64,000 nt of DNA, taken from Candidatus Rifleibacteriota bacterium (GTDB lineage: Bacteria > Muiribacteriota > Ozemobacteria > Ozemobacterales > Ozemobacteraceae). The position numbers were made by a program, and so were the translations under genes. Shown one piece after another: positions 1-64,000 of the stretch. The notes under the pieces are model-generated. The model was not told the DNA's origin, did not search any database, and saw only the letters and a program-made list of their open reading frames with translations. Positions within the stretch are counted from its first letter, which is position 1. Each line of letters starts with the position of its first letter. The DNA is taken from assembly GCA_012517355.1 (NCBI GenBank), contig JAAYVD010000112.1, forward strand, positions 2,769 to 66,768. Reading direction: 5' to 3'.

Positions 1-1
1 C

Positions 2-1369
2 TGCCTGGCCCAGCCCCGGCATTTCAAGACCAAGAAGGGGGCCCAGGACGCCCACGAGGCGATCCGGCCCACCTCGGTCGAACGCACTCCCGAACGCATG
101 GCCGCCTTCCTGAAGCCCGAGGCCCTCAAGCTCTACACCCTGATCTGGAAACGCTTCGTCGCCACCCAGATGGCCGAGGCCCAGTTCGAGGTGGTGACCA
201 TCGACCTCGCCGCCGGGCCGCACGTGCTGCAGGCCACCGGCACCACCCAGTTGTTCGACGGGTTCACCCGCCTCTACTCGGAAGCCCACAGCGACGAGGA
301 ACCCGCCCCCGACGCCGGGGTGGAGCCGGCCGAGGACGGCCGCCAGCGCCTGCCCGAGCTGACCGAGGGCGCCGGCGTCGAGCTCGCCGGTCTCGACCAG
401 AAGCAGAACTTCACCGCCCCGCCGCCGCGCTACTCCGAGTCGAGCCTGATCAAGACCCTCGAGAAGGAAGGCATCGGCCGCCCGAGCACCTACGCCACCA
501 TCATCGAGACGATCCAGCAGCGCGGCTACGTGAAGAAGGTGGAAGGCCGCTTCCGGCCGTCCGATGCCGCCTTCCTCGCCCTGCAGGTGCTGACCGGCAG
601 TTTCGGCGACATCATCAACCCCGGGTTCACCGCCCGCATGGAAGGCGAGCTCGACGACGTCGAGGACGGCAAGAAGCAGTGGGTCCAGATCCTGCAGGAG
701 TTCTACGACCCGTTCCTCTCCGACCTGAAGAAGGTCGATTCCGAGATGCAGCGGGCCCAGGTGCTGTCCGACTGCGTCTGCGAGAAGTGCGGCAAGCCGA
801 TGCTGGTCAAGCTGGGCCGCACCGGGAAGTTCCTGGCCTGCTCCGGATACCCGGAATGCCGGTCGACCGAGAACATCCCCGAAGACCTGCTGCTGTTCGC
901 GGGCGGCAGCCCGACCGGCCCGGTCGCCCTGCGCAAGATCCTCGACGAGTACAAGGAGAAGGCGGGCCCCGCCGTCGAGGCCACCGACCAGGTCTGCGAG
1001 ACCTGCGGGGCGCCGATGGTCATCCGCAACGGCCGGTTCGGCAAGTTCATGGCCTGTTCGAAATACCCCGAATGCAAGACCACCCGGCGCATCGTGCAGG
1101 AGGCCGGCGTCGCCTGCCCCCTGCCCGGCTGCGGCGGCCAGGTCGTCATCAAGAAGTCGCGCAACCGGCGCGTGTTCTACGGCTGCTCGAAGTACCCCGA
1201 ATGCCGGCTGACCACCTGGGAAAAGCCGACCGGCGAGCTCTGCCCCGAATGCCAGGCCCCCCTGGTCTGGCATACCACCAAGAAACTGGGGCAGCACGCG
1301 CGGTGCTCGGGCAAGACCTGCAAGTTCCGCCGGGCGGCGGAAGGAGGTCCGGGTGCCAAAGAAGAATAA
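2..1369 (+). CDS. topA: DNA topoisomerase I (5'-truncated by window edge)
   Basis: Frame open from base 2: AQDAHEAIRPT, GIGRPSTYATI and FTARMEGELD motifs, then four C-terminal Cys4 zinc-ribbon repeats (e.g. CEKC..GKFLACSGYPEC). Confidence 0.97.
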   Translation, partial: CLAQPRHFKTKKGAQDAHEAIRPTSVERTPERMAAFLKPEALKLYTLIWKRFVATQMAEAQFEVVTIDLAAGPHVLQATGTTQLFDGFTRLYSEAHSDEEPAPDAGVEPAEDGRQRLPELTEGAGVELAGLDQKQNFTAPPPRYSESSLIKTLEKEGIGRPSTYATIIETIQQRGYVKKVEGRFRPSDAAFLALQVLTGSFGDIINPGFTARMEGELDDVEDGKKQWVQILQEFYDPFLSDLKKVDSEMQRAQVLSDCVCEKCGKPMLVKLGRTGKFLACSGYPECRSTENIPEDLLLFAGGSPTGPVALRKILDEYKEKAGPAVEATDQVCETCGAPMVIRNGRFGKFMACSKYPECKTTRRIVQEAGVACPLPGCGGQVVIKKSRNRRVFYGCSKYPECRLTTWEKPTGELCPECQAPLVWHTTKKLGQHARCSGKTCKFRRAAEGGPGAKEE

Positions 1370-2681
1370 CCCCGCTCCCGTCACCATCATCGGCGGCGGG
1401 CTGGCCGGCACGGAGGCCACCTACCAGCTGGTGCGCCGGGGGATCCCGGTCAAGCTGTTCGAGATGCGCCCCCGCGTCGAGACCGGGGCCCACCAGACCG
1501 ACCTGCTGGGCGAGCTGGTCTGCAGCAATTCGCTGGGCAGCAACCTGCCCGACCGGGCCTCGGGCCTGTTGAAGGAGGAACTGCGCGCCTTCGGCAGCTA
1601 CATCCTCGACACGGCGTACAAGTACCGGGTGCCGGCCGGCAACGCGCTGGCCGTCGACCGCGACGCGTTCGCCCGCGAGATCACCCGCTACGTCAAGGGC
1701 CACAGCATGGTCGAGTTCGTCAACGAGGAGGCGACCGACATCCCCGAGGAGGGTCTGGTCATCGTGGCCTCCGGGCCCCTCACCTCGAAGCGCCTGCTCG
1801 ACCACCTGGTGAAGCGCTTCGGCCAGAAATCGTTGTCGTTCTTCGACGCCATCGCCCCGATCGTCGAGGCCGAGAGCATCGACATGACCCGCGCCTACCG
1901 GGGTGACCGGTACAGTCTCGAACCCAAGGGCGATTACATCAACTGCCCGATGACACGGGAGGAATACGAGACCTTCGTCGACGCCCTGCTGAAGGCGAAG
2001 AAGATCGATCTGCCGGCCTTCGAGAAGGAGGCGAAGAAGAAGTTCTTCAGCGCCTGCCAGCCGGTCGAACAGATCGCCGCATCCGGCCGCGAGGCGCTGC
2101 GGTTCGGCCCCCTCAAGCCGGTGGGCCTGGTCGATCCGGTGTCAAAGCACCGCTCCTATGCCGTGTTGCAACTGCGGCAGGACAACCTGCTGTCGAGCCT
2201 GTACAACCTGGTGGGCTGCCAGACCAACCTCGTGCACGGGGAGCAGGAGCGGGTCTTCCGGCTGATCCCGGCGCTGCGCAACGCGAAGTTCGTGCGCCTC
2301 GGCCAGATGCACCGCAACTCGTACTTGTACTCGCCGAAATTTCTTACCACGACCCTGCAGGTCAAGGACCACCCCAACTGGTTCCTGGCCGGACAGATCA
2401 CCGGGGTCGAGGGCTACACCGAGTCGACCGGCACCGGCCTGCTGGCCGGCCTCAATGCCGCCCGCATCACCCTCGGCAAGACGCTCGTCGATCCGCCCCC
2501 CGCTACCATGCTGGGCGCCCTGCTGCGCTACATCACCTTCCCCGGCCACAAGCAGTTCACCCCGATGAACGCCAACTTCGGCCTGTTCGGCGACGACAAG
2601 GCCGAGACTGCCGACGACCGGCGCGCCGCCATCATCACCGAGGCGCGCCGCGCTTTCCGGGCCTACTTCCAGGAGTTGTAG
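1353..2681 (+). CDS. trmFO: FAD/methylenetetrahydrofolate-dependent tRNA (uracil-54-C5)-methyltransferase TrmFO (Gid)
   Basis: IIGGGLAGTEA FAD motif, ELVCSNS, LRFGPLKPVGL, GQITGVEGYTES, PMNANFG; classical topA-trmFO synteny; GTG start overlaps topA end. Confidence 0.96.
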   Translation: MPKKNNPAPVTIIGGGLAGTEATYQLVRRGIPVKLFEMRPRVETGAHQTDLLGELVCSNSLGSNLPDRASGLLKEELRAFGSYILDTAYKYRVPAGNALAVDRDAFAREITRYVKGHSMVEFVNEEATDIPEEGLVIVASGPLTSKRLLDHLVKRFGQKSLSFFDAIAPIVEAESIDMTRAYRGDRYSLEPKGDYINCPMTREEYETFVDALLKAKKIDLPAFEKEAKKKFFSACQPVEQIAASGREALRFGPLKPVGLVDPVSKHRSYAVLQLRQDNLLSSLYNLVGCQTNLVHGEQERVFRLIPALRNAKFVRLGQMHRNSYLYSPKFLTTTLQVKDHPNWFLAGQITGVEGYTESTGTGLLAGLNAARITLGKTLVDPPPATMLGALLRYITFPGHKQFTPMNANFGLFGDDKAETADDRRAAIITEARRAFRAYFQEL

Positions 2682-2975
2682 GCGACCGCCCCTCCACACC
2701 CACCGCGGGGCAGCCCCGCCCAACGCCAGAGGTTCCCCTCCCAGGCCCTGCCATGACGGCGGGGCCTGGTCGCCTTTCCCCCCGAAGGGGCTCCGTCCGT
2801 GGAAAGGCGCGACGGGGCACGACAACCGCCAGGGAAGGAGGGGAAGCCCGGAATCGAAATCCGGAGGAAAGGGGAAGGGGGGGAAGCGGGAGAAGGGGCG
2901 AGGGTGGAAAGGCCGATCTGGCGATGGCTCACCAGCCAGGCGGGGAGGAGCAGAAAAGACCGGGATGGAAGGGAC

Positions 2976-3051
2976 AAACCCCGTGCGTTGAGCGAGCCGG
3001 GCGTTTCGCCCCACCATCCCGACGAAGGGGCCCTTCCGACGTCGTGTCGGG
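2976..3051 (+). repeat. Degenerate copy of 81-bp palindromic repeat family (intergenic, between convergent genes)
   Basis: gggcgtttcgccccaccatcc...aaggggcccttccgacgtcgtgtcgg matches the 35880-35960 copy. Confidence 0.8.
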
Positions 3052-3128
3052 TTCGAAGGAGGGGAAAAAGAACCCCCGGGGCGAGGCTCGGTCTTCCTCG
3101 CACCCGGGGTTGGGCAAACCGGAGAGGG

Positions 3129-6100
3129 CTACTGCGACCAGGAACTGTCGCCGGCGTTGATCCGAACGATACGGTCGTTGCCGTAGTCGGCGATGAACAG
3201 GTAGGTGCCGTCGGCGGTGATCCCACGGGGGGTCGCGAATTCCCCGATCCCGCCACCGCTGGCGCCGAACGAGACCAGGACCTTCTCGCCCGTGTTCACC
3301 TTGTAGACGACGACCACCCGGTTGTTGGCCGGATCGGCCACGTACAGGTTGTTCCCGTCCGCTTCGAGGGCGAGCAGACTCCCGAAGCCGTAGGAAAGGG
3401 TGCCGGCGGTGAACCAGGCATTGTCGATGGCCTGCAGGTTATAGCGGCTGATGAACCCGTTGGTGCCGTTGTCCTGGGCGATGTAATACTCCGTGTTATT
3501 GAGGGCGAATCCCGTGGGGGAGGCCAGGCCGATAATATAGGCAGAGTTGCTCGCCCCGCCTGACAGGTCGAACTGGCCTAGGGTCTGCACGGTGTTGTTG
3601 GCCACAAACACGTTGGTGGTGTTGGCTCCGATGCCTCCGAGGGCGCCGGAAGTCCACTGCGAAACGTAGCTCGCCACCCCGTTCACATTGCCCAACTGGA
3701 AAATGGTGCCGGGGACATCGTGAACGTAGAGGGTATTGCTGGGCCCCGCCGCGAGGTCCAGGACGGTGGTGCTGAGGGTCCCGACCCCGCCCCAGGTGTT
3801 TTCCGACGCGAGGGTGGTGGAATTGTAACCCGTCACCGAGGTGGAACCGGCGGCGGCGACCCACAACCGCCCGCCGGCGATCGCCAGGCTGATCGGGTTG
3901 GTCACCGAATAGGTCTGCCAGTACCACAGGTGGAAGGTCTTGAAGATCTGGGCGAGACTGCCGTGGCTGTCGTGATAATCGATCCGGACCGTGTAGGACC
4001 CTGGCCCAGGGAAGGGGTGGGTCCAGACCCCGTTGTTGATCGCCGTGCCTGAGCCGATCTGGATGAACTGGGGATCCGAGGGACCCTTGAGCCAGAAGCC
4101 GATGCTGGCCGGATCGACATTCCCCTGGTCCTCATGATCCGTGACCGTCACCGCCAGGTCCACCTGGTTTCCTGTCGGGCTGGGGGTCGGCGGAGGAGAG
4201 ATCAGGTACACAGGAATGCTGGCGGTCGTCGTGGCGAACTGAGCCGCGGAATAGTCGGGGGTGATGGTCAGAGACAACGTGGCCAACCGGTTCACCAGGA
4301 TGGTGCGGGTGGCTTGGGACGCCACGCCGTGGTTGTCGGTGACCCGGTACGTGATCTGGTGATACCCCGCGGAAGGGGATGCATACGTCGTCGTGGATCC
4401 CGTGGCAACCGACCCGTCGATGCTCGAGAACCAGCTGTGGATGAGGGTATCACCGGTTTGGTCGAGACCGGTTCCGCCAAGGGTGATGGGCATTCCGGTG
4501 TCAAAGCGACCGACGTCAGGCGAGGTCGAGGTGGCAGGATTTGCTCCGATGTAACACGTCGGTGTGGCGTTGACGAAGAGGTAGTGCGAGGTCGATCCGA
4601 CCGCAAGAGCCGAATCCTTCCCGTTCAGGCAGATGACGTGGGTGCCCAGCGCCGAGATCGAGTGGTCGAAGGTGCTGGTGCCCACCCCTGCGGGGATGCT
4701 CACGCCGTTGTCCATCCAGGTCAGGGTGCTGGTCGCCACCGGGCCGTCCTCGGGATCGGTGCCGTAGCCTGAGATGGTGAACTGGGCGTATTGGAACACC
4801 CACGCGTTGTTGGTGGGGGTAGCGATGGTCATGGTCGGCGTCGAGTTGCCGGCAATGGTGAAGTCGAACTGGACCGTCGTGGAGGCACCCAGGGTGTCGG
4901 AGGCGATGATGGTGACGGTCTGGGCCCCCGTCGTCGTGTAGGTGAAGGTCGCCGCCGTGGCCGAGGCCACGAAGGTGTTGCCCGGGGTCTTCCAGAATCC
5001 GATCGACAGGGGCTGTCCGTCGGGCTCGGTGGCCGAGGCGACGACCGTAAAGGTGGCCCCGTAAGCGAAGGTGGTGGAAGAAGGAATCACGCTGTAGGAC
5101 AGCAGGGGCGACCGGTTCATGAAGAAGCTGGTCGTGGCCGTTCCTGAGGCGCCGTAGACATCGATGCCCCCCACCATGAGGGAATGGGAGCCAGGCGAGA
5201 AGGCCATCGTGAGAGTCGAGTTCGTCTGGCCCGGGATCTGGAAAGTGCCGGTCCCGGTATTGTCGAACCACTGGAAACTGCCGGCTGGCAGGCTGCCTTG
5301 CTCGAGGTCGGTGGCGTTGGCCACCACGGTGAGGTTCGAACCGTACGGGTAGACCTGGCCGGAGCTGCTCGGGCTGGCGATCGAGAGGACCGGCGGCCGG
5401 TTGACCAGGTAGGTGAACTGGGCGGTGGTCGAGGCCCCCAGGCTGTCGGTGGCGACGATGGTGAGCGTGCTGGTGCCGGCAATGGTGCAGGAGATGGTCT
5501 GCGCGGTCGCCGAGGCGAAGTAACTGGCGCCACCGTTGTTTGACCACCCAATGGACAGCGGCTGCCCATCAGGCTCGGCCGCGGTGGCGGTCACCGTGAA
5601 CGTGGCGCCGAAGGTGAACACCGTCTGGCTGGCCGCCACCGTATAGGACAAGGTGGGCGGGCGGTTCACATAGAAGCTGGTGGTCGCTGTGCTGGAGGCG
5701 CTATAGGAGTCGATACCCACGACGGTGATGGAATGTGACCCCGGCGAGAAGACCTGGGTCAGGGTGGGGTTGGTCTGACCCGTGATCTGGAATTGGCCGG
5801 TTCCCGTGTTGTCATACCAGGCGTAGCTGCCGTTGGGCAGGGACCCCTGCTCGAAATCGGCTGAGGTGGCCACCAGGGTGAGGTTGGCCCCGGTCATGTA
5901 GACCTGGTTGGGAAGGGCGGGGCTGGCGATGGTCACCACCGGGGGCATGTCGATGAAGATCGGCCGGGTGACCGACCCGACCAGGCCCAGGCGGTCGGTG
6001 TAGGTCAGCATCACGGTGTGGGTGCCCTGGGGGATGCTGCGGGTCGAGGTGGAAGGCCCGTTGAACAGGGGGGTCGAGGTGGACGACCAGTCGATGTACC

Positions 6101-7817
6101 AGTTGTAGTGGTTGGCGGCAAGGACCCCGTCGTCGATGTCTTCGTCCCAGACGACGTTGCCCACCAGGGTGACCGGGGCGCTGGCGTAATAGTAGGAGGT
6201 GGTCGGGGCCATGTAGAGGGTGGCCGGCCCGTTGACCCGGAAGGTCAGCGTGGCCCCGCCCCGCGCCCCCTCGGCATCGGTCACCCACAGGGAAACCGCG
6301 TAGGTGCCGGGGTTGTTCGGGGTCCCGTAGGCGCTCCAGGTGCCGGAGGCCGCCAGGAAGGGGGTGGAAGACCCCGGCGGCAACACGTACCACTCGGGCT
6401 TGGCGACGGCCAGGGACAGGCTGGTGGTCGCGCCCCCGACGAGATCATATCCGGCACCCGAGATAATGATCGGGGTCAGGGTGACGGAATACGGGTTGAA
6501 CAGTTCGTTGTAGACCGGCGCGGTGATGGACGCCGTCGGCGGGGTGTTGGTGCCGGTCGCCCCGGGAGTGACGATGATCGCTTTGCTCGTCGAACCCGAG
6601 GCACCACTGGCATCTTTGACCGTGACGGTGATGGTCACCGAACTGGTGGCGGCTACGTCCGGAGAGGTCCAGACGACCGACTGGGTATTGGTCGCGTTGA
6701 ACGTGCCTCCCGTTGCCATCCACGAATAGGAAAGGGTGTCACCGGCATCGACATCGGTCGCGCTCGCGGTCAGCGGCAACGGATAGTTCTTGGTCACCGT
6801 GGCAACGCTGCTGATGATGCCGAAGACCGTGGGGGGGTGGTTGGTGCCGGTGGCCAGGCCGCTGCCGTAGCCGATGTATACTTTGACCGAGGCTCCCAGC
6901 GTCGAATCGGAAGCGGTGCAGACGATGGTGGCAGTGCCCGCGCCGGAGGGTGGGGCCTGCCAGGTTGCGTACGCGTCGGTTGTGCTGGTGGAGATCGTCC
7001 CGTAGTCCTTCATCCAGGTGATCGTGAGGGTGTTCGCATCGGGGTCGGTGGCCGAGGCGGTCAGGTTGACATACCCGCTGTTGGAAACCCCGGAGTACTG
7101 CGATGCCTTCAATTCCAGCATGGGAGCCCGGTTGGTGTCTCCCGTGGGGGCGAGGGTGGTCTGAATGAAGGTCGGAGGAGCGGCGAAGTTCACCGGGATC
7201 GTCGTGGTCTGGAATCCGGTCGCCGTCACGGTGAGCCCCTCGCTGACCGGGGGCATCGGATAAGGCAGGGAGAATGACCCGGTGGACGTGGTGGTGATGG
7301 TCTCACCCCAGATCGAGATGGTCGCGTTCGCCACGGGGGCCCCGCTTTTGTCGAGGAGCACCCCGCTGACCGTGCCAGTGGCCAGCTGCACGCCGATGTT
7401 GCCGGTGCCGTTCGTCGGCGAACTTTGCGAAATGGTCACCGGGCTGGAGCGCCACTTGTAGACCTTGCCGGTCGTCGGATTGGTGAACGAGGCCACCACG
7501 CGGTGCGACCCGAAGGGAGCGGGGGTGATGTCGAAGGAGCCGCTGCTGGTTGTGAACGCCCGATACTGGGTGCGGTAGTTCTCGAGCCAGACCTCGGCCG
7601 AGGCCAGCCCGGCCCCGGTGGTGAGGGCCATGATCGACGGGTCGACCTCGCGCAAAGAGGCGATTCCCGCGAGGGTCACCTGCCCGGTCACGTGCCCCTG
7701 CGTGGTGACCGCGGAGATCGGGTCGTCGCCGGTCCCTCCGCAGCCGTAAAACATCATGGCCGCGAACAGGACGGGAATCAGATACCACCAGGACGCGAAA
7801 CGCCGCATCGACGTCAT
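3129..7817 (-). CDS. Large Thr/Ser-rich surface lipoprotein: carboxypeptidase-regulatory-like domain, tandem Ig/PKD-like domains, C-terminal NHL-type beta-propeller
   Basis: 1562 aa; signal peptide with lipobox-like MFYGC; repeated N-x-P-P...D-x-D/E-G...W...G-x-H-x-I modules; C-terminal YVADPANNRV and GEFATPRGITAD..LFIADYGNDRI NHL repeats. Confidence 0.85.
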   Translation of the reverse strand: MTSMRRFASWWYLIPVLFAAMMFYGCGGTGDDPISAVTTQGHVTGQVTLAGIASLREVDPSIMALTTGAGLASAEVWLENYRTQYRAFTTSSGSFDITPAPFGSHRVVASFTNPTTGKVYKWRSSPVTISQSSPTNGTGNIGVQLATGTVSGVLLDKSGAPVANATISIWGETITTTSTGSFSLPYPMPPVSEGLTVTATGFQTTTIPVNFAAPPTFIQTTLAPTGDTNRAPMLELKASQYSGVSNSGYVNLTASATDPDANTLTITWMKDYGTISTSTTDAYATWQAPPSGAGTATIVCTASDSTLGASVKVYIGYGSGLATGTNHPPTVFGIISSVATVTKNYPLPLTASATDVDAGDTLSYSWMATGGTFNATNTQSVVWTSPDVAATSSVTITVTVKDASGASGSTSKAIIVTPGATGTNTPPTASITAPVYNELFNPYSVTLTPIIISGAGYDLVGGATTSLSLAVAKPEWYVLPPGSSTPFLAASGTWSAYGTPNNPGTYAVSLWVTDAEGARGGATLTFRVNGPATLYMAPTTSYYYASAPVTLVGNVVWDEDIDDGVLAANHYNWYIDWSSTSTPLFNGPSTSTRSIPQGTHTVMLTYTDRLGLVGSVTRPIFIDMPPVVTIASPALPNQVYMTGANLTLVATSADFEQGSLPNGSYAWYDNTGTGQFQITGQTNPTLTQVFSPGSHSITVVGIDSYSASSTATTSFYVNRPPTLSYTVAASQTVFTFGATFTVTATAAEPDGQPLSIGWSNNGGASYFASATAQTISCTIAGTSTLTIVATDSLGASTTAQFTYLVNRPPVLSIASPSSSGQVYPYGSNLTVVANATDLEQGSLPAGSFQWFDNTGTGTFQIPGQTNSTLTMAFSPGSHSLMVGGIDVYGASGTATTSFFMNRSPLLSYSVIPSSTTFAYGATFTVVASATEPDGQPLSIGFWKTPGNTFVASATAATFTYTTTGAQTVTIIASDTLGASTTVQFDFTIAGNSTPTMTIATPTNNAWVFQYAQFTISGYGTDPEDGPVATSTLTWMDNGVSIPAGVGTSTFDHSISALGTHVICLNGKDSALAVGSTSHYLFVNATPTCYIGANPATSTSPDVGRFDTGMPITLGGTGLDQTGDTLIHSWFSSIDGSVATGSTTTYASPSAGYHQITYRVTDNHGVASQATRTILVNRLATLSLTITPDYSAAQFATTTASIPVYLISPPPTPSPTGNQVDLAVTVTDHEDQGNVDPASIGFWLKGPSDPQFIQIGSGTAINNGVWTHPFPGPGSYTVRIDYHDSHGSLAQIFKTFHLWYWQTYSVTNPISLAIAGGRLWVAAAGSTSVTGYNSTTLASENTWGGVGTLSTTVLDLAAGPSNTLYVHDVPGTIFQLGNVNGVASYVSQWTSGALGGIGANTTNVFVANNTVQTLGQFDLSGGASNSAYIIGLASPTGFALNNTEYYIAQDNGTNGFISRYNLQAIDNAWFTAGTLSYGFGSLLALEADGNNLYVADPANNRVVVVYKVNTGEKVLVSFGASGGGIGEFATPRGITADGTYLFIADYGNDRIVRINAGDSSWSQ
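4848..5945 (-). repeat. Intragenic tandem duplication of a 549-bp (183-aa) two-domain unit
   Basis: PPVVTIASP..DFEQGSLP..DNTGTGQFQI..EPDGQPLSIG recurs as PPVLSIASP..DLEQGSLP..DNTGTGTFQI..EPDGQPLSIG exactly 549 bp downstream. Confidence 0.85.
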
Positions 7818-7861
7818 AGGCTCCCCCTCATACTTCAGAAAAAATCGTGTGCACCACGGAC

Positions 7862-7891
7862 ATTATGGATTCCCTTCCCTTCCCCTGTCAA
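7862..7891 (-). promoter_or_regulatory. Sigma70-type promoter of the large lipoprotein gene
   Basis: Minus strand TTGACA-18 bp-CATAAT, about 45 bp upstream of the ATG. Confidence 0.65.
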
Positions 7892-8233
7892 CAGAGGAGA
7901 ATGACAATTTTCCAGGACCTGTCCGAGTATGACCCCGCGGAATGGGTAAGCACGATGAAACGTCTCCCAAATAGCGAGACTTCAGCATTTCGACAGAAAC
8001 CTCCAAGGGCGGCAGGGGAAAGGGAGAAAGGGGGGAAATGGCGAAGGGAGTCGCCAGCAAGATCTGCGCAGTCAGCATTGATGGGTGGATGAAGAACGTG
8101 GATTGATGCGTCAGTCGGAATGCTGGAGTGTCCACAAAGCCCTGATACCGCCAGAATTGCCCCAGAATGGCAGGTGAGGATTCAGGCAAGGAGATCGGGC
8201 AGAGGAACCGGCCAGGGAGGGGTTTGCGGCCGG

Positions 8234-9058
8234 TCAACGGCCGGTGCAGGCGAGCGACGCGGCGACCGCGGGACGGTCGAGCAGGGCGTCGTAGAACACC
8301 GAGAAGGCACCCTCGAGCGCCAGTCGGAACCCCGGGCCGGCCTCGACCAGTTCCGCCCGCACGAGATCGAGGGCACGGTCCACGTCCTCGCCGGTCGGGG
8401 CGGAGCGCCCCGCGGCCACCGCCGAGGCCCGGGTGAACCATTGCAACAGGCCGACCTCCATCAACAGCAGGCTGGCCCCCAGAAAGACCGACCCGTAGCG
8501 CACCAGCCACCCGTTGGCCAGCTGCTGCCGGAGGAGGGCTTCCCAGGCCCGGTCGGCCTCCGCCTGGATCTCCCGCATGGGAACCGCCTGCACCGCGTTG
8601 ACCCCGACCGTGACCTCCCAGCGCGGGATGCGCAGCGAGCCGAACCCGCCGACCTGCTTGGCCAGGCCGAACAGCAGGGAGACCATCAGCCCCACCCCGC
8701 CCCGGACAGGCGCCTGCCCGTCGGTCTGCAGCAGCGAGTTCAAAAAGACCCCCAGGATCAGCCGGGCCTTGGTGTCGTCATGGCCAGGGCCGGCCGCGCG
8801 GGCCGCCGCCACCGCCTCCTCCGCGCCGGGCAGGGACTCCCCCCGCGATTCGCGGGAGACCATCTGGTGGAGGGCCAGCACCTTCTCGGGCAGCGGCAGG
8901 TCGGCCCGCCCGAACAGGGCTTCCCCGGCCGCCTGCAGGGCGAAGTAGCGGTCGCGCGGGAAGGTCAGCGACCCGCGGAGGGGCAGCCGCTCGGGAACCG
9001 GGGATCCGGCCATCGGGCCGCCGGACGGCGCCTGGCCGACAGCAAGGGGGTCTGTCAC
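8234..9058 (-). CDS. Hypothetical helical protein (weak resemblance to the C-terminal part of YkgJ/FliB-like proteins)
   Basis: 274-aa ORF with GC3-rich codons, 8 bp downstream of the STAS gene, GGAG upstream. Confidence 0.65.
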   Translation of the reverse strand: MTDPLAVGQAPSGGPMAGSPVPERLPLRGSLTFPRDRYFALQAAGEALFGRADLPLPEKVLALHQMVSRESRGESLPGAEEAVAAARAAGPGHDDTKARLILGVFLNSLLQTDGQAPVRGGVGLMVSLLFGLAKQVGGFGSLRIPRWEVTVGVNAVQAVPMREIQAEADRAWEALLRQQLANGWLVRYGSVFLGASLLLMEVGLLQWFTRASAVAAGRSAPTGEDVDRALDLVRAELVEAGPGFRLALEGAFSVFYDALLDRPAVAASLACTGR

Positions 9059-9066
9059 GGGACGAC

Positions 9067-9420
9067 CTACTCCTTGACCGCGGCCACGGCGTCGGGCTCG
9101 CTGGAGGCCTGGGTGGCCAGGAAGAACAGCCCCGACATCTCGAGCACCGCCAGGTGGTGACCGTCGAGGCCGAAGACCGCCAGGTGCCCGGCGAAATCGT
9201 CGATGACCTTGCTGGAGATGTCGAGCAGGGCTGCCACGCCCGGGCTGCTGATCAGCTCGATGGCCTGGAAGTTCAGGACGAACCGCAGGCCCCCCTCCTG
9301 CAGACGGGCCTCGACGAACTCCCGCAAGGCCGCCCCGCCGGTCTGCTCGAGATACCCGGAGAGGGCGATGTGGGTGATCTCCCCCTCCTGCCGGTGGGTG
9401 AACGAAAATTTCTTGTACAT
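9067..9420 (-). CDS. STAS-domain anti-sigma-factor antagonist
   Basis: 117 aa; LSGYLE..., FVLNFQAIELISSPGVAALL matches the D/S-S-x-G STAS phosphoserine motif. Confidence 0.88.
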   Translation of the reverse strand: MYKKFSFTHRQEGEITHIALSGYLEQTGGAALREFVEARLQEGGLRFVLNFQAIELISSPGVAALLDISSKVIDDFAGHLAVFGLDGHHLAVLEMSGLFFLATQASSEPDAVAAVKE

Positions 9421-9448
9421 GGGGCCCTCACTGCGCTAGGAATGCCCC

Positions 9449-9477
9449 ATTCTACCCGCCTCCCGGATGGGATGCAA
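9449..9477 (-). promoter_or_regulatory. Sigma70-type promoter of the STAS gene
   Basis: Minus strand TTGCAT-17 bp-TAGAAT. Confidence 0.6.
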
Positions 9478-9628
9478 ACACCGGGTCGGCATCCGGCACC
9501 ACGTCATCCCTGAACTCCCTGTCCAAGGCGAGCACCTGCCAGGCTAAAATAAAAAATGTGCCGGGGTTAGCGACACATTGAAAGGGAGTTAGGGATTTGG
9601 TTGTCCATTCGGTTCCGCCCACTTCGGA

Positions 9629-9658
9629 GTTGAAGTGGAACTTCACCTGAACTTCAAC
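9629..9658. promoter_or_regulatory. Nested inverted repeat, candidate operator
   Basis: GTTGAAGT-N14-ACTTCAAC with an inner TGAAGT-N3-ACTTCA, in an AT-rich divergent intergenic region. Confidence 0.4.
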
Positions 9659-9905
9659 AAGACCATCGGCGCGATCGATGGGGAAGTTTAGCCCCTTTTT
9701 TCTTTTCCTGGATTTTCTTGACCGAACCCTTCGGCGGAAGCATGGAAACCCTTTGGGGGTGGGCATTCCGAAAGGTCAACAGCGACGAGGGTGCCCGTTC
9801 GGCAAATTTCCCGGGAAGCCGGCATGGGGGGGGCTCAACATCCGCCCGCCGGGTGACGATATCTGAAATACCAACGTTCATGCCCCACAACGGGAGGTTC
9901 ACGCG

Positions 9906-10130
9906 ATGAAGACCGACAGCCTCATGACGATTCCCGAACTCATGGAGTTCCTGCAGGTGAAGCGAAACACCATCTACACCCTCCGCCGGCTGGGCCTGCC
10001 CACCGTGAAGATCGGCCGCTCGGTCCGGTTCCGGGCGGACAGCATCCGCAAGTGGCTGGAAGAGATGGAACAGCGGAACCCCGGCGCCATGAACCCGTTG
10101 CTGGAGCCGGAGAGCGCCCACCTCCTCTGA
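9906..10130 (+). CDS. Small excisionase/MerR-like helix-turn-helix DNA-binding protein (HTH_17 type)
   Basis: LMTIPELMEFLQVKRNTIYTLRRLGLPTVKIGRSVRF pattern; GGAGG RBS. Confidence 0.88.
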   Translation: MKTDSLMTIPELMEFLQVKRNTIYTLRRLGLPTVKIGRSVRFRADSIRKWLEEMEQRNPGAMNPLLEPESAHLL

Positions 10131-10461
10131 CCCGGGAGCACCATCCACCCATGGGCCCCGGCGCGGAATTCTTCGGACTGCTGCTCTTTTCCCTCTTCAC
10201 GGGATTGTGCCTCACCCGCACCTGCTTCTCCCTCCTGGAATCCGCCAAAGCGGAAACCCTCCCCCGGCCGGGCCGGCGGGAGAAATGGTGACCCCATCCA
10301 CTTTTACACTCCTCTCTGGATGAGGGTTTCAACGAAGCAAAGCGTCCCCATTCTTCACCGAAAGGCATTCCTGAAAAAGAGGAACACCTTGCCAGAAGGG
10401 AACCCTGGTTCCGCAAGGGTCGGAAAAATCGTCTGATCGCACCCATCCCGGGCGCGGCCGG

Positions 10462-12525
10462 TCAGTCGTAGAGGCGGTGGTAGTTCCACCAGCTGCCCAT
10501 GACCTTCTTGTAGTAGTCGCGGGTCTCGGGCAGCGGCACCCGGTCGAGGCGGTCGAGCACCGGCAGGCGGGCGTGCGGGCCCTGTTCCACCTTGCGCTGG
10601 ATGTTGCCCTGCCCGCCGTTGTAGGAAGCGGCCGCCAGGAACAGGTCGCCGTTGAACAGGTCGCGCAGGTAGCCGAGATACCAGGCCCCGAAGGCGATGT
10701 TGCGATCGGTGTTCCACAGGCTGCTCTTGTCGAACCGGCCCTTGATCCCCAGTTTGCCGGCGATCCATTTCCCCGTCGAGGGCAGGATCTGCATCAGGCC
10801 GTGGGCATCGCTGCGCGACAGGATGGTCGGGTTGAAGTGGCTCTCCTCACGCATGATGGACAGCACCCAGTACGGGTCGAGCCGGTATTTGCGCGCCTCC
10901 AGCTGCACCTTGGCCCAGAACGGCCGCGGGTAGTAGACCTGCCAGGCCCAGGCGGGCAGCTGGCCCCCGGTCTTGCCGGCCTCGAGCATGCCCTTCAGGA
11001 ACCGCTCGCCGATGGCCGTGACCAGGAAGAAATCCTGGGCTGCCTCCGCCGCCTCGAAGGCGGCGCGGGTCAGGGCGGCGTCGGCCGGGGCGGCATCGAG
11101 CCGGAAAAAGATCTCGTCCTTGGCGAACTTCGCGAACGGGCTCTGCAGCAGCGCCCGCCAGGCCGGCACCCGTTTCTTCAGGGCGGCGGGCAGGACCGGG
11201 GGCTTGCCGGCCACGGTGGGCAGGGGCCGGCGCTGGGCGGCGGGGTCGAGCCAGTAGTTGAAGAACGAATGGGGGTAGACCTTGGCCAGCACGGCCAGCA
11301 GGTCGCGGCCGTCCTTGCTGGACAGGCCGAAGGCCAGGGCGGCGTAGCCCAGGGCATCATCGGCGCGATAGTTGCCGGGGAAGGTGCGGGCCAGCAGCAG
11401 CAGGAACGGGGTGGCGAGGGCGGCCTTCCCCGCGTCGTAGCGCTGCAGGCCCATCTCGTAGAGGTGGGCGGGCAGCAGCGGGATGTCGCGTGCCTCGCGG
11501 CACAGGATCTCGGCCTCGCGCAGCGCCTCCGGGTCGAAGCCGGCGGCGGCGGCCGACCGCATCAGGCGATAGCGGGCGGCGACGACGTCGACGGGGGGCT
11601 TGCCGTGGGCCAGGGCCAGGGCGAACTCGGCGATGGCCGGAGCGTGGCGGTCGGCGAAATGCAGGGCATCGCCCTTGACCTGGTGGGCCAGGCCGGCGAG
11701 CCCCCGGTCGAGGCGGGGGGTGGCCAACAGCCGGTCGAGCACGGCCAGGGCGGGGGCCAGCTGCTTGCGCAGCCGCAGGGACTCGGCCTGGACCAGCATC
11801 GTCACGGCCGGTCCGTCGGCCCCCAGGCCGGGGGAGATGGCGGCGGCGGCCCGCTCGGCGGTCGTCCCCAGGCCCTCGCGGCAGGCGCGCAGGAGGATCT
11901 CGAGCCATTCGTCGCGGCCGAACCGGAACCCGTAGGACTCGGCCAGCAGTTTCTTCAGCACGCCCTGCGACTCGGCGACGTCCTGGTAGAACTGGCTTCC
12001 CGAGCGGTAGGCCCGCAGGGCGTTGAGGAGCTGCCGGCCACGGATCTGGGAGGCGGAGGGGTGCAGGTCGGCCAGGGCTTCGGTGGCCCGGCCGCGCTGG
12101 TAGGGGGTCGGCAGGTCGGCGATCAGGGGCATCAGGCGGTCGAGGGCGGCCGGCCCCTCCACCCGCGCGGCGAGCAGCAGGTAGGGGAAGGCGCCGGTGC
12201 GACTCAGCCAGGAACCGGGAAAGGAGGCCAACAGCTTGCGGAAGGTGGTCAGGGCCTCGCCCTCGCGGTTGGCTTGGCGGAGCGACTCGGCCAGCAGGTA
12301 CAGGCGGACGTCCTCGAGCAGCGGCGAGGTTCCCATCTTCTGCAGCACCGGCACCAGTTCGGCGAAACGGCTCTTCGCCCACAGGGCATGGACCTGGTGC
12401 AGGCGGCCCTCCAGGGGTTGGGCCGTGGCGGGTTGGGTCGCCCAGGCGGCCAGGACGACGAGGCAGGAGAAGGCGAACAACGGGATTCGCCTGGCAGGCC
12501 GGCGAAACGGGACGAGCGTAACCAT
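10462..12525 (-). CDS. slt: Soluble lytic murein transglycosylase (Slt70-like, TPR/alpha-superhelix plus SLT domain)
   Basis: IMREESHF, AHGLMQILPST, ASYNGGQG, ETRDYYKKV; signal peptide; GGAGG RBS before ATG 12525. Confidence 0.92.
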   Translation of the reverse strand: MVTLVPFRRPARRIPLFAFSCLVVLAAWATQPATAQPLEGRLHQVHALWAKSRFAELVPVLQKMGTSPLLEDVRLYLLAESLRQANREGEALTTFRKLLASFPGSWLSRTGAFPYLLLAARVEGPAALDRLMPLIADLPTPYQRGRATEALADLHPSASQIRGRQLLNALRAYRSGSQFYQDVAESQGVLKKLLAESYGFRFGRDEWLEILLRACREGLGTTAERAAAAISPGLGADGPAVTMLVQAESLRLRKQLAPALAVLDRLLATPRLDRGLAGLAHQVKGDALHFADRHAPAIAEFALALAHGKPPVDVVAARYRLMRSAAAAGFDPEALREAEILCREARDIPLLPAHLYEMGLQRYDAGKAALATPFLLLLARTFPGNYRADDALGYAALAFGLSSKDGRDLLAVLAKVYPHSFFNYWLDPAAQRRPLPTVAGKPPVLPAALKKRVPAWRALLQSPFAKFAKDEIFFRLDAAPADAALTRAAFEAAEAAQDFFLVTAIGERFLKGMLEAGKTGGQLPAWAWQVYYPRPFWAKVQLEARKYRLDPYWVLSIMREESHFNPTILSRSDAHGLMQILPSTGKWIAGKLGIKGRFDKSSLWNTDRNIAFGAWYLGYLRDLFNGDLFLAAASYNGGQGNIQRKVEQGPHARLPVLDRLDRVPLPETRDYYKKVMGSWWNYHRLYD

Positions 12526-12775
12526 GTGGGAACCTCCGTGTCTGGGGGTGCGTGGCATGGTTGTACCGCAAATGCCTGCCATGTTCAAGGGACCGACGGC
12601 GTTTGAAGACCCGGACCCGCTTGGGGGGACGGAATTGGGCGCGGGAAGCCAGCATCGCCGCTCCATCGCGGATCCCGGGCGGGAGGTTCCCATTGCATTC
12701 GGGCCGGAATTCTAGTATATGTACTGGACTTCCACCGATCATCACCGGTTTTGATACCGCACCGAGGAGAAAACC

Positions 12776-14863
12776 ATGAAGCTCTACACCCCCGACAAGA
12801 TCCGGAACATCGGCCTGGTGTCGCACGGCGGCGCCGGCAAGACCACCCTGGCCGAGGCGATGCTGTTCCACACGGGCGCCAACACCCGGATCGGGAAGGT
12901 CGACGACGGCACCTCCCTGATGAACTACGACCCCGAAGAAATCAAACGGAAGGCGACGGTGGGCACCTCGCTGGCCGCCCTCGAGTGGAAGGATCACAAG
13001 ATCAACCTGCTGGACACCCCGGGCTTCGACGATTTCGTCGGCGAGGTCTACAAGGTCCTGCTGGCCATGGACGTCGCCATCATGGTGGTCAACGCCAGCG
13101 CCGGGGTCGAGGTGGGCACCGAGAAGAACTGGAAGGTGCTCAACACCCACAACGTGCCGCGCATCGTCTTTTTGAGCAAGCTCGACAAGGAGAACCTGAA
13201 CGTCGCCAAGATCCTCGACGATCTGGCCGCCTTCGACAAGAAGATCGTCCCCCTGCAGATCCCGTGGGGAACGGCCGCCAACCTGAAGGGCGTCATCGAC
13301 CTGCTCGAGATGAAGGCCTACGCCTACACCGACGACACCGGCAAGAAGGTCGAACAGAAGGAGATCCCCGCCGAGCTGAAGGATCTCGCCACCAAGCTGC
13401 ACGACAGCATGGTCGAGTCGATCGTCGAGTGCGACGACGCCCTCATGGAGAAGTTCTTCGGCGGCGAGACGATCGCCCTGCCCGACCTGAAGGCCGCCCT
13501 CAAGAAGGGCCTGGCCGCCAACACGATCAAGCCCCTGCTGTGCGGCATGTCCCTCAAGAACATCGGCACCGACCGCCTCCTCGATTTCCTGATCGAGAGC
13601 GTCCCCTCCCCGCTCGAGCGGGCCCCCATCCCCGCCCACGAGCCCGGCAAGCCCGACGCCAAGGTGGCTCTCGAGGCGAAGGAGAACGGCCCGGCCGTCG
13701 CCTTCATCTTCAAGAAGATCAACGAGCAGGCCGGCGACATGATCTTCCTGCGCGCCGTCAGCGGGAAGCTGACCGGCGGCACCGACCTGTTCAACCCCGC
13801 CCGCGACCAGAGCGAGCGCATCGGCAACTTCTTCACCCTGCGCGGCAAGAACCGCCTCGACCTCGACGCCCTGGTCGCCGGCGACATCGCCCTGCTGGTC
13901 AAGCCGAAGGTCTCCCTGCGCGGCGACACCCTGTGCGACAAGGCGAAGCCGGTGGTCATCCCGGTTCCCGAGCTGCCCGCCCCCAAGCTGACCTACGCGG
14001 TGAACCCCCGCACCAAGCAGGACCAGGAGAAGATGGGAACGGGCCTGAACATGCTGTGCGCCGACGACGGCGTGCTCAAGTACGAGTTCGACCCCGAGCT
14101 CGGCCAGGGCCTGATCTCCGGCATGGGCGACACCCACATCGACGTGGCCGTTTCCCGCCTGAAGGCCCGCTGGAACGTCGACGTCGACATCGCCAAGCCC
14201 AAGATCCCCTACCGCGAGACGATCAAGGGCAAGTCCCGCGTCCAGGGCAAGCACAAGAAGCAATCGGGCGGCCGCGGTCAGTACGGCGACGTCTGGCTGG
14301 CCTTCGAACCCCTGCCCGGTGGCGACTTCGAGTTCGTCGATGCCATCGTCGGCGGCACGGTCCCCAAGAACTTCATCCCCGCCGTCGAGAAGGGCCTGCA
14401 GGAGGCCCGCAAGCGCGGCCCCATCGCCGGGTTCCACACCATCGGCTTCAAGGCCACCCTCGACTTCGGCTCCTACCACGACGTCGACTCTTCGGAACTG
14501 GCGTTCAAACTGGCCGCCACCATCGCCTTCAAGAAGGGCATCGCCGAAGCCAAGCCGATCCTGCTCGAGCCCATCTACGAGGTCGCGGTCATGACCCCCG
14601 ACTCCTACATGGGTACCGTCATCGGTGACCTCAACAGCCGCCGCGGCCGCATCCTGGGCATGGAACCCACCGGCGACCAGCAACTGGTCAAGGCCCACGT
14701 GCCCCTGGCCGAGATGTACAAGTATGCCACCGACCTCAAGTCGATGACCCAGTCCCGCGCCGACTTCGTCATGAAGTTCGACCACTACGAGGAAGTCCCG
14801 GGCAACGTCACCGAAAGCATCGTCAAGGAATACGGCCGCAAGGAGGCCGAGGAGGAGGAGTAA
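12776..14863 (+). CDS. fusA: Elongation factor G paralogue (EF-G2/EF-G-like)
   Basis: RNIGLVSHGGAGKTT, DTPGF, GMGDTH, KQSGGRGQYG, GSYHDVDSS, LLEPIYEV; not in the str operon. Confidence 0.93.
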   Translation: MKLYTPDKIRNIGLVSHGGAGKTTLAEAMLFHTGANTRIGKVDDGTSLMNYDPEEIKRKATVGTSLAALEWKDHKINLLDTPGFDDFVGEVYKVLLAMDVAIMVVNASAGVEVGTEKNWKVLNTHNVPRIVFLSKLDKENLNVAKILDDLAAFDKKIVPLQIPWGTAANLKGVIDLLEMKAYAYTDDTGKKVEQKEIPAELKDLATKLHDSMVESIVECDDALMEKFFGGETIALPDLKAALKKGLAANTIKPLLCGMSLKNIGTDRLLDFLIESVPSPLERAPIPAHEPGKPDAKVALEAKENGPAVAFIFKKINEQAGDMIFLRAVSGKLTGGTDLFNPARDQSERIGNFFTLRGKNRLDLDALVAGDIALLVKPKVSLRGDTLCDKAKPVVIPVPELPAPKLTYAVNPRTKQDQEKMGTGLNMLCADDGVLKYEFDPELGQGLISGMGDTHIDVAVSRLKARWNVDVDIAKPKIPYRETIKGKSRVQGKHKKQSGGRGQYGDVWLAFEPLPGGDFEFVDAIVGGTVPKNFIPAVEKGLQEARKRGPIAGFHTIGFKATLDFGSYHDVDSSELAFKLAATIAFKKGIAEAKPILLEPIYEVAVMTPDSYMGTVIGDLNSRRGRILGMEPTGDQQLVKAHVPLAEMYKYATDLKSMTQSRADFVMKFDHYEEVPGNVTESIVKEYGRKEAEEEE

Positions 14864-14881
14864 CCCCCCGCCCGCCCATCC

Positions 14882-14910
14882 ACACCCCGCCCCACCCGGG
14901 CGGGGTGTTT
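14882..14910 (+). terminator. Probable intrinsic terminator after fusA
   Basis: 11-bp stem ACACCCCGCCC/GGGCGGGGTGT, 5-nt loop, short T run. Confidence 0.55.
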
Positions 14911-14975
14911 GCTGTGGGGGCCGCCATCAGGACCACCATCGGGCGACCGGCCCCGCCGGCCAAGGAGAGCAGATC

Positions 14976-15446
14976 ATGGAAGACCAGACCACCGCCATCG
15001 CCGGGCAGCTGCTCGGAATCGCCCTCGCCGCCGGCGACCCCGCCGATCTCGAGGCCGCCTTCGCCAACGCCCCCCACCTGCGGGAAGGCACCCGCCGGGG
15101 TCTGGCCAACGGATCGGACGAGATGGCCGCCTTCCGGATCGCCGCGGCGGCCGCCTTCATCGCCCGCCACACCCGCCCCGACCGGCAGGAACCCCTGCTG
15201 GACGCCTTCATCGCCCAGGCCCGCGACCGGCTGCCCCGGGCCTGGCCCCTGCTGACCGACCAGCGCCTGGGGATCATCCTGGCCAAGGCCCGGATGAAGA
15301 CCCGCCCCGACCTCCTGGCCGCCGAGATCGCCGCCCTCCTCAAGCCGGGCGATGTCCCGTTCCGCGAGGATGGCGCCGCCGTCGGCCCGTTCCTCGAAGG
15401 CCAGTGGACCGGGGTCCTGGTCGCCGTCCAATGGTACCAGCCGTAA
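14976..15446 (+). CDS. Hypothetical protein
   Basis: 156 aa; AAGGAG RBS; typical GC3 bias. Confidence 0.75.
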   Translation: MEDQTTAIAGQLLGIALAAGDPADLEAAFANAPHLREGTRRGLANGSDEMAAFRIAAAAAFIARHTRPDRQEPLLDAFIAQARDRLPRAWPLLTDQRLGIILAKARMKTRPDLLAAEIAALLKPGDVPFREDGAAVGPFLEGQWTGVLVAVQWYQP

Positions 15447-15626
15447 GGCCGACGGGACCCGCGCCCACGGGCGCGGCGACCCGCGCCACCCCGCGGCCAG
15501 CCGCCGGGGCCGTGACCACCGCGACACGACCCACGGCCGGGCCCGTCGCAACCGGCGCCGGGGACGGGGCCCGGTGACCCGGAGACGCAGCGGCGTCAGC
15601 CGCCGCCGGCGCTGGGGCGGCGCGGC

Positions 15627-17036
15627 ATGAACCTCCTGGCCCGCCTCCCGCCGGGACTGCTGGCCGACGTCGGGCCGGCGCTGATGGTCAGCGCCGTGTT
15701 CATGGCCATCTTCGGCCTCGCCGAGCTGCTGCGCGGCTTCAACCTCTGCTCGAAGGAGATGAGCCGCAAGTTCGTCCACCTGGCGGCCGGGGTGGTGGCC
15801 ACCACCTTCGCCTACGTCTTCACCTCGCACTGGACGCTGCTGGTCATGTGCGCGGCCTTCGTCGTGCTGGTCAAGGCGGGGAAGGCTTTCGACCTGCTGC
15901 CCTCCATCCACGGGGTGAGCCGGCAGTCCTGGGGCGCGGTGCTGCACCCGGTGGCGATCTACCTCACCTTCGTGACCTGCGCCGCGATGCGGCGGCCCGA
16001 ATACTACGTCATCGCCACCCTGGTGCTGTCCGTCTCGGACGCTCTGGCTGCCCTGATCGGCAAGGCCTACGGGTTCAAGATCTACGAGGTCGAGACGGAG
16101 GAGGGGAGGAAGAGCGTCGAGGGCTCGGTCATCTTCCTGCTGTCGACCTTCATCATCGTCCACCTCGGGCTGCTGCTGCTCACCGACACCGGTCGCCTCG
16201 AATGCGTGCTGTCGGCGATCGTCATCGCCATCCTGGTCACCATCTTCGAAGCGCTGTCGCTGGGCGGGGCGGACAACTTCTTCATCCCCTTCGGCACCCT
16301 GTTCGTGCTGATGAAACTGGCCCACGCCCCGGTCGCCATGCTGGCCTTCCGGGTCGGCCTGATCCTCTTCACGATGGGCTCGACCCTGCTGTTCGCGGTC
16401 GTCTCGGGGAAGTTCGGCACCTCGGGCGTCATCGGCATCGGCCTGGTCGGCTACGGCTGCTGGATCCTCGTCGCCTGGCACTGGTACATCCCCATCCTGA
16501 TCACCACCCTGCTGCTGGCCTTCACCGACCTCTTCATCGAGACCCGCGACGACGAGGAACCGGACCAGGTCCGCGTCCGGCCCGTCTTCTACATGTTCAT
16601 CGTCTCGTTCGCCTGGCTGCTGGTGGGCAGCTTCTTCCAGCACCTGGTGCGGCCCCTGACCGTTCCTTTTTTGATCACCATCACGGCCGCCCTCAGCGTG
16701 CGGTGGGCCTGGCAGATCCGCAGCCAACGCCCCGACCCCGCCGACACCCGGCCCCGCTGGCTGGTCCGCCCCGGCTTCGTCGGCCGCGCCTTCCTGCTGA
16801 CCGTCATCTACCTGGCCTTCCACCTGGCGATACGGGATTTCGGCCTGGAACCGGTCTTCTCGTTCCTCTCCCTCTGGATCGGAACGATGCTCGGCGACCG
16901 GCTCTACTGGGCCATCGGCGGCCGGCACCTGGGCCAATGGGCCCGTGTCGACTTCCTGCGGATGGGGATGGTCGTGATCCTGTTCACCTCGGCCCTGGTG
17001 TTCTGGGCGAACCTGGCCTACTACCAGGCCCGCTGA
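15627..17036 (+). CDS. Polytopic membrane protein, phytol/dolichol kinase (CTP-transferase-like) family
   Basis: SRKFVHL, SDALAALIG, RKSVEGS, GADNFFIP motifs; many TM helices. Confidence 0.85.
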   Translation: MNLLARLPPGLLADVGPALMVSAVFMAIFGLAELLRGFNLCSKEMSRKFVHLAAGVVATTFAYVFTSHWTLLVMCAAFVVLVKAGKAFDLLPSIHGVSRQSWGAVLHPVAIYLTFVTCAAMRRPEYYVIATLVLSVSDALAALIGKAYGFKIYEVETEEGRKSVEGSVIFLLSTFIIVHLGLLLLTDTGRLECVLSAIVIAILVTIFEALSLGGADNFFIPFGTLFVLMKLAHAPVAMLAFRVGLILFTMGSTLLFAVVSGKFGTSGVIGIGLVGYGCWILVAWHWYIPILITTLLLAFTDLFIETRDDEEPDQVRVRPVFYMFIVSFAWLLVGSFFQHLVRPLTVPFLITITAALSVRWAWQIRSQRPDPADTRPRWLVRPGFVGRAFLLTVIYLAFHLAIRDFGLEPVFSFLSLWIGTMLGDRLYWAIGGRHLGQWARVDFLRMGMVVILFTSALVFWANLAYYQAR

Positions 17037-17061
17037 GCGGGCGAGGCCACCAGAGCTCGGT

Positions 17062-19176
17062 TCAGGGGGCCGCGGGGGCCGTGGCAGCGTCTGCGGCTGC
17101 GTCGCGAGGGGCCACCGGGGCGGTGGCAGAGGCTGGGGCGGCCGGGACGGCCGCCGAAGCGGTGGGCAGGGCGGGCGGGCCGACGAAGGTGATGAGGCCG
17201 GCGGGCGGCGGGGAGATCCGTTCGTGGCGCTTCAGCCAGGCCAGGAGGGCATCGCGCATCAGGAATCCGGTCTCCTGGCGGCGGGCCGCTTCCCGAAAGA
17301 GTTCGCGGCCGTTCTGGTTGCCGTCGGCCAGGTAGTTGATGGTGACGACCCGATAGTCCTTCGCCGCTTCCAGCGGCCGGCCGCCGACGCGGATGTCGCG
17401 CACCTCGCGCCGGTCGAGATCGTAGGTGGCAGTGAGGCCGGCGTATTGGTAGCCGGTGATCTGCCCGTAGTTGGCGCAGATGAACTGCAGCATCGCCTGC
17501 ACCGCCGCCCCGTTCATCGTGAGGACGACCAGCGTGTTGTCGAAGGGCAGCACCTGGAACACCCGGCCCATGGTGACCGGGCCGGCAGGAATGGCGTCGC
17601 GGATCGAGCCCGAATTCATGATGGCCAGGTCGGCCCCGGTGAATTCACGCATCGTCTCGCAGATGAAGGTGCCCAGGGGCAGGTCGCGCTCGTGCTTCTC
17701 CACCTCGGGGTAGGGCAGGTCCTCCAGGCAGGTGCCGACGATCTGGGTGGTCTGGGCGCGGATCCGTTCCTCGTATTTCGAAACCAGGCGGGCCACGGGG
17801 GAGTCGAGCGGCACCGTGACCGAGGCGTCGATCGGGACCAGGCGGCCGGACCAGGCCTGCAGACCGGCGGGGCCGAACCCCAGGTCGAGCCGGCCAAGGT
17901 AGTAGCCCCATTTGAACGCCTGCACCACCAGGGTACCCACGGGGCGGGAGCCGCCGGCCGGTCGCGGCCCGCCCACCACCACGGTGGGTTCGGCCTTCAC
18001 CAGCACCGGGCTCTCGAGATAGGTGTTGGTGTGACCGCCGATGATCACGTCGAGGCCGGGCAGGTCGGCGGCCAACTGCTGGTCGCCCTCGTAGCCGGAA
18101 TGGGAAAGGAGGACGACGAGGTCGGCGGACGGCCGCAGCCTGGCCAGCAAAGGGGCCAGAGCCTCCCGGGGTTCGACGAACTCGTACCCCTGCCGGCGGT
18201 TCTCGGGGATGACCGACCAGGCCTCGCTGCCGATGCAGCCCAGGACGGCGATCTGGCGGCCGGCCCGCTCGAACAGGCGGTAGGTGGGGAAGACCGGCCG
18301 GCGGGTGTCGGCGTGCAGGATGTTGGCGCACAGCAGGGGGAACCCGGCAGTCTTGTACTTTTCTATCAGATGTGTCATGCCATCGTCGAGTTCGTGGTTG
18401 CCCATGGTGGTGGCATCGTAGCCCATGAGAGCGAATGCGGCGAGGTCGACCTCCCCCTTGAAGAAGGTGTAGAACGAGGTGCCCTGGAAGATGTCGCCCC
18501 CGTCGAACAGCAGCACGTGGGGCTCGGCGGCGCGGATGGCGCGGATGACCTCGGCGCGGCGGGCGATGCCGCCCAGGTCCTTGCCGAAGGCGGGCATGTC
18601 GAAGGGAAGGAGGTGGGCGTGGGTGTCGTTGGTGTAGAGGATGGTCAGGGTGGCGACGTCAGGCCGCGGCACCGCGGTGGGGCTGGCCACGGCGGCGGCG
18701 GAACCCGGCCCCCTGGCGGTGCTGCCGGGCGGCGGGGCGGGCAGGGGCGGCGGCACCGGGACACCGGGCGCGGCGGGGACCGCTTCCGGGCCGGCGGAAG
18801 AGCCGGTCGGCCCTCTGGCGAGGCGCGTAGCGGGCAGTCCGGGCCGGCCCTCGCGGAGGCCTGGGGCTCTCTCCGACCACACATCGGTCGGGGCGGGGAA
18901 GGGAATGCCGGAGGCCGCGACGACAGCAGGAGGAATGGCGGCTCCCGCGAGGGGAGGGGCGGGCTGATCGGCGGCCAGCAGGCCGGCCAGGAGGACGAGG
19001 GGCAGGAGGGTCGTCAGGAGGATGGGCAGGGCGGGTCGCGCCACCCGGCGGGGGCGGCCGCCGGGGAACCCACTGGTGATGAGCGGAACGGACGTTTCGC
19101 GCCGGCCTTCGCGGCGGCCAAGGGGCCCTTCCGACATCGTGCCGGTCGGGGGGGCAGACGGGCGGCGGCACACCAT
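17062..19176 (-). CDS. Exported bifunctional metallophosphatase/5'-nucleotidase (UshA-like) with long low-complexity N-terminus
   Basis: ILYTNDTHA, DGGDIFQG, MGNHELD, LSHSG, IIGGHTN, NSGSIR..PFDN; GGAGGAGGTGA RBS before ATG 19176. Confidence 0.9.
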   Translation of the reverse strand: MVCRRPSAPPTGTMSEGPLGRREGRRETSVPLITSGFPGGRPRRVARPALPILLTTLLPLVLLAGLLAADQPAPPLAGAAIPPAVVAASGIPFPAPTDVWSERAPGLREGRPGLPATRLARGPTGSSAGPEAVPAAPGVPVPPPLPAPPPGSTARGPGSAAAVASPTAVPRPDVATLTILYTNDTHAHLLPFDMPAFGKDLGGIARRAEVIRAIRAAEPHVLLFDGGDIFQGTSFYTFFKGEVDLAAFALMGYDATTMGNHELDDGMTHLIEKYKTAGFPLLCANILHADTRRPVFPTYRLFERAGRQIAVLGCIGSEAWSVIPENRRQGYEFVEPREALAPLLARLRPSADLVVLLSHSGYEGDQQLAADLPGLDVIIGGHTNTYLESPVLVKAEPTVVVGGPRPAGGSRPVGTLVVQAFKWGYYLGRLDLGFGPAGLQAWSGRLVPIDASVTVPLDSPVARLVSKYEERIRAQTTQIVGTCLEDLPYPEVEKHERDLPLGTFICETMREFTGADLAIMNSGSIRDAIPAGPVTMGRVFQVLPFDNTLVVLTMNGAAVQAMLQFICANYGQITGYQYAGLTATYDLDRREVRDIRVGGRPLEAAKDYRVVTINYLADGNQNGRELFREAARRQETGFLMRDALLAWLKRHERISPPPAGLITFVGPPALPTASAAVPAAPASATAPVAPRDAAADAATAPAAP
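18809..18891 (+). repeat. Highly degenerate 81-bp repeat copy inside the 5'-nucleotidase CDS (antisense to gene)
   Basis: ggccctctggcgaggcgcgtagcgggc...ggggctctctccgaccacacatcggtcgg aligns loosely with the consensus. Confidence 0.5.
19066..19149 (+). repeat. 81-bp repeat copy inside the 5' end of the 5'-nucleotidase CDS (antisense to gene)
   Basis: cgtttcgcgccggccttcgcggcggccaaggggcccttccgacatcgtgccggtcgg. Confidence 0.85.
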
Positions 19177-19181
19177 GGGGG

Positions 19182-21371
19182 TCACCTCCTCCGACGGGCC
19201 CGGGCGGGCGGGGCGGGGGGCCGGCCGGACGGACGCAGGTAGCGGCCCAGCCAGTCGAGGATCTGGCCCAGGCGGTGGATGCGCAAATCGGCGGGGCCGC
19301 CGCGGGAGAGGCCATGGCTGGTCGAGGCCGGGTAGCGGACGAACCGGGTGGGGACTCCGCGCACCTGCAGGCAGGAGTAGATCTGCTCGGCCTGTTCGAC
19401 GTTGCAGCGCAGGTCGCCCTCGCTGTGGATGATCAGGGTGGGCGTGGCGACCTTCCCGAACAGCCGCAGGGGGCTCTGCCGCCACAGGGTTTCGGGGCGG
19501 TCCCAGGCGTTGCCGGCCCAGTAGGTGTCGGGAAGGATGGGCGCATCGGAGGTTCCGGCCATGCTGACCAGGTTGCTGACGCACCGGTCGGTGACGGCCG
19601 CCGCGAACCGGTCGGTGTGGCCGATGATCCAGTTGGTCATGAAGCCGCCGTAGCTGCCGCCCATGACGGCCATCCGGCGGGGGTCGACCTCGGGGCGGCC
19701 CTCCATGAAGGCGATGACCGCCTGCAGGTCGGTCCAGTCGTGCCGTCCCCAATCGCCTTTGATCGCCTCGCAGAACGCCTCGCCGTAGCCCTTGCTGCCG
19801 CGGGGGTTGGCGTAGAAGACGGTGTAGCCCTGGGCGGCCAGGACCTGGAACTCGTGGAAGAAACACGCGCCGTACTGGGCGTGCGGGCCGCCGTGGATCT
19901 CGAGGACCGCCGGCCCGCGCGGGGTCTTCCCGGCCACCGACGCGGCCTTGCCCCGCGAACGGGGAACGGCCGGGGGACGCATCATCCAGAGCTGCACCCG
20001 GGTTCCGTCGGCGGCGGTCACGAAGTGGGTCTCGGGTTCGGAGAGGGCCAGCCCCTCGAACAGGGGCACGTTGAACCCGGTGACGGTGGCCAGTTCGAGG
20101 CGGCGGCGGGCGAGGCTTCCGGCGGCGATCTCGTCGAGGCGGGTGGGGGAACCCAGGCGCAGGGCGAAGGTGCGCCCGTCGCGGCTCAGGTTCCCGAGGC
20201 AGACCTGGCCGGCCTTGACGTCGGTCAGGTCCTGCAGGGCGCCGGTGGCGGCGTCGAACCGGCCGATGTTGGTGACGCCGGCACGGCGGATCTCGGCGAA
20301 CAGGTGCCGGCCGTCGGGGCTCCAGTGGACGGGGGACAGCCACTCGACCTCGCGACAGTCGCTGAGGATGGCCGCCTCGAGGCAGAGGTCGTGCCCGCCG
20401 GTCAGGTTGCGGGTGTGGCCGGTGGCGAGGTCGACGACGTGGAGGTCCTGGTTGCGGGCACCCCACAGGACGTCGCGGCCGAGGACGCCGGCGAAGGCCA
20501 GGCGGGTGCCGTCCGGCGACCAGGCGACGGACGATCGGGAGCCGTCGGCCTGGCCGGGAACGGCGGTCAGGCGGGCGTCGGCGAGGCGGAACCGGTAAAG
20601 CCGGCTGCGCCAGGGTTTCTTCCAGGCGTCGGGGTCGAGGTTGGCGGCGAGCGCCAGTTCCGCACCGTCGGGCGACCAGGCGAAGGCGAACCCGCCGTCG
20701 CGGAACCGGTCGAAGATCCGGCAGGTCCGGCCGGTGGCCACCTCGACCAGGAAGAGGGCGTGGCGCTGGCGGTTGAAATACCCGTCGCCGTCGAGGCGGA
20801 AGAGCGGTTCCTCGATGACCCGGGGGGGCTCGCTGAGGCCCTTCTCCTCGCGCCGCTTGCGCGCCTCCTCGGTGAAGTCGGGGTCGGCCGGCCGGAAGGA
20901 GACGGCCAGGCGGGTCCCGTCGGGGGACCATTTGAACTCGCCGATCGAGCCCTCGGGAAACTGGGTGAGGGGCCGCGCCTCGCCGCCGCCGACCGGCAGC
21001 AGGAAGATCTGCGACTTCGGCTTCTGGCGCCCGCTCAGGAAGGCGATCTGGCGGCCGTCGGGGGACCAGCGGCCCATCGCGTCCTTCCCCCCCGAGGAGA
21101 ACTGGCGCGGCTCCCCGCCGGGGGCCTCGACGATCCAGAGGTTGCTGACGGTCTGGTGGCGGTCGTCGGTGTGCCGGCGGGTGAACAGGATGGTGCGCCC
21201 GTCCGGTGAGACCTGGGGGTCGGCCACGAGAACGAACTTCTGCAGGTCACCGGCCGTGATCGGGCGGGGGGCCGGGCGCACGGCGTCAGGAGCGGCCGGG
21301 TGGGCGGCACGGCAAGCGGCGGAAGAAGCCGGCGGGCGGGCGGAGCAGGGGCGGCGGGTCGTCGGCGGCAT
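19182..21371 (-). CDS. S9 family (prolyl oligopeptidase/acylaminoacyl) peptidase with PD40 beta-propeller
   Basis: Repeated WSPDG, IHGGPH, NPRGSKGYG, nucleophile GGSYGG, HSEGDLRC, SHGLSR. Confidence 0.93.
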   Translation of the reverse strand: MPPTTRRPCSARPPASSAACRAAHPAAPDAVRPAPRPITAGDLQKFVLVADPQVSPDGRTILFTRRHTDDRHQTVSNLWIVEAPGGEPRQFSSGGKDAMGRWSPDGRQIAFLSGRQKPKSQIFLLPVGGGEARPLTQFPEGSIGEFKWSPDGTRLAVSFRPADPDFTEEARKRREEKGLSEPPRVIEEPLFRLDGDGYFNRQRHALFLVEVATGRTCRIFDRFRDGGFAFAWSPDGAELALAANLDPDAWKKPWRSRLYRFRLADARLTAVPGQADGSRSSVAWSPDGTRLAFAGVLGRDVLWGARNQDLHVVDLATGHTRNLTGGHDLCLEAAILSDCREVEWLSPVHWSPDGRHLFAEIRRAGVTNIGRFDAATGALQDLTDVKAGQVCLGNLSRDGRTFALRLGSPTRLDEIAAGSLARRRLELATVTGFNVPLFEGLALSEPETHFVTAADGTRVQLWMMRPPAVPRSRGKAASVAGKTPRGPAVLEIHGGPHAQYGACFFHEFQVLAAQGYTVFYANPRGSKGYGEAFCEAIKGDWGRHDWTDLQAVIAFMEGRPEVDPRRMAVMGGSYGGFMTNWIIGHTDRFAAAVTDRCVSNLVSMAGTSDAPILPDTYWAGNAWDRPETLWRQSPLRLFGKVATPTLIIHSEGDLRCNVEQAEQIYSCLQVRGVPTRFVRYPASTSHGLSRGGPADLRIHRLGQILDWLGRYLRPSGRPPAPPARARRRR

Positions 21372-21605
21372 GGGCGGATCCTTCCACAACAGGGATTCGG
21401 GGGGGGCACGGCAAGCGCCCCCGCGACCGGGCTCGCCACAGGCCCGCCGAACCCGGCGCCTCCAGGATACCACACCGCCGGCCACCGGTGCCGGCGATCC
21501 TGGCCTGGCCGGCTCCGACGGTTCGTGGCCGGACATGCCCCGGCCAGACGGAACCAGGCCCTGGACTGCGATTGGCTCCAGGACCCGGCGATCAGTCCGT
21601 CATCC

Positions 21606-22487
21606 CTACTGGCGACGCCCCGTTCGGTAGACCCTTCCGTCCTTGAAGGCAGTCATGCTCTTCCCGTCGGGAGCGAACTTCACCGTGAAGCGGTCGGTGA
21701 TGCCCTGATGGACGATGGTGACGGTATAGGTATCCCCGGAAACCGTCCATTTTCCCGTCCAGAGGCCTTCTGCACCCACCGTGCCATCGGGTCTGAACAC
21801 CCATGGCACTGGATGACCGACATTCCAGCTCGTGTTGTCGGTATGGCGATCCGGGGCCCCTTCAGTCTTCCCCCCTGATCCTCCCCCCGGAGTTCCTCCG
21901 GAAGGCATCCACTGATAGGTATACTCGATGCCGAGCGGCCCTGAGGTCGAGCCAGTGACGCGGAACACCATCTTTCCGGATTCGCCGCCAAACCCGGCAT
22001 TGGGAATCTTCATTTTTCCGGTGGCCGAGCGGACGACTCCTGCCCCCGCCGATACGGGAACCTCGACGCGTGGACCATCGATCGAACCCCCACTGGTCCG
22101 GTCGAAATTCAGCCCGAAGCGGTCGAAGTAGCAGTACCCGATGGCTGCATGGTTCCAGGGGAAGGGAAAAGGTTTGACGACAGGGTTGCTCGCGGAAATC
22201 GTCACGGAGATCTCCGTGTCAGGAACCAACCGCGCGGGGGGAGGAGTCCAGGCAACATCGACCTCCTGGATATTCCCGTCGTACACCGTGGAAAACTGGA
22301 AGCTTCCGCTCTCCAGTTTTTTGACGGTGATCTGCCACCCTCCGGGATTTGACACCGTCCCATTGACAGGCTTGGTCTGGACCAGTTCCCACACCCCAGA
22401 CTCGGCGAAGACGGGAAGAGTTCCCAAAGCCGCCAGCAGAAGATACCCGAACAGGAATGTTCCAAAACGGCCCACCAGGCGATTCAT
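21606..22487 (-). CDS. Secreted hypothetical beta-rich two-domain protein
   Basis: Signal peptide MNRLVG...PVFA; Gly-rich linker; lower GC than flanks; own promoter. Confidence 0.8.
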   Translation of the reverse strand: MNRLVGRFGTFLFGYLLLAALGTLPVFAESGVWELVQTKPVNGTVSNPGGWQITVKKLESGSFQFSTVYDGNIQEVDVAWTPPPARLVPDTEISVTISASNPVVKPFPFPWNHAAIGYCYFDRFGLNFDRTSGGSIDGPRVEVPVSAGAGVVRSATGKMKIPNAGFGGESGKMVFRVTGSTSGPLGIEYTYQWMPSGGTPGGGSGGKTEGAPDRHTDNTSWNVGHPVPWVFRPDGTVGAEGLWTGKWTVSGDTYTVTIVHQGITDRFTVKFAPDGKSMTAFKDGRVYRTGRRQ

Positions 22488-22531
22488 GCACGACCCCCCC
22501 ACAAGTTCCTTTTTCAGGTCACAGTGGGTGA

Positions 22532-22560
22532 ATCGTAGCTTCGCCAAAAAATCTTGTCAA
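22532..22560 (-). promoter_or_regulatory. Sigma70-type promoter
   Basis: Minus strand TTGACA-17 bp-TACGAT. Confidence 0.7.
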
Positions 22561-22590
22561 GCGCGCTTCTCAATGAGGTTTTGCCGAGTC

Positions 22591-22749
22591 CTCGGTTTCG
22601 CCAGGCTGGATACGTTGGGGAATGTCCTGTCCCTCCTCGCCATCAGGATTGACGGGCCGGTCCAGGTCGGTGCCTGGGTCAAGATCGACGGTCTCTCCGG
22701 GCGGATGACCGAGACGACCTGGCGACACACCGTCATCGAGACCCTCAAG
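22591..22749 (+). pseudogene. Remnant of an MscS small-conductance mechanosensitive channel gene
   Basis: Translates LGFARLDTLGNVLSLLAIRIDGPVQVGAWVKIDGLSGRMTETTWRHTVIETL, the MscS TM3/beta-domain pattern (G-x-A-x-Q-D-x-L-x-N...P-x-x-x-G-D-W-I); no N- or C-terminal parts. Confidence 0.7.
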
Positions 22750-22924
22750 TCCTCGCCATTCGCAGGCCCCGCGCCCCAGTCACACCGCGGAAGCCCGTCA
22801 GACCAGGATCTTGCCCACCTGGGATTCCCGATGGGAGTGGGGGCCCGAAACCCCCGGGCCCGGGAAAACGAGCGATGGCGGCATGGTTCCAGGGGAAGGG
22901 AATCGGCTTGGCGAGGCAAACCGG

Positions 22925-22956
22925 ACCCCCCAGCCCCTGGGACCGGGCTGGGGGGT
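22925..22956 (-). terminator. Hairpin downstream of the OmpA-family gene
   Basis: 12-bp perfect stem ACCCCCCAGCCC/GGGCTGGGGGGT; weak U tract. Confidence 0.5.
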
Positions 22957-22994
22957 GGTTCACCTGTGAAAGGGCCGGATTGGTCAGCGTTTGG

Positions 22995-24101
22995 TCATTG
23001 CACGAGGGTTTCGAACAGCACCCTCATGTTGGCATGGGCCGCCTTGGAATAGAGATCCTTCGGGGCCGCCTCGTGCGCCGCCGGCCGGTGTTCCCCGTAG
23101 CCGATGGTGGAGAGACGGTCGGCCGCCACGAGGCCCGTCCGGACGAGATAGTCCTCAACGGCGCGGGCCCGTCTCTCACTCAGGCTTTGGTTGTAGGCAT
23201 CCGATCCGGAGGCGGAGGTATAGCCGGCGATGTTGACCTTGATGTCCGGATTGGCTTGGAGGATCCGGATACTCCGGTCCAGGATCGCCTTCGCCTCCTT
23301 GTTCAGGGAGGACTGATCGAAGGCGAAATGCACGTCTTCAAAGGCCAGGACGAGCACCCTGGGTTCCGTTCTCGGGGTTTTCACCACCCGCCTGACCTTG
23401 TTCTCGACTTCCGGCAGCGGCCATTCCGACACGAGAATGACCTCCTGCTCCGGCACGGGAGGGGGCGGTGCCGCTGGAGCCTTCGACGGGCCACCGAAAG
23501 CGAAGACGAGTTCGACGGTTGCGCTGTAGTTGTGAAAGCCGTTTTGAAAGACCTCCGAGACCATGTGATCCCTGAGATCGGCCCGGAGGGCCAAATCTCT
23601 GGAGAGCCAGTATTTGGCCCCCACCCCGAAATCGACGGTGGCCATGTCCTTGTTGGAAAGGCTGGGACGAAAGTGGGTCGCGCCGACCCCGGCCACGACA
23701 TAGGGTGCGAGTTTCCGGCCAGGCTGCAGATGGTAGAGGACGTCCAGATGATACAGGGTGAGATCGACCCGGTCGGTGGGACTCCGATACTGGCCTTTCC
23801 CGGTCCCGGTCCGGAGCTTGTCGTCAACCCGGCTCTTGATCTTCTCCACGGTCCCTTCGACGGTGATCCTTTTCGAAACGTTGTATCCCAGCCGGCCTCC
23901 ATAGACCGAGCTGTCCTCCAGGTTGTGCTTCTTGTCGAAGAAGGCGCGGCCCACGAACGGGCTCACCTCCCAGGCTTTTTCCCGGCCATACTGCCTCGCC
24001 GGGTCCTCGGATGGATCCGTCCCGGCGGCCCATACGGGCCCTCCTGGCACCAGCAGAGCGATGACGGCGATCAGCAGAACGTCCCATTTCGTGAGTTTCA
24101 T
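22995..24101 (-). CDS. OmpA/OprF-family outer membrane protein (beta-barrel plus peptidoglycan-binding domain)
   Basis: Signal peptide, 8-strand barrel pattern, Pro linker, VHFAFDQSSL, YNQSLSERRARAV, GYGE. Confidence 0.92.
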   Translation of the reverse strand: MKLTKWDVLLIAVIALLVPGGPVWAAGTDPSEDPARQYGREKAWEVSPFVGRAFFDKKHNLEDSSVYGGRLGYNVSKRITVEGTVEKIKSRVDDKLRTGTGKGQYRSPTDRVDLTLYHLDVLYHLQPGRKLAPYVVAGVGATHFRPSLSNKDMATVDFGVGAKYWLSRDLALRADLRDHMVSEVFQNGFHNYSATVELVFAFGGPSKAPAAPPPPVPEQEVILVSEWPLPEVENKVRRVVKTPRTEPRVLVLAFEDVHFAFDQSSLNKEAKAILDRSIRILQANPDIKVNIAGYTSASGSDAYNQSLSERRARAVEDYLVRTGLVAADRLSTIGYGEHRPAAHEAAPKDLYSKAAHANMRVLFETLVQ

Positions 24102-24184
24102 GCGTTGGATGTTTCCTCGTTTCATGATGGCGGTTTTTTTCTACCGTCCGGTCCAGGGCAAACGGACCGCAAAGCGGAGCTTCC

Positions 24185-24271
24185 GCGAGGTGAACGCGTC
24201 AGCGTTCACCTCGCCAGCAGAAAGGGTCCAGGGCCATCGGCCCTGGTGGGGTGAAGGGGCAAAGCCCCTTC
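24185..24271. repeat. Three consecutive perfect hairpins upstream of the OmpA-family gene
   Basis: GCGAGGTGAACGC-gtca-GCGTTCACCTCGC; CCAGGGCC-atc-GGCCCTGG; GAAGGGGC-aaa-GCCCCTTC. Confidence 0.7.
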
Positions 24272-25014
24272 GGCAAGCCTTTTTGCGGATCATTGTTTTT
24301 TTGGGGGCGGAGGAGCCGACCGTTCTGGTCCGCTGATCGCTCATGGTTGGGTGGACCCCTGCCGTGAATGAGGACGAAGTGAGGGAAGGGCTTCCCTGCC
24401 TGGGCCCGGGAGCGCGACGATCCTTGGCAGAAAGCCTCCTTTGTTGGGAGAGTGCGTGCCGCTCGGGGATACCCGTCAGGAAACGACCGGAACTTTCATC
24501 GGGCCATTGGATGGCAGGCCCACGATACCCAATGGCGCCGCCATCGAGAAATCCCCGGTTGTTCCCGGTAAACTGCTGAGAAGTGACCAGTCGCGCTTCC
24601 TGGTGCCCGGGACCCGTTTCGCCCCAGAGGCGCAAGGATGCGGAAGGCGGACGGCCGGCGACTCCGGCCGAAAACCGCTCGAGAGGGAACCAGGGGCAAA
24701 GGGAAAACACCCGAACCCGTGGTTGCCCTCTTGCGGAACGTCAGGGGATGCGTCATTTCCCGCTGCCAGCCATGCTGGGAGCCGGAAGGGATGCATCCCC
24801 TGTTCCCGCATCGCTGAGCCGTGGTGAGGAGGCGTGCCGTCGTTTCCGGTTCTCTCTTTCCTCGCGTTTCGACGGTCGATCGGGAAAGGGCGGGAGGGAG
24901 GGAGCTCTGCCCGCCGGATCAGTCGTCCGCAGCCCGCTCGCCCGATCGGCCCGGCGGGCCATCGAGCGGGACCCGGGCCGGTCGGCAGGAGGCGGTTCGT
25001 GCTATCATCACGGT

Positions 25015-25932
25015 ATGAACACCCCCGACCAGGGCGCGAAAGGGTTCTTCCGGATTCCTGCCTGGGTCCGCGAGGCCTGGGCCATCGTCGAGCTGTTCGT
25101 CCGGCGGTTCAACGAAGCCTCGGCGATGGACGCCGCCGCCGCCATCGCCTACTACGCCATCTTTTCCCTGTTCCCGCTGCTGCTGCTCCTGTTGGCCCTG
25201 CACGGCTCGGTGCTGCAGAACATCGACGTCCAGAAACAGATCGTGGAGGCCGCCGACCATTTCTTCCCCGGTTCGCGCAACCTGGTCACCGAGAACCTGA
25301 ACCAGATCGTGGTGCTGCGGGGGACGGTCGGGCTGATCGGCATGTTGACCCTCATCTGGTCGGCCACCAGCGTGTTCGCCGGCATCTCCCAGAACGTCAA
25401 CCTGGCCTGGGCGCACGCCCCGCCCCGCCATTTCCTCATCGAGCGGCTTCTCGCCCTGGTGATGATCGCCAGTGTGGTGGTGTTCATGATCCTGTCGGTC
25501 GTCGTGTCGGCCGGGCTCCAGATCCTGACCGTCTTCTTCCCCGAGCCGGGCTCCGTTCTCGACGGCCCCTCCCGGGCCATGTACGGCCTTTTGCTGAAAT
25601 CCACCTCGGTGTTCCTCCTGTTCCTCGCCTTCCTGGTCCTCTACAAATGGATCCCCAACACCGAGGTGCGCTGGCGCGAGGCCGCGGTGGGCGCGGTCGC
25701 CGCCACCCTCGCCTGGGAACTGACGAAGGCCGGCTTCATCTGGTATCTGAGCAGCGGCTGGTGCAGCTACCAGGTGGTCTACGGCTCGCTCGCGGCGGTC
25801 GTCGCCTTCCTGCTCTGGCTGTATCTCAGCAACCTGATCGTGCTGGCCGGGGCCCACCTGTCGGCCGTCTGGGCCCGCCGCACCGCCCCCCCGCCCCTCT
25901 TCGGGGAGCCGCCGGACGAACCTGGCGATTAG
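25015..25932 (+). CDS. YihY/virulence factor BrkB family membrane protein
   Basis: AAAIAYYAIFSLFP, LYKWIPN, YGSLAAVVAFLLWLY..LAGA. Confidence 0.92.
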   Translation: MNTPDQGAKGFFRIPAWVREAWAIVELFVRRFNEASAMDAAAAIAYYAIFSLFPLLLLLLALHGSVLQNIDVQKQIVEAADHFFPGSRNLVTENLNQIVVLRGTVGLIGMLTLIWSATSVFAGISQNVNLAWAHAPPRHFLIERLLALVMIASVVVFMILSVVVSAGLQILTVFFPEPGSVLDGPSRAMYGLLLKSTSVFLLFLAFLVLYKWIPNTEVRWREAAVGAVAATLAWELTKAGFIWYLSSGWCSYQVVYGSLAAVVAFLLWLYLSNLIVLAGAHLSAVWARRTAPPPLFGEPPDEPGD

Positions 25933-26111
25933 TCCTCTCGCAGGGATGGATCCACAGGACGGTGGAAGGCAGGCCCCCTTCCACCCGAAGGTGGAACGGA
26001 GATGTTCACCGGAACCTGCGGAACCGATTCGACCTCGTCCGCGGCCACCCGCGTGCCCCCGAGGGCATCCTTTTCCCGTCCGATGTCCCAGGTGCCAGGC
26101 TGGTCAGGGGT

Positions 26112-27224
26112 CTACGAGGGGTCCGGGGCTGGGTCCTGCCGCCAGAAGGCGGCGTAGCGACCGGCCACGAAGGCGGCCGACAGTTCGAGCAGGACGAGCA
26201 GGCGCAGGCTCGGCGGCGCCGCCGTCGCCGTCCACCACGATCCGGCGAGCAGCAGGGTGGACCAGGCGGGCAAGGCCAGATCGGCGACCACCGAGGGGGA
26301 AGGGGGCAAAAAGGCGGAAGCGACTCCGCAGGCCACCGACCCCAGCAGGAGCAGGGTCTCGGCCAGGGTGAGGCCACGCGGCACGTGCAACCACGCCCCC
26401 AGCAGACAGGCCGCCACCAGCAGGATGGCGAGGACGGCCGTCACCAGGGCGGCCTCACCGGCGGCGGACGGTACCGGTGGGAATCCGACCCGGTCCGGGG
26501 CCGGCTCCAGGAACGATGCGGCTTCGGCCGAGGCCGGGCCCCGGGGTGAGGCGGTTCCGGTCGAGGGCGGCCCCAGGAACGAGGCGGCCTCGGCCAAGAC
26601 CGGGACCTGGGGTGAGGGGGCTCCGTTCGATGCAGATGTCAGGGGCGATCCGACCCGCTCGGAGCCCGGTGCCAGGATTGATGCCGCCCCACCCGAGACA
26701 GGCGGTACTGCCTGGACGCCACACTGTCCAGGATGCTCCGGTCTCTGGCCGGGCTCCACCCCGCCCAGAGCCGGGGTTTCCGGCATGAGGGCGGGTCGGC
26801 CGGCCGCGCGGCCTTCTCCCCCCGGTCCCTGGCCGCGGGACGTTTCCGACCCGGCCCCTGGCCGACGGCCCACGAACGCGCACAGCCAGAGGCCGGTGAT
26901 GGCGGCGAGGAGGGTGGGTCCGGAGCCGTCGGAGAGGGCGAACACCGCCAGCACGAGCAGGCTGCCGGCCCGGCCAGGCCCGGCCGGTGCGATGCCCGGC
27001 CGGACCCGCCGGAGGATGGTCCAGGTCGCGATGGTCGCGGCGGCCACGAGCAGGGGCAGGAACGGCCAGTCGAGCAGGGCCGGCCGCCAGTCCACCGGGC
27101 CGGGAGTCCCCAGCCAGTCGGTCAACCACCCTCCCGGCTCGCCGGAATAGCGGAAGACGGAGGCCAGGCCCAGCAGCCCGGCCTGGGCCGGCCAGGCCGC
27201 CAGTCCGAGCACCTGCCGTTCCAT
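26112..27224 (-). CDS. Hypothetical membrane protein with central Pro/Gly/Ala-rich repetitive insertion
   Basis: Hydrophobic segments flank a low-complexity block; ATG 27224 with purine-rich upstream; directly downstream of icd. Confidence 0.6.
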   Translation of the reverse strand: MERQVLGLAAWPAQAGLLGLASVFRYSGEPGGWLTDWLGTPGPVDWRPALLDWPFLPLLVAAATIATWTILRRVRPGIAPAGPGRAGSLLVLAVFALSDGSGPTLLAAITGLWLCAFVGRRPGAGSETSRGQGPGGEGRAAGRPALMPETPALGGVEPGQRPEHPGQCGVQAVPPVSGGAASILAPGSERVGSPLTSASNGAPSPQVPVLAEAASFLGPPSTGTASPRGPASAEAASFLEPAPDRVGFPPVPSAAGEAALVTAVLAILLVAACLLGAWLHVPRGLTLAETLLLLGSVACGVASAFLPPSPSVVADLALPAWSTLLLAGSWWTATAAPPSLRLLVLLELSAAFVAGRYAAFWRQDPAPDPS

Positions 27225-27313
27225 GCTGCCCACGTCGCCCCCCCCTTCTCGCCGGCCGGGGGTGGAGCCGGTCGGCCCCACCCCCGTGGCATGGTCAGGA
27301 CTGAGGTTCCCGG

Positions 27314-30038
<2,725 letters not shown>

Positions 30039-30099
30039 GGGGTTCCTCCGGGTGGATCGTTGGTCGGAGGGCACCTTAGCACGAAAACGGCCAGACGTC

Positions 30100-30129
30100 A
30101 ATTGCAATTCACAAATTGCAGTTCGTCAA
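30100..30129 (-). promoter_or_regulatory. Promoter/operator of the regulator-icd unit
   Basis: TTGACG-17 bp-TGCAAT overlapped by palindrome AATTGCAATT and near-copy AATTGCAGTT. Confidence 0.5.
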
Positions 30130-30307
30130 AAAAAAGGACCTCCCCGACACCGGTTCGGGCCGGTTTCCCGGGAAACGGGAGCACCGGGGCGACGCCGAGG
30201 GCCGGTCGGCCCCAAGCCCAGGCCGGGTTGCCAGAGATTCTGACCGCTGGCCAGGCACCGCCCGACGGCAGGGAAAACGGGAAAGGCGGGGGAAGGGGCG
30301 ACGGGGG

Positions 30308-30676
30308 TCACTCCCCTTTCTGCCGCTTGTACCCGCACTTGCAGAGTTTCTTCGTGCCGAGGTGGCGGGCGCAGTTGGGGCAGAACTCGCTGAGCCGCTT
30401 TTTGGCCGCCTCGCGGGCTTCGAGCTCCTTCGCCTTTTTGAGGAACTCCTCGGGCGACATGGGGGAAAGAGGCTTGGCGGAAGGGGGTTCCTTCAGGTCC
30501 TCGACCTTTTCCGCATAGTCGGGGTTCTCCTTGAGGTAGGCCTTGACCGCGTCGGCCGGAGACAGCCCCTTCTTGTAGAGATGGATATAATCATAAAGGG
30601 GTTCCTCTTCGACCGTCTCGTTGAACAGGCGGACGAACTCCGCCTCCCAGGCATCGATGTCCATGCGCTTGGCCAT
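30308..30676 (-). CDS. Hypothetical protein with C-terminal zinc ribbon
   Basis: 122 aa MAKRMDIDAWE...; CPNC-x9-CKCG; GAGGAGG RBS. Confidence 0.8.
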   Translation of the reverse strand: MAKRMDIDAWEAEFVRLFNETVEEEPLYDYIHLYKKGLSPADAVKAYLKENPDYAEKVEDLKEPPSAKPLSPMSPEEFLKKAKELEAREAAKKRLSEFCPNCARHLGTKKLCKCGYKRQKGE

Positions 30677-30794
30677 GCCAGGCCTCCTCGTTCCTGAACT
30701 GCCGTCCCCGGCCCGGTGACCGGCCCAGTCGGCGATGGGGTGCGATCCCGCAGGCAGGCTACCATCGCCGGAAGCGAGAGTAAAGAAGGGTTTG

Positions 30795-30824
30795 GTGACA
30801 TCGTCGGCAGGGTTCTGGTATGAT
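30795..30824 (+). promoter_or_regulatory. Extended -10 promoter of the signalling operon
   Basis: GTGACA-18 bp-TATGAT with TG extension. Confidence 0.55.
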
Positions 30825-30856
30825 GCTGCCAACCAATGATTGCCAAGGAGGCCGCC

Positions 30857-31186
30857 ATGGAATTCGAGGTCACGACCACCGAGGGACGCCGGATCATCGC
30901 CAGCAAGGGTGATGTGCTGCACACCTGCGCCGAGGAGTTCGCGCGCGTGATCCGCGAGCAGGTCGAGGAAGGCCACCAGGTGATCGTGCTCGATTTCAGC
31001 AAGGCCAGCATGATCGACAGCGCGGGCATCAGTTCCATCGTGGCCAACATCGGCCTGGTCAAGGAACGGAACGCCCGCATCATCCTCGGCGGCTGCAATC
31101 CGACCATCCAGAAGGTGTTCCAGTTGATCGGGTTCAAGCAGCATTTCGCCGTGACCGGTACCCTGGCCGAGGCCCTGAAGGCCTGA
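30857..31186 (+). CDS. STAS-domain anti-sigma-factor antagonist
   Basis: IVLDFSKASMIDSAGISSI, IQKVFQLIG; AAGGAG RBS. Confidence 0.92.
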   Translation: MEFEVTTTEGRRIIASKGDVLHTCAEEFARVIREQVEEGHQVIVLDFSKASMIDSAGISSIVANIGLVKERNARIILGGCNPTIQKVFQLIGFKQHFAVTGTLAEALKA

Positions 31187-31207
31187 CCGGAACGGAGGAG
31201 AAGCCGC

Positions 31208-32404
31208 ATGTTCGCCCTCAAAGGATTTTCCGAATCGGATTTCGAGGTGCTGCGCCGGTATCTGACCCGGCAGACGGCGACCAAGAACCAGGTGTTGATG
31301 GAGGCGGGGAAACCCGCGTTGCAGATGTTCCTCATCGAGGAAGGCTCGGTGAAGATCGTGCAGCGCCCGGCGAAGGATGCCGGCGACGACGTGGTGCTGG
31401 GGGCGGTGAAGGCCGGCGGTTTCTTCGGCGAGGAGGCGCTGCTCGGCGAGCAGCAGATCTACGCCAACACGGCGGTTTCCATGGAGAACACCACCCTGTT
31501 CACCCTGGGCAAGGAAGGCCTGCAGAAGCTGATGGTCGAGGCGATGGGGGTCGGCACCAAGTTGCTGCTGGCGTTGACCAAGTCCTACCGCGAGGCCCTG
31601 GCCACCCCGGAGCAGATGGCGAAGGTGCTGACCTTCTACAGCCCCAAAGGCGGAACCGGCTGCACCACGTTGGCGGTCAGCTTCGCGTGCCAACTGGCCC
31701 GGCTGCGCAAACGGGTGGCCTACATCGACGCCGACCTGCAGTTCGGCAACGTGTCGCTGCTGATCGGGGCCCCACCCGCGCTGCACCTGGCCCGCCTGAT
31801 CCAGAAGGAGACCTCGCTGACCTTCGATCGCATCAAGGGGTACCTCCATCGGAAGCACGAAGTCGACTTCCTCTTTTCCCCCGACCAGCCCCAGGAAGCC
31901 GAGATGATCTCGCGTTCCAACCTCAACCAGGTGCTGCAGGCGATCGGGCGCCAGTATGACTTCATCGTCGTCGACACCTCCTCCCAGATCGACGACCACA
32001 CCCTCCTGCTGTGGGACATGGCCGACGTGCTGGCCCTCGTCACCAACGCCGACCTGCCGGGGCTGACCCGCATGCACCGGCTGTTCAAGGTGATGGGCCG
32101 GTTGAACTATCCCAAGGCCAAGTTCGCCTTGCTGGCCAACCGGTTCGGCGATGGCCAGGAGGCCTGCCTGGCGGAACTGCGCAAGCTGCCGGTGGGCCAC
32201 GTGCAGACCCTGCAGGCAGACCACGCCAACGCCCAGGCGGCCGTCATCGCCGGCGTGCCGCTGGCCCTGCAGGCCCCGGCGTCGCCCGTCACCAAGGCCC
32301 TGGAGGAACTCCTCCGCTACCTGCTGGGCGAGGAGGCGATCGCCCGCTCGCAACAGAAGGGCGGCATCTTCTCGCGGCTGAAAACCCTGATCGCCGGCGC
32401 CTGA
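31208..32404 (+). CDS. Cyclic-nucleotide-binding domain fused to a CpaE/TadZ-MinD-type ATPase
   Basis: N-terminal MFLIEEGSVKI..GGFFGEEALL (cNMP fold); C-terminal FYSPKGGTGCTT, IDADLQFG, YDFIVVDT, GGIFSRL tail. Confidence 0.88.
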   Translation: MFALKGFSESDFEVLRRYLTRQTATKNQVLMEAGKPALQMFLIEEGSVKIVQRPAKDAGDDVVLGAVKAGGFFGEEALLGEQQIYANTAVSMENTTLFTLGKEGLQKLMVEAMGVGTKLLLALTKSYREALATPEQMAKVLTFYSPKGGTGCTTLAVSFACQLARLRKRVAYIDADLQFGNVSLLIGAPPALHLARLIQKETSLTFDRIKGYLHRKHEVDFLFSPDQPQEAEMISRSNLNQVLQAIGRQYDFIVVDTSSQIDDHTLLLWDMADVLALVTNADLPGLTRMHRLFKVMGRLNYPKAKFALLANRFGDGQEACLAELRKLPVGHVQTLQADHANAQAAVIAGVPLALQAPASPVTKALEELLRYLLGEEAIARSQQKGGIFSRLKTLIAGA

Positions 32405-32418
32405 GCTGAGGAACCACG

Positions 32419-33267
32419 ATGAACAAACAGCCGGAGGCGGTCGGGACGGCCGATCGGCCTCTGTCGCTCGGGCAGGGGGTCACCTGGGTCGGCTTCTGGG
32501 ACTCCGAGGCCGGCCTGCGCTGCAATCCCTACCTGGTCTGCGACGGGGACGAGGCGGTCCTGATCGACGGCGGCAGCCGCCCCGACTTCTCGACGGTGAT
32601 GATGAAGGTCTTGCAGGCGGGGGTTTCGCCCCACCAGATCAAGGCCCTCGTCTATTCGCATTTCGACCCCGACCTGTGCGGCAGCCTCCCCAACCTCGAG
32701 GACATGATTCGGCGCCCCGACCTGGTGCTGATCTCGGCCGCTCCCAACCACATGTTCATCCGCCACTACTCGACCACCTCCCGGATGGTCTCCCTGGCGG
32801 AAACCGGGTTCCGGTTCCGGTTCGCCAGCGGGCGGGAACTGCGGTTCACCCCCACCCCGTTCGCCCACGCGCCGGGCAGCTTCGTCACCTTCGACACCGC
32901 CACGGCGATCCTGTTCACCGGTGATCTGTTCGGCAGCCCGGGAGCGGGCGACAGCATCTTCCTGTCCCTGACCCCCACCTGTCACACCGACCACGACCGG
33001 GCCCATTGCCCCGAAGGGCGGGGAACCTGCCCCCTCCATGACCTCGCCCGGTTCCACAAGCAGGTGATGCCTTCGACCCTGGCTTTGCGGCACGCGATGG
33101 CCACGGTGCGCACCATCCCCTTCAAGGCCCTGGCCCCCCAGCACGGGGCGGTCATCCGCGAGGAGAAGGACGCCGAACTGGCGATCCGGACCCTGGAGAC
33201 GCTCGAGAACGTCGGGATCGACGGGGTGGTCGCGCAGGACCCGCAGTTGACCGACCGGAGTTACTGA
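32419..33267 (+). CDS. MBL-fold di-iron protein, ODP/FprA-N-terminal-like (no flavodoxin domain)
   Basis: CNPYL, LIDGG, SHFDPDLCG, PFAHAPG, LFTGDLFG, FHKQVMPS, APQHG. Confidence 0.85.
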   Translation: MNKQPEAVGTADRPLSLGQGVTWVGFWDSEAGLRCNPYLVCDGDEAVLIDGGSRPDFSTVMMKVLQAGVSPHQIKALVYSHFDPDLCGSLPNLEDMIRRPDLVLISAAPNHMFIRHYSTTSRMVSLAETGFRFRFASGRELRFTPTPFAHAPGSFVTFDTATAILFTGDLFGSPGAGDSIFLSLTPTCHTDHDRAHCPEGRGTCPLHDLARFHKQVMPSTLALRHAMATVRTIPFKALAPQHGAVIREEKDAELAIRTLETLENVGIDGVVAQDPQLTDRSY

Positions 33268-33269
33268 CC

Positions 33270-34259
33270 GTGACCGGCCCGATCGACTTCGACGAGATGC
33301 TGGCGAAGGTCGCCCCCGACAACCCGAATCGTTCCTTTCTGCTCAAGAGCCTGATCGAGATCCGCGCGGGCCAGGACGACCAGGCCCTGATGACCAGGCT
33401 GATGACCGGCCTCGTGATGAAATACGCCGAGAGCGAGCGGCAGCTGAACCGGCTCAACGCCGAACTGCGCGAGAAACAGGAGCACCTCGACGCCGACCTC
33501 AAGGCCGCCGCGGTCATCCAGACGGCGCTGCTGCCCAAGCCCCTGCCCGCCGCCTCGAACGTGCGCGCCGCCTGGAAGTTCGTTCCCTGCCAGAGCATCG
33601 GCGGCGACGTGTTCCTGCTCACGCCGCTGGGCAAGCGGTATCTGATGGTGGCCGTCGTCGACATCAGCGGTCACGGGGTACCCTCGGCCATGGTGACCGT
33701 CTCGGTCTGCCAGTTCCTGCAGCCCCAGGCGGGAACGGTCTTCCAGCCCGGGGCCGGCCCCGACGGCGCGGTGGTGCCACCCGGCCAGGTGCTGGCCTCG
33801 CTCGACCGCGAGTTTCCCTATTTCCGTTTCAAGAAGACCTTTTCGATCTTCTACGGCGTGCTCGACCGCGTCACCGGCCGGTTCACCTTCGCCAACGGCG
33901 GGCACCCGCAACCCTTCCTGCAGACCCCCGACGGCGCCCTCACCACCCTCGAGGAGCACGGCCCCATCATCGGCATGGGCCTGGGCTCGACCTTCCCGGA
34001 AGGGTCGCTCACCCTCTCCCCCGGCAGCCGCCTGACCTTCTACTCCGACGGCCTGACCGAATGCCGCAACCCCTCAGGGGAGCTGTTCGGTGACGACCGG
34101 GTGCGCGACCTGCTCGCCGCGCACCACGCCCTGCCCCTCCCCGACCTCGCCGCCGCGATCCATGCCGGGGCCAGCAGATTCGTGGCGGGAGCGGGTTTTC
34201 CCGATGACTTCACCCTCGTCCACCTGGAGTTCGCCGGCCCGCCCGCCTCCCCCGCTTGA
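33270..34259 (+). CDS. PP2C/SpoIIE-type (RsbU-like) serine phosphatase
   Basis: AAVIQTALLP, IGGD, DISGHGVPSA, ANGGHP, YSDGLTE, DDFT; short coiled-coil N-terminus. Confidence 0.93.
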   Translation: MTGPIDFDEMLAKVAPDNPNRSFLLKSLIEIRAGQDDQALMTRLMTGLVMKYAESERQLNRLNAELREKQEHLDADLKAAAVIQTALLPKPLPAASNVRAAWKFVPCQSIGGDVFLLTPLGKRYLMVAVVDISGHGVPSAMVTVSVCQFLQPQAGTVFQPGAGPDGAVVPPGQVLASLDREFPYFRFKKTFSIFYGVLDRVTGRFTFANGGHPQPFLQTPDGALTTLEEHGPIIGMGLGSTFPEGSLTLSPGSRLTFYSDGLTECRNPSGELFGDDRVRDLLAAHHALPLPDLAAAIHAGASRFVAGAGFPDDFTLVHLEFAGPPASPA

Positions 34260-37141
34260 GGGACGGCGACCAGCAGCACGTCCCCGCCATGGTCACCGCC
34301 ACGCCAGCGGCATCGCCGGGGATGTTTCCTCAGACGGCCTTCCCCCACCCCTCCGGCACGGTTCGGCAGTTCGTCGCCGCCCGGTGGGAGTTGCAGGGAA
34401 CCGGTGGGAAACCGCCCCAACACCCGCGAGATCCGGGCCGCCCGGCGACCCGGGTCAGTGGCCCCGGCCGGCCGTGGCCGGAAGCGGGTTTATGGCGTGC
34501 GGGCTGGCTGGCCTTGTCACTGGTGTGCCTGATCCTGCTGGCCGACCCCGCCCTCGTCGCGGCTGCCGAAGGCCGGGGAACGGAGGGGGACCAACTGCAG
34601 ACCGGTCCCTGGTGGGGCATCGGGCCGCTGGCGGCGACCGCCTCGCCGGCCGGTCTGCTCTCTTCAGCGGGCAGGCCAGACCCGGGGCGTGATCATCCCG
34701 GCCGGGACGGCCCGACGCGCTGGCGCGAGGTTCCCGCCTGGGCCGACCCCGGGGAGATCCACGACGTGGCCGGAGAACTGGCCACGGGCAACGGCCCCGC
34801 CTCGGCCGCGGCTTTCCAGGTTCTCTCCAGCCCGGCCGGCGGCGAGGCCTGGTGGTATGTCAGCGCGGACGACCTGTTCGAAGGCTGGGTGAACGGGGAA
34901 CGGGTGGCCTGGCAGGACCGGCCCCTGGACTGCCGGCCCCGGCGACGGGCGATCCGGATCCGCTTGCGCCCGGGGGCCAACACGGTCTTCCTGGCCCTGG
35001 CGAACGTCGATGGGCGTTTCTGCTTCGCCAGCACGTTCGAGGCCATCCCCGACCTCCCCGGGGAGGTGGTCCGGCTGCGGCGGACCATCGGGCGGTGGCC
35101 CCGCGTGTTCGACCGCGAGGCCGCCCTGGCACTGCTCGGGTATCTGCGGGGAACCCCTCTGCCGGAGTCGGCCTTTCCCTATTACGATTCGGAGTTCATG
35201 CGGTCGATGACCGAACCCGGCGAAGAGATCGGGCGGCTGCAGGACGACCTGGACCAGCCGGGGACCGGGGCCCTGCGTCCGTCGAGGTTGTTCCGGCTGG
35301 CGGAGGTCATTCGCGACGCCGGGTTGGCGGAAGAGGCGTCGACCTGGCTGCTCCACCTTCTGGCCGGGCGATTCGCGGCCTCTCTCGCGGGCGTGGCCGG
35401 GGGGACGGTCCCAGGCAGGGATCCGGCGGGGAAGGCCGTGGGGGCGGACGGCCCCTCGGCGGGGCGCGAAACGGATGATTCGCGCCGCCATCCGTGGGGG
35501 CAAAGGGGCCCTTCCGACATCGGGCCGGTCGACCCCCTGGTTGGGCGTGAGCGGGGTGGCACGCCCCGCCAACCGGGGCGCGGAGGGGACCCGGACGAGA
35601 TGGGGCCGGACCGGACGGCGGCGGATTTCGGCCCGGTCGTACAGCAGACGCCCTGGCTGCTGGCGGGACCGGGGGCCGACCTGACGCGGGCGGTGGCCGC
35701 CAGTCTGCTGGGGCCGGACGGCACCGTCGACTGCCGCCGCCCCCTGCCGGGTCTCGCCGGCCAGAGGTCAGACTCCCTTCCCGACCCTCGACCGGATCGG
35801 CCCCTTCGCGATGCCCGAAGCGGGCGTTTCGCGCCGCCATCCGTGGCGACCAAGGGGCCCTTCCGACATCGTGTCGGTCGGCCCCTTTGCGGTGCGCGAA
35901 ACTGGCGTTTCGCGCCGCCATCCGTGGCGGCAAAGGGGCCCTTCCGACATCGTGTCGGTCGGGACGAGGGAACGGAGCCGGGGGCGGGCGCCGAACGCGC
36001 CCGGGGTGCGGATTCCTGGCGGTTGGTGGCCTCCTGGACGACGGAGACGGGGCCCCACGACATCGCCGACGTGGTAGCCGGGCCGACCGACGGGCAGGCG
36101 GTCCTGCTCACGCGGACGCTCTTCGCCTCCGCCGAGGTGGACGCCTGGGTCTTCCTGGCCGCCGACGACTGGCTGGACGTCTGGCTCAACGGCCGCCACC
36201 TGTTCGCCCCCAACGGGCGGCCCAGCGCCTTCCTCCCCCGCCAGCAGGTGGTGAAGGTGCGTTTGCGGCGGGGGGTGAACCCTTTGCTCCTGCGGGTCGA
36301 GAACCATGCGGGGGCCTGCGCCTTCGCCCTGGAGGTGCATCCGCTGGCCGACTGGCCGGCGCGGAGCGCTCGGCTGGTCCGGCTCATCCGGTCGTTTCCG
36401 CCCGCCTTCGACCCGGACCTGACCGCCGGGGTGCTCCCCTTTCTCGCCTGGCCGCGTCTTCCCCGTCGCCTGGCGGACGCCTATCGCGAGCTGACCTTCC
36501 ACCCGATCGCCGACCCCGAGGCGGAGATCCGGTTCCTGCAGCAGGCGCTGCGCACCGCGACCGAGCCGATAGCCCTCGATGCCGCCCGGTTCCGCCTGGC
36601 CGAACTCTGCGGGCAACTCGGACTGGGTGGGATCCTGGGGCGGCACCTGCGGTCCCAGCGGGACCGGGCCGGACTCGACGGGCCCCGCCTGTGGCGCGGG
36701 GCGCTGGCGGTGTTCCACTCCGGCCGGTTCGCCGAGGGGATCGGGGAGCTCCAGCGGGTGGCGGACCTGTTCCCGGAACTGGGGGCCGCCCGCCTGGGCC
36801 TGGCCGAGGTGCTCTCCTGGAGGGCCTGGCAGACGCTGGATTACCGGGTGCGGGACCAGGCCTGGGAGGCCTGGCAGCGGGTGGACCGGGCGGACCGCGC
36901 CCGACCGGCCGCCCTGGCCGCCCAGGCCGGCCTGTGGTACCTGTTCGCCCGGAAGGACACGGCCAACCGGTGGTTCGAAGCCGCCCTGCGGGCTGACCCG
37001 CGGAACCTGTCCGCCTGGCTGACCCGGTGGGAGGTCCGCTCACCCTTTCCCGACCAGGCGGCGGAAGGGGCCTATCTGCGGGAGTTCGCGGTCTGGGACG
37101 ACCGGACCGCCCGCGAATGGTACCGGGAGATCGAACCGTGA
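34256..37141 (+). CDS. Exported hypothetical protein: two copies of a beta-sandwich (ADD..W-x-NG) plus helical module, C-terminal TPR; start uncertain
   Basis: YVSADDLFEGWVNGE..IRLRPGAN repeated as FLAADDWLDVWLNGR..VRLRRGVN; signal-like WLALSLVCLILLA; 4-bp overlaps with both neighbours. Confidence 0.7.
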   Translation: MRDGDQQHVPAMVTATPAASPGMFPQTAFPHPSGTVRQFVAARWELQGTGGKPPQHPRDPGRPATRVSGPGRPWPEAGLWRAGWLALSLVCLILLADPALVAAAEGRGTEGDQLQTGPWWGIGPLAATASPAGLLSSAGRPDPGRDHPGRDGPTRWREVPAWADPGEIHDVAGELATGNGPASAAAFQVLSSPAGGEAWWYVSADDLFEGWVNGERVAWQDRPLDCRPRRRAIRIRLRPGANTVFLALANVDGRFCFASTFEAIPDLPGEVVRLRRTIGRWPRVFDREAALALLGYLRGTPLPESAFPYYDSEFMRSMTEPGEEIGRLQDDLDQPGTGALRPSRLFRLAEVIRDAGLAEEASTWLLHLLAGRFAASLAGVAGGTVPGRDPAGKAVGADGPSAGRETDDSRRHPWGQRGPSDIGPVDPLVGRERGGTPRQPGRGGDPDEMGPDRTAADFGPVVQQTPWLLAGPGADLTRAVAASLLGPDGTVDCRRPLPGLAGQRSDSLPDPRPDRPLRDARSGRFAPPSVATKGPFRHRVGRPLCGARNWRFAPPSVAAKGPFRHRVGRDEGTEPGAGAERARGADSWRLVASWTTETGPHDIADVVAGPTDGQAVLLTRTLFASAEVDAWVFLAADDWLDVWLNGRHLFAPNGRPSAFLPRQQVVKVRLRRGVNPLLLRVENHAGACAFALEVHPLADWPARSARLVRLIRSFPPAFDPDLTAGVLPFLAWPRLPRRLADAYRELTFHPIADPEAEIRFLQQALRTATEPIALDAARFRLAELCGQLGLGGILGRHLRSQRDRAGLDGPRLWRGALAVFHSGRFAEGIGELQRVADLFPELGAARLGLAEVLSWRAWQTLDYRVRDQAWEAWQRVDRADRARPAALAAQAGLWYLFARKDTANRWFEAALRADPRNLSAWLTRWEVRSPFPDQAAEGAYLREFAVWDDRTAREWYREIEP
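35450..35530 (+). repeat. 81-bp repeat copy in-frame within CDS
   Basis: ggcccctcggcggggcgcgaaacggatgattcgcgccgccatccgtgggggcaaaggggcccttccgacatcgggccggtc. Confidence 0.9.
35799..35960 (+). repeat. Two tandem 81-bp repeat copies in-frame within CDS
   Basis: Units 35799-35879 and 35880-35960; peptides RPLRDARSGRFAPPSVATKGPFRHRVG and RPLCGARNWRFAPPSVAAKGPFRHRVG. Confidence 0.95.
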
Positions 37142-40100
37142 CCCGCGCGGCTCCCCCGGGCACCGCCCCGGTCGTTCCCCCGGTCGCTTCCCCGGTCGCT
37201 TCCCCGGTCGTGTCGCCTTCCGCTTCCCCGGACACGCGCCTGGGCGTTTCCCCGGCCGACTCCCCGGCCCCCCTCCAAGCGCCCACCGCTGTGGACGCCC
37301 CCGCCGCGTTCCCGGCGGACCTGTCCCCGCTCCCGACCGACCCGTCGTCGGCCGGCGCCCCGGGCGGCCCGGGGCGGGGGAACGGGCCGCCGGTTGCGGA
37401 CCGGGCCCAGGGGTCCCCGCCCCGCGGGCCGCGCGCCGCCTGGATCTCACTGGTCATGAACTGGGGGGTCCCGTTCCTGCTGAGTCTGCTGCCGCTGGTG
37501 GTCCTGCACCTCGCGGCCGGAGAGGAGCAGGCCAGGCGCGGAGCGGATGCGCGCCGGGAGCGGCGGGAACGGGTCCGCCTCCAGGCCGACCATCTGCGCC
37601 GGGCCTCGTCCTTCCCGTTCTGGGCCGAGCGGGCCGCCCGCCTGCTCAAGCGGGGCGCCCTGGCCGGGCTGGCCGGGACCCAAAGCCGGGGGCAGAACCC
37701 CGGCCACGCCGCCGCCCCGCCCCACACCGGGGACGTCTCCGGAATCGGCCCACCCCCAGCCAAGGGCGAAGCGGCCGTGCCGATCCGTCATCCGTGGCCC
37801 CCACCAGGAGATCCTTCAGACATCGGGTCGGGTGGGACGGGCCATTTCGGCGGACCGCGGTCGCCCCCTTCCCCAACCGGAACCGCCGCCACTCCCGACC
37901 CCTCATCGGCCGAAATCGGGAGGCCGGTCGGGGTGCCGTTTTCCGGCGGGCGGCCAGGCCGGTTCCTCGTGCCCACCCCCGCCCCGGGAGGCGGGCCGGC
38001 AACCAACCGCGCCGGGGTGGCGGAAGCTCTGGCCAGGGGCCTGGGGACGGCCCTGCGTCGCCTGCAGAGATCGGAACCCCGGCCAGGGGCGGCCACGCCG
38101 TTTCGCGGCAGGCGGGGCGGCCAGGGCATCCTGCCGACCTCTGAGCGGTCGAACCTGGCGGGGTGCCAGGTATGGGCCGTTGCCTTTCCCACCGGGAATC
38201 CGGCCGAGGGGGTGGAACCCTGCCGGGCCCCTCCCCTCCGCCAGGATTTCTCCGCCCTGATGACCGGCCTGTTGCAGGACATCGGCCGGCAGCAGGCGAT
38301 CGAGGCGGAGGAGGGAAAGGCGGCGCGCCACGCCGGGGGGGGCAAGAATGACGAGAGCGGTGGGGGAAGCGAGAGGCCGGCCGGGCCGTTCGACGCCACC
38401 CGGCTGCGGAGGCTGGAGGCAGGCTTCGGTGAGGGGTTGTCCGCCGACCTGTTCACCGGCAGCCACCGCGGAACCGGCTTTCCCGTGCTGTTCCGCGGAA
38501 TTCCCCACATCATGGTCTGGGACCTCGTCTTCTTCCGGGAACGGACGGTCGGGGCCTTCCTGGTGCTGCTGCCGCTGCCCGACGAGGCCGGCCACGCCGC
38601 GCTGCAGTTGACCCTGCGGTACTGGCCGAAAGGCGGGTTCCGGCCGGCGTTTCTGCCCATGCCGACCGAGCGGCGGGGGATCCTGCCTCCCCCCCTGCTC
38701 CACCCCGACCTGGTCCGGGCCCCCGTCCTGGCCGACATCGAGCGGCTTCGTCGCCAGATGCGGATCTGGCAGCCGGCCGGCACCCGGTTCGAGGGCACCC
38801 GGGTGGGGCTGCTGGCCCCCTTCACCGGCCGGCTGGTCCGGTTGCCGGCCGCCGCGGGATGGTGGGGCATGGTCACCCCCCTCGATCCGCTGACGGGACA
38901 CCTGGGACTGCTGGTCGGACGCTTTCCCGACCTGCCCCCCTCCGCCCTGGATCTGTTCCGCGGGATGGCCGACATGGCCTGGATCTTCGTCTGGATCATG
39001 GTCGCCATCCGGGCCGCCCTGGTGGGGACGCGCCCGGCCGGCGTCCGGCGTCAGGCCACCCTGTGGCTGCTCGGCGTCACCGGCATGCCGGTGGTGCTGG
39101 GGATCATGGTCGGCGTCCAGCTGAACGGAGACCTGCGTTCCAACCGGCTCGAGCAGCTCGAACGCGACCTGGAACGGGCGATGGGCGACCTGGAGACCGG
39201 CGCCAACCGGCTCAACGACCGCATCGTCCAGCAGTGCAAGGAGCGGTTCCATGAGGGGGGGTTCCGGGCGGCCCTGCGGCAGGCCATCGCCAACCCAGCC
39301 GCCCGGGAAGGGTTCCTGCGCGACCTGGCCGCGGGCTTCCGGCGGCACGGGCTGCCCATCTCGGGCCTCCGGGTGATGGGACGGGACGGCCAGGCCATGG
39401 AATCCTTCGCGCCCTGGCTGCGGCAATTGTCCATCCGGCAGCTGCAGGCAAGCCTGCAGGATGCCTGGGACCTGTATCTCGCCGGGCCCGATGGGGGCCG
39501 GAAAAGGCCGACCACCACCCTCGCCAGGTGGCAGCAGAACGTCTTTGCCGTCAAGGGGGCCGAGGAACAGCCGCTCGCCTGGCAGTCGGGCAACCGCAAG
39601 TTCTTCCTCTGGCGGATGATCATACAGGAGAAGGGCCGGCCGTTCTGCCAGGTGGCGGTGGTCTGGAGCCACGAGAAGCTGTACCGGGCCTACCTCGAGC
39701 GGGCGGTGCAGGGACCGGGGCTGTTCTCCGGCCGGACCGACCTCTCCCTGTCGGTCTATCTGCCGCAGGGGGACGACCTCGAGGAGGTTGGTGCCTCCGC
39801 CAATCTGGTGGCCGGGCGCGAGGATCTGCGGCGAGTGGCCCGGGCAGCGGTGCGGGCGAAGATGCGCCGGATCACGGAGGATGCCCTGACGGTGGGTTTC
39901 CCGAGCGAGCGCCTGCCGGGCTACGTCTTCCTGGGCCAGGCGTCGCTCGCGCCCCTGCGGGCGGAGCTGTGGCGGGAATGGCTCGGCATCGGCATCGTCA
40001 CCCTCGGGCTGTTCGCCCTCGTGCTCGCGGCGGCGCGGCTGCTGGGGTTCCGGCTGGCCGCGCCGGTGGTGCGCATGACCGCGGAACTGCGGCGGGTGGC

Positions 40101-43100
40101 CGCCGGAGACTACGCGGCCCGGGTCGGCGACGACCGCCGGGACGAGCTGGGACAGGCCGGCCGGGCGCTGGACCGCATGACCGGCTGGCTGGCCGAGCGG
40201 CAGGAGATGAGCCGGTTCGTCTCCTCCCAGGTGCTGGACGTGGTGGCCGCCGGGGACTACCGGGGGGCCATGGCCGGCACCCAGCGCGAGGTGGCGATCC
40301 TGATCTCGGACATCCGGTCGTTCACCACCCTGTCGGAGGAGCATCCGGCCCGGGATATCTTCGCCCTGGTGAACGGGCACATGGAGGCCATGACCCGCGC
40401 CATCCAGGCGGAAGGCGGGATGATCGACCGGTTCGTCGGGGACGCCGTGCAGGCGGTCTTCTACGCGGCCGAGGCCGGAACGCCGGGGGTGGGCGGCCCC
40501 GCCGACCGCGCGATCCGGGCGGCCCGGGCGATGCGCAAAGCGCATCTGGCCAGGATCGAGGCCCGCCGGCGGGAAGGGTTGTTCCCCTACGAGATCGGCA
40601 TCGGCATCGAGCAGGGAACGGTGGTGGCCGGCGTCATGGGCGACGGGCAGGCCCGGCTGGACTTCACGGTGCTGGGAGAGCCGGTACAGGCCGCGGCCGA
40701 ACTGGAAGCCGGCTCGAAGCACGGCACCGCCACGAAGATCATCGTCTCCGACCTGGTCAGGCAGACCGTTGGCGAGAGTGTCCCGTGCCGCCGCCTGCCC
40801 GACGGCCACCCCGGCTGGGAACTCGCTTCGCTCGAGGAGGGCGCTCCCCCCGCCTCCCCCGCCTCCCCCGCCGTCCCCCTTCCCGATCCCGCCCCCATCA
40901 CGCCAGCCCGGCCTCCCCGCCTCCCCCGCCCTGATCCCCCCACCTTCCCATCCGCCCACCACCGCACCTCCCACCTTCCCTCCCTCGCAAGGCCATCATC
41001 TCCCCAACCCGCCACGCTCCCCGCGCCTCACCCCCCGCCTCCCCACCTCGCCGCCTCCCCCTTTCCCTCCTACGGCGGCCTGCTTCCCCTGCTGGTTCTG
41101 TGGCTGGTGCCCGCCGGCCTCCTCTTTCTCGGGGCGGCGGCCCTGCGACAGGCGGGAATCCGCCAGGCGATCGGCGAGGCGAGGGACCAGGTGCGGGAAC
41201 GCCTCGGCCGGCTGGAGGGGGAGATGCGGCCGGAAACCCTGGCGGCAAGGCTGCTCGCCGGAATCGTCATCGGGGCCGGCCACCCTCGCCGGGGAACGCC
41301 GGCCGGCCCTCTGAACCCGGAGGAAGCCAACCGCCTCGGACGGGCGTTGGCCAGCGCCAACGCGAAATCTGCCGGCGCGGCGACGACGGCCAGGCCGGGG
41401 AGGCCGTCATCCGGCCGCTTTTTCGTCCTCTCCGCCCCCGCCGACATCGATCCGGGATCGGCGTGGGGGACCGAATACATGCCCAGGATCCGGCCCGCCC
41501 AGGTGCGGCTCCTGTTCCAACGCGCCCGGGGCGACTTCCCCCTGAGCCTCGACGAGGTCCGCCGATTCGCCACGATCCTCCTCATGATGGAGATCGACCC
41601 CCTGTTCACCCCCAATCGCTCCTATTTCCGCCTGTCCGACTGGTTCTACCGGTGGTTCCAGCGCTTCTTCGTCGGGCCTCGCGGGGGAGCCATCGGCCAC
41701 CACGGGTTCATCCGCAACGCCCTGCTGTCCCGCGGCAACCTGCTGCCGATGCGCTTTTGCGAAAGCGACTGGCTGATGTTCTGGCTGCCGGTCAGGCGGC
41801 AGCCCGGTGCCGGTGATGGCGGAAACCGGACCGCCCAGGAGGGGCCGGGAACGGACCGGGGACTCCCGAGAACCGGCGGCACTGGCCTCTCAGCCCGTTC
41901 AAGCCGGGATGAGGGGGATCCTGACGGGGACGGGCCCCGCCCGGAGGAAGCCCGCCAGGGGGGCATCAGCCAGGCCACGGTCATCGGAAGCGGATCGCCC
42001 GGGGCAATCCCCGCCGGCACCCCGCCAGGGCCGTACTCCCCGCCAGCCGGGGACCGGGCGGCTGCCGCGGAGGGGCCGGTGGCGGGGCTGGTATTGGCTT
42101 TCCTGCCCGGCAAGGGGCTGGCACCCGAGGCCGGCTACCGATTCCTGGCCCAGGACCTGGCCCGCCAGGGGTTTCCCGCCGCGATCGCCTGGAAGGCCGG
42201 TCGGAGACGCCGCCTCGTCCGCACGGGGGCCTTCCGGAAAGCAGGGCTGTCCGCACAAGAACCGGGCGACGCACCATTCACGCTCGAGGAGCGGGCGGGG
42301 TGGGTGGTCGGGTCGCAGGTGTCGGGGGGGCTCCGCCCCGCCCGGGTGTTCCTGGCCCGGGATTGGCACCGGCACCTGCCGTGGTCGGCACACCTGGGGA
42401 CAGCGGGGATCCTGGCCGCCGGGGGTTGGCTGCTGCTCGGGGGCTGGACGGTCTGGCGGCTGGGCCGTGGCGAACGCGGGGCCCCGGCCTCGTTGCGGGG
42501 CCTGCTGATGGGAACCTTCGCCCTGGTGGTGGTTCCCACCCTGGCCGTCGGGTTCTTCGGGGTCGAGCGGTCGCTGCTGGAGCGGGCCACCCGGCTGCGG
42601 GCCGACCGGGCCCGCGACCTGACCGACCTCCTGGCGGCGGTCGACCGCAGCCAGGACCTGGCCCTCACCTTCGCCTGCAACCTTGTGGCGACCCAGCTCG
42701 ACCGGCCGGAGTTCCTGGCCGACCTGGCCCGGTTCGAGAAAGGATGGCCACCACCCGACCGCCCCGATGCCCCGCCTCCGATGCGCTCCCTCCTGGTGGC
42801 CTGCCAGTTCCTGGGGCTGTGGCCGCGGGCCGCCGAACTGGTGTCGGTCACCGGCCTGACCGGCGGCAGCGGGCACGACCAGCGGTTTTTGGAAGCCCTG
42901 CGGTGGTTGTGGAACCGCAACCTGTCCGCCCGGCACGCCGCGGCGGGGGCCGACCTTCCCGTCTCGCAGCGGCGCGCGAACCTGGTGGTGGGGACCCAGG
43001 TGGAGGAGTTCGGAACGATCCTCCGCAGCCTGATGCCTCCCGCGGGTCTCGCGGCCTGGATGAGCGCGCCCCGCGCGGTGGTGTCGGTCAGCTCCTCTCT

Positions 43101-44448
43101 GGAGGAGCCCCAGTTCTTCTCGACCCACCACCTGCGCCGGGACGGCATCCCCACCTGGATCGCCGAGGTACAGTTCTCCCAGGGGCCTCTCCTGCGGCTC
43201 GCCCTCGAAGACTGGGACCGGTATCTGGCCCTGGCCCCCCACCCCGGATGGCGGATCGGCGTCTCCAAGCGGACGTTTCCCGGATGGCGGCTGGTCTCCC
43301 CCTTCGTATCGACCGACTGGGAACCGGGTCCGAAACCGGCCGACCCAGGCTTCTACCGGCAGACCCCGACCGTTCGGGGCGAGGAACCCCGAACGACCCT
43401 GCTCTGCCGGATGGCCGCCGAGGGCGGGCGGCCCGCCATCGTCCTTCCCGAGAGACGGGCGACCGGTCGGCTGTTCGCCGCCACGCCGGGTGGGGGGCCC
43501 GGCAACCTGCTGTTCTACGGCTCCCTGCCGGCGGCGGCCATCTTCGACGAGGCCGAAACCCAGGCCGCCGGCCAGCGCGGGCTCCTGCTGGCGCTGGCCG
43601 TCCTGGCCGCCCTGCTGGCCGCCGGCGTGGCCGAGGCCTTCCTGCAGCCGCTGCTCGCCCTGGCCGCGGCCGCCCGCCGCCTGATGGGGCGCGAGTTCAC
43701 CGCCCGCGTGCCCCAGGACCGGGACGACGAGTTCGGCCACCTGGCCACCGCCTTCAACGAGATGGCGGCCGGGGTCGAACAGGGGCGGCGGCTCCGGCGG
43801 TTCGTCTCCGACTCGGTCCGCGTCGCGGCCGGGAACCGCGACCGCGCCGCCGCCGCCCGGGCCGGTGAGCACCGGGAGGCGGTCGTCCTGTTCGCCGGCC
43901 TCGGAGGGTTCAAGCCCCTGCTGCACACCGTGCCGCCCACCGCACTGGTCGCCGACCTCAACCGGTTCCTGGCGGGCGCGGCGGCCGCGGTGCGGGCCGA
44001 GGGCGGCGAGATCGACAAGTTCATCGGCGAAAAGGTGCTGGCCGTCTTCCACCCCGACCGCTTCGGGTCGGCCACCGCCGCCCTGGCCGCCGCCCTGCGC
44101 GCGGCGACCCGTCTGGCCGAAGACACCCGCGCCCTGCCGGCCTGGCGCGACCACCCGGTAGGCATGGGCCTGGTGGCGGGGAAGGTCCTGGCCGGCATCC
44201 TGGGCACGGCCGAGGTGCGCCTGGAATACACCGTCCTCGGCGATACCGTCAATCTCGCCGCCCGACTGTGCGACCTCGCGCTCCGGGAGGGCGGCGGCCT
44301 GGCCGTCGAGCAGGAGTCGCTGGCGCGGGCGGACGCCCTGGCCGACCCCCGGTTCCGACGGCTGGGCGGGATCGCCCTCAAGGGCAAGACCCGCACCGTC
44401 GACTGCTGGCTGGCCCCGTCCCTCGGCCGGCCGGCCGGAACCAGGTGA
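37138..44448 (+). CDS. Giant membrane class III adenylate/guanylate cyclase with two TM-HAMP-cyclase halves
   Basis: GTG overlapping upstream TGA; HAMP (RRDELGQAG; RDDEFGHLATAFNEM); cyclase motifs ISDIRSFTTLSE/DRFVGDAV and DKFIGEKV/YTVLGDTVNLAARL; about 4 TM per half. Confidence 0.9.
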   Translation: MTRAAPPGTAPVVPPVASPVASPVVSPSASPDTRLGVSPADSPAPLQAPTAVDAPAAFPADLSPLPTDPSSAGAPGGPGRGNGPPVADRAQGSPPRGPRAAWISLVMNWGVPFLLSLLPLVVLHLAAGEEQARRGADARRERRERVRLQADHLRRASSFPFWAERAARLLKRGALAGLAGTQSRGQNPGHAAAPPHTGDVSGIGPPPAKGEAAVPIRHPWPPPGDPSDIGSGGTGHFGGPRSPPSPTGTAATPDPSSAEIGRPVGVPFSGGRPGRFLVPTPAPGGGPATNRAGVAEALARGLGTALRRLQRSEPRPGAATPFRGRRGGQGILPTSERSNLAGCQVWAVAFPTGNPAEGVEPCRAPPLRQDFSALMTGLLQDIGRQQAIEAEEGKAARHAGGGKNDESGGGSERPAGPFDATRLRRLEAGFGEGLSADLFTGSHRGTGFPVLFRGIPHIMVWDLVFFRERTVGAFLVLLPLPDEAGHAALQLTLRYWPKGGFRPAFLPMPTERRGILPPPLLHPDLVRAPVLADIERLRRQMRIWQPAGTRFEGTRVGLLAPFTGRLVRLPAAAGWWGMVTPLDPLTGHLGLLVGRFPDLPPSALDLFRGMADMAWIFVWIMVAIRAALVGTRPAGVRRQATLWLLGVTGMPVVLGIMVGVQLNGDLRSNRLEQLERDLERAMGDLETGANRLNDRIVQQCKERFHEGGFRAALRQAIANPAAREGFLRDLAAGFRRHGLPISGLRVMGRDGQAMESFAPWLRQLSIRQLQASLQDAWDLYLAGPDGGRKRPTTTLARWQQNVFAVKGAEEQPLAWQSGNRKFFLWRMIIQEKGRPFCQVAVVWSHEKLYRAYLERAVQGPGLFSGRTDLSLSVYLPQGDDLEEVGASANLVAGREDLRRVARAAVRAKMRRITEDALTVGFPSERLPGYVFLGQASLAPLRAELWREWLGIGIVTLGLFALVLAAARLLGFRLAAPVVRMTAELRRVAAGDYAARVGDDRRDELGQAGRALDRMTGWLAERQEMSRFVSSQVLDVVAAGDYRGAMAGTQREVAILISDIRSFTTLSEEHPARDIFALVNGHMEAMTRAIQAEGGMIDRFVGDAVQAVFYAAEAGTPGVGGPADRAIRAARAMRKAHLARIEARRREGLFPYEIGIGIEQGTVVAGVMGDGQARLDFTVLGEPVQAAAELEAGSKHGTATKIIVSDLVRQTVGESVPCRRLPDGHPGWELASLEEGAPPASPASPAVPLPDPAPITPARPPRLPRPDPPTFPSAHHRTSHLPSLARPSSPQPATLPAPHPPPPHLAASPFPSYGGLLPLLVLWLVPAGLLFLGAAALRQAGIRQAIGEARDQVRERLGRLEGEMRPETLAARLLAGIVIGAGHPRRGTPAGPLNPEEANRLGRALASANAKSAGAATTARPGRPSSGRFFVLSAPADIDPGSAWGTEYMPRIRPAQVRLLFQRARGDFPLSLDEVRRFATILLMMEIDPLFTPNRSYFRLSDWFYRWFQRFFVGPRGGAIGHHGFIRNALLSRGNLLPMRFCESDWLMFWLPVRRQPGAGDGGNRTAQEGPGTDRGLPRTGGTGLSARSSRDEGDPDGDGPRPEEARQGGISQATVIGSGSPGAIPAGTPPGPYSPPAGDRAAAAEGPVAGLVLAFLPGKGLAPEAGYRFLAQDLARQGFPAAIAWKAGRRRRLVRTGAFRKAGLSAQEPGDAPFTLEERAGWVVGSQVSGGLRPARVFLARDWHRHLPWSAHLGTAGILAAGGWLLLGGWTVWRLGRGERGAPASLRGLLMGTFALVVVPTLAVGFFGVERSLLERATRLRADRARDLTDLLAAVDRSQDLALTFACNLVATQLDRPEFLADLARFEKGWPPPDRPDAPPPMRSLLVACQFLGLWPRAAELVSVTGLTGGSGHDQRFLEALRWLWNRNLSARHAAAGADLPVSQRRANLVVGTQVEEFGTILRSLMPPAGLAAWMSAPRAVVSVSSSLEEPQFFSTHHLRRDGIPTWIAEVQFSQGPLLRLALEDWDRYLALAPHPGWRIGVSKRTFPGWRLVSPFVSTDWEPGPKPADPGFYRQTPTVRGEEPRTTLLCRMAAEGGRPAIVLPERRATGRLFAATPGGGPGNLLFYGSLPAAAIFDEAETQAAGQRGLLLALAVLAALLAAGVAEAFLQPLLALAAAARRLMGREFTARVPQDRDDEFGHLATAFNEMAAGVEQGRRLRRFVSDSVRVAAGNRDRAAAARAGEHREAVVLFAGLGGFKPLLHTVPPTALVADLNRFLAGAAAAVRAEGGEIDKFIGEKVLAVFHPDRFGSATAALAAALRAATRLAEDTRALPAWRDHPVGMGLVAGKVLAGILGTAEVRLEYTVLGDTVNLAARLCDLALREGGGLAVEQESLARADALADPRFRRLGGIALKGKTRTVDCWLAPSLGRPAGTR

Positions 44449-44693
44449 CGAAGGCGGCGCCGGAAGCCATCTTTCCCGCCTGGGGCAAGGTGGCTGCACT
44501 GGCCATCGGCGCCTGCTGGCGGCGGAGGGCATCCTGCCCTCTTGCCCCGCCTTGCCCCCATGGAGCCCGGGAGCGCGCCACGGCGGAGATCCTGCCGCCG
44601 GGGATTCACAGCGGCAGAACCGTCAGACCTCCGGTTCCAGAAGGTCCGTGAATCCGCCTGGCCGTGAAGACAGGATTCCGGAGCCCGACCCGT

Positions 44694-44924
44694 TCAGGGT
44701 GCCGCCGGGGCGGGAAGGTTCGACCGACCGGCCTCGGCGCTCGCCGCCGGGACCGGCGCGGGGCTGGGGGCCTGCCCATTCCGGGCCGTGATCGACCACA
44801 GCGTCTGGGTGACCACCGCCAGGCTGCTCTGGGAAAGAACAATCGACAGGACGAAGGCGAACACGAAGCACCAGAACGCCTGCCCGATCAGGATCAACCG
44901 ACGGTACCGTTCCAACTGGCTCAT
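44694..44924 (-). CDS. Small single-TM hypothetical protein
   Basis: 76 aa with hydrophobic LILIGQAFWCFVFAFVLSIVL; GAGAGGA RBS. Confidence 0.5.
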   Translation of the reverse strand: MSQLERYRRLILIGQAFWCFVFAFVLSIVLSQSSLAVVTQTLWSITARNGQAPSPAPVPAASAEAGRSNLPAPAAP

Positions 44925-45114
44925 GCAGTCCTCTCATGCGGCCGCCAAGGCCGGATTCCCGCGACACGCAGCCTTCCGCCCCGCTGGCGCGAAGCCGGAA
45001 AGGTGGCCCGGGGTCGCGGTCCGGACCATCGGCTTCCCTCATCGGCAGGTTTCCACGTTCATCCAACCCCCTCCGCCCCGATGGGCCCGCAACTACCCGA
45101 TTCCACCGGGCAAA

Positions 45115-45196
45115 GGGCCCTTTGCATGGCGCAAACGGGTGGTTCCCGCCGCCATCCATGGCGACGAGTGGGAATGGCCGGTCTCGCGTCGGTCGG
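45115..45196 (+). repeat. Degenerate 81-bp repeat copy (intergenic)
   Basis: gggccctttgcatggcgcaaacgggtggttcccgccgccatccatggcg...cgcgtcggtcgg. Confidence 0.7.
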
Positions 45197-45228
45197 TGCA
45201 AGTGGCCGGTCGGGGGGACCCGGGGTGG

Positions 45229-46434
45229 TCAGTAGGGCGGCAGCAGGCGCCGGAATCCGTGGGCGAGGACCACGGCCAGGAAGAAGAGGTTGCGGGCCAG
45301 CCGCGCTCCCCACCAGGGCCACTGCACGGTGGTCGCTCCCGGTTCGCCGGCGACGGAGGCGGCGACCTCTTCCAGGTAGGCCGGTGAGCACGGCCAATCC
45401 GCCAGGCCTGCCACCCAGTCGGCGGGAAACCCTGCCGGGCCGACGCCCGCCCCCAGGATGCCGCCCAGGATGGCACCGGTCGTGTCGGCATCCCCGCCGG
45501 CGCCGATCATGGCGGAGAGGGCGGTCCGGGGGTCGTCGCCCCAGCGGAACCAGCACAGGCAGACGGCAGGCACCGTATGCAGGATGTAGCCCGACACTCC
45601 ATGCGGCGACCCCAGATCCGCCGCAAAAGCGGCCACCGTGGCGGCGGGGGAGTCGGCTTCCCTCGTCGCGTTGGGAGCGACCGGGAATTCCCCTGAACCG
45701 GAGAACGAAGCCGGCGATACCGCCGGGCCGGAGGCCGGAACCTGGGGGCCGCCCGGTGCAGGTGGGGGAAGGGAGGCCCCGGCGGCCGCGGCCTGGCGAA
45801 GGGCCTCCAACAGCGTGGGACCCGCCGGGTGGCCGGCCAGGGCGGCCGCCACTTCGTCCACGAAGGCGGCGGGATCGGGCCGGCCCCCGCCCTGGCGCAT
45901 GGCCTGACGGGCCGCCAGGGCGATGACCAGGGCCCCGGCCTCGGCCCGGGGATCGGTGTGGGTCAGGCGAGTCGACACCCGCACCAGCTCGGCAAGGCGG
46001 GCGGGGTCGTCGCCGGCCACCACCCCGAGGACGGTGGCCCGCATGGCCGGCCCGTTCCCGGCCGAGACGACCCCGGCGGTGGCCGGCGACCAGCCCAGCC
46101 AGAGTTTTCCCAGGGCCCGCAGAGTGGCCCAGCCCACCCCGGCGGGCAGGGCGGCCACCCACCAGCGCAGGTAGCCGGCCAGGGCCAGGCCGAAGGCGGC
46201 CGGCTCGCCGCCGCTGTCCCGACAGGCGAGGGCGGTCAGCACGGCATGCTCGGTGTCGTCGGACACCATGCCCCGGCCGAACAGGAACCGGTGGCGGAGG
46301 GGCGGCGGGAACAGGCGGGCCAGGCGCCGGGGCGACAGGTTCTCGCAGGGCAGGCCCAGGCTGTCGCCGAGAGCCTGTCCGAGAAGGCAGCCGGCCAGGG
46401 CGCGGCGACGATGGTCGCTGGCCGGGAGGCTCAC
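45229..46434 (-). CDS. ADP-ribosylglycohydrolase (DraG/ARH family)
   Basis: GQALGDSLG, VSDDTE, SAGNGPAMR, LTH, GGDADTTGAILG. Confidence 0.92.
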   Translation of the reverse strand: MSLPASDHRRRALAGCLLGQALGDSLGLPCENLSPRRLARLFPPPLRHRFLFGRGMVSDDTEHAVLTALACRDSGGEPAAFGLALAGYLRWWVAALPAGVGWATLRALGKLWLGWSPATAGVVSAGNGPAMRATVLGVVAGDDPARLAELVRVSTRLTHTDPRAEAGALVIALAARQAMRQGGGRPDPAAFVDEVAAALAGHPAGPTLLEALRQAAAAGASLPPPAPGGPQVPASGPAVSPASFSGSGEFPVAPNATREADSPAATVAAFAADLGSPHGVSGYILHTVPAVCLCWFRWGDDPRTALSAMIGAGGDADTTGAILGGILGAGVGPAGFPADWVAGLADWPCSPAYLEEVAASVAGEPGATTVQWPWWGARLARNLFFLAVVLAHGFRRLLPPY

Positions 46435-47675
46435 CGGGGGGGACCCGGCGGAGCGGCGGGGCCTTCCATTTCCTTGGCCAGGATCCGGGCCACGCTGTGG
46501 ATATGGCTCAGCAACGAGGTGTAGCGGTTCAAAAACGGCAGGGACAACACCTCGTCAAACATCTTGCGGGCCTGGGCCGGCTGGCCGAGGCGGCGGTGGA
46601 GTTCCCCCACCAGGAAGCCGGTGACGATCACCCCCCGTTCGCTGAGGGGTTCCTGATTGGTCTCCATGCGCGAGGTGCGGATCGTCGCCGAGGGATACCT
46701 GCCGTCGGTCATGAAATAGGGGTTGTAGGCGCGCTGGAGGCAGGCGAGGGCCCGCTCCTGGGCGAGCCGCTCCTGCACCGGGTGGCCGGCCCGGCGACAG
46801 AGCCAGGAACATTTCAGGAAGAACTCTCCGGCCAGCTTGAGGGAACCCCGCAGCCGCAGCGCCTCGGCCGCCACCGCCGCCAGTTCGAAACTCTTGACCC
46901 CGTGCAGGATGGTGCGCTCCCCCTGAAAACTGAGATTGAATGCCAGTTTCCGGCGGTCCTCGATGGCGGGGGGGGCCAGGAACTGGTGCCGGGGGCCGTC
47001 CTGGCAGGAGGCCTTGTCGAACATGCCGACGTAGTGCGCAAACAGGCAGCCCGGGCAGACCATCACCGTATACAGCTCGGGGTGGACGCTTCCCGGACAG
47101 ATGGGGCAGAAATCGGTGTCGGTGTCGCTGATGGGCACCGTCCACAACTTGAAGCGCAGCCCCTCGAACGCCTTCCCGCACACCGGGCAGGTCAGGGGGA
47201 CGACCCGCAGATAGGGATGCTCGTCGAAACGGGGAGCCGCCTCCCGGGTGTCGGTCTCCGGGGCGGCGGCCTCGGGCGAGGGAAGGACCTCGTCGTGCTC
47301 GACCAGTTCCAGCTCCTGCCGGAGACAGTTCAGGATCTGGATCAGGCGGGGGATGACGAGGGGTTTGACCAGAAGCCCCAGCGCCCCCTGGCGGATGCAC
47401 GACTGGGCGAGGCTCCCATCGAAGCGGGAACTCAGGAACACCAGCTTGGCATCGGGGGCGTTGGCCCGGGCCCGGGCCGAGACCTCTTCCACGGTCAGCT
47501 GCTGCTGGTCGAGGTCGATGAACCAGGCCACGGTCAGGGCGGTGGTCGACCACTTCTCGACAAGGTCCATGGTGGCGGCGAGCCGCGGGGAAAAGCCGTG
47601 CTCCCGGATGGTGAGTTCCAGCAGGACGGAATAGATCGGGTCCCGGCAGAGGATGATGACCTGCAACCGACGCAT
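46431..47675 (-). CDS. Receiver-like domain fused to a DUF2225-type zinc-binding/TPR-like domain
   Basis: N-terminal FIDLD..FLSS..GALGLLVKP; CPVC..DTDFC..Y.VMVCPGC..LKCSWLCR..LVGELHRRLG. Confidence 0.8.
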   Translation of the reverse strand: MRRLQVIILCRDPIYSVLLELTIREHGFSPRLAATMDLVEKWSTTALTVAWFIDLDQQQLTVEEVSARARANAPDAKLVFLSSRFDGSLAQSCIRQGALGLLVKPLVIPRLIQILNCLRQELELVEHDEVLPSPEAAAPETDTREAAPRFDEHPYLRVVPLTCPVCGKAFEGLRFKLWTVPISDTDTDFCPICPGSVHPELYTVMVCPGCLFAHYVGMFDKASCQDGPRHQFLAPPAIEDRRKLAFNLSFQGERTILHGVKSFELAAVAAEALRLRGSLKLAGEFFLKCSWLCRRAGHPVQERLAQERALACLQRAYNPYFMTDGRYPSATIRTSRMETNQEPLSERGVIVTGFLVGELHRRLGQPAQARKMFDEVLSLPFLNRYTSLLSHIHSVARILAKEMEGPAAPPGPPR

Positions 47676-47891
47676 GCCGATATCAGCTTCCGGTGCGGGT
47701 TACATCGGGACTGGACGCCATGGTTCCGGCCGCCTCCTCGGGAAGTGCATCCCCCTGTTGCCAAAAGGGGATGGATCTATGTACTATATACCTGTCGGGT
47801 GACCGGCGCGTCCAGTTTAGCCTGGCCGGCCACCATGAAGGCCAAGAGGACCAGGTCACCCCCGACAGAGGCGGGGAAAGGAAGACACGGA

Positions 47892-48389
47892 ATGGCGAAC
47901 GAGAAACCGGCGGGCGTTTCGTCTCCCCTCCCGCGGAGCGTCTGCCCGACCTGCAAAACGCCCAACGATCTCGGAGCCCTGACCTGCAAGAAATGCGGCG
48001 AGATCATCAAGAAGGGCGCCAAAGGCGGCGGCAAGTCCGCTCCCGAGTATGACGCCACCGAAGGCAGTTTCTCGCCGGCCTGCGTGGTCATTCCCGCCGT
48101 CCTCATCCTCGCCGCGGTCGTGTTCTTCCTGCTGGCGGTGGGGCGCGGGCCCAAACCCGGCACCTGCGAGTACAACCAGGCCCAGCTGGCCAAGGCGGTC
48201 TGGCGGTACAACAAGGCGAACCCCGACCGCCACATGACCACCCTCGACCAGGATGCCCTGACCCGGCCGGGCAAAGGGGGCAAGCCCATCATCAAGGACA
48301 AGATGGTCTGCCCCGTCAACCCCGACGCCACCTACCGTCTGGAGAGCGACGGCTCGGTCTCCTGTTCCCGCTGCACGAAGAAGCGCTGA
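47892..48389 (+). CDS. Zinc-ribbon, single-TM protein with pilin/pseudopilin-like disulfide-bonded head
   Basis: CPTC..CKKCG, TM VVIPAVLILAAVVFFLLAV, CEYNQAQLAKAVWRYN..CP..Y..VSC. Confidence 0.75.
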   Translation: MANEKPAGVSSPLPRSVCPTCKTPNDLGALTCKKCGEIIKKGAKGGGKSAPEYDATEGSFSPACVVIPAVLILAAVVFFLLAVGRGPKPGTCEYNQAQLAKAVWRYNKANPDRHMTTLDQDALTRPGKGGKPIIKDKMVCPVNPDATYRLESDGSVSCSRCTKKR

Positions 48390-48403
48390 CCCGGCGGGCC
48401 GCA

Positions 48404-48432
48404 TTGACGGCCACCCCCCTGGTTGCTATCCT
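48404..48432 (+). promoter_or_regulatory. Sigma70 promoter of the TPR-glmS unit
   Basis: TTGACG-17 bp-TATCCT with TG extension. Confidence 0.7.
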
Positions 48433-48506
48433 GGGCCGGAGTCCTCCTGCCGATGGTAGGAAGAGAACACGGGGATTCCCGTGAATTCGTTCGTTCCCGG
48501 GAGGGC

Positions 48507-50156
48507 ATGATGAATCGATGTTCCCGCCTCCAGATCCTGGTTCCCCTGGTCCTGCTGCTGGCGACCTCCGCCTCCGGCCAGGATCTGACCGGCGCGCTCC
48601 TGGACCAGGGAATGCGCCATTACGCCCAGCAGAACTGGGCGGGGGCGGCCGACTACCTCGGCCAGGTCTGTGACATGGCCCCCGACCAGCACACGGCCCG
48701 CTACTACCTGGTCTACAGCCTGCTGATGATGCGGAAATTCCCCGAAGCCCTCTCCCACGCGAACATCCTGGTCCAGCGCAACCCCGGCCAGCCCGCCTAC
48801 CTCCAGTTGCAGGCGCAGATCCAGCAGGCCATCGCCGCCCAGGCCGCCCCCCGGCCCGACGGCGGGGGCGGCAGCCGCCCCGGGGTCCCGCCCAAGGAGG
48901 TCGTCCTGGGCGGCTACGAGCCGGCCTCCGGCAAAGGGGTGCTCATCGAGCCGAAGATGCCGACCGGCCCCCGCCCGTCCAAGCCGAAACCGCCCAAGGC
49001 CGATACCCCGCTCGACACGGCGATCGCCCACATCGACGCCGAGGAGTATCCCCAGGCGGTCGCCATCCTCGACGACCTCCTGAAGAAGGATCCCAAGAAC
49101 GCCAAGGCCCTGCACTACCGCGGAGTGGTCGAGTTCAACCAGCGCCAGTATGGGGCCGCCCGCGACTGGTTCAAAAAGGCGGTGGCCGTCGATCCCAAGG
49201 GGTTCGAGACCTGGTTTCTGATGGGCGACGCGGCCAACCGCGAGTCGAAGTTCGGGGAGGCCCGTGACGCCTTCGCCAAGGCGGTCGCCATCAAGGAGGA
49301 CGTGTTCGCCCTGCTGAACCTCGCCGACGCGCAGCGCAAGCTGGGCAAGGCCAAGGAGGCCGAGGAGATCTACAAAAAGATCGTCAAGATCGATTCCAAC
49401 GTGGTCGAGGCCAAGGTCAACCTGGCCGACGCCCAGCTCGAGCAGGGTCGCGTCGACGACGCCGCGGTGTTGATCAACGACGTCCTGTCGATCAACCCGA
49501 CGAACGGGTTCGCCCATTACGTCAAGGGAAAGATCCTGTTCCGCAGCGACCTGAACGAGGATGCCATCAGCGAGCTCAAGCTCGCCCTCTCCACCTCTCC
49601 CGACAACGACCTCTACCGTCTGGCCATGGCCAAGGCCCTGTTGAAGGGCTTCCGGACCGGAGAGGCCACCGAGCTGGGCGGGGCGGTCCTGCGCGACAAC
49701 CCCAACAGCTACGAGGCCCGCCTCATCCTGGCCGAGGCCCTCCTGATGGAGGGACAGACCGGCGACGCCGAGGAACACGTCGACCAGGCCGAGAAGATCA
49801 TGGCCGGGCCCGAATTGAACCGGCTGCGCGGCCTGATCGCCCTCCGCAACGGCGACCAGGAGAAGGCCAAAACCATGTTCCAGACCTACATCTCCCAGGA
49901 TTCCACCAACGGCTTCGCCTACCTCGAATACGCCGACGTACTCGAAAAGGCCGGCGACGTGCCTTCCGCCCTCGAGGTCTACAAGCTGATCAAGTCCCGC
50001 TTCGGCGGCACCGCCCTGGAGGCCCAGGCCGACGCCAAGCTGACCGCCCTGGGCGGCGCGGCCGCGGCCGGTGAGGCCGCCCCCCCCGCCGGGGCCGAGG
50101 CTCCGCCTGCCACCCCGGCCACGCCCCCCCCCGCTCCCGGCAAGGTGCGCTACTGA
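48507..50156 (+). CDS. Exported tetratricopeptide-repeat protein
   Basis: Signal peptide, many TPR units (e.g. PKNAKALHYRG, PTNGFAHYVKG). Confidence 0.9.
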   Translation: MMNRCSRLQILVPLVLLLATSASGQDLTGALLDQGMRHYAQQNWAGAADYLGQVCDMAPDQHTARYYLVYSLLMMRKFPEALSHANILVQRNPGQPAYLQLQAQIQQAIAAQAAPRPDGGGGSRPGVPPKEVVLGGYEPASGKGVLIEPKMPTGPRPSKPKPPKADTPLDTAIAHIDAEEYPQAVAILDDLLKKDPKNAKALHYRGVVEFNQRQYGAARDWFKKAVAVDPKGFETWFLMGDAANRESKFGEARDAFAKAVAIKEDVFALLNLADAQRKLGKAKEAEEIYKKIVKIDSNVVEAKVNLADAQLEQGRVDDAAVLINDVLSINPTNGFAHYVKGKILFRSDLNEDAISELKLALSTSPDNDLYRLAMAKALLKGFRTGEATELGGAVLRDNPNSYEARLILAEALLMEGQTGDAEEHVDQAEKIMAGPELNRLRGLIALRNGDQEKAKTMFQTYISQDSTNGFAYLEYADVLEKAGDVPSALEVYKLIKSRFGGTALEAQADAKLTALGGAAAAGEAAPPAGAEAPPATPATPPPAPGKVRY

Positions 50157-50187
50157 CCATCCTCCCCCACGAAAGGACCCCCACCCC

Positions 50188-52020
50188 ATGTGCGGCATCA
50201 TCGGATACATCGGCGACAAGCCGGCCAACGAGGTCATCTTCGACGGGCTGACCCGCCTGGAATACCGCGGGTACGACAGCGCCGGCATCGCCGTCCTCGA
50301 GGAGGGCCGGATCATCCTGGCCAAGGACATGGGGAAACTGCGCAATCTGCGCGAGATCCTGGTGACCAACTTCCCCTCCCGGTCGTCGCAGGGCATCGGC
50401 CACACCCGCTGGGCCACGCACGGCCGGCCCAGTTCGTTCAACGCCCACCCGCACGGCGACTGCCGCGGCGACCTGATGGTGGCCCACAACGGCATCATCG
50501 AGAACTACATGAAGCTGAAGCAGGCCCTGGTCGCCGCCGGCCACCGCTTCCAGAGCGAGACCGACACCGAGGTGCTCGCCCACCTGATCGAATCGCACTA
50601 CCACGGCGACCTCGAGGCGGCCGTCCTCAAGGCCCTGTCGGAGGTCGAGGGCGCCTTCGCCATCGCCGTCCTGCACCGCGCCCACCCCGACCAGCTCGTC
50701 TGCTTCCGCAAGGAGAGCCCGCTGATCGTCGGCCTCGGCACCGGCGAGAACTTCATCGCCTCCGACGTCACCGCCATCCTGCAGCACACCCGCCAGGTCG
50801 TCTACCTGGAGAACGGCGAGGGCGCCGTCATCCGCCGCGACGGGGTCCGGTTCCTCGACCTCCGGGGCCAGCCCCTCGAGAAGAAACCCGTCGTCGTCGA
50901 CTGGAACCCGGTCGCCGCCGAGAAGGGCGGCTTCTCGCACTTCATGCTGAAGGAGATCCACGAGCAGCCCCAGGTGATCCGCAACACCATCGGCGGCCGT
51001 ACCTCCGAAGAGGAGGGGAAGATCTACCTGACCGAACTGGGCCTCAGCGGGCCCGACATCTTCCGCACCCAGCGCATCGTCATGGTCGCCTGCGGCACCG
51101 CCTACTACGCCGGCTGCGTCGGGAAATACCTGATCGAGCAGATGGTGCGCGTTCCCGTCGAATGCGACCTGGCCAGCGAGTTCCGCTACCGGCAGCCCCT
51201 CGTCGACCAGAACACGCTGGTGGTGGCCATCAGCCAGTCGGGCGAGACGGCCGACACTCTCGCCGCCGTGCGCGAGGCCCGCTCCCGCGGGGCCAAGGTG
51301 CTGGGCATCGTCAACGCCAAGGAGTCGTCGCTGACCCGCGAGGTCGATGGGCTGGTCTACATCCATGCCGGGCCCGAGATCGGCGTCGCCTCGACCAAAG
51401 CCTACATCGCCATGCTGACCGCCCAGGTGCTTCTGGCCCTGCTGCTGGGCAAGATCCGTGGCGTGCTGCACACCTCCTTCGTGCAGGAGACGATCCGCGA
51501 CCTGAAGGTGCTGCCCCAGCTGATCGAGCGGCTGCTGGCCAATCCCGAGCCGATCCGCGCCCTCGCCGAAAAGTTCAAGGACGCCCACAACTTCCTCTAC
51601 CTGGGACGCGGCATCAACTTCCCCACCGCCATGGAAGGGGCGCTGAAGTTGAAGGAGATCAGCTACATCCACGCCGAGGCCTACGCGGCCGGGGAAATGA
51701 AGCACGGCCCGATCGCCCTGATCGACAAGGACCTGCCGGTCATGGCCATCGCCACCAACCACGACGTCTACGACAAGCTGGTCAGCAACCTGAAGGAAGT
51801 GCAGGCCCGCTCCGGCACGGTCATCGCCATCGCCAGCGAAAAGAACGCCGAGATCCGGCAGGTGACCGAGCACGTCATCGAGATCCCCGACTGCCCCGAG
51901 ATCCTGACCCCGATCCTGAGCGTCATCCCGCTGCAGCTGTTCGCCTACTACATGGCCGACCTGCGCGGCCTTGACGTCGACCAGCCCCGCAACCTCGCCA
52001 AGTCGGTGACCGTCGAGTGA
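50188..52020 (+). CDS. glmS: Glutamine--fructose-6-phosphate aminotransferase
   Basis: MCGIIG, LEYRGYDSAG, HTRWATHG, SQSGETADT, GALKLKEISY, DQPRNLAKSVTVE. Confidence 0.99.
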   Translation: MCGIIGYIGDKPANEVIFDGLTRLEYRGYDSAGIAVLEEGRIILAKDMGKLRNLREILVTNFPSRSSQGIGHTRWATHGRPSSFNAHPHGDCRGDLMVAHNGIIENYMKLKQALVAAGHRFQSETDTEVLAHLIESHYHGDLEAAVLKALSEVEGAFAIAVLHRAHPDQLVCFRKESPLIVGLGTGENFIASDVTAILQHTRQVVYLENGEGAVIRRDGVRFLDLRGQPLEKKPVVVDWNPVAAEKGGFSHFMLKEIHEQPQVIRNTIGGRTSEEEGKIYLTELGLSGPDIFRTQRIVMVACGTAYYAGCVGKYLIEQMVRVPVECDLASEFRYRQPLVDQNTLVVAISQSGETADTLAAVREARSRGAKVLGIVNAKESSLTREVDGLVYIHAGPEIGVASTKAYIAMLTAQVLLALLLGKIRGVLHTSFVQETIRDLKVLPQLIERLLANPEPIRALAEKFKDAHNFLYLGRGINFPTAMEGALKLKEISYIHAEAYAAGEMKHGPIALIDKDLPVMAIATNHDVYDKLVSNLKEVQARSGTVIAIASEKNAEIRQVTEHVIEIPDCPEILTPILSVIPLQLFAYYMADLRGLDVDQPRNLAKSVTVE

Positions 52021-52146
52021 ACTTGGGGTGACGTTGTTGCCCGATGAGTGGGCAACAAAGTCATGTGTCCCCGGATTCTCCAGGTGTGGTTTAATGTCCC
52101 GGGCACCCACGAGAGGCCCGTAGTCACGCCAGGAGTCGAACCCGCC

Positions 52147-54648
52147 ATGGAAGCCAAGACCCTCGACAACCTCGAGTTTCCCAAGATCCTCGCCCTGGTC
52201 GCCGAACAGGCCGGCTCCCAGGCCGCCAAGGACGGCATCCTCGCCCTGACCCCGTCGACCGACCGGGGGGGCATCGAGACCGCCCTGCGCGACCTCGACG
52301 AGCTGGTCGGGTTCCGCGAGGCGGGAGGCCGCCTGCCGGTCAGTGGCCTGCGCGACCTGCGCGGCATCCTGGCCCGGTTGCGCACCGGAGGGGAAAGCCT
52401 GACCGGCGAGGAACTGCTCGCCGTGCGCGCCGACCTCGAGGTGCTGCACGCCCTGAAGAAGGCCTTCCGCCGCGAGGAACAGCCGCGCGAGCTGCGCACC
52501 CCGCGTGGGCGGCTCGACGAACGGGTCGACGCCCTTCCCGGCCTCGAGGGCATCCACCAGCGCATCCTGGTCTCGATCAACGAGAAGGGCGAGGTGCGCG
52601 ACGAGGCCTCGGGCCGGCTGGGCAGCCTGCGCCGCGAGCTGCAACAGACGCGCGCCGAGCTCGAGCGGCGGCTGTCCGAGCTGGTCAACACGCAGACCGA
52701 GGTGGTGCAGGACCGCTTCTTCACCATCCGCAACGACCGCTACGTGGTGCCGGTCAAGTCGTCGAGCCAGAGCCTGCTGGAAGGGATCGTCCACGACCAG
52801 TCGGGCTCCGGACAGACCCTCTACGTCGAGCCCCTCGCCTTCCTGGGCCTGAACAACCGGCTGGTCCGGCTGCGCTCCGAGGAACGCGAAGAGGTCATGC
52901 GGGTGCTGCGCGAGCTGACCGCCCTGCTGTCCGGCGCGCTCGCCGACCTGACGCTGGTCTTCGAGAGCCTCGTGTTCTTCGACATCCTGAACGCCAAGGC
53001 CCGGTTCGCCGAGAAGTTCGGGGCAAAGCGGCCGGAGATCGCGCCCGACGGCCGCCTCGAGCTGGTGAACGCCCGGCACCCCCTGATCCATCCGGACTGC
53101 GTGCCGATGGACATCACCCTCGAACCGTCGCGGTCGTGCGTGGTGATCACCGGCCCCAACGGCGGCGGCAAGACGGTGGCCCTGAAGATCGTCGGCGTCA
53201 ACGCCCTGCTGATGCAGACCGGGTGCTACGTGCTGGCCGGGTGCCGATCCGCGCTGCCCATCTTCCACGAAGTGCTGGCCGACATCGGCGAGTCGCAGAG
53301 CATCGAAAACCACCTGTCGACCTTCACTTCCCACCTCAAGCGGCTGAAGGAGATCCTCGACACCTGCGACGCGCACACGCTGGTGCTGATCGACGAGATC
53401 GGCACCGGCACCGACCCCGAGGAGGGCGCGATGCTGGCCTACGGGATCCTGCAGGAGATCCGGCGGCGCGGCGCGCTGTCGCTGGTCACCTCGCACTACG
53501 AGGCGCTCAAACAGCTGGCCTTCACCACGGCGGGCTTCGTCAACGCCGCCATGGAGTTCGACTACCAGACCTTCCGGCCCACCTTCAAGTTCATGATGGG
53601 GGTGCCCGGCCGCAGCAACGCCCTGGCCATCGCCCGGCTGTTCGGCCTGCCCGAGGTGGTGCTGGGCGACCTGGTCAAGAGCCGCGAGGGGAAGAACGTG
53701 CGCGAGCGCGAGCTGCTCGAGGCCCTCGAGGGGGAACGGTCGCGCATCGAGGCGATGCGCCGTGCCTGGGAGGAGAAGACCCGCGAGATCGAGGTCAAGG
53801 ACCGCGAAGCCGACCAGCTGCTGGCCCAGCTCAAGGAGTTCCGGCGGAAGCGGCGCGACGAGGTTTCCGAGGCCTTCGAGGCCCGGTTCCGCGCCGCGCA
53901 GAAGGAGCTCGAGGCCCTCATCAACCGCCTCAAAGCCAGGGCCGCCGCGCCCGTCCGGCCGGTTCCCGCCGGGGGGGCCGGCGATGAACCCACCCCGGCC
54001 GCCGACCTGGCCGAGGCCCGGGAGGGCCTGCAGTCGGTGCGGGCCACCCTCGACGACCTGGCGTCGCCCGCCGACGAGGAGCCGGAAAGCGCCGACCAGA
54101 GCCCCCTGCGGGTCGGGGACCGCGTCATCTGGGGCCGGCTGCTGCAGCGCGGGGTGCTGCAGGCGGTCGAGGAGGCACGGGGCCGGGCCGTCGTCGACTT
54201 CGACGGCAAGCGGATGACCATTCCCCTGGCCGAATTGCGCCGGGCCGAGGCGCCGATCGGCAAGACCGCCCCGCCACCGTCGCAGGTGGTGATCACCGCT
54301 CCCACCGCCCAGGTGGCCGAGGAGATCGACCTGCGCGGGCTGCGGGTCGAGGAGGCGCTCGAGAAGGTCGAGTCCTTTCTCAAGCTGGCCCAGGCCCAGC
54401 AGCGGGGGCGGGTCTTTTTGATCCACGGGAAGGGGACCGGGGCGCTGCAGCGGGCGATCCGCGAGTTCCTCGACCGCAGCCCCTGGCGCAGCAAGCACCG
54501 GCCCGGGCGGTACGGCGAGGGCGACCTCGGGGTCACGGTAGTGGTCTTCGATCCCGCCGCCGACAAGGCGCCCGAGGGATACGACACCAGCGGCCGGCCC
54601 GATGGGCGCCCCAAGCGCAAGAAAGGCGACCGTGACCGCCCCGTCTAG
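52147..54648 (+). CDS. mutS2: Endonuclease MutS2 (MutS ATPase plus Smr domain)
   Basis: ITGPNGGGKT, LSTFTSH, DEIGTGTDP, GRSNAL, IDLRG..IHGKGTG. Confidence 0.96.
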   Translation: MEAKTLDNLEFPKILALVAEQAGSQAAKDGILALTPSTDRGGIETALRDLDELVGFREAGGRLPVSGLRDLRGILARLRTGGESLTGEELLAVRADLEVLHALKKAFRREEQPRELRTPRGRLDERVDALPGLEGIHQRILVSINEKGEVRDEASGRLGSLRRELQQTRAELERRLSELVNTQTEVVQDRFFTIRNDRYVVPVKSSSQSLLEGIVHDQSGSGQTLYVEPLAFLGLNNRLVRLRSEEREEVMRVLRELTALLSGALADLTLVFESLVFFDILNAKARFAEKFGAKRPEIAPDGRLELVNARHPLIHPDCVPMDITLEPSRSCVVITGPNGGGKTVALKIVGVNALLMQTGCYVLAGCRSALPIFHEVLADIGESQSIENHLSTFTSHLKRLKEILDTCDAHTLVLIDEIGTGTDPEEGAMLAYGILQEIRRRGALSLVTSHYEALKQLAFTTAGFVNAAMEFDYQTFRPTFKFMMGVPGRSNALAIARLFGLPEVVLGDLVKSREGKNVRERELLEALEGERSRIEAMRRAWEEKTREIEVKDREADQLLAQLKEFRRKRRDEVSEAFEARFRAAQKELEALINRLKARAAAPVRPVPAGGAGDEPTPAADLAEAREGLQSVRATLDDLASPADEEPESADQSPLRVGDRVIWGRLLQRGVLQAVEEARGRAVVDFDGKRMTIPLAELRRAEAPIGKTAPPPSQVVITAPTAQVAEEIDLRGLRVEEALEKVESFLKLAQAQQRGRVFLIHGKGTGALQRAIREFLDRSPWRSKHRPGRYGEGDLGVTVVVFDPAADKAPEGYDTSGRPDGRPKRKKGDRDRPV

Positions 54649-54667
54649 AGCAGGAGAACGGTTCCCC

Positions 54668-55165
54668 ATGGAAAAACAACGGATGGTCTTCGTCCAGGTC
54701 GTCGAGAAGCCCGCCCGCAAGCTCATCCTCAAGCGAGGGCGGCAGGCGACGGAGTATTTCGAATACTGCGAGGAGGTCGGGTGCGAGGTCTGGGGGGTCC
54801 TCAGCAGCCTCAAGGGCGCGCTGTACGAGCCCCTCGGCCTGTGGCTGCCGGCCGGCCTGCGCCCCCCGGGCACCTCGGAATACGCCCAGGGGGTGGAGGT
54901 CCCTGGTGACTACGCGGGCCCCATCCCGGAAGGAATGGAGCTGATCGGGCTGCCCCCCTGCCGGATGATGGTGTTCCAGAGCCAGCCGTATCGTGACGAG
55001 GAGATGGGGGTGGTGATCACCTCCCTGCAAGAGGCGATCGAGACCTATCGCCCGGAGATCTACGGCGACGAGTGGGCCGACGAGGAAGCCCCGCGGTATC
55101 AGCTGATACCGCTCCCTGAGCGTGGCTACATCGAAGCCCGGCCGGTACGGAAGAAAAAGTCCTAA
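54668..55165 (+). CDS. Stand-alone effector-binding (GyrI-like) domain resembling the C-terminus of AraC-family regulators
   Basis: FVQVVEKPARKLILKRG..YFEYCEEVGC..GVEVP..RGYIEARPV; AGGAG RBS; no HTH. Confidence 0.75.
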   Translation: MEKQRMVFVQVVEKPARKLILKRGRQATEYFEYCEEVGCEVWGVLSSLKGALYEPLGLWLPAGLRPPGTSEYAQGVEVPGDYAGPIPEGMELIGLPPCRMMVFQSQPYRDEEMGVVITSLQEAIETYRPEIYGDEWADEEAPRYQLIPLPERGYIEARPVRKKKS

Positions 55166-55321
55166 CCCGCTGACACGCCATTCCCTGCCTGTCCCGAGGG
55201 TGCCCGGTTGCGCGCGCCATCCCGAGGCATATCCGCCAGTCTTCATCGGAGATCCCGGCCGCCTACAGGTGGTGGCGCCGCCCGGACGACCATGATAGGA
55301 TGGAAACAGGAGATGGTCACC

Positions 55322-56245
55322 ATGGCTCGTCGCTGTCGACACTCGTTTCCCCGGTGGTGGGTCCTGTTGGCGGTCTGGCTGGTTCCGATGGCCCTGGGGG
55401 CCGTCCAGACCCTTCCGCTTCCCGAGGGAGTGCTCCTCTTTTCCGGCGAGCGTGACGGCCAATGGGACCTCTATCTCTGGAACCCCGAACCCGCTCCGGA
55501 AGGCACGGTCACGGCCATCACGCGGACGAAGGAACCGGAAGGCAACCCCGTGTGGTGGGCCCGCCACCGGATGGTCCTCTGCTCGCAGCAATGGGCCGAC
55601 GGGCGCTGGGCCCTGATGGGGTTCTCCCTCGACGGCACCGAGGTCTGGCACCAGGCCACGCCGCGCGCCAATCTCGGCTGGCCGCAACCCTCCCCCTGGG
55701 ACAACCGCGTCCTGGCCGTGCGGGAAGACCCCGCCACCGGCGAGACACAGCCCGGCATGTGCGAGTTTCCGCGGCTCGGGTTCAAGCCGTTCCCGCCTGC
55801 CGGAGCCCCCGGCGGCCAGATGGCCTGGGTCTCCCCCGAAGAGATCCTCGTCACCCGGCAGTCCGGCGAAGGGTTCGACCTCTGCCACCGCGCAATGGTG
55901 GGCGGGGAGGAGCGGGTCCTCGTGCACGGCGGCCGCAACTGGCTGCCCGCCGCGGCCCCCGCCGGCGGGGCACCCCTGCTGTTCACCCGGCGGGTCGGGC
56001 AGACGGGCAGCGTGTTCCGCCTGCTGCCGCGCCCCGACGCCCCCTGGGAATACGAGGACTGCACCCTCGCCCGCACCTACGACTGGCAGCCGGCGGTCAC
56101 CCCCGACGGCGAGGGCGTGGTTTTCCTTTCCCTGCGCGAGGGCCGGTTCCGCGTGGTCTACCGCCGGCTCGACGGAACGGGCGAACGCGAGATCCCCCTG
56201 CCGGGGTTCACGGCGGTCTACCACCCCTCCTGGATCCGCCCCTGA
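55322..56245 (+). CDS. Exported TolB-like (PD40) beta-propeller protein
   Basis: Signal peptide; FSGERDGQWDLY, EGNPVW, DWQPAVTPDG, YHPSW. Confidence 0.8.
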   Translation: MARRCRHSFPRWWVLLAVWLVPMALGAVQTLPLPEGVLLFSGERDGQWDLYLWNPEPAPEGTVTAITRTKEPEGNPVWWARHRMVLCSQQWADGRWALMGFSLDGTEVWHQATPRANLGWPQPSPWDNRVLAVREDPATGETQPGMCEFPRLGFKPFPPAGAPGGQMAWVSPEEILVTRQSGEGFDLCHRAMVGGEERVLVHGGRNWLPAAAPAGGAPLLFTRRVGQTGSVFRLLPRPDAPWEYEDCTLARTYDWQPAVTPDGEGVVFLSLREGRFRVVYRRLDGTGEREIPLPGFTAVYHPSWIRP

Positions 56246-56416
56246 TCGGCGGTTTCGCCCTGTCTGCCATCGCCTCCCCAGCCGTGATTCCGTTCCCCGG
56301 CACACCGCAGTTGCCCCTCCGATGGCGGCCCAAGGGTCGACCGGTTGGTGTCCGCCACGCCCTTTTGCCCTCTCCAATCGGGGCGTCCGCCGCGAATGTG
56401 CCGCGCAACACAGGTG

Positions 56417-56499
56417 CCGACCGCCACGAGATCGGTCGTCCCCCCATGCCGTTCCGGGTGGCGACGCGAACCCTCCGTTCCGCGCCCGGCACGGGGGCC
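56417..56499 (-). repeat. Degenerate 81-bp repeat copy, minus orientation (further decayed copies probably at 56290-56410)
   Basis: Reverse complement ggcccccgtgccgggcgcggaacggagggttcgcgtcgccacccggaacggcatgggggg...tcgtggcggtcgg. Confidence 0.65.
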
Positions 56500-56513
56500 C
56501 TCCCCCCCTGCCC

Positions 56514-56876
56514 ATGCGGCGGCTGAAGCAGGTCTACCTGGGCCTGGCGGTCGGTCTGCTGGCGGCCCAGGCGATCATGATCCCTGGCGCCCTGTTCAGC
56601 TGGGTGCTGGCCAAGGCCTCCCTGCTCAGCCTCGGCATCAGTGCCAGCGCCCTGCTGATCCTGAATTCCCGGGAACGGGACGGCTTGCGGGAAACGGTCC
56701 GGCGGGCCATCGAAGGGGACCTCTGGGTGCAGCTGTCCTACCTGCCGATCTCGAAACGCGGCGTCGAGTTCTTCGCCGTTTTGTACGTGGTGCTGGTGTT
56801 GATGTCCGCCTACTTCGCCGAGACCATTCCCGTCATCATGCGCTTCTGGCGGGCCTGGTTCGGTGCGGAACCCTGA
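56514..56876 (+). CDS. Small hypothetical membrane protein
   Basis: 120 aa, three hydrophobic segments, GC3 bias; no clear RBS. Confidence 0.65.
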   Translation: MRRLKQVYLGLAVGLLAAQAIMIPGALFSWVLAKASLLSLGISASALLILNSRERDGLRETVRRAIEGDLWVQLSYLPISKRGVEFFAVLYVVLVLMSAYFAETIPVIMRFWRAWFGAEP

Positions 56877-57009
56877 CGGGGCCAGAAAGACCAGGAAGGC
56901 CAGGAACCCACGCAAAGGCTGCGGGCCGCCGGCATGGCGGGGGAGAAGGGCGGGAGCCACTCGACGCCCGGATGGCCAGGGAGCCGGCGAGGGCCCCGCC
57001 GGCCCGGCC

Positions 57010-57471
57010 TCAGCTGCCGGGCGGGCCGTTGTCCCAGAAGGTCTGCAAACGGGCTACCAGCAGAAGGGCCAAGACTCCGGACAGGCTGATCAGAAGACTC
57101 TTGACGATGTCGAACAGACGGGAACCGCCCGCGAGTCCGTTCCAGGTCGGCTGGAACGACAGGTAGCGGATCTCGACCGTCTTGGGATCGGTTCCCCAGG
57201 CAAGATCCGGGCCCGCACTCTGGATGGTCCGGCCGTCCGGCAGGGGGAAGCGATAATGGATGACCCGGTACTTGGAACGGAAGCCCTCGATGGAGATCCC
57301 GACCACCTCGGCGGTCGCCGACCGCCCCAGCAGGGCCAGGACGAGGCCTTCCCCCCCGAACCAGAGCCCCAGCGCCAGGGCGAGAAGGCCGCCTGCCCAC
57401 AGCGCGAGGGAGTTGAGAATGGGCGTGTCCGGACGACGGGAATCGGCGGCGAGTTCTTCGAGAAGTCCCAT
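57010..57471 (-). CDS. Two-TM membrane protein (DUF3592-like architecture)
   Basis: TM, then ATAEVVG..YRVIHYRF..DG..VEIRY, then TM; AAAGAGGA RBS. Confidence 0.7.
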   Translation of the reverse strand: MGLLEELAADSRRPDTPILNSLALWAGGLLALALGLWFGGEGLVLALLGRSATAEVVGISIEGFRSKYRVIHYRFPLPDGRTIQSAGPDLAWGTDPKTVEIRYLSFQPTWNGLAGGSRLFDIVKSLLISLSGVLALLLVARLQTFWDNGPPGS

Positions 57472-57766
57472 GGGTCCTCTTTCAGGAAGATGTTCGCCGG
57501 TTGGCGGAAGGGAAGACCTGATTCACAGCGGGGTCCTATCGGCCGGCATCCGACTCCATCCGCGGCGACTCCTTTCCCGCCCGGGATCTCCAGAGCCAAG
57601 GCCGACCAAGGGCTGGTTCATCCTTGCCAGCCAAGGCAACCATCCGCGTCGAGAGCAGATGAAGGGACATGCCAACCAGGCGACGGATGGCCCGGCACGC
57701 CTTCGGCCCCTCCCCGGTTTCCCACCGGCCGCGGGCGGTCCCGGGCCGGCGGGGAGGGTCGGCCGA

Positions 57767-58219
57767 TCAGAGGATCTGGCCGAGGATGGCGTCGAGTTTC
57801 TGGTTGAGGGCGCGGTATTTGCCGGCCAGCAGCTTCGACAACTGCAGCAGGAACTTCATCCCGAACACGGGGTCCTGCTTCTTGATGACCTCGAAGTGCT
57901 GGTAGTCGAACTTCCCGATCTCGGTCTCGCCCACCGCCATGGCGTGGGCGGTGCGGCCCTGCTGGTCGGCGAAGGCGACCTCGCCGAACATCTCGTTGGG
58001 CTCGACGAACGAGGCGAAGGTGCCGCCGTTGGGGAAGGTGCGGTAGATCTTCACGCGGCCGGAGAAGACCAGCTTCAGCGAGGATCCGGTGGCATCGGCC
58101 AGGACCTCCTCACCATCCTTGTAGGTTCGGAAGGAGAGGAAGGTCGCCAACAGTTTCAACTCGTCCTGGGACAGGTCGCTCAGGCCTTTGAACCGGGCCA
58201 GTCTGAACTCTTCGGACAT
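57767..58219 (-). CDS. Stand-alone cyclic-nucleotide-binding domain protein
   Basis: SGRVKIY, EMFGEVAF..GRTAHAMA phosphate-binding cassette; AAGGAGG RBS; no HTH. Confidence 0.9.
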   Translation of the reverse strand: MSEEFRLARFKGLSDLSQDELKLLATFLSFRTYKDGEEVLADATGSSLKLVFSGRVKIYRTFPNGGTFASFVEPNEMFGEVAFADQQGRTAHAMAVGETEIGKFDYQHFEVIKKQDPVFGMKFLLQLSKLLAGKYRALNQKLDAILGQIL

Positions 58220-58380
58220 GGGTATCCTCCTTTGTCGGATCTTGCCTGCCAAGGGTATCACAGAATCGCCCGGGTTGCCCGCCCTCGGCAAAAACCGGCC
58301 TGGGCGGATGGAGGCCACGCGGGAAGGCCACGCGGGGAGGCCGCGCGAGGAGGCCGCGCGAGGAGGCGGCCCGGGGGACA

Positions 58381-58463
58381 GCCCGCGCGCAGGGGGCGAA
58401 CCGGATGCTTCGCTCCGCCCGTCGTGGCGGCCAGAGGGGGAAGACCGCCAGGCCGGCGGTCGG
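58381..58463 (+). repeat. Degenerate 81-bp repeat copy (intergenic)
   Basis: gggcgaaccggatgcttcgctccgcccgtcgtggcggccagagggg...cggtcgg. Confidence 0.5.
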
Positions 58464-58547
58464 CGGCCCGCCGGGGACCCGCCAGCCACCCGGGTCCATC
58501 CGGAGCGGGTCCGTGGTCACCCGGCCGCCGACGGGTGCTCCCCCGGG

Positions 58548-59516
58548 TCAGGCCTGGAAGAAGCCTTCCAGGAAATGGACGACGGCGGCGACGTGGTTTC
58601 CGATCGCCGTCTCGTCGGACAGCACGATCCCGTCGAAGCCGGCCTGGGCGACGTCATACAGGTGGACGATCTCGCTGCGCGAGGGGAGCGGCGCCCGCAC
58701 CATCGACCCCAGCACCTCGCCGGCCAGGAGCTTCGGCCCACGCAGCCGCGGGAAGGCCGCCACGAATTCCGCCTGCAGCCGGCCCAGGTCGCGCAGCTCG
58801 GCCTCCGCCCCCAGGTCGCCGCGACAGAGCCAGAGTTCGTCGAAGGCGGCATCGAGGGCGGGCAGGGCGGCGAGCGCGGCCGGCCGTTCGACCTTGGCGA
58901 TCAGCCGCCGGCCCGCGGTCAGGGGCCGGAACAGGGCCGCTTCGCGGCCGTCCTGGACGAAGGAGACGGCGAACTCCACGCCGGGGAAGGCCATTCCCGC
59001 GGCGATGGCGGCCGCGTCGCGGGCGGTGACGCGCGGCAGCTCGTAGGCCCGGTGCGGGCAGTTCAGCCCCTTCCCCGGCCCCAGCGGCCCGGTCACCAGG
59101 CAGTCGGCCAGCAGGCGGTCGGGGCCGGGCCGGGCGGTCACCCGCAGCACCACCCGCCGGTCGTTGAGATGCAGTTCGTCGCCGACCCCGGTCAGGGCGA
59201 ACACCGCCTCGTGCGGCACGGGGATGACCGCGGGGTCGCGGGAAGCCGCCGCCAGGCGCAGTTCGACGCGGGCGGGCACCGCCTCCACGACCGGGCAGTC
59301 GCCGACGCGCACCTTGGCGCCCTGCAGGTCGAGCACGACCGGCAGCGGCCGGCCGAGCTCGCGGCTGAGGTCTGCCACCTGGCCCAGGTGGCCGGTGATC
59401 TGGTCGGGGGTCAGGTGCGAAGCATTGAGCCGGAACCGGGTGGCGACGCGCGCCATCTCCCGGATGGTCTCCCGGCCCGCCGAGGCCGGTCCGATGGTCA
59501 GGACGAAATCCCGCAT
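58548..59516 (-). CDS. pyk: Pyruvate kinase-like protein (barrel plus B domain only)
   Basis: TIGPAS, FRLNASH, LDLQGAK, KGLN, SFV, IAKVE, RGDLGAE, DGIVLSDETAIG; 322 aa. Confidence 0.85.
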   Translation of the reverse strand: MRDFVLTIGPASAGRETIREMARVATRFRLNASHLTPDQITGHLGQVADLSRELGRPLPVVLDLQGAKVRVGDCPVVEAVPARVELRLAAASRDPAVIPVPHEAVFALTGVGDELHLNDRRVVLRVTARPGPDRLLADCLVTGPLGPGKGLNCPHRAYELPRVTARDAAAIAAGMAFPGVEFAVSFVQDGREAALFRPLTAGRRLIAKVERPAALAALPALDAAFDELWLCRGDLGAEAELRDLGRLQAEFVAAFPRLRGPKLLAGEVLGSMVRAPLPSRSEIVHLYDVAQAGFDGIVLSDETAIGNHVAAVVHFLEGFFQA

Positions 59517-59559
59517 GTGCGACTCCTTGGCCGGGGGCAGGCCGCCCCCGGGCGGTCGG

Positions 59560-59970
59560 TCAGGTGGCCCAGATCAGGCGGACGGCGGCCGCGCCCAGGG
59601 CGAAGAGGAAGCCGCCCGTGAACCCGTCGAGCCGGAGGGTGGGCTGGCCCTTCTCCAGGCGCCATTTTCCCATCCGGTCCAGGACCAGTCCGGCGATGGT
59701 GGGCGCCAGCAGCAGGTTGACGAGCCGGAGGTCAGGGGTCCGGAAGACCGCGATGGGAAAGAGCGAAAGGCTGGCCAGGCCGGCAACCAGGCCCATGCCC
59801 AGCCAGGGAAGGGCGGGGGCGCGCGGCACCTGTGCCTCCAGCCACTGCATGGGTCGCAGGAACCCGTGGGCCACGATTTCGGCCAGGACGGGGACGAGGA
59901 TCGTGAACAGCAGTTCCCCGAACAGGTCCAGCAGGATCTCGGCCAGGAATCCGACCACCGCTTCGAGCAC
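59560..59970 (-). CDS. Small hypothetical membrane protein
   Basis: VLEAVVGFLAEILLDLFGELL..., several TM; GGGGAG before GTG. Confidence 0.75.
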   Translation of the reverse strand: MLEAVVGFLAEILLDLFGELLFTILVPVLAEIVAHGFLRPMQWLEAQVPRAPALPWLGMGLVAGLASLSLFPIAVFRTPDLRLVNLLLAPTIAGLVLDRMGKWRLEKGQPTLRLDGFTGGFLFALGAAAVRLIWAT

Positions 59971-60051
59971 GCGTACCACTCCCCGGAAGGGTGGCCGGCG
60001 CCAGCGGCACCGGCCGCCCCCGCCGCCGTCCCTCCCCGTTGTCATGGGGAG

Positions 60052-60136
60052 GGCCCCTTTGCCGTGCACGAAACAGGCGTTTCGCGCCGCCATCCGTGGC
60101 GGCAAAGGGGGGCCCTTCCGGCATCGCGTCGTTCGG
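60052..60136 (+). repeat. Well-conserved 81-bp repeat copy (intergenic)
   Basis: ggcccctttgccgtgcacgaaacaggcgtttcgcgccgccatccgtggcggcaaaggggggcccttccggcatcgcgtcgttcgg. Confidence 0.92.
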
Positions 60137-60676
60137 GACCTCTGCGAGGTCGGGAACCATCCGGACCTCGTTCCGCGACCGGCGCCATAAGCCACCAGGT
60201 TCCTGGGAGACACCGGGCGGTATCCCCACAGCGGGAGCGACCACATGATACCCCATTCCGGGGCCTCGTACAAGGGCCACCCGGCAATTCTCCCCAAGGG
60301 AACTGGAGCGGCTTTCCCGTTTGCTTCGGTCTGCCCTTCTGATGGGGACCGAGTCTGACGAACCCGCCATCCATCAGGAAAACCACGGATTCCTGAGCGG
60401 GAAAGGCCGAATGCCACCCGGCCGGATTGCGCCCGTCCGCCACGGATGCTAGACTCCCCGGCAGGGTGGCCGGACGGCTGCCCGACCAGGAGGACCCGTG
60501 TGATGCCCTTCCTGACCGACCGACCGTCTCTCCTCCGGCTCCGGTGGTGGCGACGAGTGCTGTTGCTGTTGTCGGGCCTGGCCGCCCTGGCCGCCTGTCC
60601 ACCGCGCCTTCCCGCCGCCTCCCCGGCCTCCGCGCCGGCGGGCGCGGCTTCCCCGACCCCCACCCTGGAGGAACCC

Positions 60677-61264
60677 ATGTCGTTCATCATGGTCGATATC
60701 GAATCCGACGGACCCATCCCGGGGGACTACTCGATGATCTCCCTGGGCGCCGTCCTGGTGGACGCGAACCTGGACAAGACCTTCACCACGCGCTTCCGGC
60801 CGATCTCCGACCGGTGGGTCCCCGAAGCGCTGGCCATCTCCGGGTTCAGCCGCGAGGCGACGCTCGCCTTCCCCGACCCCCGGGGGGAGATGGAACGGTT
60901 CGCCGCCTGGATCAGGTCGGTCTGTCCGGGGAAACCGGTGTTCGTCTCGGACAACAACGGCTACGACTGGCAGTTCGTCAACTGGTACTTCCATCATTTT
61001 CTTGGTGACAACCCGTTCGGCTACTCGTCGCAGAACATGGGTTCCTTGTACAAAGGCATGGTCAAGGACATGGGCCGGAACTTCAAGCACCTGCGAAAGA
61101 CGGTCCACACGCACGACCCCCTCGACGACGCACGGGGCAACGCCGAAGCCCTGCTGCACATGATCCGGGAGATGGGCCTGGTCGTGCCGGGATGGCCTTC
61201 GAGCCCGGAGCCCACACCAGCGCCTGGGCCAGGGCTCGAGCCCCGGCCCAGGTCCGGCCCCTGA
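60677..61264 (+). CDS. DEDDh 3'-5' exonuclease (RNase AS/Rv2179c-like); alternative upstream start at 60503
   Basis: MVDIESDG, NNGYDW, HDPLDDA; GGAGGA RBS. Confidence 0.88.
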   Translation: MSFIMVDIESDGPIPGDYSMISLGAVLVDANLDKTFTTRFRPISDRWVPEALAISGFSREATLAFPDPRGEMERFAAWIRSVCPGKPVFVSDNNGYDWQFVNWYFHHFLGDNPFGYSSQNMGSLYKGMVKDMGRNFKHLRKTVHTHDPLDDARGNAEALLHMIREMGLVVPGWPSSPEPTPAPGPGLEPRPRSGP

Positions 61265-61387
61265 ACGACCGGTGCGAGGAGGAATGCCCGTCACTCCCAG
61301 GCGCCGCCCGGCCCCTGCCATCGATGGGTTTTTCCGTGGAGCGAGGGCGGACGGTTTTCCACAGCGGATGTTCGAGCCAATGTCCGT

Positions 61388-61469
61388 GCCATGGATGAAC
61401 GCTGATGAATGCTGATCCCCAGGCGCCGCCATCCGCCGCGATGGGCGTCGATCGGCGTTGATCCGCGGC
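61388..61469. repeat. Imperfect inverted repeat built from 10-bp units
   Basis: gccatggatgaacgctgatgaatgctgat versus reverse complement of atgggcgtcgatcggcgttgatccgcggc. Confidence 0.5.
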
Positions 61470-61587
61470 GGCCCCTCTCCGGTCTGGTGTCTCCCATGCC
61501 AAGACATACTCCCCACCTCGAAAGTGCGGGCGGCGGACGGGCGGATCCGGTAGAATGGGTTCGGGATTCCGGAAGGGGAGTGAGCGG

Positions 61588-63363
61588 ATGAAATCCTGGT
61601 GGCGACAACACCAATGGGATGTCATCATCGTCCTGGGCCTGGCCGCCTTCCTGCTCGGGCTGGCCGGTTTCGCCCAGGCGGGACGCGGATATCCCTGGCT
61701 CGATTGCGCCTACCTGTCGATCCAGTTGTTCGTCCTGCAGTCCGGCGCCGAAGTGGTCAGCCCGCCCTGGATGCTCGAGGTCGCCCGTTTCGTCGCCCCC
61801 CTGACCTTGAGCTACGCGGCGGTGATGGGGTTCCTGTTCTTCCTGCGTGATCACCTGCGGGTCTGGACCATGCGCTGGCTGCGCGGCCATGCCCTCATCG
61901 CAGGCAGCGGCCCGGCGGCGCTCACCCTGGCCCGCCAGTTCCGCCGGCAGGGGCTGAAGGTCATCCTGGTGGGCGGGGCGGAAGGAGACCAGGCGATGGC
62001 TGAGGCCAACGCCCACGGGATCCCGGTGCTTCCCGGCGACCCCGGCGACCGCCACCTGCTGCGGGACGCCCGAATCGACCAGGCCGCCTGGCTCGTCTGC
62101 CTGACCGGGGACGACGGCTCCAACCTGCATGTGGCGATGAGCGCCTACGAGCTGACCCGGCGCCGGCCGCCGGGGGACGACGCCCTGCGCTGCCGCCTGG
62201 AACTGCACGACGACCGCCTCCGCGACCTGTTCGTGCGGCATCCCGTCTTCTCCAAAGAATCCGACCGCTTCGAGGCCGAGGTGTTCAGCCGGTACGAGAT
62301 GGCGGCGCGCGACCTGTTCGACCGCTTCCCCCTCGAAACCGACGACGGGGGCCGCCTCTTCCCCGCCGCCCACCTGGCCATCATGGGCTTCGGCAAGCTC
62401 GGACGGGCGCTGCTCATGCAGAGCGCCCTGATCGGGCACCTGGCCTCCCGCCGGCCGCTCCGCCTCACGGTGTTCGACCGCGGCGCGGCCAATTGGGAGC
62501 GGCGGCTGCGGCAGCGCTACCCCGGCCTGTGGGAGTGCTGCGACCTCACCTTCGTCGAGGGCGACCTGGAAGACCCCACCTTCAGTGAGGGAACCTGGCT
62601 CGGCGCCCCCGCCGTGGGCCCGGAGATGCTGACCCTCGCCGTCTGCCTGGAAGACGCCGTGCTGGGGCTGTCGCGCCTGCTCGATCTCCTGGAAGGGCTG
62701 GGCGACCGCCCCGGCCGCCTCCTGCTGCGCCTGCGCGACGGCGAGGGGCTGGCCGAGCTGCTCCGCGGCTGCCCCGGGCGGCCCGGCGGCCGCCCGCTGC
62801 ACCCCTTCGCGGTCACCACCGAACTCTTCTCCTGGGACAACGTGGTCCGCTCCCGCCTCGACTCCCTCGCCCGCATCATCCACGACGAGTACCGGCGCCG
62901 ACGGCTGGCCGACGGCGACTCCGAGACGACCAACCCCTCCCTCGTCAGCTGGTCGCGGCTGCCGGAGGACCTGCGGGTCTCCAACCGCCGCCAGGCCGAC
63001 CACATCCCGGTCAAGCTGCGGGCCCTGGGGCTGACCTGCCGCCCCGCGCCCGAACGCCCACCGGACCGCGGGACCCCGGCCCCCGGCGCGACCACCCCCC
63101 TCCCGCGCTTGTTCACCTTCACCCCGGAACAGGTCGAGATCCTCAGCCACCTCGAACACCGCCGCTGGAACGCCGACCGCTTCCTGAGCGGCTGGCGGCG
63201 GGGGCCCGCCGACAAGCCGCGCCGCGTCAGCCCCTGGCTCGTCCCCTACGAGGAGCTGCCCGAGGAGATCAAGGAATACGACCGCGAGGCGGTCCGCCAG
63301 ATCCCGACCCTGCTGGCAGCCGCCGGGCTCGAGATCGTCCCTCTGGCCCCCGCCACCGACTGA
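61588..63363 (+). CDS. Membrane protein with two TrkA-N/RCK-like Rossmann domains and a C-terminal RyR-type domain
   Basis: N-terminal TMs; HALIAGSG..GDPGD..DDGSNL; IMGFGKLG; W..LPEDLRVSN..ADHIPVKL; LEHRRW..GW..SPWLVPYEELPEEIKEYD. Confidence 0.85.
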   Translation: MKSWWRQHQWDVIIVLGLAAFLLGLAGFAQAGRGYPWLDCAYLSIQLFVLQSGAEVVSPPWMLEVARFVAPLTLSYAAVMGFLFFLRDHLRVWTMRWLRGHALIAGSGPAALTLARQFRRQGLKVILVGGAEGDQAMAEANAHGIPVLPGDPGDRHLLRDARIDQAAWLVCLTGDDGSNLHVAMSAYELTRRRPPGDDALRCRLELHDDRLRDLFVRHPVFSKESDRFEAEVFSRYEMAARDLFDRFPLETDDGGRLFPAAHLAIMGFGKLGRALLMQSALIGHLASRRPLRLTVFDRGAANWERRLRQRYPGLWECCDLTFVEGDLEDPTFSEGTWLGAPAVGPEMLTLAVCLEDAVLGLSRLLDLLEGLGDRPGRLLLRLRDGEGLAELLRGCPGRPGGRPLHPFAVTTELFSWDNVVRSRLDSLARIIHDEYRRRRLADGDSETTNPSLVSWSRLPEDLRVSNRRQADHIPVKLRALGLTCRPAPERPPDRGTPAPGATTPLPRLFTFTPEQVEILSHLEHRRWNADRFLSGWRRGPADKPRRVSPWLVPYEELPEEIKEYDREAVRQIPTLLAAAGLEIVPLAPATD

Positions 63364-64000
63364 CCGGGAGGTCCCATGGCCGGTTCCCCCCCGCCCCGGC
63401 CGCCCGGACTTTCCCGGGGGCCCACGTCAAACGGGCCGACCCCCTCGCCGGAATTCCCGCTCAGCGATCCGAAGCTTTTCCGACGAACAGGGATTGCCGC
63501 AGGCCTCGACCCCATCGACAAGTCAGCCCGAAGCAGCCCGGAGAACCACTTCAGCGCCCATGGTGGGAATTGGTGCCCGCATCGGGCCGATCACCCCGTC
63601 CGGCCGGGTCGACACGACCCAGGTCTTCGCCTCACTGGCCCTGGCCCCGGGGATCGACGACTTCCGGTGCGGGAACGTCGGGCGGGAGCCGCTCGCCAAG
63701 GGCTGCGGCACCTTCCCGCGGTATCGCCTGCCGCGGGCCGCCGGCGCGCGGGAGCTTCCCGGAACGCGGGCCGCCCCTCCAGCCCTCACGCCTGGAAGGC
63801 AGGGGGCGACCGCCGGGAAGGATCTCTCACTTTGTCCCCGGGGGTCCTGTGTCGCCCGACACCCTGGCATTCCGCCTGACGGCCATGGGTTGGGCCTGAA
63901 GGCCATGGGTTGGTTTTCCCCTGCCATCCCGAGATGCCGGTCGACAGGCCGGAGTCTCTCTCTTCCAGCCCATCCCCCTGACCTCGATCTTGTCTGTCGG

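Follow-up and report, generated by a model that had tools for sequence, protein, structure and literature searches.

Partner-switching modules such as RsbU-RsbV-RsbW and SpoIIE-SpoIIAA-SpoIIAB control transcription and c-di-GMP, and PP2C phosphatases of the SpoIIE/RsbU type classically act on STAS proteins. Among the MinD/ParA-type ATPases, MinD and FlhG carry a C-terminal membrane-targeting helix. Oxygen is sensed by the STAS-based stressosome of Vibrio vulnificus, according to the excerpted text of PMC9237108. The ODPs of Treponema denticola and Thermotoga maritima are sensor subunits of chemoreceptors (Muok et al. 2019 PNAS, via excerpts of PMC7319448 and PMC6978683); the same excerpts already describe binding of the ODP sensor subunit to its receptor (PMC6978683, PMC7319448) and place ODPs in operons with various signal-transduction genes (PMC7319448, PMC6978683). 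Mammalian membrane adenylate cyclases are C1/C2 pseudo-heterodimers, and fused dimeric class III cyclases are not known in bacteria according to the portion of a 2022 review available to us (PMC9552081).

The DNA analyzed here, referred to as the window, is a stretch of 64,000 nucleotides of contig JAAYVD010000112.1. Its source is a Riflebacteria metagenome-assembled genome (MAG) of the same genus as "Candidatus Ozemobacter sibiricus." Judged from sequence comparison, the locus at 30857-44448 appears to be a conserved four-gene module of Ozemobacteraceae (Riflebacteria), composed of two separable gene pairs. A 961-aa ORF and a tandem cyclase at the 3' end of the module appear to be recent additions in this species. 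A preliminary description had read all six genes as one signaling operon joining oxygen/iron sensing, partner switching, cAMP, and a CpaE-like polar-localization ATPase. The ODP/PP2C/STAS logic and the single transcription unit survived our analysis; the six-gene unit, the cAMP link, and the CpaE/Tad assignment did not. Its remark that the combination was not recognized as a described system agrees with the literature that we searched, in which we found no description.

Locus layout and transcription

All six ORFs lie on the forward strand, and their coordinates reproduce the gaps first reported (21, 14, 2, -4, and -4 bp), the last two of which result from the choice of TTG/GTG starts. Third-position GC is high in every one of the six frames (0.82 to 0.92). 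A promoter scan of 29500-46000 (16.5 kb) returned one sigma-70-like site, against 0.4 ± 0.6 in shuffled sequence. This sole site, at 30795..30824 (+), has the extended -10 architecture originally noted (GTGACA, an 18-nt spacer, TATGAT, and the extended -10 TG), and TTCTGGTA of its -10 region is invariant in 4/4 genomes of the genus (G000 to G003), the surrounding DNA having diverged. It is followed, ahead of the STAS gene, by a ribosome-binding site (AAGGAGG, about 30845-30851, +). Terminator-like sites numbered 8 where 6.8 ± 2.6 were expected, and all fell within genes. A search for internal promoters or terminators splitting the cluster yielded neither a second sigma-70-like site nor a terminator-like site between the six genes. 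These results support a single transcription unit that begins upstream of STAS, and in this species the 961-aa ORF and cyclase are probably cotranscribed with the module. Among the 35 window ORFs scanned, no match to RsbW, sigma-factor, or Tad families was found, in line with the earlier account, nor was any HATPase_c_2 Ser kinase, anti-sigma factor, or further gene that would define an output.

Conservation of the module and its 3' extension

The STAS gene lies directly upstream of the ATPase gene in 14/14 orthologous loci of family f1 (12 of the STAS genes detected by tblastn and the other two by Pfam; the G014 copy is partial, with masked bases). Of the 13 informative genome loci, 7 have ODP and PP2C genes next in order, and the four-gene order recurs in 4/4 metagenome contigs with downstream sequence. 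Where all four occur, both the order (STAS, ATPase, ODP, PP2C) and the tight spacing (gaps of about 2 to 120 nt) are kept, with ATPases 35 to 92% identical to that of the window. The other 6 of the 13 informative loci carry STAS-ATPase without ODP-PP2C, and three of these six genomes have only another ODP, paired with a cyclase. Conversely, ODP-PP2C is present without the ATPase in Desulfobacterota, where it lies beside a STAS gene and an RsbW-like kinase gene in Desulfobacter curvatus and beside a STAS gene in a Desulfarculia MAG. The STAS-ATPase pairing occurs again in a paralogous lineage (G000 C22 and G008 C63), with a PAS-PP2C-HATPase_c_2 fusion encoded within 5 kb at both of the loci examined.

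The two 3' genes have a different distribution. Neither has a match beside the module in G002, G008, G007, or G015, each with 7 to 14 kb of downstream DNA, or in the four metagenome contigs, and synteny with "Ca. Ozemobacter sibiricus" delimits a 12.3-kb insertion at 34256-46554. In G002 the module is followed by DUF2225, TPR, GlmS, and MutS2 genes after PP2C; their window counterparts lie at 46431-47699, 48408-50156, 50044-52020, and 52048-54648, respectively. The 12.3-kb segment ends with an ADP-ribosylglycohydrolase gene (45229..46554, reverse strand; Pfam, 2e-55), convergent with the cyclase gene. Neighborhood conservation, suggested as a check when the six genes were grouped, holds for the first four as a unit and fails for the last two, which are missing beside the module in 4/4 informative relatives and 4/4 metagenome contigs. 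The 961-aa ORF and cyclase appear to lie outside the conserved system.

The orphan ORF itself (34256-37141, +; 961 aa) has an N-terminal hydrophobic segment (aa 78 to 105) and two paralogous halves (aa ~150 to 380 and ~580 to 961; 30% identity, E = 4e-21), between which ~600 nt show weak coding signal. Its designation as an exported TPR protein was upheld only in part: the single N-terminal hydrophobic segment was found, the ORF has no match in Pfam or NCBIfam, and "TPR-like" reflects language-model neighbors only. Neither half was found in G001 to G003; in G001, 287 nt after PP2C align to the 5' end of the ORF with in-frame indels. Three copies of a palindrome-containing dispersed repeat (~73 to 80 nt each, 35463..35966) lie in frame within the ORF and separate its halves at the point where coding signal fades. 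The repeat gave 343 blastn matches spread over 96 contigs, with 213 matches of 60 nt or longer, and contig depth reaches 252x in the repeat region against about 7x in its flanks. A contig from another study is identical over 35272-35889.

The predicted ODP-PP2C sensor-output pair

The ODP gene (32419-33267, +) encodes 282 aa with a metallo-β-lactamase fold and a predicted di-iron site (Pfam ODP, 1.8e-50; 172 bits to PF19583, cut-off 27.2). Alignment to the solved structures 6qrq (5.3e-21) and 6qnm revealed that the HxDxD, H, GD, FH, and QHG positions, which we take to be the ODP metal-ligand motif, are retained. The protein also carries a Cys/His-rich insertion, TPTCHTDHDRAHCPEGRGTCPLH, absent from both solved ODPs.

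Directly downstream, the phosphatase gene (33270-34259, +; 329 aa; SpoIIE, 4.7e-40; 138 bits, cut-off 25) encodes a PP2C domain at residues 123 to 321, preceded by an N-terminal helical motif (residues 1 to 72; 33270-33485, +) common to ODP-adjacent output enzymes. A core of ~45 residues is common to all ODP-adjacent PP2C, histidine kinase, GGDEF, and HD-GYP outputs and belongs to no Pfam family, so it offers a handle for annotation. When the complete set of 57,225 ORFs in the genome was searched with a profile built from the 13 non-PP2C outputs, the best match was this PP2C (E = 2.4e-6) and the second was the cyclase adjoining the second ODP of the genome (2e-4); the next match reached only E = 1.5. 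The pairing of that second ODP with a motif-bearing cyclase connects ODP to cAMP in this lineage. Against 1.84 billion proteins, the profile returned 100 matches, nearly all at or near the N terminus, and 43 of the 48 motif proteins of at least 180 aa had an output domain (SpoIIE 19, HisKA 14, GGDEF 8, HD 1, and cyclase 1).

At 27 of 32 ODP loci, a PP2C (14, including Desulfobacterota), HD-GYP (6), GGDEF (4), or histidine kinase (3) gene is directly downstream, and ODPs group by output class, with 5 changes, the minimum possible, compared to a mean of 14.3 after shuffling. A role for ODP as a general sensor partner of adjacent signaling enzymes is supported by these comparisons, and ODP-PP2C is predicted to be a sensor-output pair that also occurs in Desulfobacterota. 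The short motif appears to plug ODP into five outputs (PP2C, histidine kinase, GGDEF, HD-GYP, and class III cyclase), which, if true, would show in compact form how signaling can be wired from modules.

The STAS protein and its ATPase companion

The STAS protein (30857-31186, +) is a single domain of 109 aa of the anti-sigma-antagonist type (Pfam STAS, 3.4e-15; 47.1 bits to TIGR00377, under the cut-off of 53.45). Its Ser55, within the motif IDSAG, is predicted to be phosphorylatable and is invariant in 13/13 aligned rows. In the STAS tree, the Desulfobacterota proteins encoded beside ODP-PP2C group with other STAS paralogs (95/92) and not with the module STAS, so there is no signal of coinheritance between the two.

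The adjacent gene (31208-32404, +; 398 aa) encodes a fusion, by Pfam and NCBIfam, of an N-terminal cNMP-binding-like domain (Pfam cNMP_binding, 7.4e-14) and a MinD/ParA-type ATPase (AAA_31/CbiA/MipZ). Its Walker A motif reads PKGGTGCTT. Across an alignment of 15 orthologs and paralogs, the signature Lys (KGG, K147) is nearly invariant, with Arg in two paralog rows, and the DxD motif (D174, D176) and Walker B Asp (D262) are invariant. The canonical Walker A Lys (GK[ST]) is replaced by Cys in the window protein, and the position varies among orthologs (C, N, R, K, A), making the nucleotide cycle uncertain. The C-terminal tail, KGGIFSRLKTL, looks like an amphipathic helix and is conserved as KGGIFSRLKSL in 13/15 rows; the two other rows (L045 and L047) stop short of it.

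CpaE/TadZ was considered as an identity for this ATPase and was not supported: its N-terminal domain is cNMP-binding-like rather than receiver-like, and its best solved relatives are the ParA-family 3ea0 (3.6e-25) and MinD 6riq (5.6e-22), ahead of TadZ 3fkq (9.6e-9). The polar-pilus role once proposed also lacks a Tad context. T2SSE, TadB/C, and secretin families are absent from the window, all 32 T2SSE matches of the genome fall on other contigs, and a CpaE-like gene adjoining a CpaF-like gene is found on C13. Nor did the idea of a cyclase and its cNMP receptor in one unit hold: the phosphate-binding cassette of the cNMP-binding-like domain (FFGEEALLGEQQIYANTAV in the window protein) lacks its Arg in 15/15 orthologs and paralogs, and five other CNB proteins of G000 retain an Arg in this cassette (RSA or RNA). 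The link to cAMP is weak because the supposed receptor lacks this Arg and the genome has 71 cyclase ORFs in 7.1 Mb.

The tandem cyclase

The last gene (37138-44448, +) encodes a membrane adenylate cyclase of 2436 aa (Pfam HAMP x2, Guanylate_cyc x2). In each of its two modules, about 4 transmembrane (TM) helices and two large predicted periplasmic regions are combined with a HAMP domain and one class III cyclase domain (CHD1, about 40249-40797, +; CHD2, about 43834-44445, +). The hydropathy scan gave 7 clear segments; an eighth (aa ~1765 to 1785), under threshold, was added by eye to reach about 4 per module. The database gene call is 2330 aa, implying an ATG start at 37456, and the coding signal starts upstream of that, near 37150. 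Aligned to solved cyclases, the six key positions are D, R, D, T, Q, and E in CHD1 and G, K, E, T, N, and R in CHD2, a division kept in 12/12 paralogs and 24/24 complete database homologs. This pattern indicates a putative single-chain C1/C2-type pseudo-heterodimer. Such tandem cyclases would contradict the absence of fused dimeric class III cyclases from bacteria given in the excerpted review (PMC9552081), and with their HAMP domains and periplasmic sensor regions, they could provide a prokaryotic model for why mammalian cyclases are linked pseudo-heterodimers.

Proposed mechanism and alternatives

Domain identities, the conservation pattern, the common motif, and the catalytic-residue patterns were established by the analysis. 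We suggest that the phosphatase, which would act on a small switch protein and a MinD-like ATPase, is probably under the control of a di-iron O2/iron sensor; the output of the module and all contacts between its proteins are our inferences. In the proposed mechanism, the di-iron ODP would sense O2 and/or Fe(II) and control PP2C through the N-terminal helical motif and coiled-coil linker of the latter. PP2C would strip phosphate from Ser55 of STAS, and unphosphorylated STAS would then bind a partner, proposed to be the coencoded MinD/ParA-type ATPase, which would cycle on the membrane via its putative C-terminal amphipathic helix. The Ser kinase would be encoded elsewhere; the genome has 15 HATPase_c_2 matches over the cut-off, outside the window. 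A candidate for this role is a fusion of an RsbW-like kinase with a canonical cNMP-binding domain: in G023, the only locus with a kinase beside STAS, an HATPase_c_2 and cNMP-binding kinase gene is divergent from STAS, and a 39% ortholog of it is found at G000 C120. A conserved four-gene module of two pairs, with two 3' genes added in this species and working as proposed, has in our judgment an even chance of being correct. We hold only tentatively, as a possibility that we doubt, the wider reading of a new type of partner switch, in which a di-iron sensor gates PP2C via the coupling motif and STAS controls a membrane-cycling ATPase rather than a sigma factor, possibly via the Arg-less domain, with a captured cyclase that may represent the first bacterial fused C1/C2-type family.

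Other explanations have to be weighed against the four-gene module. The two pairs could be independent neighbors, with ODP-PP2C acting on a different member of the set of roughly 24 STAS proteins, or on a substrate of another kind, and STAS-ATPase served by phosphatases and kinases encoded elsewhere. Both pairs do occur separately, the STAS tree carries no coinheritance signal with the Desulfobacterota loci, and the partner-switching repertoire of the genome is very large; with 24 STAS matches and no fewer than 41 additional PP2C-like tblastn HSPs, both cross-talk and adjacency by chance have to be reckoned with. We nevertheless consider this reading unlikely, given that order and spacing persist across seven genomes and four metagenome contigs despite ATPase divergence, that the only promoter conserved within the genus is upstream of STAS, that STAS proteins are the expected substrates of such a PP2C, and that STAS adjoins ODP-PP2C in two Desulfobacterota loci. 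It is less probable still that the ATPase is a bystander with an unrelated positioning role and that STAS sequesters an unlinked RsbW-type kinase or anti-sigma factor, with transcription as the output. The canonical model of STAS action, the many HATPase_c_2 proteins of the genome, and the kinase gene adjoining STAS in G023 would all fit, but nothing at the locus is better conserved than the adjacency of STAS and ATPase, which extends to the paralogous lineage, and the only sigma factor found near the loci scanned, 6 kb downstream in G014, is unrelated.

The original composite pathway, in which the cyclase would make cAMP in response to periplasmic signals with help from the 961-aa protein, and the cNMP-binding ATPase would be the receptor with a CpaE-like localization output, is very improbable. 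In its favor, the six genes share one strand and short or overlapping junctions, with no terminator-like site between them; in the sister species G001, the DNA immediately after PP2C is homologous to the 5' end of the 961-aa ORF, and an 82% cyclase ortholog lies on a 2.7-kb contig; and the second ODP is paired with a motif-bearing cyclase. Against these stand the insertion shown by synteny and the absence of the 3' genes beside the module in relatives, the Arg-less domain, the abundance of other cyclases, the Tad-type genes on other contigs, and the weaker match to TadZ than to ParA or MinD. For an uncultured phylum, the four-gene module provides a path, open to testing, by which O2/iron could feed a partner-switching cascade, and a STAS protein with a constant MinD/ParA-type ATPase companion would extend partner switching to spatial or membrane ATPases.

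Comparison with known systems

Like RsbU-RsbV-RsbW and SpoIIE-SpoIIAA-SpoIIAB, the module has a single-domain STAS protein in which the Ser is conserved, together with a SpoIIE-type PP2C whose catalytic domain is preceded by a regulatory region and a coiled-coil linker. It differs in that the operon lacks a kinase, anti-sigma factor, and sigma factor, and the constant companion of STAS is instead a MinD/ParA-type ATPase. The Vibrio vulnificus stressosome similarly feeds an O2 signal into a STAS-based system tied to iron metabolism, and its sensor is the heme globin domain of RsbR in a large RsbR:RsbS complex, as far as the excerpts of PMC9237108 describe it. In contrast, the predicted sensor here is a separate di-iron protein paired with a phosphatase, and RsbR/S/T genes are absent.

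The window ODP shares with those of Treponema denticola and Thermotoga maritima its Pfam family, the ligand-motif positions retained from solved structures, and a location beside a signaling protein that it presumably controls. That partner is a PP2C phosphatase rather than a chemoreceptor, the outputs have a common N-terminal motif outside any Pfam family, and, unlike 6qrq and 6qnm, this ODP subfamily bears a Cys-rich insertion. The ATPase resembles MinD, FlhG/FleN, and TadZ/CpaE in its deviant Walker A signature Lys, DxD motif, and Walker B Asp, and its conserved basic-hydrophobic C-terminal tail recalls the membrane-targeting helix of MinD/FlhG. It has the two-domain layout of its structure neighbors TadZ/CpaE, a regulatory domain joined to an ATPase, but with a cNMP-binding-like instead of a receiver-like N-terminal domain. 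It also departs from all of these proteins in the replaced canonical Walker A Lys and in the absence of Min, flagellar, and Tad genes around it.

Finally, the tandem cyclase matches mammalian adenylate cyclases in that a single chain holds two membrane modules and a pair of class III catalytic domains, with the metal-binding Asp pair in the first domain only and Lys, Thr, Asn, and Arg in the second only. Unlike the mammalian 2 x 6 TM arrangement, it has HAMP linkers, ~2 x 4 TM helices by prediction, and large periplasmic regions, four in all. Since this family is bacterial and apparently restricted to Ozemobacteraceae/Riflebacteria, an independent origin from the mammalian enzymes is probable.

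A conserved four-gene module

The genes for STAS (30857-31186), a protein joining a cNMP-binding-like domain to a MinD/ParA-type ATPase (31208-32404), ODP (32419-33267), and PP2C (33270-34259) are followed by a 961-amino-acid (aa) open reading frame (ORF) (34256-37141) and a 2436-aa tandem cyclase (37138-44448). As the preliminary description had it, all six ORFs lie on the forward strand with gaps of 21, 14, 2, -4, and -4 nt, and a promoter scan recovered one sigma-70-like, extended -10 site (30795-30824), whose -10 core is unchanged in four genomes of the genus while the flanking DNA has diverged. Third-position GC bias is strong in every ORF, and Pfam matched STAS; cNMP_binding with a MinD/ParA-type P-loop; ODP; SpoIIE/PP2C; and HAMP and class III cyclase domains, two of each. 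No terminator was found between the genes in a scan where the number of terminator-like sites was not above chance, and the 3' end of the tandem cyclase gene folds no better than shuffled sequence (z -1.0) and has no T-tract. The window is C8:2769-66768 of its source metagenome-assembled genome (MAG), which is 7.1 Mb and 96% complete; the nearest named relative is "Candidatus Ozemobacter sibiricus" BY5 (locus proteins 66-75% identical), and homologs in the database bear Ozemobacteraceae or Riflebacteria names.

Conservation separates the first four genes from the last two. Used as a query against 40 relatives, the ATPase had orthologs in 14, all of family f1 (35-92% identity, full-length or truncated by contig ends), and in all 14 fetched loci STAS lies directly upstream (12 by tblastn, G023 and G015 by Pfam), although the copy in G014 is partial, with masked bases. 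Because the ATPase gene of G003 is cut off by the contig end, 13 loci are informative; ODP and PP2C come next in 7 of these (G001, G002, G008, G019, G007, G023, and G015) and unrelated genes in the others (G018, G006, G014, G004, G010, and G005). A metagenome scan returned 80 loci, 6 of them orthologs, and the four-gene order was present in all four with downstream DNA. Neither the 961-aa ORF nor the cyclase had a match beside the module in those four metagenome contigs or in G002, G008, G007, and G015, each with 7-14 kb of downstream DNA. Of the six genes, only the first four are conserved as a unit, and the six-gene "composite cAMP pathway" of the preliminary description is at most a species-level add-on.

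In BY5 (G002), PP2C is followed by DUF2225 (opposite strand), TPR, GlmS, and MutS2 genes, the order found at 46431-54648 in the window, which identifies 34256-46554 as a 12.3-kb insertion containing the 961-aa ORF, the cyclase, and an ADP-ribosylglycohydrolase gene. The sister species (G001; locus proteins 90-93% identical) probably shares this insertion. Its contig stops 287 nt past PP2C, and this stretch aligns, with indels that keep the frame, to the beginning of the 961-aa ORF; an ortholog of the cyclase (82%) lies on a 2.7-kb contig, and searches of this 88% complete genome recovered neither half of the 961-aa ORF. On the other side, BrkB is directly upstream of STAS in BY5 and is separated from it in the source MAG by genes for a monomeric isocitrate dehydrogenase, a MarR-like protein, and a 123-aa ORF (24580-30679), so that a second rearrangement flanks the module. 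A pyruvate kinase barrel-type gene directly follows the module PP2C in G007 and G019 (L044:6010-6984 and L043:5993-6811), and a stand-alone gene of this barrel domain adjoins a cNMP-binding protein gene at 57770-59573 (reverse strand) in the window.

The 961-aa ORF had no family match in Pfam or NCBIfam, and searches for homologs recovered nothing beyond its internal duplication and a weak match of 100 aa in G008. Designated an exported TPR protein in the preliminary description, it has a single, N-terminal hydrophobic segment; the TPR part comes from language-model neighbors in the Atlas, which are TPR-like by features only. The two halves of the ORF are paralogous (30% identity, E = 4e-21). 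Three in-frame copies (35463-35966) of a dispersed repeat, ~73-80 nt long and containing an internal palindrome (GCGCGAAAC..GTTTCGCGC), separate them, and the coding signal weakens over this stretch. Further copies lie at 19093-19150, 60069-60139, and 65228-65296, and blastn-short found 343 matches across 96 contigs. Alignment of DNA contigs from sequencing runs to the locus confirmed both the sequence and the repeat, at which contig depth reaches 252x compared to ~7x in the flanks. A contig from a different study exactly matches 35272-35889; the insertion is therefore not an assembly artifact of one sample.

A putative sensor-output pair with an N-terminal coupling motif

Gene order and a shared motif point to a sensor-output pairing of ODP with PP2C. 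Among 32 ODP loci from a scan of species-representative genomes, the gene directly downstream encodes PP2C in 14 (Riflebacteria and Desulfobacterota), HD-GYP in 6, GGDEF in 4, and a small histidine kinase in 3, the other 5 having no downstream call (contig end, broken ODP, or outside the examined set). All four output classes begin with a helical motif, LLxY..a..D..i...LLK.LV.KY..lE..L..LN. When a profile built from only the 13 non-PP2C proteins was searched against all 57,225 six-frame ORFs of the MAG, the module PP2C ranked first (E = 2.4e-6), followed by a cyclase of 330 aa encoded on contig C6 (E = 2e-4); the match after that was at E = 1.5. A 21-sequence profile retrieved 100 proteins at E <= 1e-3 from 1.84 billion representative proteins, nearly all with the motif at or near the N terminus. 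Domain scanning of the 48 with a length of 180 aa or more found SpoIIE in 19, HisKA in 14, GGDEF in 8, HD, Guanylate_cyc, ODP, and PAS in 1 each, and an unrelated domain or none in 3. The one with ODP (P0105, 284 aa) carries the motif at residues 3-67 and a partial ODP domain at 107-253; it may be a genuine fusion or an artifact of gene calling. Seven N-terminal pieces shared no Pfam family at E values up to 1, placing the motif outside Pfam.

The window ODP retains the motif positions common to solved ODPs, and in a tree ODPs group by output class, a pattern to be read with the caution that kin share labels. All 18 aligned output-linked ODPs, including that of the window (residues ~188-210, window ~32980-33050), have a Cys/His-rich insertion that is absent from the solved structures 6qrq and 6qnm. 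Most follow C-x2-C-x8-C-x6-C-P, the second Cys being replaced by Asp or His in the Ozemobacter genus, and the insertion may form an extra metal or Fe-S site. A second ODP in the MAG (46% identity) lies directly downstream of the gene for the 330-aa class III cyclase, which bears the same motif at its N terminus. This cyclase-ODP pair (C6, ~31966-33769; L051:6966-8772), conserved in G014, G006, and G018, would be an O2/iron-regulated adenylate cyclase.

The proposed partner switch and its alternatives

The best-supported reading of the module is an O2/iron-gated partner switch. The analysis establishes domain identities, conservation, and motifs, and all of the protein contacts are inferred: ODP would control PP2C via the N-terminal motif, PP2C would act on phospho-Ser55 of STAS, a residue unchanged among the aligned sequences, and STAS would then act on the co-encoded, putatively membrane-bound ATPase, an unlinked kinase, or both.

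The ATPase had been proposed as a putative cNMP receptor and as a CpaE-like polar-localization ATPase, and neither role is supported. Its cNMP-binding-like domain is above the Pfam cut-off, but the cassette Arg is absent from all 15 aligned rows; it is present in five other cNMP-binding domains of the MAG, including the candidate kinase described below and a non-STAS-linked paralog on contig C160. The closest solved relatives are the ParA-family protein 3ea0 and MinD, then FlhG and FleN, with TadZ far weaker, and no Tad genes are nearby; a CpaE-like and CpaF-like gene pair sits on contig C13. The protein ends in a conserved KGGIFSRLKSL tail. Its signature Lys, DxD motif, and Walker B Asp are all retained, but the canonical Walker A Lys is missing and not conserved, for which reason the protein was also ruled out as a BY-kinase-like STAS kinase. 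Complex prediction for the ATPase (alignment A5) with STAS (A4) scored 0.00, a "no answer" that is evidence for neither side. Paralogous pairs of STAS and an Arg-less cNMP-binding ATPase occur in the MAG (C22, ~91700-98860; L048) and in G008 (C63; L049), in the order STAS, ATPase, HDOD (opposite strand), and a PAS-PP2C-HATPase_c_2 fusion, with a second STAS in the former and an intervening ion-channel gene in the latter. The fusion, within 5 kb of the pair, independently ties STAS-ATPase pairs to partner-switching enzymes. Within the window, a 122-aa ORF (9070-9435, reverse strand) weakly matches the module-STAS profile (E = 5.7e-4, 21 bits) and had no Pfam match at 1e-5.

The Ser kinase is probably encoded elsewhere. 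No RsbW-type kinase is among the window ORFs, as previously noted, and the MAG has 24 matches to STAS and 23 to HATPase_c_2 (15 of the latter pass the cut-off), together with at least 41 other PP2C-like high-scoring segment pairs. Divergent from the module STAS in G023 is a gene (L046:3212-4531) for a HATPase_c_2 protein that also has a canonical cNMP-binding domain. Its 39% ortholog in the source MAG (C120:14706-15929) is unlinked to the module, and the RsbW-like fusion keeps the cassette Arg in both, making it a candidate cAMP-controlled STAS kinase. In Desulfobacter curvatus DSM 3379 (L059:2556-7868), an operon of STAS, RsbW-like kinase, and three TPR genes is divergent from ODP-PP2C, and a Desulfarculia MAG (L062) has ODP, PP2C, and then STAS and TPR proteins; the TPR proteins are possible outputs there. 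The STAS proteins of these two loci fall outside the module-STAS group in a tree of low resolution, which gave no sign that STAS and ODP-PP2C were inherited together across phyla.

The tandem cyclase and comparison with known systems

Hydropathy suggests ~4 transmembrane helices per cyclase module with large periplasmic regions, followed by HAMP and a catalytic domain; a transmembrane scan gave seven clear segments, an eighth (aa ~1765-1785) being under threshold. Alignment of the catalytic domains to CyaB (3r5g), CyaC (1wc0), and OaPAC (5x4t) showed that CHD1 keeps both metal-binding Asp residues while its substrate Lys, Asn, and Arg are replaced by Arg, Gln, and Glu; CHD2, in turn, keeps Lys, Thr, Asn, and Arg, with Gly and Glu in place of the two Asp residues. 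This division recurs in all 12 two-domain ORFs of >1500 aa in the MAG and in all 24 complete database homologs, three more being truncated or split; the named homologs are all from Ozemobacteraceae or Riflebacteria. With 71 cyclase-domain ORFs in the MAG, adjacency to the module is weak evidence of a functional link.

No description of the gene combination was found in the literature searched, in agreement with the preliminary description. A 2022 review (PMC9552081) calls fused dimeric class III cyclases unknown in bacteria, and full-text searches turned up no later account of bacterial ones. The coupling motif and these cyclases are the most novel points. Class III cyclase active sites form at the dimer interface from two complementary residue sets, and the complementary residues of CHD1 and CHD2 suggest that a single chain should form one catalytic and one degenerate site, the same division as in mammalian C1/C2. 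The module is a new version of known kinds of system.

Follow-up and report, generated by a model that had tools for sequence, protein, structure and literature searches.

Bacterial class III cyclases in which transmembrane spans, a HAMP domain and a cyclase domain follow one another, such as those of the mycobacterial Rv3645/Rv1319c type, work as homodimers. Heterodimeric cyclases encoded by two genes are known from eukaryotes, where they include soluble guanylyl cyclase alpha/beta and the RGC/NeoR pairs of chytrids. A one-site heterodimer can reportedly also be obtained from a bacterial enzyme, by combining the engineered complementary Rv1625c mutants of Guo et al. 2001. The Chloroflexus enzyme that resembles soluble adenylyl cyclase (sAC) is reportedly a tandem. 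Bacterial sAC-like enzymes were reported by Kobayashi et al., as cited in PMC11006738, and in PMC4821796 and PMC9552081 the pseudo-heterodimer is regarded as something that eukaryotes invented, with homodimers as the rule in bacteria. A fusion-first route is proposed for the eukaryotic cyclases in PMC9552081. The literature searched, which covered only a minority of subscription papers, described no pseudo-heterodimeric class III cyclase from bacteria that is membrane-bound or coupled to HAMP, and no cyclases in Riflebacteria or Ozemobacter.

Here we describe a gene in a window of 64,000 nt (the whole stretch of DNA that was analysed), which belongs to a metagenome assembly of 184 contigs. On the combined evidence its product is probably a pseudo-heterodimeric adenylyl cyclase that resembles class IIIb and evolved independently, a single-chain membrane receptor with one composite site and predicted activity.

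Anatomy and catalytic residues of the protein

The frame is open on the + strand from 37027 to 44448. Translation from a GTG at 37138 gives 2436 aa without an internal stop, in agreement with the ~2436-aa protein given by a first-pass annotation made from the sequence. The database copy of the product (P0003) has 2330 aa, matching a start at M107 (nt 37456); the start codon is uncertain, and the finding is unaffected by the choice. No Pfam family matched the upstream ORF, P0002. Two public DNA runs, X1 and X2, contain 0.49 and 0.41 of the sampled words, in short contigs only. Among the pieces identical to the gene are 40598-40898 and 41100-41391, and neither insertions nor deletions were listed for these runs. 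None of their contigs spans the whole gene, and continuity across 40898-41100 is neither proved nor disproved by them. The many short read "joints", with sides of 20-26 letters, most likely stem from paralogues or other organisms. No RNA run matching the gene was listed in the public-read search.

The protein consists of the same layout repeated, with about four transmembrane (TM) segments and periplasmic domains followed by a HAMP and a cyclase domain (Table 1). Pfam finds HAMP in two stretches (73.2 bits against a cut-off of 25) and PF00211, Guanylate_cyc, also in two (70.2 bits against 21.9). By hydropathy, half 1 has TM segments at about aa 105-123, 613-631, 642-660 and 951-969, and the TM segments fall at 1318-1336, 1754-1772 (weak and Gly-rich, score 1.25), 1789-1807 and 2149-2167 in half 2. 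This amounts to ~4 spans per half and ~8 in total, and the periplasmic domains that separate them measure about 290-485 aa. Hydropathy and Pfam together thus bear out the earlier description of two halves, each with ~4 TM and extracytoplasmic domains, then HAMP, then cyclase. Some 1030 aa separate the two cyclase domains, CHD1 and CHD2, and short Pro-codon repeats lie in the linker (40847-40879 and 40934-40984).

Table 1. Features of the tandem cyclase gene, in window coordinates.
Feature	Position (nt)	Strand	Basis or remark
Whole ORF, 2436 aa + stop	37138..44448	+	alternative start 37456 (M107) gives the 2330-aa database form
TM1, half 1 (about aa 103-124)	37444..37509	+	hydropathy
First periplasmic region, half 1 (aa 125-609), Pro/Gly-rich stretch	37510..38964	+	no Pfam match
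TM2-TM3 hairpin, half 1 (about aa 610-662)	38965..39123	+	hydropathy
Membrane-proximal periplasmic domain, half 1 (aa 663-948), putative double-Cache-like fold	39124..39981	+	model, Foldseek
TM4, half 1 (about aa 949-971)	39982..40050	+	hydropathy
HAMP1 (aa 972-1026)	40051..40215	+	Pfam HAMP; purpose-built HAMP profile
CHD1, C1-like cyclase domain (aa 1044-1212)	40267..40773	+	Pfam, alignments to solved cyclases
Cytoplasmic inter-half linker (aa 1216-1315), 31% proline	40783..41082	+	sequence composition
TM1', half 2 (about aa 1316-1338)	41083..41151	+	hydropathy
First periplasmic region, half 2 (aa 1339-1753)	41152..42396	+	no family match
TM2' (weak, aa 1754-1772) and TM3' (aa 1789-1810)	42397..42567	+	hydropathy; same hairpin in paralogues
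Membrane-proximal periplasmic domain, half 2 (aa 1811-2146)	42568..43575	+	poor model
TM4', half 2 (about aa 2147-2169)	43576..43644	+	hydropathy
HAMP2 (aa 2166-2221)	43633..43800	+	Pfam HAMP; purpose-built HAMP profile
CHD2, C2-like cyclase domain (aa 2240-2425)	43855..44412	+	Pfam, alignments to solved cyclases

The membrane-proximal periplasmic domain of half 1 had no Pfam match, and its structural model (mean pLDDT 83.6) appears double-Cache-like. Foldseek returned 115 matches in the PDB at E<=0.001, the best being dCache ligand-binding domains (MkcA, TlpQ, vpHK1S-Z8 and Tlp3; probability 1.00, E down to 3.3e-7) at low TM-scores of only 0.26-0.47. The Atlas scored it 0.93-0.94 for dCache on 126-151 shared features, against 170 typical of true members. 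The corresponding domain of half 2 was modelled poorly (mean pLDDT 58.1) with the same order of helices and strands, and the Atlas assigned nothing to it (best score 0.79).

We assigned the catalytic positions by aligning both domains with HMMER to cyclases of solved structure, including CyaB (3r5g) and OaPAC (5x4t). CHD1 retains both metal-binding Asp, D1058 (codon 40309) and D1102 (codon 40441), and carries R1098 at the Lys site, T1177 at the Thr site, Q1184 at the Asn site and E1188 at the Arg site. CHD2 has lost the Asp pair (G2254, codon 43897; E2298, codon 44029) and retains K2294 (44017), T2365 (44230), N2372 (44251) and R2376 (44263), together with a G2416-K2417 motif. Neither domain singly has all six catalytic residues; the full class III set comes only from both jointly, two residues from CHD1 and four from CHD2. 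These alignments confirmed what the first-pass annotation had claimed for each domain, namely an Asp pair kept, Asn/Arg lost and Arg at the Lys site in CHD1, and the Asp pair lost with Lys, Thr, Asn and Arg kept in CHD2. The C1/C2-type division of residues that it had proposed holds against solved cyclases, and every codon coordinate it gave was correct. K2294 and T2365 occupy the columns where OaPAC and CyaB carry K and T, the pattern of class IIIb, in which Thr, paired with Lys, is said by Linder and Schultz to replace the substrate-defining Asp. Among solved structures, both domains come closest to adenylyl cyclases (CyaB, CyaC and the photoactivated OaPAC and bPAC), the best matches being bacterial (E 2.6e-20 for CHD1 and 3.3e-16 for CHD2). 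CHD1 shares 31% identity with CHD2 (E 1e-16).

Conservation and origin of the paired domains

The division of residues is conserved in 29 orthologues, of which those named come from Riflebacteria/Ozemobacteraceae metagenome-assembled genomes. Their CHD1 has D, D and R in 29/29, with N or R at the Asn/Arg positions in 0/29. In CHD2, Asp is found at the first metal position in 0/27, at the second, 16 of 26 have E, 9 have D and 1 has G, and K, T, N and R are all kept in each of the 26 with data. Orthologues in other assemblies range from 1487 to 2325 aa. A library of 1.84 billion proteins yielded 455 at E<=1e-30, of which the best 150 representatives, selected with a C1-like query, were classed by six alignment columns. 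They comprised 93 C1+C2, 1 C2+C1 (P0287, in reversed order), 1 complete+complete (P0280), 3 C1+partial, 44 single C1-like, 6 single complete and 2 partial proteins, so that 93 of the 95 two-domain proteins among these 150 have the complementary C1+C2 pattern. A HAMP1-CHD1 query for shorter relatives returned only two partial proteins and one relative of 982 aa; the split forms were found by scanning the genome itself and by a split-form query.

Within its own genome the protein has many relatives, with 88 cyclase domains divided into 26 complete, 32 C1-like, 29 C2-like and 1 neither; across the family's genomes the number ranges from 17 to 97 per genome. All fused paralogues (12/12 frames) run C1-like then C2-like, and all adjacent two-gene loci (16/16) are complementary, each partner being ~1000 aa long with the same TM-HAMP-CHD build. 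The genes of one split pair, C34, overlap by 4 nt. The gene in the window is one of these 12 fused and 16 two-gene versions, a setting missed by the first-pass annotation. Its expectation that homologues would show complementary rather than random loss was upheld in orthologues, in the genome itself and in the library tandems.

Trees were built with the six catalytic columns removed; the long-branch row C166_73123 was omitted from the careful tree, and three domain matches shorter than 130 aa (including CHD2 of C7) are absent from both trees and from the Mantel test. The 29 paired C1-like domains fall on one side of a branch with support 88/87, which suggests, though not decisively, a single C1-like clade; on the same tree the C2-like group takes 2 changes. 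All 12 fused CHD1s fall inside a 14-row clade (99/91) and the window's CHD2 inside a 22-row, all-C2 clade (96/99). In a quick tree of the genome, C1-like and C2-like domains share a 61-row clade (support 93) that excludes 23 of the 26 complete paralogues. Partner domains co-diverge: the correlation between their identity matrices (Mantel r 0.654, 27 of 28 pairs used) was matched by 0 of 5000 permutations. Since fused genes are nested within split ones, fusion looks secondary, and on these trees the fused form appears to have evolved out of a heterodimer encoded by two genes rather than by fusing two equal copies directly, an origin that the first-pass annotation also missed. The heterodimer would have begun, in the Ozemobacteraceae lineage, as a pair of genes that multiplied together, with fusion in one sub-clade. 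Mammalian membrane cyclases match CHD1 and CHD2 only at E 1e-4 to 1e-2. The independent evolution claimed earlier is thus supported by far stronger bacterial than mammalian matches, by the mutual kinship of CHD1 and CHD2 and by their joint clade.

Proposed mechanism and alternative readings

Each half combines four predicted membrane passes and two periplasmic domains with a HAMP and a class III cyclase behind them. The complementary residues suggest that CHD1 and CHD2 pair head to tail and so form one complete active site. CHD1 would contribute both metal-binding Asp as well as the phosphate loop, and CHD2 the substrate Lys/Thr and the transition-state Asn/Arg. The mirror site, lined by R1098, T1177, Q1184 and E1188 with G2254 and E2298, would be degenerate; because the second metal position of CHD2 is acidic in 25 of 26 orthologues, it may still bind some metal. 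From its Lys-Thr pair, which is of class IIIb type, the enzyme is predicted to convert ATP into cAMP. A C1-C2 structure prediction, suggested by the first-pass annotation as a check, sets CHD1 against CHD2 and HAMP1 against HAMP2. This model of HAMP1-CHD1 with HAMP2-CHD2 scored 0.78 in 3/3 runs, where the best of 3 controls scored 0.00, and does not rank hetero- over homo-pairing. In calibration, 58 of 80 solved complexes passed the mark, as did 2 of 110 mismatched pairs; unlike the calibration, the complex run used a custom alignment and accompanying ligands. The runs share at least 93% of contacts, with partner pLDDT of at least 88, and the modelled interface contains both HAMPs and K2294, T2365, N2372 and R2376; the score may arise because the predictor remembers class III dimers already solved. 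The two HAMPs are predicted to form one mixed four-helix bundle, through which two unlike sensor halves would signal to the single site.

The composite site could instead form between chains, with CHD1 of one copy meeting CHD2 of the other and two sites per dimer. The two-gene versions show that the halves can meet as separate polypeptides, a 100-aa Pro-rich linker and a whole membrane module lie between CHD1 and CHD2, so that nothing in the geometry obliges them to pair in the same chain, and the complex model fits either arrangement. However, a partner in the same chain is locally more concentrated after fusion, 12 paralogues and 93 library representatives retain the fused form, and no data call for a higher oligomer; we consider this arrangement unlikely. 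We give slightly less credence still to a real heterodimer that makes cGMP or another cyclic or linear nucleotide. Two residues alone, K2294 and T2365, speak for the substrate, in a family far from characterised enzymes (the best solved match of CHD2 being at E 3.3e-16), but its closest solved relatives are adenylyl cyclases with Lys and Thr in the same columns. The genome's 24 cNMP-binding domains, two of them within the window, also speak against this reading, though they do not separate cAMP from cGMP.

Drift would not preserve exact complementary half-sets (D+D in 29/29 CHD1, K/T/N/R in 26/26 CHD2), nor repeat the pattern in 93 tandem representatives and 16 split loci whose partners co-diverge. 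A dead pseudo-enzyme, with CHD1:CHD1 and CHD2:CHD2 pairing in a scaffold or nucleotide-binding receptor, is therefore very improbable, even though each domain singly is without essential residues and single degenerate cyclase domains exist in the genome (C10, C112 and C166). That an assembly or sequencing artefact joined two neighbouring genes into one ORF is hardly credible: this is a metagenome assembly, the junction is a low-complexity Pro-rich stretch, the C87 pair of the fused clade lies in two frames overlapping by 71 nt and no public contig spans the gene, yet the same genome has 12 fused frames, 23 of 28 orthologues from other assemblies measure 1900-2330 aa, 93 tandem library representatives share the build, and the read pieces that fit exactly include 40598-40898 and 41100-41391.

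We therefore favour a single-chain pseudo-heterodimer. More tentatively, and with rather less than even confidence, the family may consist of obligate heterodimeric receptor-cyclases, ~28 units per genome in Ozemobacteraceae, that act as two-input (coincidence or ratio) detectors, each unit coupling two different periplasmic sensor halves through a mixed HAMP to one active site, with a conserved allosteric mirror site and with subfunctionalisation first and fusion second. If true, the family keeps complete paralogues, a double-complete tandem (P0280), two-gene pairs and fused chains side by side, and would be a living model of a possible origin of mammalian adenylyl cyclases, along a route other than the fusion-first one of PMC9552081. 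Split, fused and complete forms in one genome offer a natural series that bears on why one-site cyclases evolve, on the role of the degenerate site and on how two unlike sensors may drive one centre via a mixed HAMP. The label "adenylate/guanylate cyclase domain-containing protein" would hide obligate pairing, so that counts of cyclase genes may overstate the number of enzymes.

Comparison with known cyclases

With bacterial TM-HAMP-cyclase homodimers the protein shares the order of TM, HAMP and class III cyclase in each half, and the nearest solved relatives of CHD1 and CHD2 are bacterial class IIIb cyclases; the homodimers, however, have six residues per chain and two sites. In contrast to the engineered Rv1625c mutants, which PMC4821796 and PMC9552081 cite, the loss here is natural, complementary and conserved. 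The 16 split loci look like the solution of the eukaryotic two-gene heterodimers, two unlike subunits with one site, but they are bacterial, membrane-bound, HAMP-coupled, operon-adjacent and predicted to use ATP.

Closer in build is sAC (ADCY10), with tandem C1-C2 in one chain and class IIIb-type residues; CHD1 matches its C1 region (65-108) and CHD2 its C2 region (380-418). Yet sAC is soluble with adjacent domains, whereas ~1000 aa, including a second membrane sensor and HAMP, intervene here. The mirror site of sAC is described in PMC11006738 as a regulatory pocket that binds bicarbonate.

The mammalian membrane enzymes AC1-9 (class IIIa) likewise run membrane module, cyclase, linker, membrane module, cyclase in one chain, with the metal Asp pair in the first domain, Lys/Asn/Arg in the second, one active and one degenerate site, and, as with C1b, an inter-half linker that is long and variable. 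They differ in having six-helix membrane domains where this protein has ~4 TM per half and large periplasmic sensors, the class IIIa helical domain where it has HAMP twice, and a Lys-Asp pair where it has Lys-Thr. Their sequences match only weakly (for CHD1, AC8 at E 9.8e-5 and AC2 C2 at 8e-3; for CHD2, AC9 at 2e-3), while bacterial ones reach 1e-20. The origin appears to be separate, and two-gene forms coexist with fused ones here. Thus, a bacterial lineage seems to have reached the C1/C2 division independently, from a different subclass and with other membrane and linker modules.

Complementary catalytic residues in one reading frame

A single open frame on the plus strand (37027 to 44448) holds the cyclase ORF, which comprises 2436 residues and zero stops counted from GTG at 37138 and has a GC3 of 0.88, like that of the neighbouring genes. 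Pfam searches found two HAMP and two Guanylate_cyc domains in it, and hydropathy indicated about four spans per half, the second span of half 2 being weak. The two halves are similar (31% identity, E 1e-16) only over a stretch that begins midway in HAMP and takes in the cyclase domain. The start is uncertain: the first 100 residues of the long form are Pro/Ala-rich, and the database entry for the protein (P0003) has 2330 residues, corresponding to a start at M107 (37456). The long form begins with a Pro/Val/Ala-rich stretch encoded by tandem repeats of 12 and 24 bp (37152-37267), which makes the start at 37138 more doubtful.

The catalytic columns (two metal Asp, Lys, Asp/Thr, Asn and Arg) were set by HMMER alignments to solved cyclases. 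The first cyclase domain, CHD1, aligned with P. aeruginosa CyaB (3r5g, E 2.6e-20), retains both metal Asp residues, D1058 and D1102, with the phosphate-loop motif around them, and carries Arg in the Lys column, Thr in the Asp/Thr column, Gln in the Asn column and Glu in the Arg column. The second domain, CHD2, aligned with OaPAC (5x4t, E 3.3e-16), retains Lys, Thr, Asn and Arg, and has Gly and Glu in the first and second metal columns, respectively. It also has a C-terminal Gly-Lys motif (G2416, K2417), near-invariant across the family and absent from CHD1; in mammalian C2 this motif contains the gamma-phosphate Lys. The first-pass annotation had described this same division of residues between the domains, and all twelve of its codon positions map correctly (12/12). 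The observation of complementary cyclase domains in one ORF is thus confirmed.

That annotation had also considered that reads might reveal a stop or frameshift splitting the ORF. Two sludge-metagenome runs contain 0.49 and 0.41 of the sampled words, and short contigs from both differ from the gene by 0 or 1 per listed piece, with no insertions or deletions. The fitting contigs include 40598-40898 and 41100-41391, and none crosses the join between the halves. The many independent fused relatives are a stronger argument against an artefact than the reads.

Conservation among relatives and in the source genome

When 5.8 billion proteins were searched by word seeding, 28 long relatives came up in addition to the entry for the window's cyclase. 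They measure 1487-2325 aa, with 23 reaching at least 1900 aa, and all the named ones belong to Candidatus Riflebacteria or Ozemobacteraceae metagenome-assembled genomes. In the orthologue alignment, whose counts omit the unrelated P0032, the metal and Lys columns of CHD1 are D, D and R in 29/29, and the Thr column holds Thr in 18, Ser in 10 and Gly in 1. Neither Asn (0/29; K 17, Q 5, R 4, A 2, S 1) nor Arg (0/29; D 16, E 11, K 1, A 1) occurs in its own CHD1 column. In CHD2, Asp is absent from the first metal column in all 27 sequences with data (G 20, A 5, K 1, S 1), the second column holds E in 16, D in 9 and G in 1 of the 26 with data, and K, T, N and R are present in 26/26 orthologues with data.

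HAMP1-CHD1 also served as the query of a full HMMER scan over 1.84 billion cluster representatives. It matched 455 proteins at E<=1e-30, the best 150 of which were classified with our own family profile. This query is biased toward matches that keep the metal Asp pair (C1-like), the state of the second domain being free to vary. Among these best 150 of 455, 93 are tandems in which a C1-like domain is followed by one keeping Lys, Thr, Asn and Arg (C2-like), one (P0287, 2111 aa) has the reverse order, and one (P0280, 1971 aa) has six intact residues in both domains and is possibly a stage preceding complementary loss. Three more proteins have a truncated second domain, and the others are 44 single C1-like proteins, mostly of about 950-1100 aa, 6 single proteins with all six residues (complete) and 2 partial ones. 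The second domain is therefore C2-like in 93/95 two-domain proteins of the best 150, bearing out the complementary rather than random loss expected by the first-pass annotation.

The source genome (G000; assembly of 7.1 Mb, 96% complete) has 87 Pfam cyclase matches. When the family-built profile was run on its six-frame ORFs and the domains were sorted by the six columns, 88 domains were found: 26 complete, 32 C1-like, 29 C2-like and 1 neither. Two domains share an open frame of 1632-2681 aa in 12 cases, C1-like first and C2-like second in 12/12 (contigs C7, C8, which is the window, C16, C19, C29, C79, C88, C96, C98, C151, C152 and C183). At 16 more loci C1-like and C2-like domains are split between adjacent frames of about 1000-1300 aa, with the C1-like gene upstream in 13 and the C2-like gene upstream in 3 (C85, C160 and the first pair on C181). 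In the quick tree described below, the C160 and C181 pairs form their own sub-clade on the C1 and C2 sides alike. Each split partner corresponds in build to half a fused chain, with 3-4 hydrophobic spans ahead of HAMP and cyclase, and the genes of the C34 pair overlap by 4 nt. One of these 16 loci, G000:C20:8646-18525, has a row of three receptor-cyclase genes: two are C1-like and could be alternative partners for the single C2 subunit encoded by the third. Solitary domains are found on C10, C22 and C166 (C1-like) and on C112 (C2-like). Together with 24 cNMP-binding matches, the 87-88 class III cyclase domains make for a very large second-messenger inventory in 7.1 Mb.

Origin and distribution of the cyclase pairs

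We built a careful tree from 84 cyclase-domain rows, with the six catalytic columns taken out of the alignment. A single branch (ultrafast bootstrap 88, SH-aLRT 87) separates the 29 paired C1-like domains from the other rows, a 14-row clade (99/91) comprises the 12 fused CHD1s plus split C87 and C41, and a 22-row all-C2 clade (96/99) contains the window's CHD2. In a quick tree, the C1-like and C2-like clusters neighbour each other within a 61-row clade (support 93) that leaves out 23/26 complete paralogues. The sub-clades on the C1 and C2 sides correspond: the C1-C1 and partner C2-C2 identity matrices correlate with r 0.654 (0/5000 permutations as high), and the nearest C1 and nearest C2 belong to one same other pair in 11/27 pairs.

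The simplest history would be a single duplication of a complete TM-HAMP-cyclase gene within this lineage, complementary loss while the copies were still two adjacent genes, repeated joint duplication of both genes, and then one fusion. Fusion appears to be the derived state. C87 and C41, although members of the fused clade, are now split again. The C1-like and C2-like frames of the C87 pair (G000:C87:9738-16170, L013) overlap by 71 nt. This could mean that a formerly fused gene has split secondarily, or that it carries a frameshift, whether genuine or introduced in assembly.

We looked for the HAMP2-CHD2 type (E<=1e-30) in 60 further genomes from the phylum. It was present in 20/24 genomes of the window's family, in fused and split frames alike, and no genome from the other ten families had more than one match. 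Cyclase domains number 17-97 per genome in the window's family versus 5-29 in the other families. The cyclase belongs to a large family of complementary pairs that is specific to this lineage.

Predicted assembly, surroundings and known systems

The C1-C2 arrangement proposed by the first-pass annotation could be modelled as a complex of HAMP1-CHD1 (972-1215) and HAMP2-CHD2 (2168-2436) with ATP and two Mg, scoring 0.78 in three runs, with none of the three controls above 0.00. Run-to-run contact agreement was at least 93% and partner pLDDT at least 88. The score mark was met by 58/80 solved complexes and 2/110 mismatched pairs, counts that are only a rough calibration here because our own alignment and ligands were used. 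The modelled interface comprises both HAMP helices, the helices after them and the cyclase cores with K2294, T2365, N2372 and R2376; errors are lowest between post-HAMP helices 1017-1036 and 2212-2227. Since class III dimers have already been solved, the model indicates likeness rather than binding, and it ranks neither hetero- over homo-pairing nor in-chain over swapped pairing.

Residues 663-948 gave a confident model (pLDDT 83.6) of a long helix and two alpha/beta modules. Foldseek returned 115 matches at E<=0.001, the top ones being ligand-binding domains of the double-Cache type from chemoreceptors and histidine kinases, with low TM-scores (0.26-0.47). The half-2 counterpart was modelled poorly, with the same order of elements. 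As the halves are unlike in sequence outside HAMP and cyclase, they probably sense different inputs.

Genes surrounding the cyclase in the window
Feature	Position	Strand	Remark
STAS protein	30824-31183	+	upstream of cyclase
ParA/MinD-type ATPase fused to cNMP-binding domain	31187-32401	+	upstream of cyclase
ODP metallo-beta-lactamase-fold protein	32410-33264	+	upstream of cyclase
SpoIIE/PP2C phosphatase	33042-34256	+	upstream of cyclase
961-aa ORF, no Pfam family	34256-37141	+	stop overlaps GTG of cyclase at 37138 by 4 nt
ADP-ribosylglycohydrolase; separate DUF2225 protein	45232-47699	-	downstream of cyclase
Second cNMP-binding protein, 249 aa	57770-58516	-	
Protein with TrkA-N and RyR domains	61462-63360	+	

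The genes from 30824 to 37141 could share an operon with the cyclase and make up a module for partner switching or cAMP reception, and the cNMP-binding proteins of the window and of the source genome are candidate receivers of its signal. Within the 961-aa ORF, an 81-bp tandem duplication (35797-35962; 2.0 copies, 91% matches) encodes a repeated 27-residue stretch.

CHD1 and CHD2 match bacterial class IIIb-type structures at E 1e-20 and 1e-16, respectively, versus only 1e-4 to 1e-2 for mammalian structures. As to INDEPENDENCE from eukaryotic cyclases, these sequence comparisons point to a resemblance in working, not to membership of the mammalian family. The interpretation in the first-pass annotation, an independently evolved intramolecular heterodimer, has the support that sequence, phylogeny and modelling are able to give. 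According to PMC4821796 and PMC9552081, class III cyclases of bacteria are monomers that need to homodimerise, and duplication-fusion took place in an early eukaryote; PMC9433096 regards the homodimer of mycobacteria as resembling the ancestor. PMC11006738 treats the mirror site of sAC, the degenerate second site of such a pair, as regulatory, and cites a Chloroflexus relative. Our literature search found no description of this cyclase family; key reviews were outside its reach and an earlier mention is possible. Apparently new, at least to us, are the lineage, the modules, the coexistence of split and fused forms, and the scale. The principle is held in common with mammalian C1/C2, sAC and sGC, but the window's cyclase differs from the mammalian enzymes in its Lys-Thr pair, in the HAMP before each cyclase domain and in its four-span sensor modules.

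What the first reader, a model, noticed from the sequence alone, without database searches (positions are those of the whole stretch)
35450..35960. 81-bp multi-hairpin repeat, open in all six frames, inserted in-frame in proteins
Seen: unit 35880-35960 has an 11-bp outer stem (GGCCCCTTTGC/GCAAAGGGGCC) enclosing two hairpins (GCGCGAAAC/GTTTCGCGC; CGCCA/TGGCG), followed by a further hairpin (CCGACA/TGTCGG). It is 27 codons long with no stop triplet on either strand. Inside the 34256-37141 CDS it is read in two frames (..FAPPSVAAKGPFRHRVG twice; ..SRRHPWGQRGPSDIG once), in the linker between the duplicated modules. Established: Rickettsia palindromic elements set a precedent for palindromic repeats that add peptide segments to proteins. 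Inference: an analogous lineage-specific selfish element creating new protein sequence.
Basis: partly seen in the sequence, partly recalled or inferred. Interest (0 to 1): 0.8.

Follow-up and report, generated by a model that had tools for sequence, protein, structure and literature searches.

The report
Mobile 81-base repeat inside genes
An 81-base, self-folding selfish DNA repeat occurs in hundreds of copies in an uncultured sludge bacterium, mostly between genes, but has also landed in frame inside dozens of intact genes, adding 27 amino acids each time, much like the palindromic elements of Rickettsia.

Summary
The unit at 35880-35960 belongs to a dispersed family: 758 copies in 611 arrays, 0.8% of a 7.1 Mb, 68% GC genome. 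It folds as described and has no stop in any of the six frames.

Most copies are intergenic. Only 22% of arrays lie in called genes, against 80% of random 81-mers. Still, 92 arrays in 74 genes have coding signal on both sides in one open frame.

Insertion is shown directly. A congener carries an exact 81-nt copy inside an intact LigT-like gene and another in a 15-nt operon spacer, and this genome has the empty sites. A DegT/ArnB-type aminotransferase has a clean insert 8 residues before its catalytic lysine.

Copies sit 3' of GG[A/T]C-like tetranucleotides, form head-to-tail arrays, and show at most a 2-nt GG duplication. No mobilising enzyme was found; the only Y1 transposase gene is flanked by a different repeat.

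No Rfam family, plasmid, phage or full-text sequence match was found. Translation is inferred, not shown.

In-frame palindromic repeats are already known (RPEs, intragenic REPs), so this is a new variant of a known kind. This scan noted the same family before on other pieces of this genome (e1-691604, e1-1154196).

The parts
35880..35960 (+). Full 81-nt repeat unit, second of a head-to-tail pair. Read in element frame +3 by the host ORF.
   Evidence: nhmmer 87.6 bits, model 1-81. Fold -50.8 kcal/mol, z -5.57. Translation.
35799..35879 (+). Full 81-nt repeat unit, first of the pair, same frame (+3).
   Evidence: nhmmer 73.3 bits, model 1-81. An independent metagenome contig (X2 record 12) spans 35272-35889 with 0 differences.
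35450..35530 (+). Older, more diverged 81-nt copy. Read in element frame +1. The 5' flank is GGAC.
   Evidence: nhmmer 65.0 bits. Sequence. Translation.
35533..35580 (+). Possible remnant of a second copy directly after the older one (weak).
   Evidence: nhmmer --max gives E = 0.64, model 3-50. The repeat finder D1 aligns 35449-35617 to 35798-35966 at 73% over 169 nt.
34256..37141 (+). Host ORF: 961 aa from the first TTG; the public gene call is 875 aa and my caller starts at 34523. It reads through all three copies. It is an orphan protein with a TPR-like C-terminal part.
   Evidence: ORF list. Codon log-odds in frame are +0.23 and +0.53 bits/codon for 34256-35449 and 35961-37141, and negative in the other five frames. 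GC3 is 0.85-1.0 on both sides. Only itself was found among 5.8 billion proteins. TPR is a lead only.
34700..35449 (+). Module 1 of the host protein.
   Evidence: BLASTP against module 2: 30% identity over 200 aa, E = 6e-21.
35960..37138 (+). Module 2 of the host protein plus its C-terminal extension.
   Evidence: Feature search points to TPR proteins, 0.92-0.97, lead only.
60052..60133 (+). Intergenic copy between divergent genes.
   Evidence: 69.4 bits. Context. No copy at the corresponding spacer of G001, but that spacer is unalignable.
56419..56498 (-). Decayed intergenic copy between two co-directional genes.
   Evidence: 33.4 bits. The G002 spacer is about 57 nt against about 270 nt here.
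19069..19147 (+). Copy overlapping the called 5' end of a minus-strand gene.
   Evidence: 55.7 bits. Context.
2980..3050 (+). Decayed intergenic copy between convergent genes.
   Evidence: 39.6 bits. Context.
45118..45194 (+). Decayed intergenic copy.
   Evidence: 35.3 bits. Context.
37759..37831 (+). Weak, decayed copy inside the neighbouring 2386-aa ORF.
   Evidence: 20.6 bits, E = 0.0028. Context.

Best explanation
The 81-nt unit is a non-autonomous, selfish mobile repeat of an uncultured, high-GC sludge bacterium and a few relatives.

Shown:
- It is a sharply bounded family with a strong three-hairpin fold.
- It is dispersed genome-wide, mostly between genes, and forms head-to-tail arrays.
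- It inserts as an exact 81-nt block next to GG-rich sites. The 5' flank is GG[A/T]C-like, GG follows the 3' end, and there is no duplication beyond that GG.
- A minority of copies lie inside open reading frames without breaking them.

Inferred:
- In-gene copies survive because the unit is 27 codons long and stop-free in every frame. An insertion then only adds a 27-residue loop, and selection keeps those that fall in linkers or tolerant loops.
- The three copies at 35450-35960 are such insertions, one older and one young tandem pair, in the linker between the two paralogous modules of an orphan protein.
- The element's own GGTC end recreates the preferred target, which would explain the head-to-tail arrays.
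- The enzyme is unknown. A single-strand (HUH/Y1-type) or GG-crossover (serine-recombinase-type) mechanism acting in trans is my best guess, at about 40% for either together. The rest of the statement I hold at about 0.8.
For: Family and census:
- 758 nhmmer hits, 543 near full length, strands 378+/380-.
- 611 arrays: 491 singles, 97 doublets, 20 triplets, 2 quadruplets, 1 quintuplet. Only 5 have mixed orientation. Spacing is 81 nt in 27, 84 in 12 and 87 in 4 of 69 measured neighbours.
- The copies total 57,448 nt, 0.81% of the genome.

Location:
- 134 of 611 arrays lie inside called genes, against 16,063 of 20,000 random 81-mers.
- In the flank-only test, 42 of 611 arrays have both flanks coding in the same frame and open through, against 2,529 of 5,000 random points.
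- Same frame outnumbers different frame on the same strand 42 to 6.
- 92 arrays in 74 genes have at least 20 bits of codon log-odds on each side.
- 45 of 45 full in-ORF copies are 3n long, against 145 of 164 intergenic copies.

Insertion shown directly:
- L014 carries an 81-nt copy in an intact LigT-like gene. G000 (C57) reads ..HVTIGFVDP-A-RQPDV.. and the other genome has 28 residues in place of the A. The family is PF13563, 53.6 bits.
- L114 carries an exact 81-nt copy in a 15-nt stop-to-start spacer, and the G000 flanks abut.
- Both empty sites read GGGC|GG.

Conserved enzyme host:
- In the DegT/ArnB-type aminotransferase, query residues 177-214 align to chain residues 177-180 of 1mdo, just before SFHxxK.
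- The insert is absent in genus g6 (G008). It is present but decayed in three congeners, whose flanks are 66-90% identical.

Target:
- GG at -4/-3 in 186 of 241 arrays.
- GGWC in 84 of 241 (35%), against 1.4% background.
- GG after the last copy in 322 of 381.
- In-ORF and intergenic arrays have the same flanks.
- Frame use is far from uniform: per array +1 33, +2 7, +3 5, -1 27, -2 19, -3 1, p = 1e-10. It follows the codon phase of GGWC in genes: expected 36.6/7.0/4.3/32.3/25.5/2.2 against 39/8/6/29/25/1 copies, p = 0.85.

Structure:
- 86.2% of cells are paired, against 37-45% when the partner is slid.
- 48 compensatory cells, against 29.9 +/- 4.2 in shuffles.
- Over 436 distinct copies, 316 against 210 +/- 11.

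Selfish rather than exapted:
- In-ORF copies are no older than intergenic ones: 46.6 against 43.5 bits median, p = 0.30.
- They show no codon-position signature.

Spread is patchy: 5 of 51 genomes of the family-level clade have it, and G002 of the same genus has none.
Against: - No mobilising gene was found. The only Y1_Tnp match (C109) is flanked by a different 27-nt inverted repeat, and the nearest 81-nt copies are 6.6 kb away.
- No TnpB was found. The Y2_Tnp search is uninformative because its control was silent.
- The single split-copy candidate brackets no transposase.
- The target model is not clean. The simple GGWC model was chosen after seeing the flanks. Models that add the 3' GG fail (p = 7e-6 and 1e-4). 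A flank weight matrix built from intergenic arrays predicts frame use only partly: left flank p = 0.01, left plus right p = 3e-5. Some peptide-level selection, or dependence between target positions, therefore remains possible.
- Only 2 of 23 distinct congener sites gave exact empty sites; the rest are shared, unalignable or unplaced.
- Covariation is concentrated in two or three pairs of the outer stem. It may reflect subfamilies rather than continuing selection.
- Translation or transcription of any copy is not shown.
- The window's host gene is an orphan, so its reality rests on codon statistics alone.
Confidence: 0.8

Rival explanations
1. The element is mainly a host-serving cis element, such as an mRNA-stabilising or terminating hairpin or a binding site for a nucleoid protein or gyrase, as proposed for REPs. 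Its in-gene copies would then be by-products.
For: The fold is strong, with some compensatory change in the outer stem. In co-directional spacers the element is more often opposite to the genes: 157 against 101 arrays, p = 6e-4. Its strand also follows local GC skew, OR 2.7, p = 1e-6. REPs are thought to act as RNA elements (PMC3733652, abstract and passages seen).
Against: Use of spacer types roughly follows spacer length. Tandem, divergent and convergent spacers hold 262, 89 and 76 arrays, against 583, 252 and 144 kb. There is no T-run after the hairpins. Wobble types are nearly symmetric between strands, 677 against 572. A congener, G002, has no copies at all. Orthologous spacers differ freely in copy number: 1 against 3, 1 against 2, present against absent.
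Confidence: 0.1
2. The in-gene copies have been taken over by the host as useful peptide modules, such as flexible linkers or interaction loops. Selection on the peptide would then explain the biased frame use.
For: Frame use is strongly non-uniform, and a flank weight matrix does not fully explain it (p = 0.01 to 3e-5). The rare frames -3 and +2 each encode two cysteines. The DegT insert site has stayed occupied across a genus.
Against: By codon position, substitution rates and GC of in-ORF copies equal those of intergenic copies read in the same virtual frame. In-ORF copies are no more conserved. The DegT inserts of congeners are unrecognisably diverged and differ in length. The hosts are unrelated proteins.
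Confidence: 0.06
3. The repeats at 35450-35960 are not inside a real gene. The ORF would be two neighbouring genes or pseudogene pieces that are bridged only because the element has no stops.
For: The host is an orphan with no Pfam domain. The 540-nt linker has no coding signal: -0.69 to 0.00 bits/codon. The locus lies at the edge of a 12-kb segment absent from G002.
Against: No stop occurs in frame between module 1 and module 2, so a ribosome translating module 1 must read through the copies. Both modules have clear in-frame coding signal. A comparable two-module ORF (HAMP-cyclase) is a single 2240-aa frame in G002, which lacks the element. Clean in-gene insertions exist elsewhere.
Confidence: 0.12
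4. The repeat is an assembly or binning artefact.
For: The genome is a 184-contig draft, and the congener's contigs often break at copies.
Against: Only 5 copies lie within 100 nt of the 368 contig ends. Contigs from two other studies reproduce 35158-35836 (X1) and 35272-35889 (X2) with 0 differences. The same family is present in four other genomes.
Confidence: 0.01

Closest known systems
Rickettsia palindromic elements (RPEs; Ogata et al. 2000, 2002). Known to me here only through passages of PMC10969869, PMC3733652 and PMC3184786.
   Same: Small, palindromic, non-coding-looking repeats dispersed in a genome. Many are inserted in frame in unrelated, apparently functional genes and add a peptide segment.
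   Different: No shared lineage: this is a free-living, high-GC sludge bacterium. The unit is shorter, 81 nt against about 105-150. It forms head-to-tail arrays. About four fifths of arrays are intergenic. Copies are used in all six frames rather than as one conserved peptide. Sequence similarity to RPEs was not tested, because no RPE sequence was on hand.
REP / REPIN / BIME elements with RAYT transposases, including GTAG- and CGTC-tagged families (Di Nocera et al. 2013, PMC3733652; passages seen).
   Same: GC-rich palindromic repeats, mainly extragenic and sometimes intragenic. A conserved tetranucleotide lies next to a hairpin, and there is no long target duplication.
   Different: REPs are 20-40 nt single hairpins, typically in inverted pairs, and flank their RAYT gene. 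Here the unit is 81 nt with three hairpins, and 115 of 120 multi-copy arrays are purely direct. No GTAG or CGTC tag is conserved. The only RAYT-like gene is flanked by a different repeat.
Mycobacterial interspersed repetitive units (MIRUs; Supply et al. 1997, as summarised in PMC3184786; passages seen).
   Same: Units of 40-100 bp in direct tandem arrays within operon spacers of a high-GC bacterium. They carry open reading frames that run into the neighbouring genes.
   Different: The paper gives about 40-50 MIRU loci, against 611 here. MIRUs are not reported there as internal in-frame inserts in enzymes. No sequence relation was tested.
MITEs with intragenic in-frame copies, such as ERIC and QMITE1 of Coxiella (review PMC10969869, passages seen; PMC5896051, listing and start of abstract only).
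   Same: Non-autonomous small mobile repeats that can fuse in frame with host ORFs.
   Different: Classical MITEs have terminal inverted repeats and target-site duplications. Here the inverted arms are at positions 1-11 and 51-61, followed by a 20-nt tail. The two exact empty sites show at most a shared GG.
IS200/IS605-type (HUH Y1) and IS607-type (serine recombinase) insertion. Their properties are recalled from memory, not from any call.
   Same: Insertion next to a short specific sequence, no sizeable target duplication, and hairpins near the ends. Crossover at GG is a recalled trait of IS607.
   Different: No cognate transposase with these ends was found in this 96%-complete genome.

Membership tests
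RPE (Rickettsia palindromic elements) | Sequence membership in one of the RPE families. | not testable with these tools
   No RPE sequences or models were available. Rfam gave no hit for 35300-36100 at E <= 1.
RPE (Rickettsia palindromic elements) | Palindromic repeat inserted in frame in otherwise intact protein genes. | tested here: met
   92 supported arrays in 74 genes. LigT-like occupied and empty pair. DegT insert against 1mdo.
RPE (Rickettsia palindromic elements) | Host genes with inserts are expressed and functional. | not testable with these tools
   Only indirect evidence. The flanks of the DegT orthologues stay 66-90% identical across the genus while the insert decays.
REP/REPIN with RAYT | Single imperfect palindrome of 20-40 nt with a GTAG or CGTC tag. 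| tested here: not met
   The unit is 81 nt with three hairpins. No conserved GTAG or CGTC appears in the per-column profile.
REP/REPIN with RAYT | Copies flank a single-copy RAYT gene. | tested here: not met
   The one Y1_Tnp match (NF047646, 64 bits, below its cut-off of 80) is flanked by a different 27-nt inverted repeat. The nearest 81-nt copies are 6.6 kb away.
REP/REPIN with RAYT | Predominantly inverted doublets. | tested here: not met
   5 of 120 multi-copy arrays have mixed orientation.
Classical MITE | Terminal inverted repeats at both ends. | tested here: not met
   The inverted arms are at 1-11 and 51-61. The 3' end is a separate hairpin plus TC.
Classical MITE | Target-site duplication. 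| tested here: inconclusive
   Two exact empty sites were found. The occupied sites share only GG at both junctions (GGC in one), which is also the start of the element. This fits a 2-nt duplication, a GG crossover, or no duplication at all.
Classical MITE | Ends match a parent IS. | not testable with these tools
   No ISfinder was available. The one split-copy candidate in the genome brackets no transposase.
IS200/IS605-derived non-autonomous element | Insertion 3' of a specific tetra- or pentanucleotide without duplication. | tested here: inconclusive
   GGWC lies 5' of 84 of 241 arrays, against 1.4% background. Both empty sites read GGGC|GG. The phase model with GGWC fits, but the PWM and GG-extended models do not.
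IS200/IS605-derived non-autonomous element | Cognate Y1 transposase recognising the element's hairpins. | tested here: not met
MIRU-like tandem intergenic units | Direct tandem arrays in operon spacers with ORFs running into the neighbouring genes. | tested here: met
   120 multi-copy arrays with a period of 81, 84 or 87 nt. The L114 copy fills a 15-nt stop-to-start spacer. This is a functional resemblance only.

The most novel reading that the evidence does not exclude
The element is a transposon shaped for harmless landing. Its length of 3n (81, 84 and 87-nt subfamilies), its lack of stops in all six frames and its exact insertion would then be selected traits. They would let it colonise coding DNA of a gene-dense genome. 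It would be moved in trans by an enzyme class not yet linked to such repeats, since no RAYT, TnpB or parent IS was found. That would make it a steady source of new 27-residue loops and linkers, about 1.5% of genes here.
Probability: 0.2. Interest if true: 0.7.

Novelty: new variant of a known kind. Interest (0 to 1): 0.5.

Why it matters
In-frame selfish repeats have been a curiosity known mainly from Rickettsia and a few REP and MITE families. This case differs in four ways.

- It is much larger: hundreds of copies, with at least 74 host genes.
- It occurs in a free-living, high-GC environmental bacterium.
- It offers exact occupied and empty pairs between congeners.
- Its hosts include conserved enzymes: DegT/ArnB-type aminotransferase, LigT-like phosphoesterase, shikimate dehydrogenase and an HI0933-like flavoprotein.

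That gives a tractable natural experiment on how proteins tolerate 27-residue insertions. It also bears on how insertion-site preference and codon phase decide which peptide is added, and on how mobile DNA creates linkers.

There is a practical side too. Such elements inflate orphan or fused ORFs, break metagenome assemblies, and add spurious similarity between unrelated proteins. In one search, most hits to the host protein were other repeat copies.

Tried and rejected
- RNAalifold on 74 mostly in-gene copies did not recover the fold: 3 pairs, -0.9 kcal/mol. Many copies are decayed, so I counted pairs on the named structure instead.
- Rfam at E <= 1 on 35300-36100: nothing.
- Full-text search for four fragments of the unit: the two 13-mers had 0 occurrences in the 10 papers listed, of 57 that hold at least one fragment. 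The listed hits to the shorter fragments were unrelated.
- An exact 27-mer in genome contigs was found only in one MAG record, in 5 contigs. In metagenome contigs it had 0 matches.
- A looser hairpin pattern gave 5 loci. Four were a generic GC hairpin and one (L108) a partial look-alike of 31 bits.
- Plasmid and phage collections, distant mode: no match.
- Public runs: no RNA holder listed. Laid contigs showed no joint that skips a copy. No listed long piece bridged 35890-36066.
- Orthologue of the host CDS: none among 30 relatives. G001's contigs do not cover window 34543-38146, and G002 lacks window 34231-46459 altogether. No empty site could therefore be shown for the three copies of the finding itself.
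- Repeat-mediated gene fusion or duplication was considered and rejected:
  - The two modules of the host are only 30% identical, while the copies are young.
  - The two-module cyclase is a single frame in G002, which has no copies.
  - The AcrB+OMF frame could not be compared, because G002's acrB is not followed by an OMF gene.
- Autonomous parent: one split-copy pair on C131 brackets only an SLT-domain ORF.
- Replication-linked orientation: the element strand follows local GC skew. But skew correlates negatively with gene strand (r = -0.40) and the origin is unknown in a draft, so this is only a hint.
- Lead from earlier notes, uvrA: the canonical uvrA (C51) is uninterrupted. A UvrA-like double paralogue (C124) has about 84 extra residues between model positions 139 and 146, including a partial copy. 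ydjC was not checked.
I could not verify this.
- Not run: structure prediction of hosts with and without the insert.
- Supplementary files of the papers were not opened.


Full report
**What is there**

The window is G000:C8:2769-66768, in a 7.11 Mb, 184-contig, 67.8% GC draft genome. Reading 35300-36100 shows two perfect head-to-tail 81-nt units at 35799-35879 and 35880-35960, and a more diverged one at 35450-35530.

An 11-bp outer stem encloses a 9-bp and a 5-bp hairpin, and a 6-bp hairpin follows. As RNA this is -50.8 kcal/mol, z -5.57, and no shuffle of 200 does as well. As DNA it is -35.4 kcal/mol, z -8.50.

The unit has no stop on either strand. The ORF 34256-37141 reads the tandem pair in one frame and the older copy in another. 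The two protein modules on either side are paralogues: 30% identity over 200 aa, E = 6e-21.

**A genome-wide family**

BLAST gave 437 HSPs. An HMM built from 146 full copies gave 758 hits at E <= 0.01. Of these, 543 are near full length, and the strands split 378 to 380. Nine hits lie in the window.

The hits merge into 611 arrays: 491 singles, 97 doublets, 20 triplets, 2 of four and 1 of five. Only 5 arrays have mixed orientation. Of 69 measured neighbour spacings, 27 are 81 nt, 12 are 84 and 4 are 87. The copies total 57,448 nt, or 0.81% of the genome.

The boundaries are sharp. Information content drops from about 2 bits to about 0.3 within a few bases of each end.

**Where the copies lie**

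I trained a codon log-odds model on 1,243 long ORFs. I used it in two ways.

The first test used only the 240 nt on each side of an array.
- 42 of 611 arrays have both flanks coding on the same strand and in the same frame, with no stop through the array.
- 6 are on the same strand in a different frame.
- 3 have divergent flanks.
- 225 have one coding flank.
- 329 have none.
- 6 are at contig ends.
- Of 5,000 random points, 2,529 were "both, same frame" and 729 "neither".

The second used a crude gene caller (5,080 genes, 85% coding).
- It puts 134 of 611 arrays inside genes, against 16,063 of 20,000 random 81-mers.
- 262, 89 and 76 arrays fall in tandem, divergent and convergent spacers. This is roughly in proportion to spacer length: 583, 252 and 144 kb.
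- 92 in-gene arrays, in 74 distinct genes, have at least 20 bits of coding score on each side.

The element is therefore mostly extragenic and about 4- to 7-fold depleted from coding DNA. A solid minority nevertheless lies in frame inside ORFs. The 42:6 excess of same-frame over different-frame flanks shows that these are not neighbouring genes that happen to be bridged. So does the fact that 45 of 45 full in-ORF copies are 3n long, against 145 of 164 intergenic copies.

**Hosts**

I scanned 60 host ORFs against Pfam.
- 13 have adenylate/guanylate cyclase domains, often with HAMP.
- 9 have SpoIIE phosphatase domains.
- Others are kinases, an AcrB-plus-OMF frame and a methyltransferase-GT2 frame.
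- 14 have no family at 1e-8.

In the large signalling proteins the copy lies between modules, as in the window. This layout pre-dates the element. The orthologue of one two-module cyclase is a single 2240-aa open frame in G002, a congener with no copies.

More telling are copies inside single-domain enzymes: DegT/ArnB-type aminotransferase, HI0933-like flavoprotein, shikimate dehydrogenase, NAD-epimerase and an RluA-type pseudouridine synthase. For the aminotransferase, alignment to solved ArnB (1mdo) leaves query residues 177-214 opposite chain residues 177-180. By position arithmetic on that alignment, this is 8 residues before the lysine of the SFHxxK motif. That this lysine binds PLP is recalled, not tested.

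The orthologue in genus g6 (G008) has no insert. The three congeners have inserts at the same place, but with different lengths and sequences. The HMM no longer recognises these; only G000's scores, at 28 bits. Their flanks meanwhile stay 66-90% identical. The gene has evidently lived with an insert for a long time.

**Direct evidence of insertion**

I compared 23 distinct occupied sites of a congener with G000. Twenty came and seven; four were duplicates.
- 2 have exact empty sites in G000.
- 7 have a copy or array at or near the same place, with copy numbers of 1 against 3 and 1 against 2 in two of them.
- 6 have no copy in G000 but unalignable spacers.
- 8 could not be placed on one contig.

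In L014 the 81 nt sit inside a 204-aa gene of the 2'-5' RNA ligase / LigT superfamily (PF13563, 53.6 bits). G000 reads ..HVTIGFVDP-A-RQPDV.., and the other genome has 28 residues in place of the A, in an open frame.

In L114 the 81 nt fill a 15-nt spacer between the stop of one gene and the start of the next.

In element orientation both empty sites read GGGC|GG. The occupied sites have GG at both junctions and nothing more in common. That leaves three possibilities open: no duplication, a 2-nt duplication, or a crossover within GG.

**Target and arrays**
- Of 241 arrays whose first copy is complete, 186 have GG at -4/-3.
- 84 have GG[A/T]C, against a 1.4% background, and 117 have GGNC, against 4.3%.
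- GG follows the last copy in 322 of 381 arrays.
- In-ORF and intergenic arrays have the same flanks.

The element itself ends in GGTC and starts with GG. A resident copy therefore offers a new target at its 3' end. This is my explanation for the head-to-tail arrays, and it is an inference.

Frame use inside genes is far from uniform. Per array it is +1 33, +2 7, +3 5, -1 27, -2 19, -3 1, with p = 1e-10 against uniform. The codon phase of GG[A/T]C within genes predicts 36.6/7.0/4.3/32.3/25.5/2.2, against 39/8/6/29/25/1 copies, p = 0.85.

That model was chosen after I had seen the flanks. Adding the 3' GG makes it fail (p = 7e-6; with GGNC, p = 1e-4). A weight matrix learned only from intergenic flanks reproduces the ranking but not the size of the bias: left flank p = 0.01, both flanks p = 3e-5.

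Target preference combined with the GC3 bias of codons thus explains the direction of the frame bias. Whether peptide-level selection adds to it remains open. The window's young pair uses the rare frame +3.

**Selfish or useful?**
- In-ORF copies are as fresh as intergenic ones: median 46.6 against 43.5 bits, p = 0.30.
- By codon position, their substitution rates and GC equal those of intergenic copies read in the same virtual frame. GC3, for example, is 0.76 against 0.75 in frame +1.
- There is thus no sign of amelioration or of selection on the peptide.

Pairing is high: 86.2% of cells, against 37-45% with slid partners. Compensatory cells exceed shuffles, at 48 against 29.9 +/- 4.2, and at 316 against 210 +/- 11 over 436 distinct copies. 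Nearly all of this comes from two or three pairs of the outer stem that define subfamilies. Wobble types barely differ between strands, 677 against 572.

The element is more often opposite to the genes in co-directional spacers: 157 against 101 arrays, p = 6e-4. Its strand follows local GC skew, OR 2.7, p = 1e-6. That fits strand-specific insertion but is confounded in a draft genome.

**Who moves it?**

This is unknown.
- The genome (96% complete) has one Y1_Tnp match. It is a RAYT-like protein: NF047646, 64 bits, below the cut-off of 80.
- That gene is flanked by a different 27-nt inverted repeat with 58 copies genome-wide.
- The nearest 81-nt copies are 6.6 kb away.
- No TnpB was found. The Y2 search had a silent control.
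- The only split copy brackets no transposase.

**Spread**

In the family-level clade, 5 of 51 genomes have matches.
- G000 and G001 have many.
- G005, of another genus, has many copies of a variant.
- G003 has 3.
- G008 has 2 weak ones.
- G002, of the same genus, 97% complete and in 60 contigs, has none.

Outside the clade:
- There was nothing in plasmids or phages.
- There was nothing convincing in JGI metagenome contigs.
- There was no Rfam family.
- There was no text match to the two longer fragments among the papers listed.
- Contigs from two other sludge studies reproduce the host linker without a difference.

**The finding's own locus**

The host ORF has clear coding signal in frame on both sides: +0.23 and +0.53 bits/codon, with GC3 up to 1.0. 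There is none in the 540-nt linker.

The protein has no homologue but itself. The public gene call of 875 aa also reads through the copies. It lies at the left edge of a 12.2-kb segment (window 34231-46459) that G002 lacks.

No stop separates the modules, so translation of module 1 must continue through the three copies. That is the basis for saying they add about 81 residues, or more if 35533-35580 is a fourth, decayed copy. It is an inference from the sequence, not a demonstration.

**Comparison with what is known**

In-frame insertion of small palindromic repeats is established for several families:
- Rickettsia RPEs;
- intragenic GTAG and CGTC REPs;
- ERIC, BOX and Coxiella QMITE1.

The sources are PMC10969869, PMC3733652 and PMC3184786, of which I saw passages, and PMC5896051, of which I saw the listing only.

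The present family works like an RPE. It is not a member of any family I could test.
- It is not a REP: wrong size, no tag, direct arrays, and no flanking of the RAYT.
- It is not a classical MITE: no terminal inverted repeats, and at most a GG duplication.
- Its tandem, ORF-bridging habit in operon spacers recalls MIRUs.

I file it as a new variant of a known kind.

This scan had already described the same family from other windows of this genome (e1-691604, e1-1154196). My work agrees with those notes. It adds the census with controls, the exact empty sites, the target and frame analysis, and the tests for exaptation.

Noticed in passing
window 34231-46459: This 12.2-kb segment holds the host CDS, a 2386-aa two-module HAMP-cyclase ORF and two more genes. 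It is missing from congener G002, where the flanking genes lie 125 nt apart on one contig. G001 has at least most of it. It looks like a lineage-specific island.
   Followed up: partly
G000:C109:4387-4713 (locus L011 1171-1962, minus strand; repeats at L011 1119-1145, 2006-2029, 2056-2082): This is the only Y1/RAYT-like transposase gene of the genome. It is flanked by its own 27-nt inverted repeat, which has 58 copies genome-wide at up to 4 mismatches, often in small clusters.
   Followed up: partly
window 63441-63579: A stretch of about 130 nt matches a dozen or so different contigs of G001 at 73-80% identity. It is probably a third dispersed repeat family.
   Followed up: no
G000:C141:14419-19101 (locus L033): AcrB (residues 5-1029) and an outer-membrane efflux protein (1379-1557) share one 1560-aa open frame. 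A signal-peptide-like segment lies after AcrB, and a repeat copy lies at residues 1122-1146 in the OMF's N-terminal linker. In G002 and G003 the AcrB frames end on their own, and G002's is not followed by an OMF gene.
   Followed up: partly
G000 loci L018-L022, L026-L028 and window 37291-44448: Many ORFs of 1800-2400 aa consist of two sensor-HAMP-cyclase modules. One has single-frame orthologues in G002 and G005 but two separate adjacent frames in G008. This looks like a lineage-specific wave of tandem fusion of signalling genes.
   Followed up: partly
DegT-type gene, G000:C19:64944-66230 (L049) and orthologues L077-L080: The insert site just before the SFHxxK motif is hypervariable within the genus. 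G003 carries an insert about 60 residues longer than the others.
   Followed up: partly
window 37152-37211: Short tandem 24/12-nt repeats (TCCCCCGG-type) lie directly after the host CDS and before the called start of the next large ORF (family D2).
   Followed up: no
whole genome G000: Local GC skew correlates negatively with gene-strand bias: r = -0.40 over 113 windows of 50 kb. The coding strand is therefore C-rich, so skew cannot simply be read as replication direction here.
   Followed up: no
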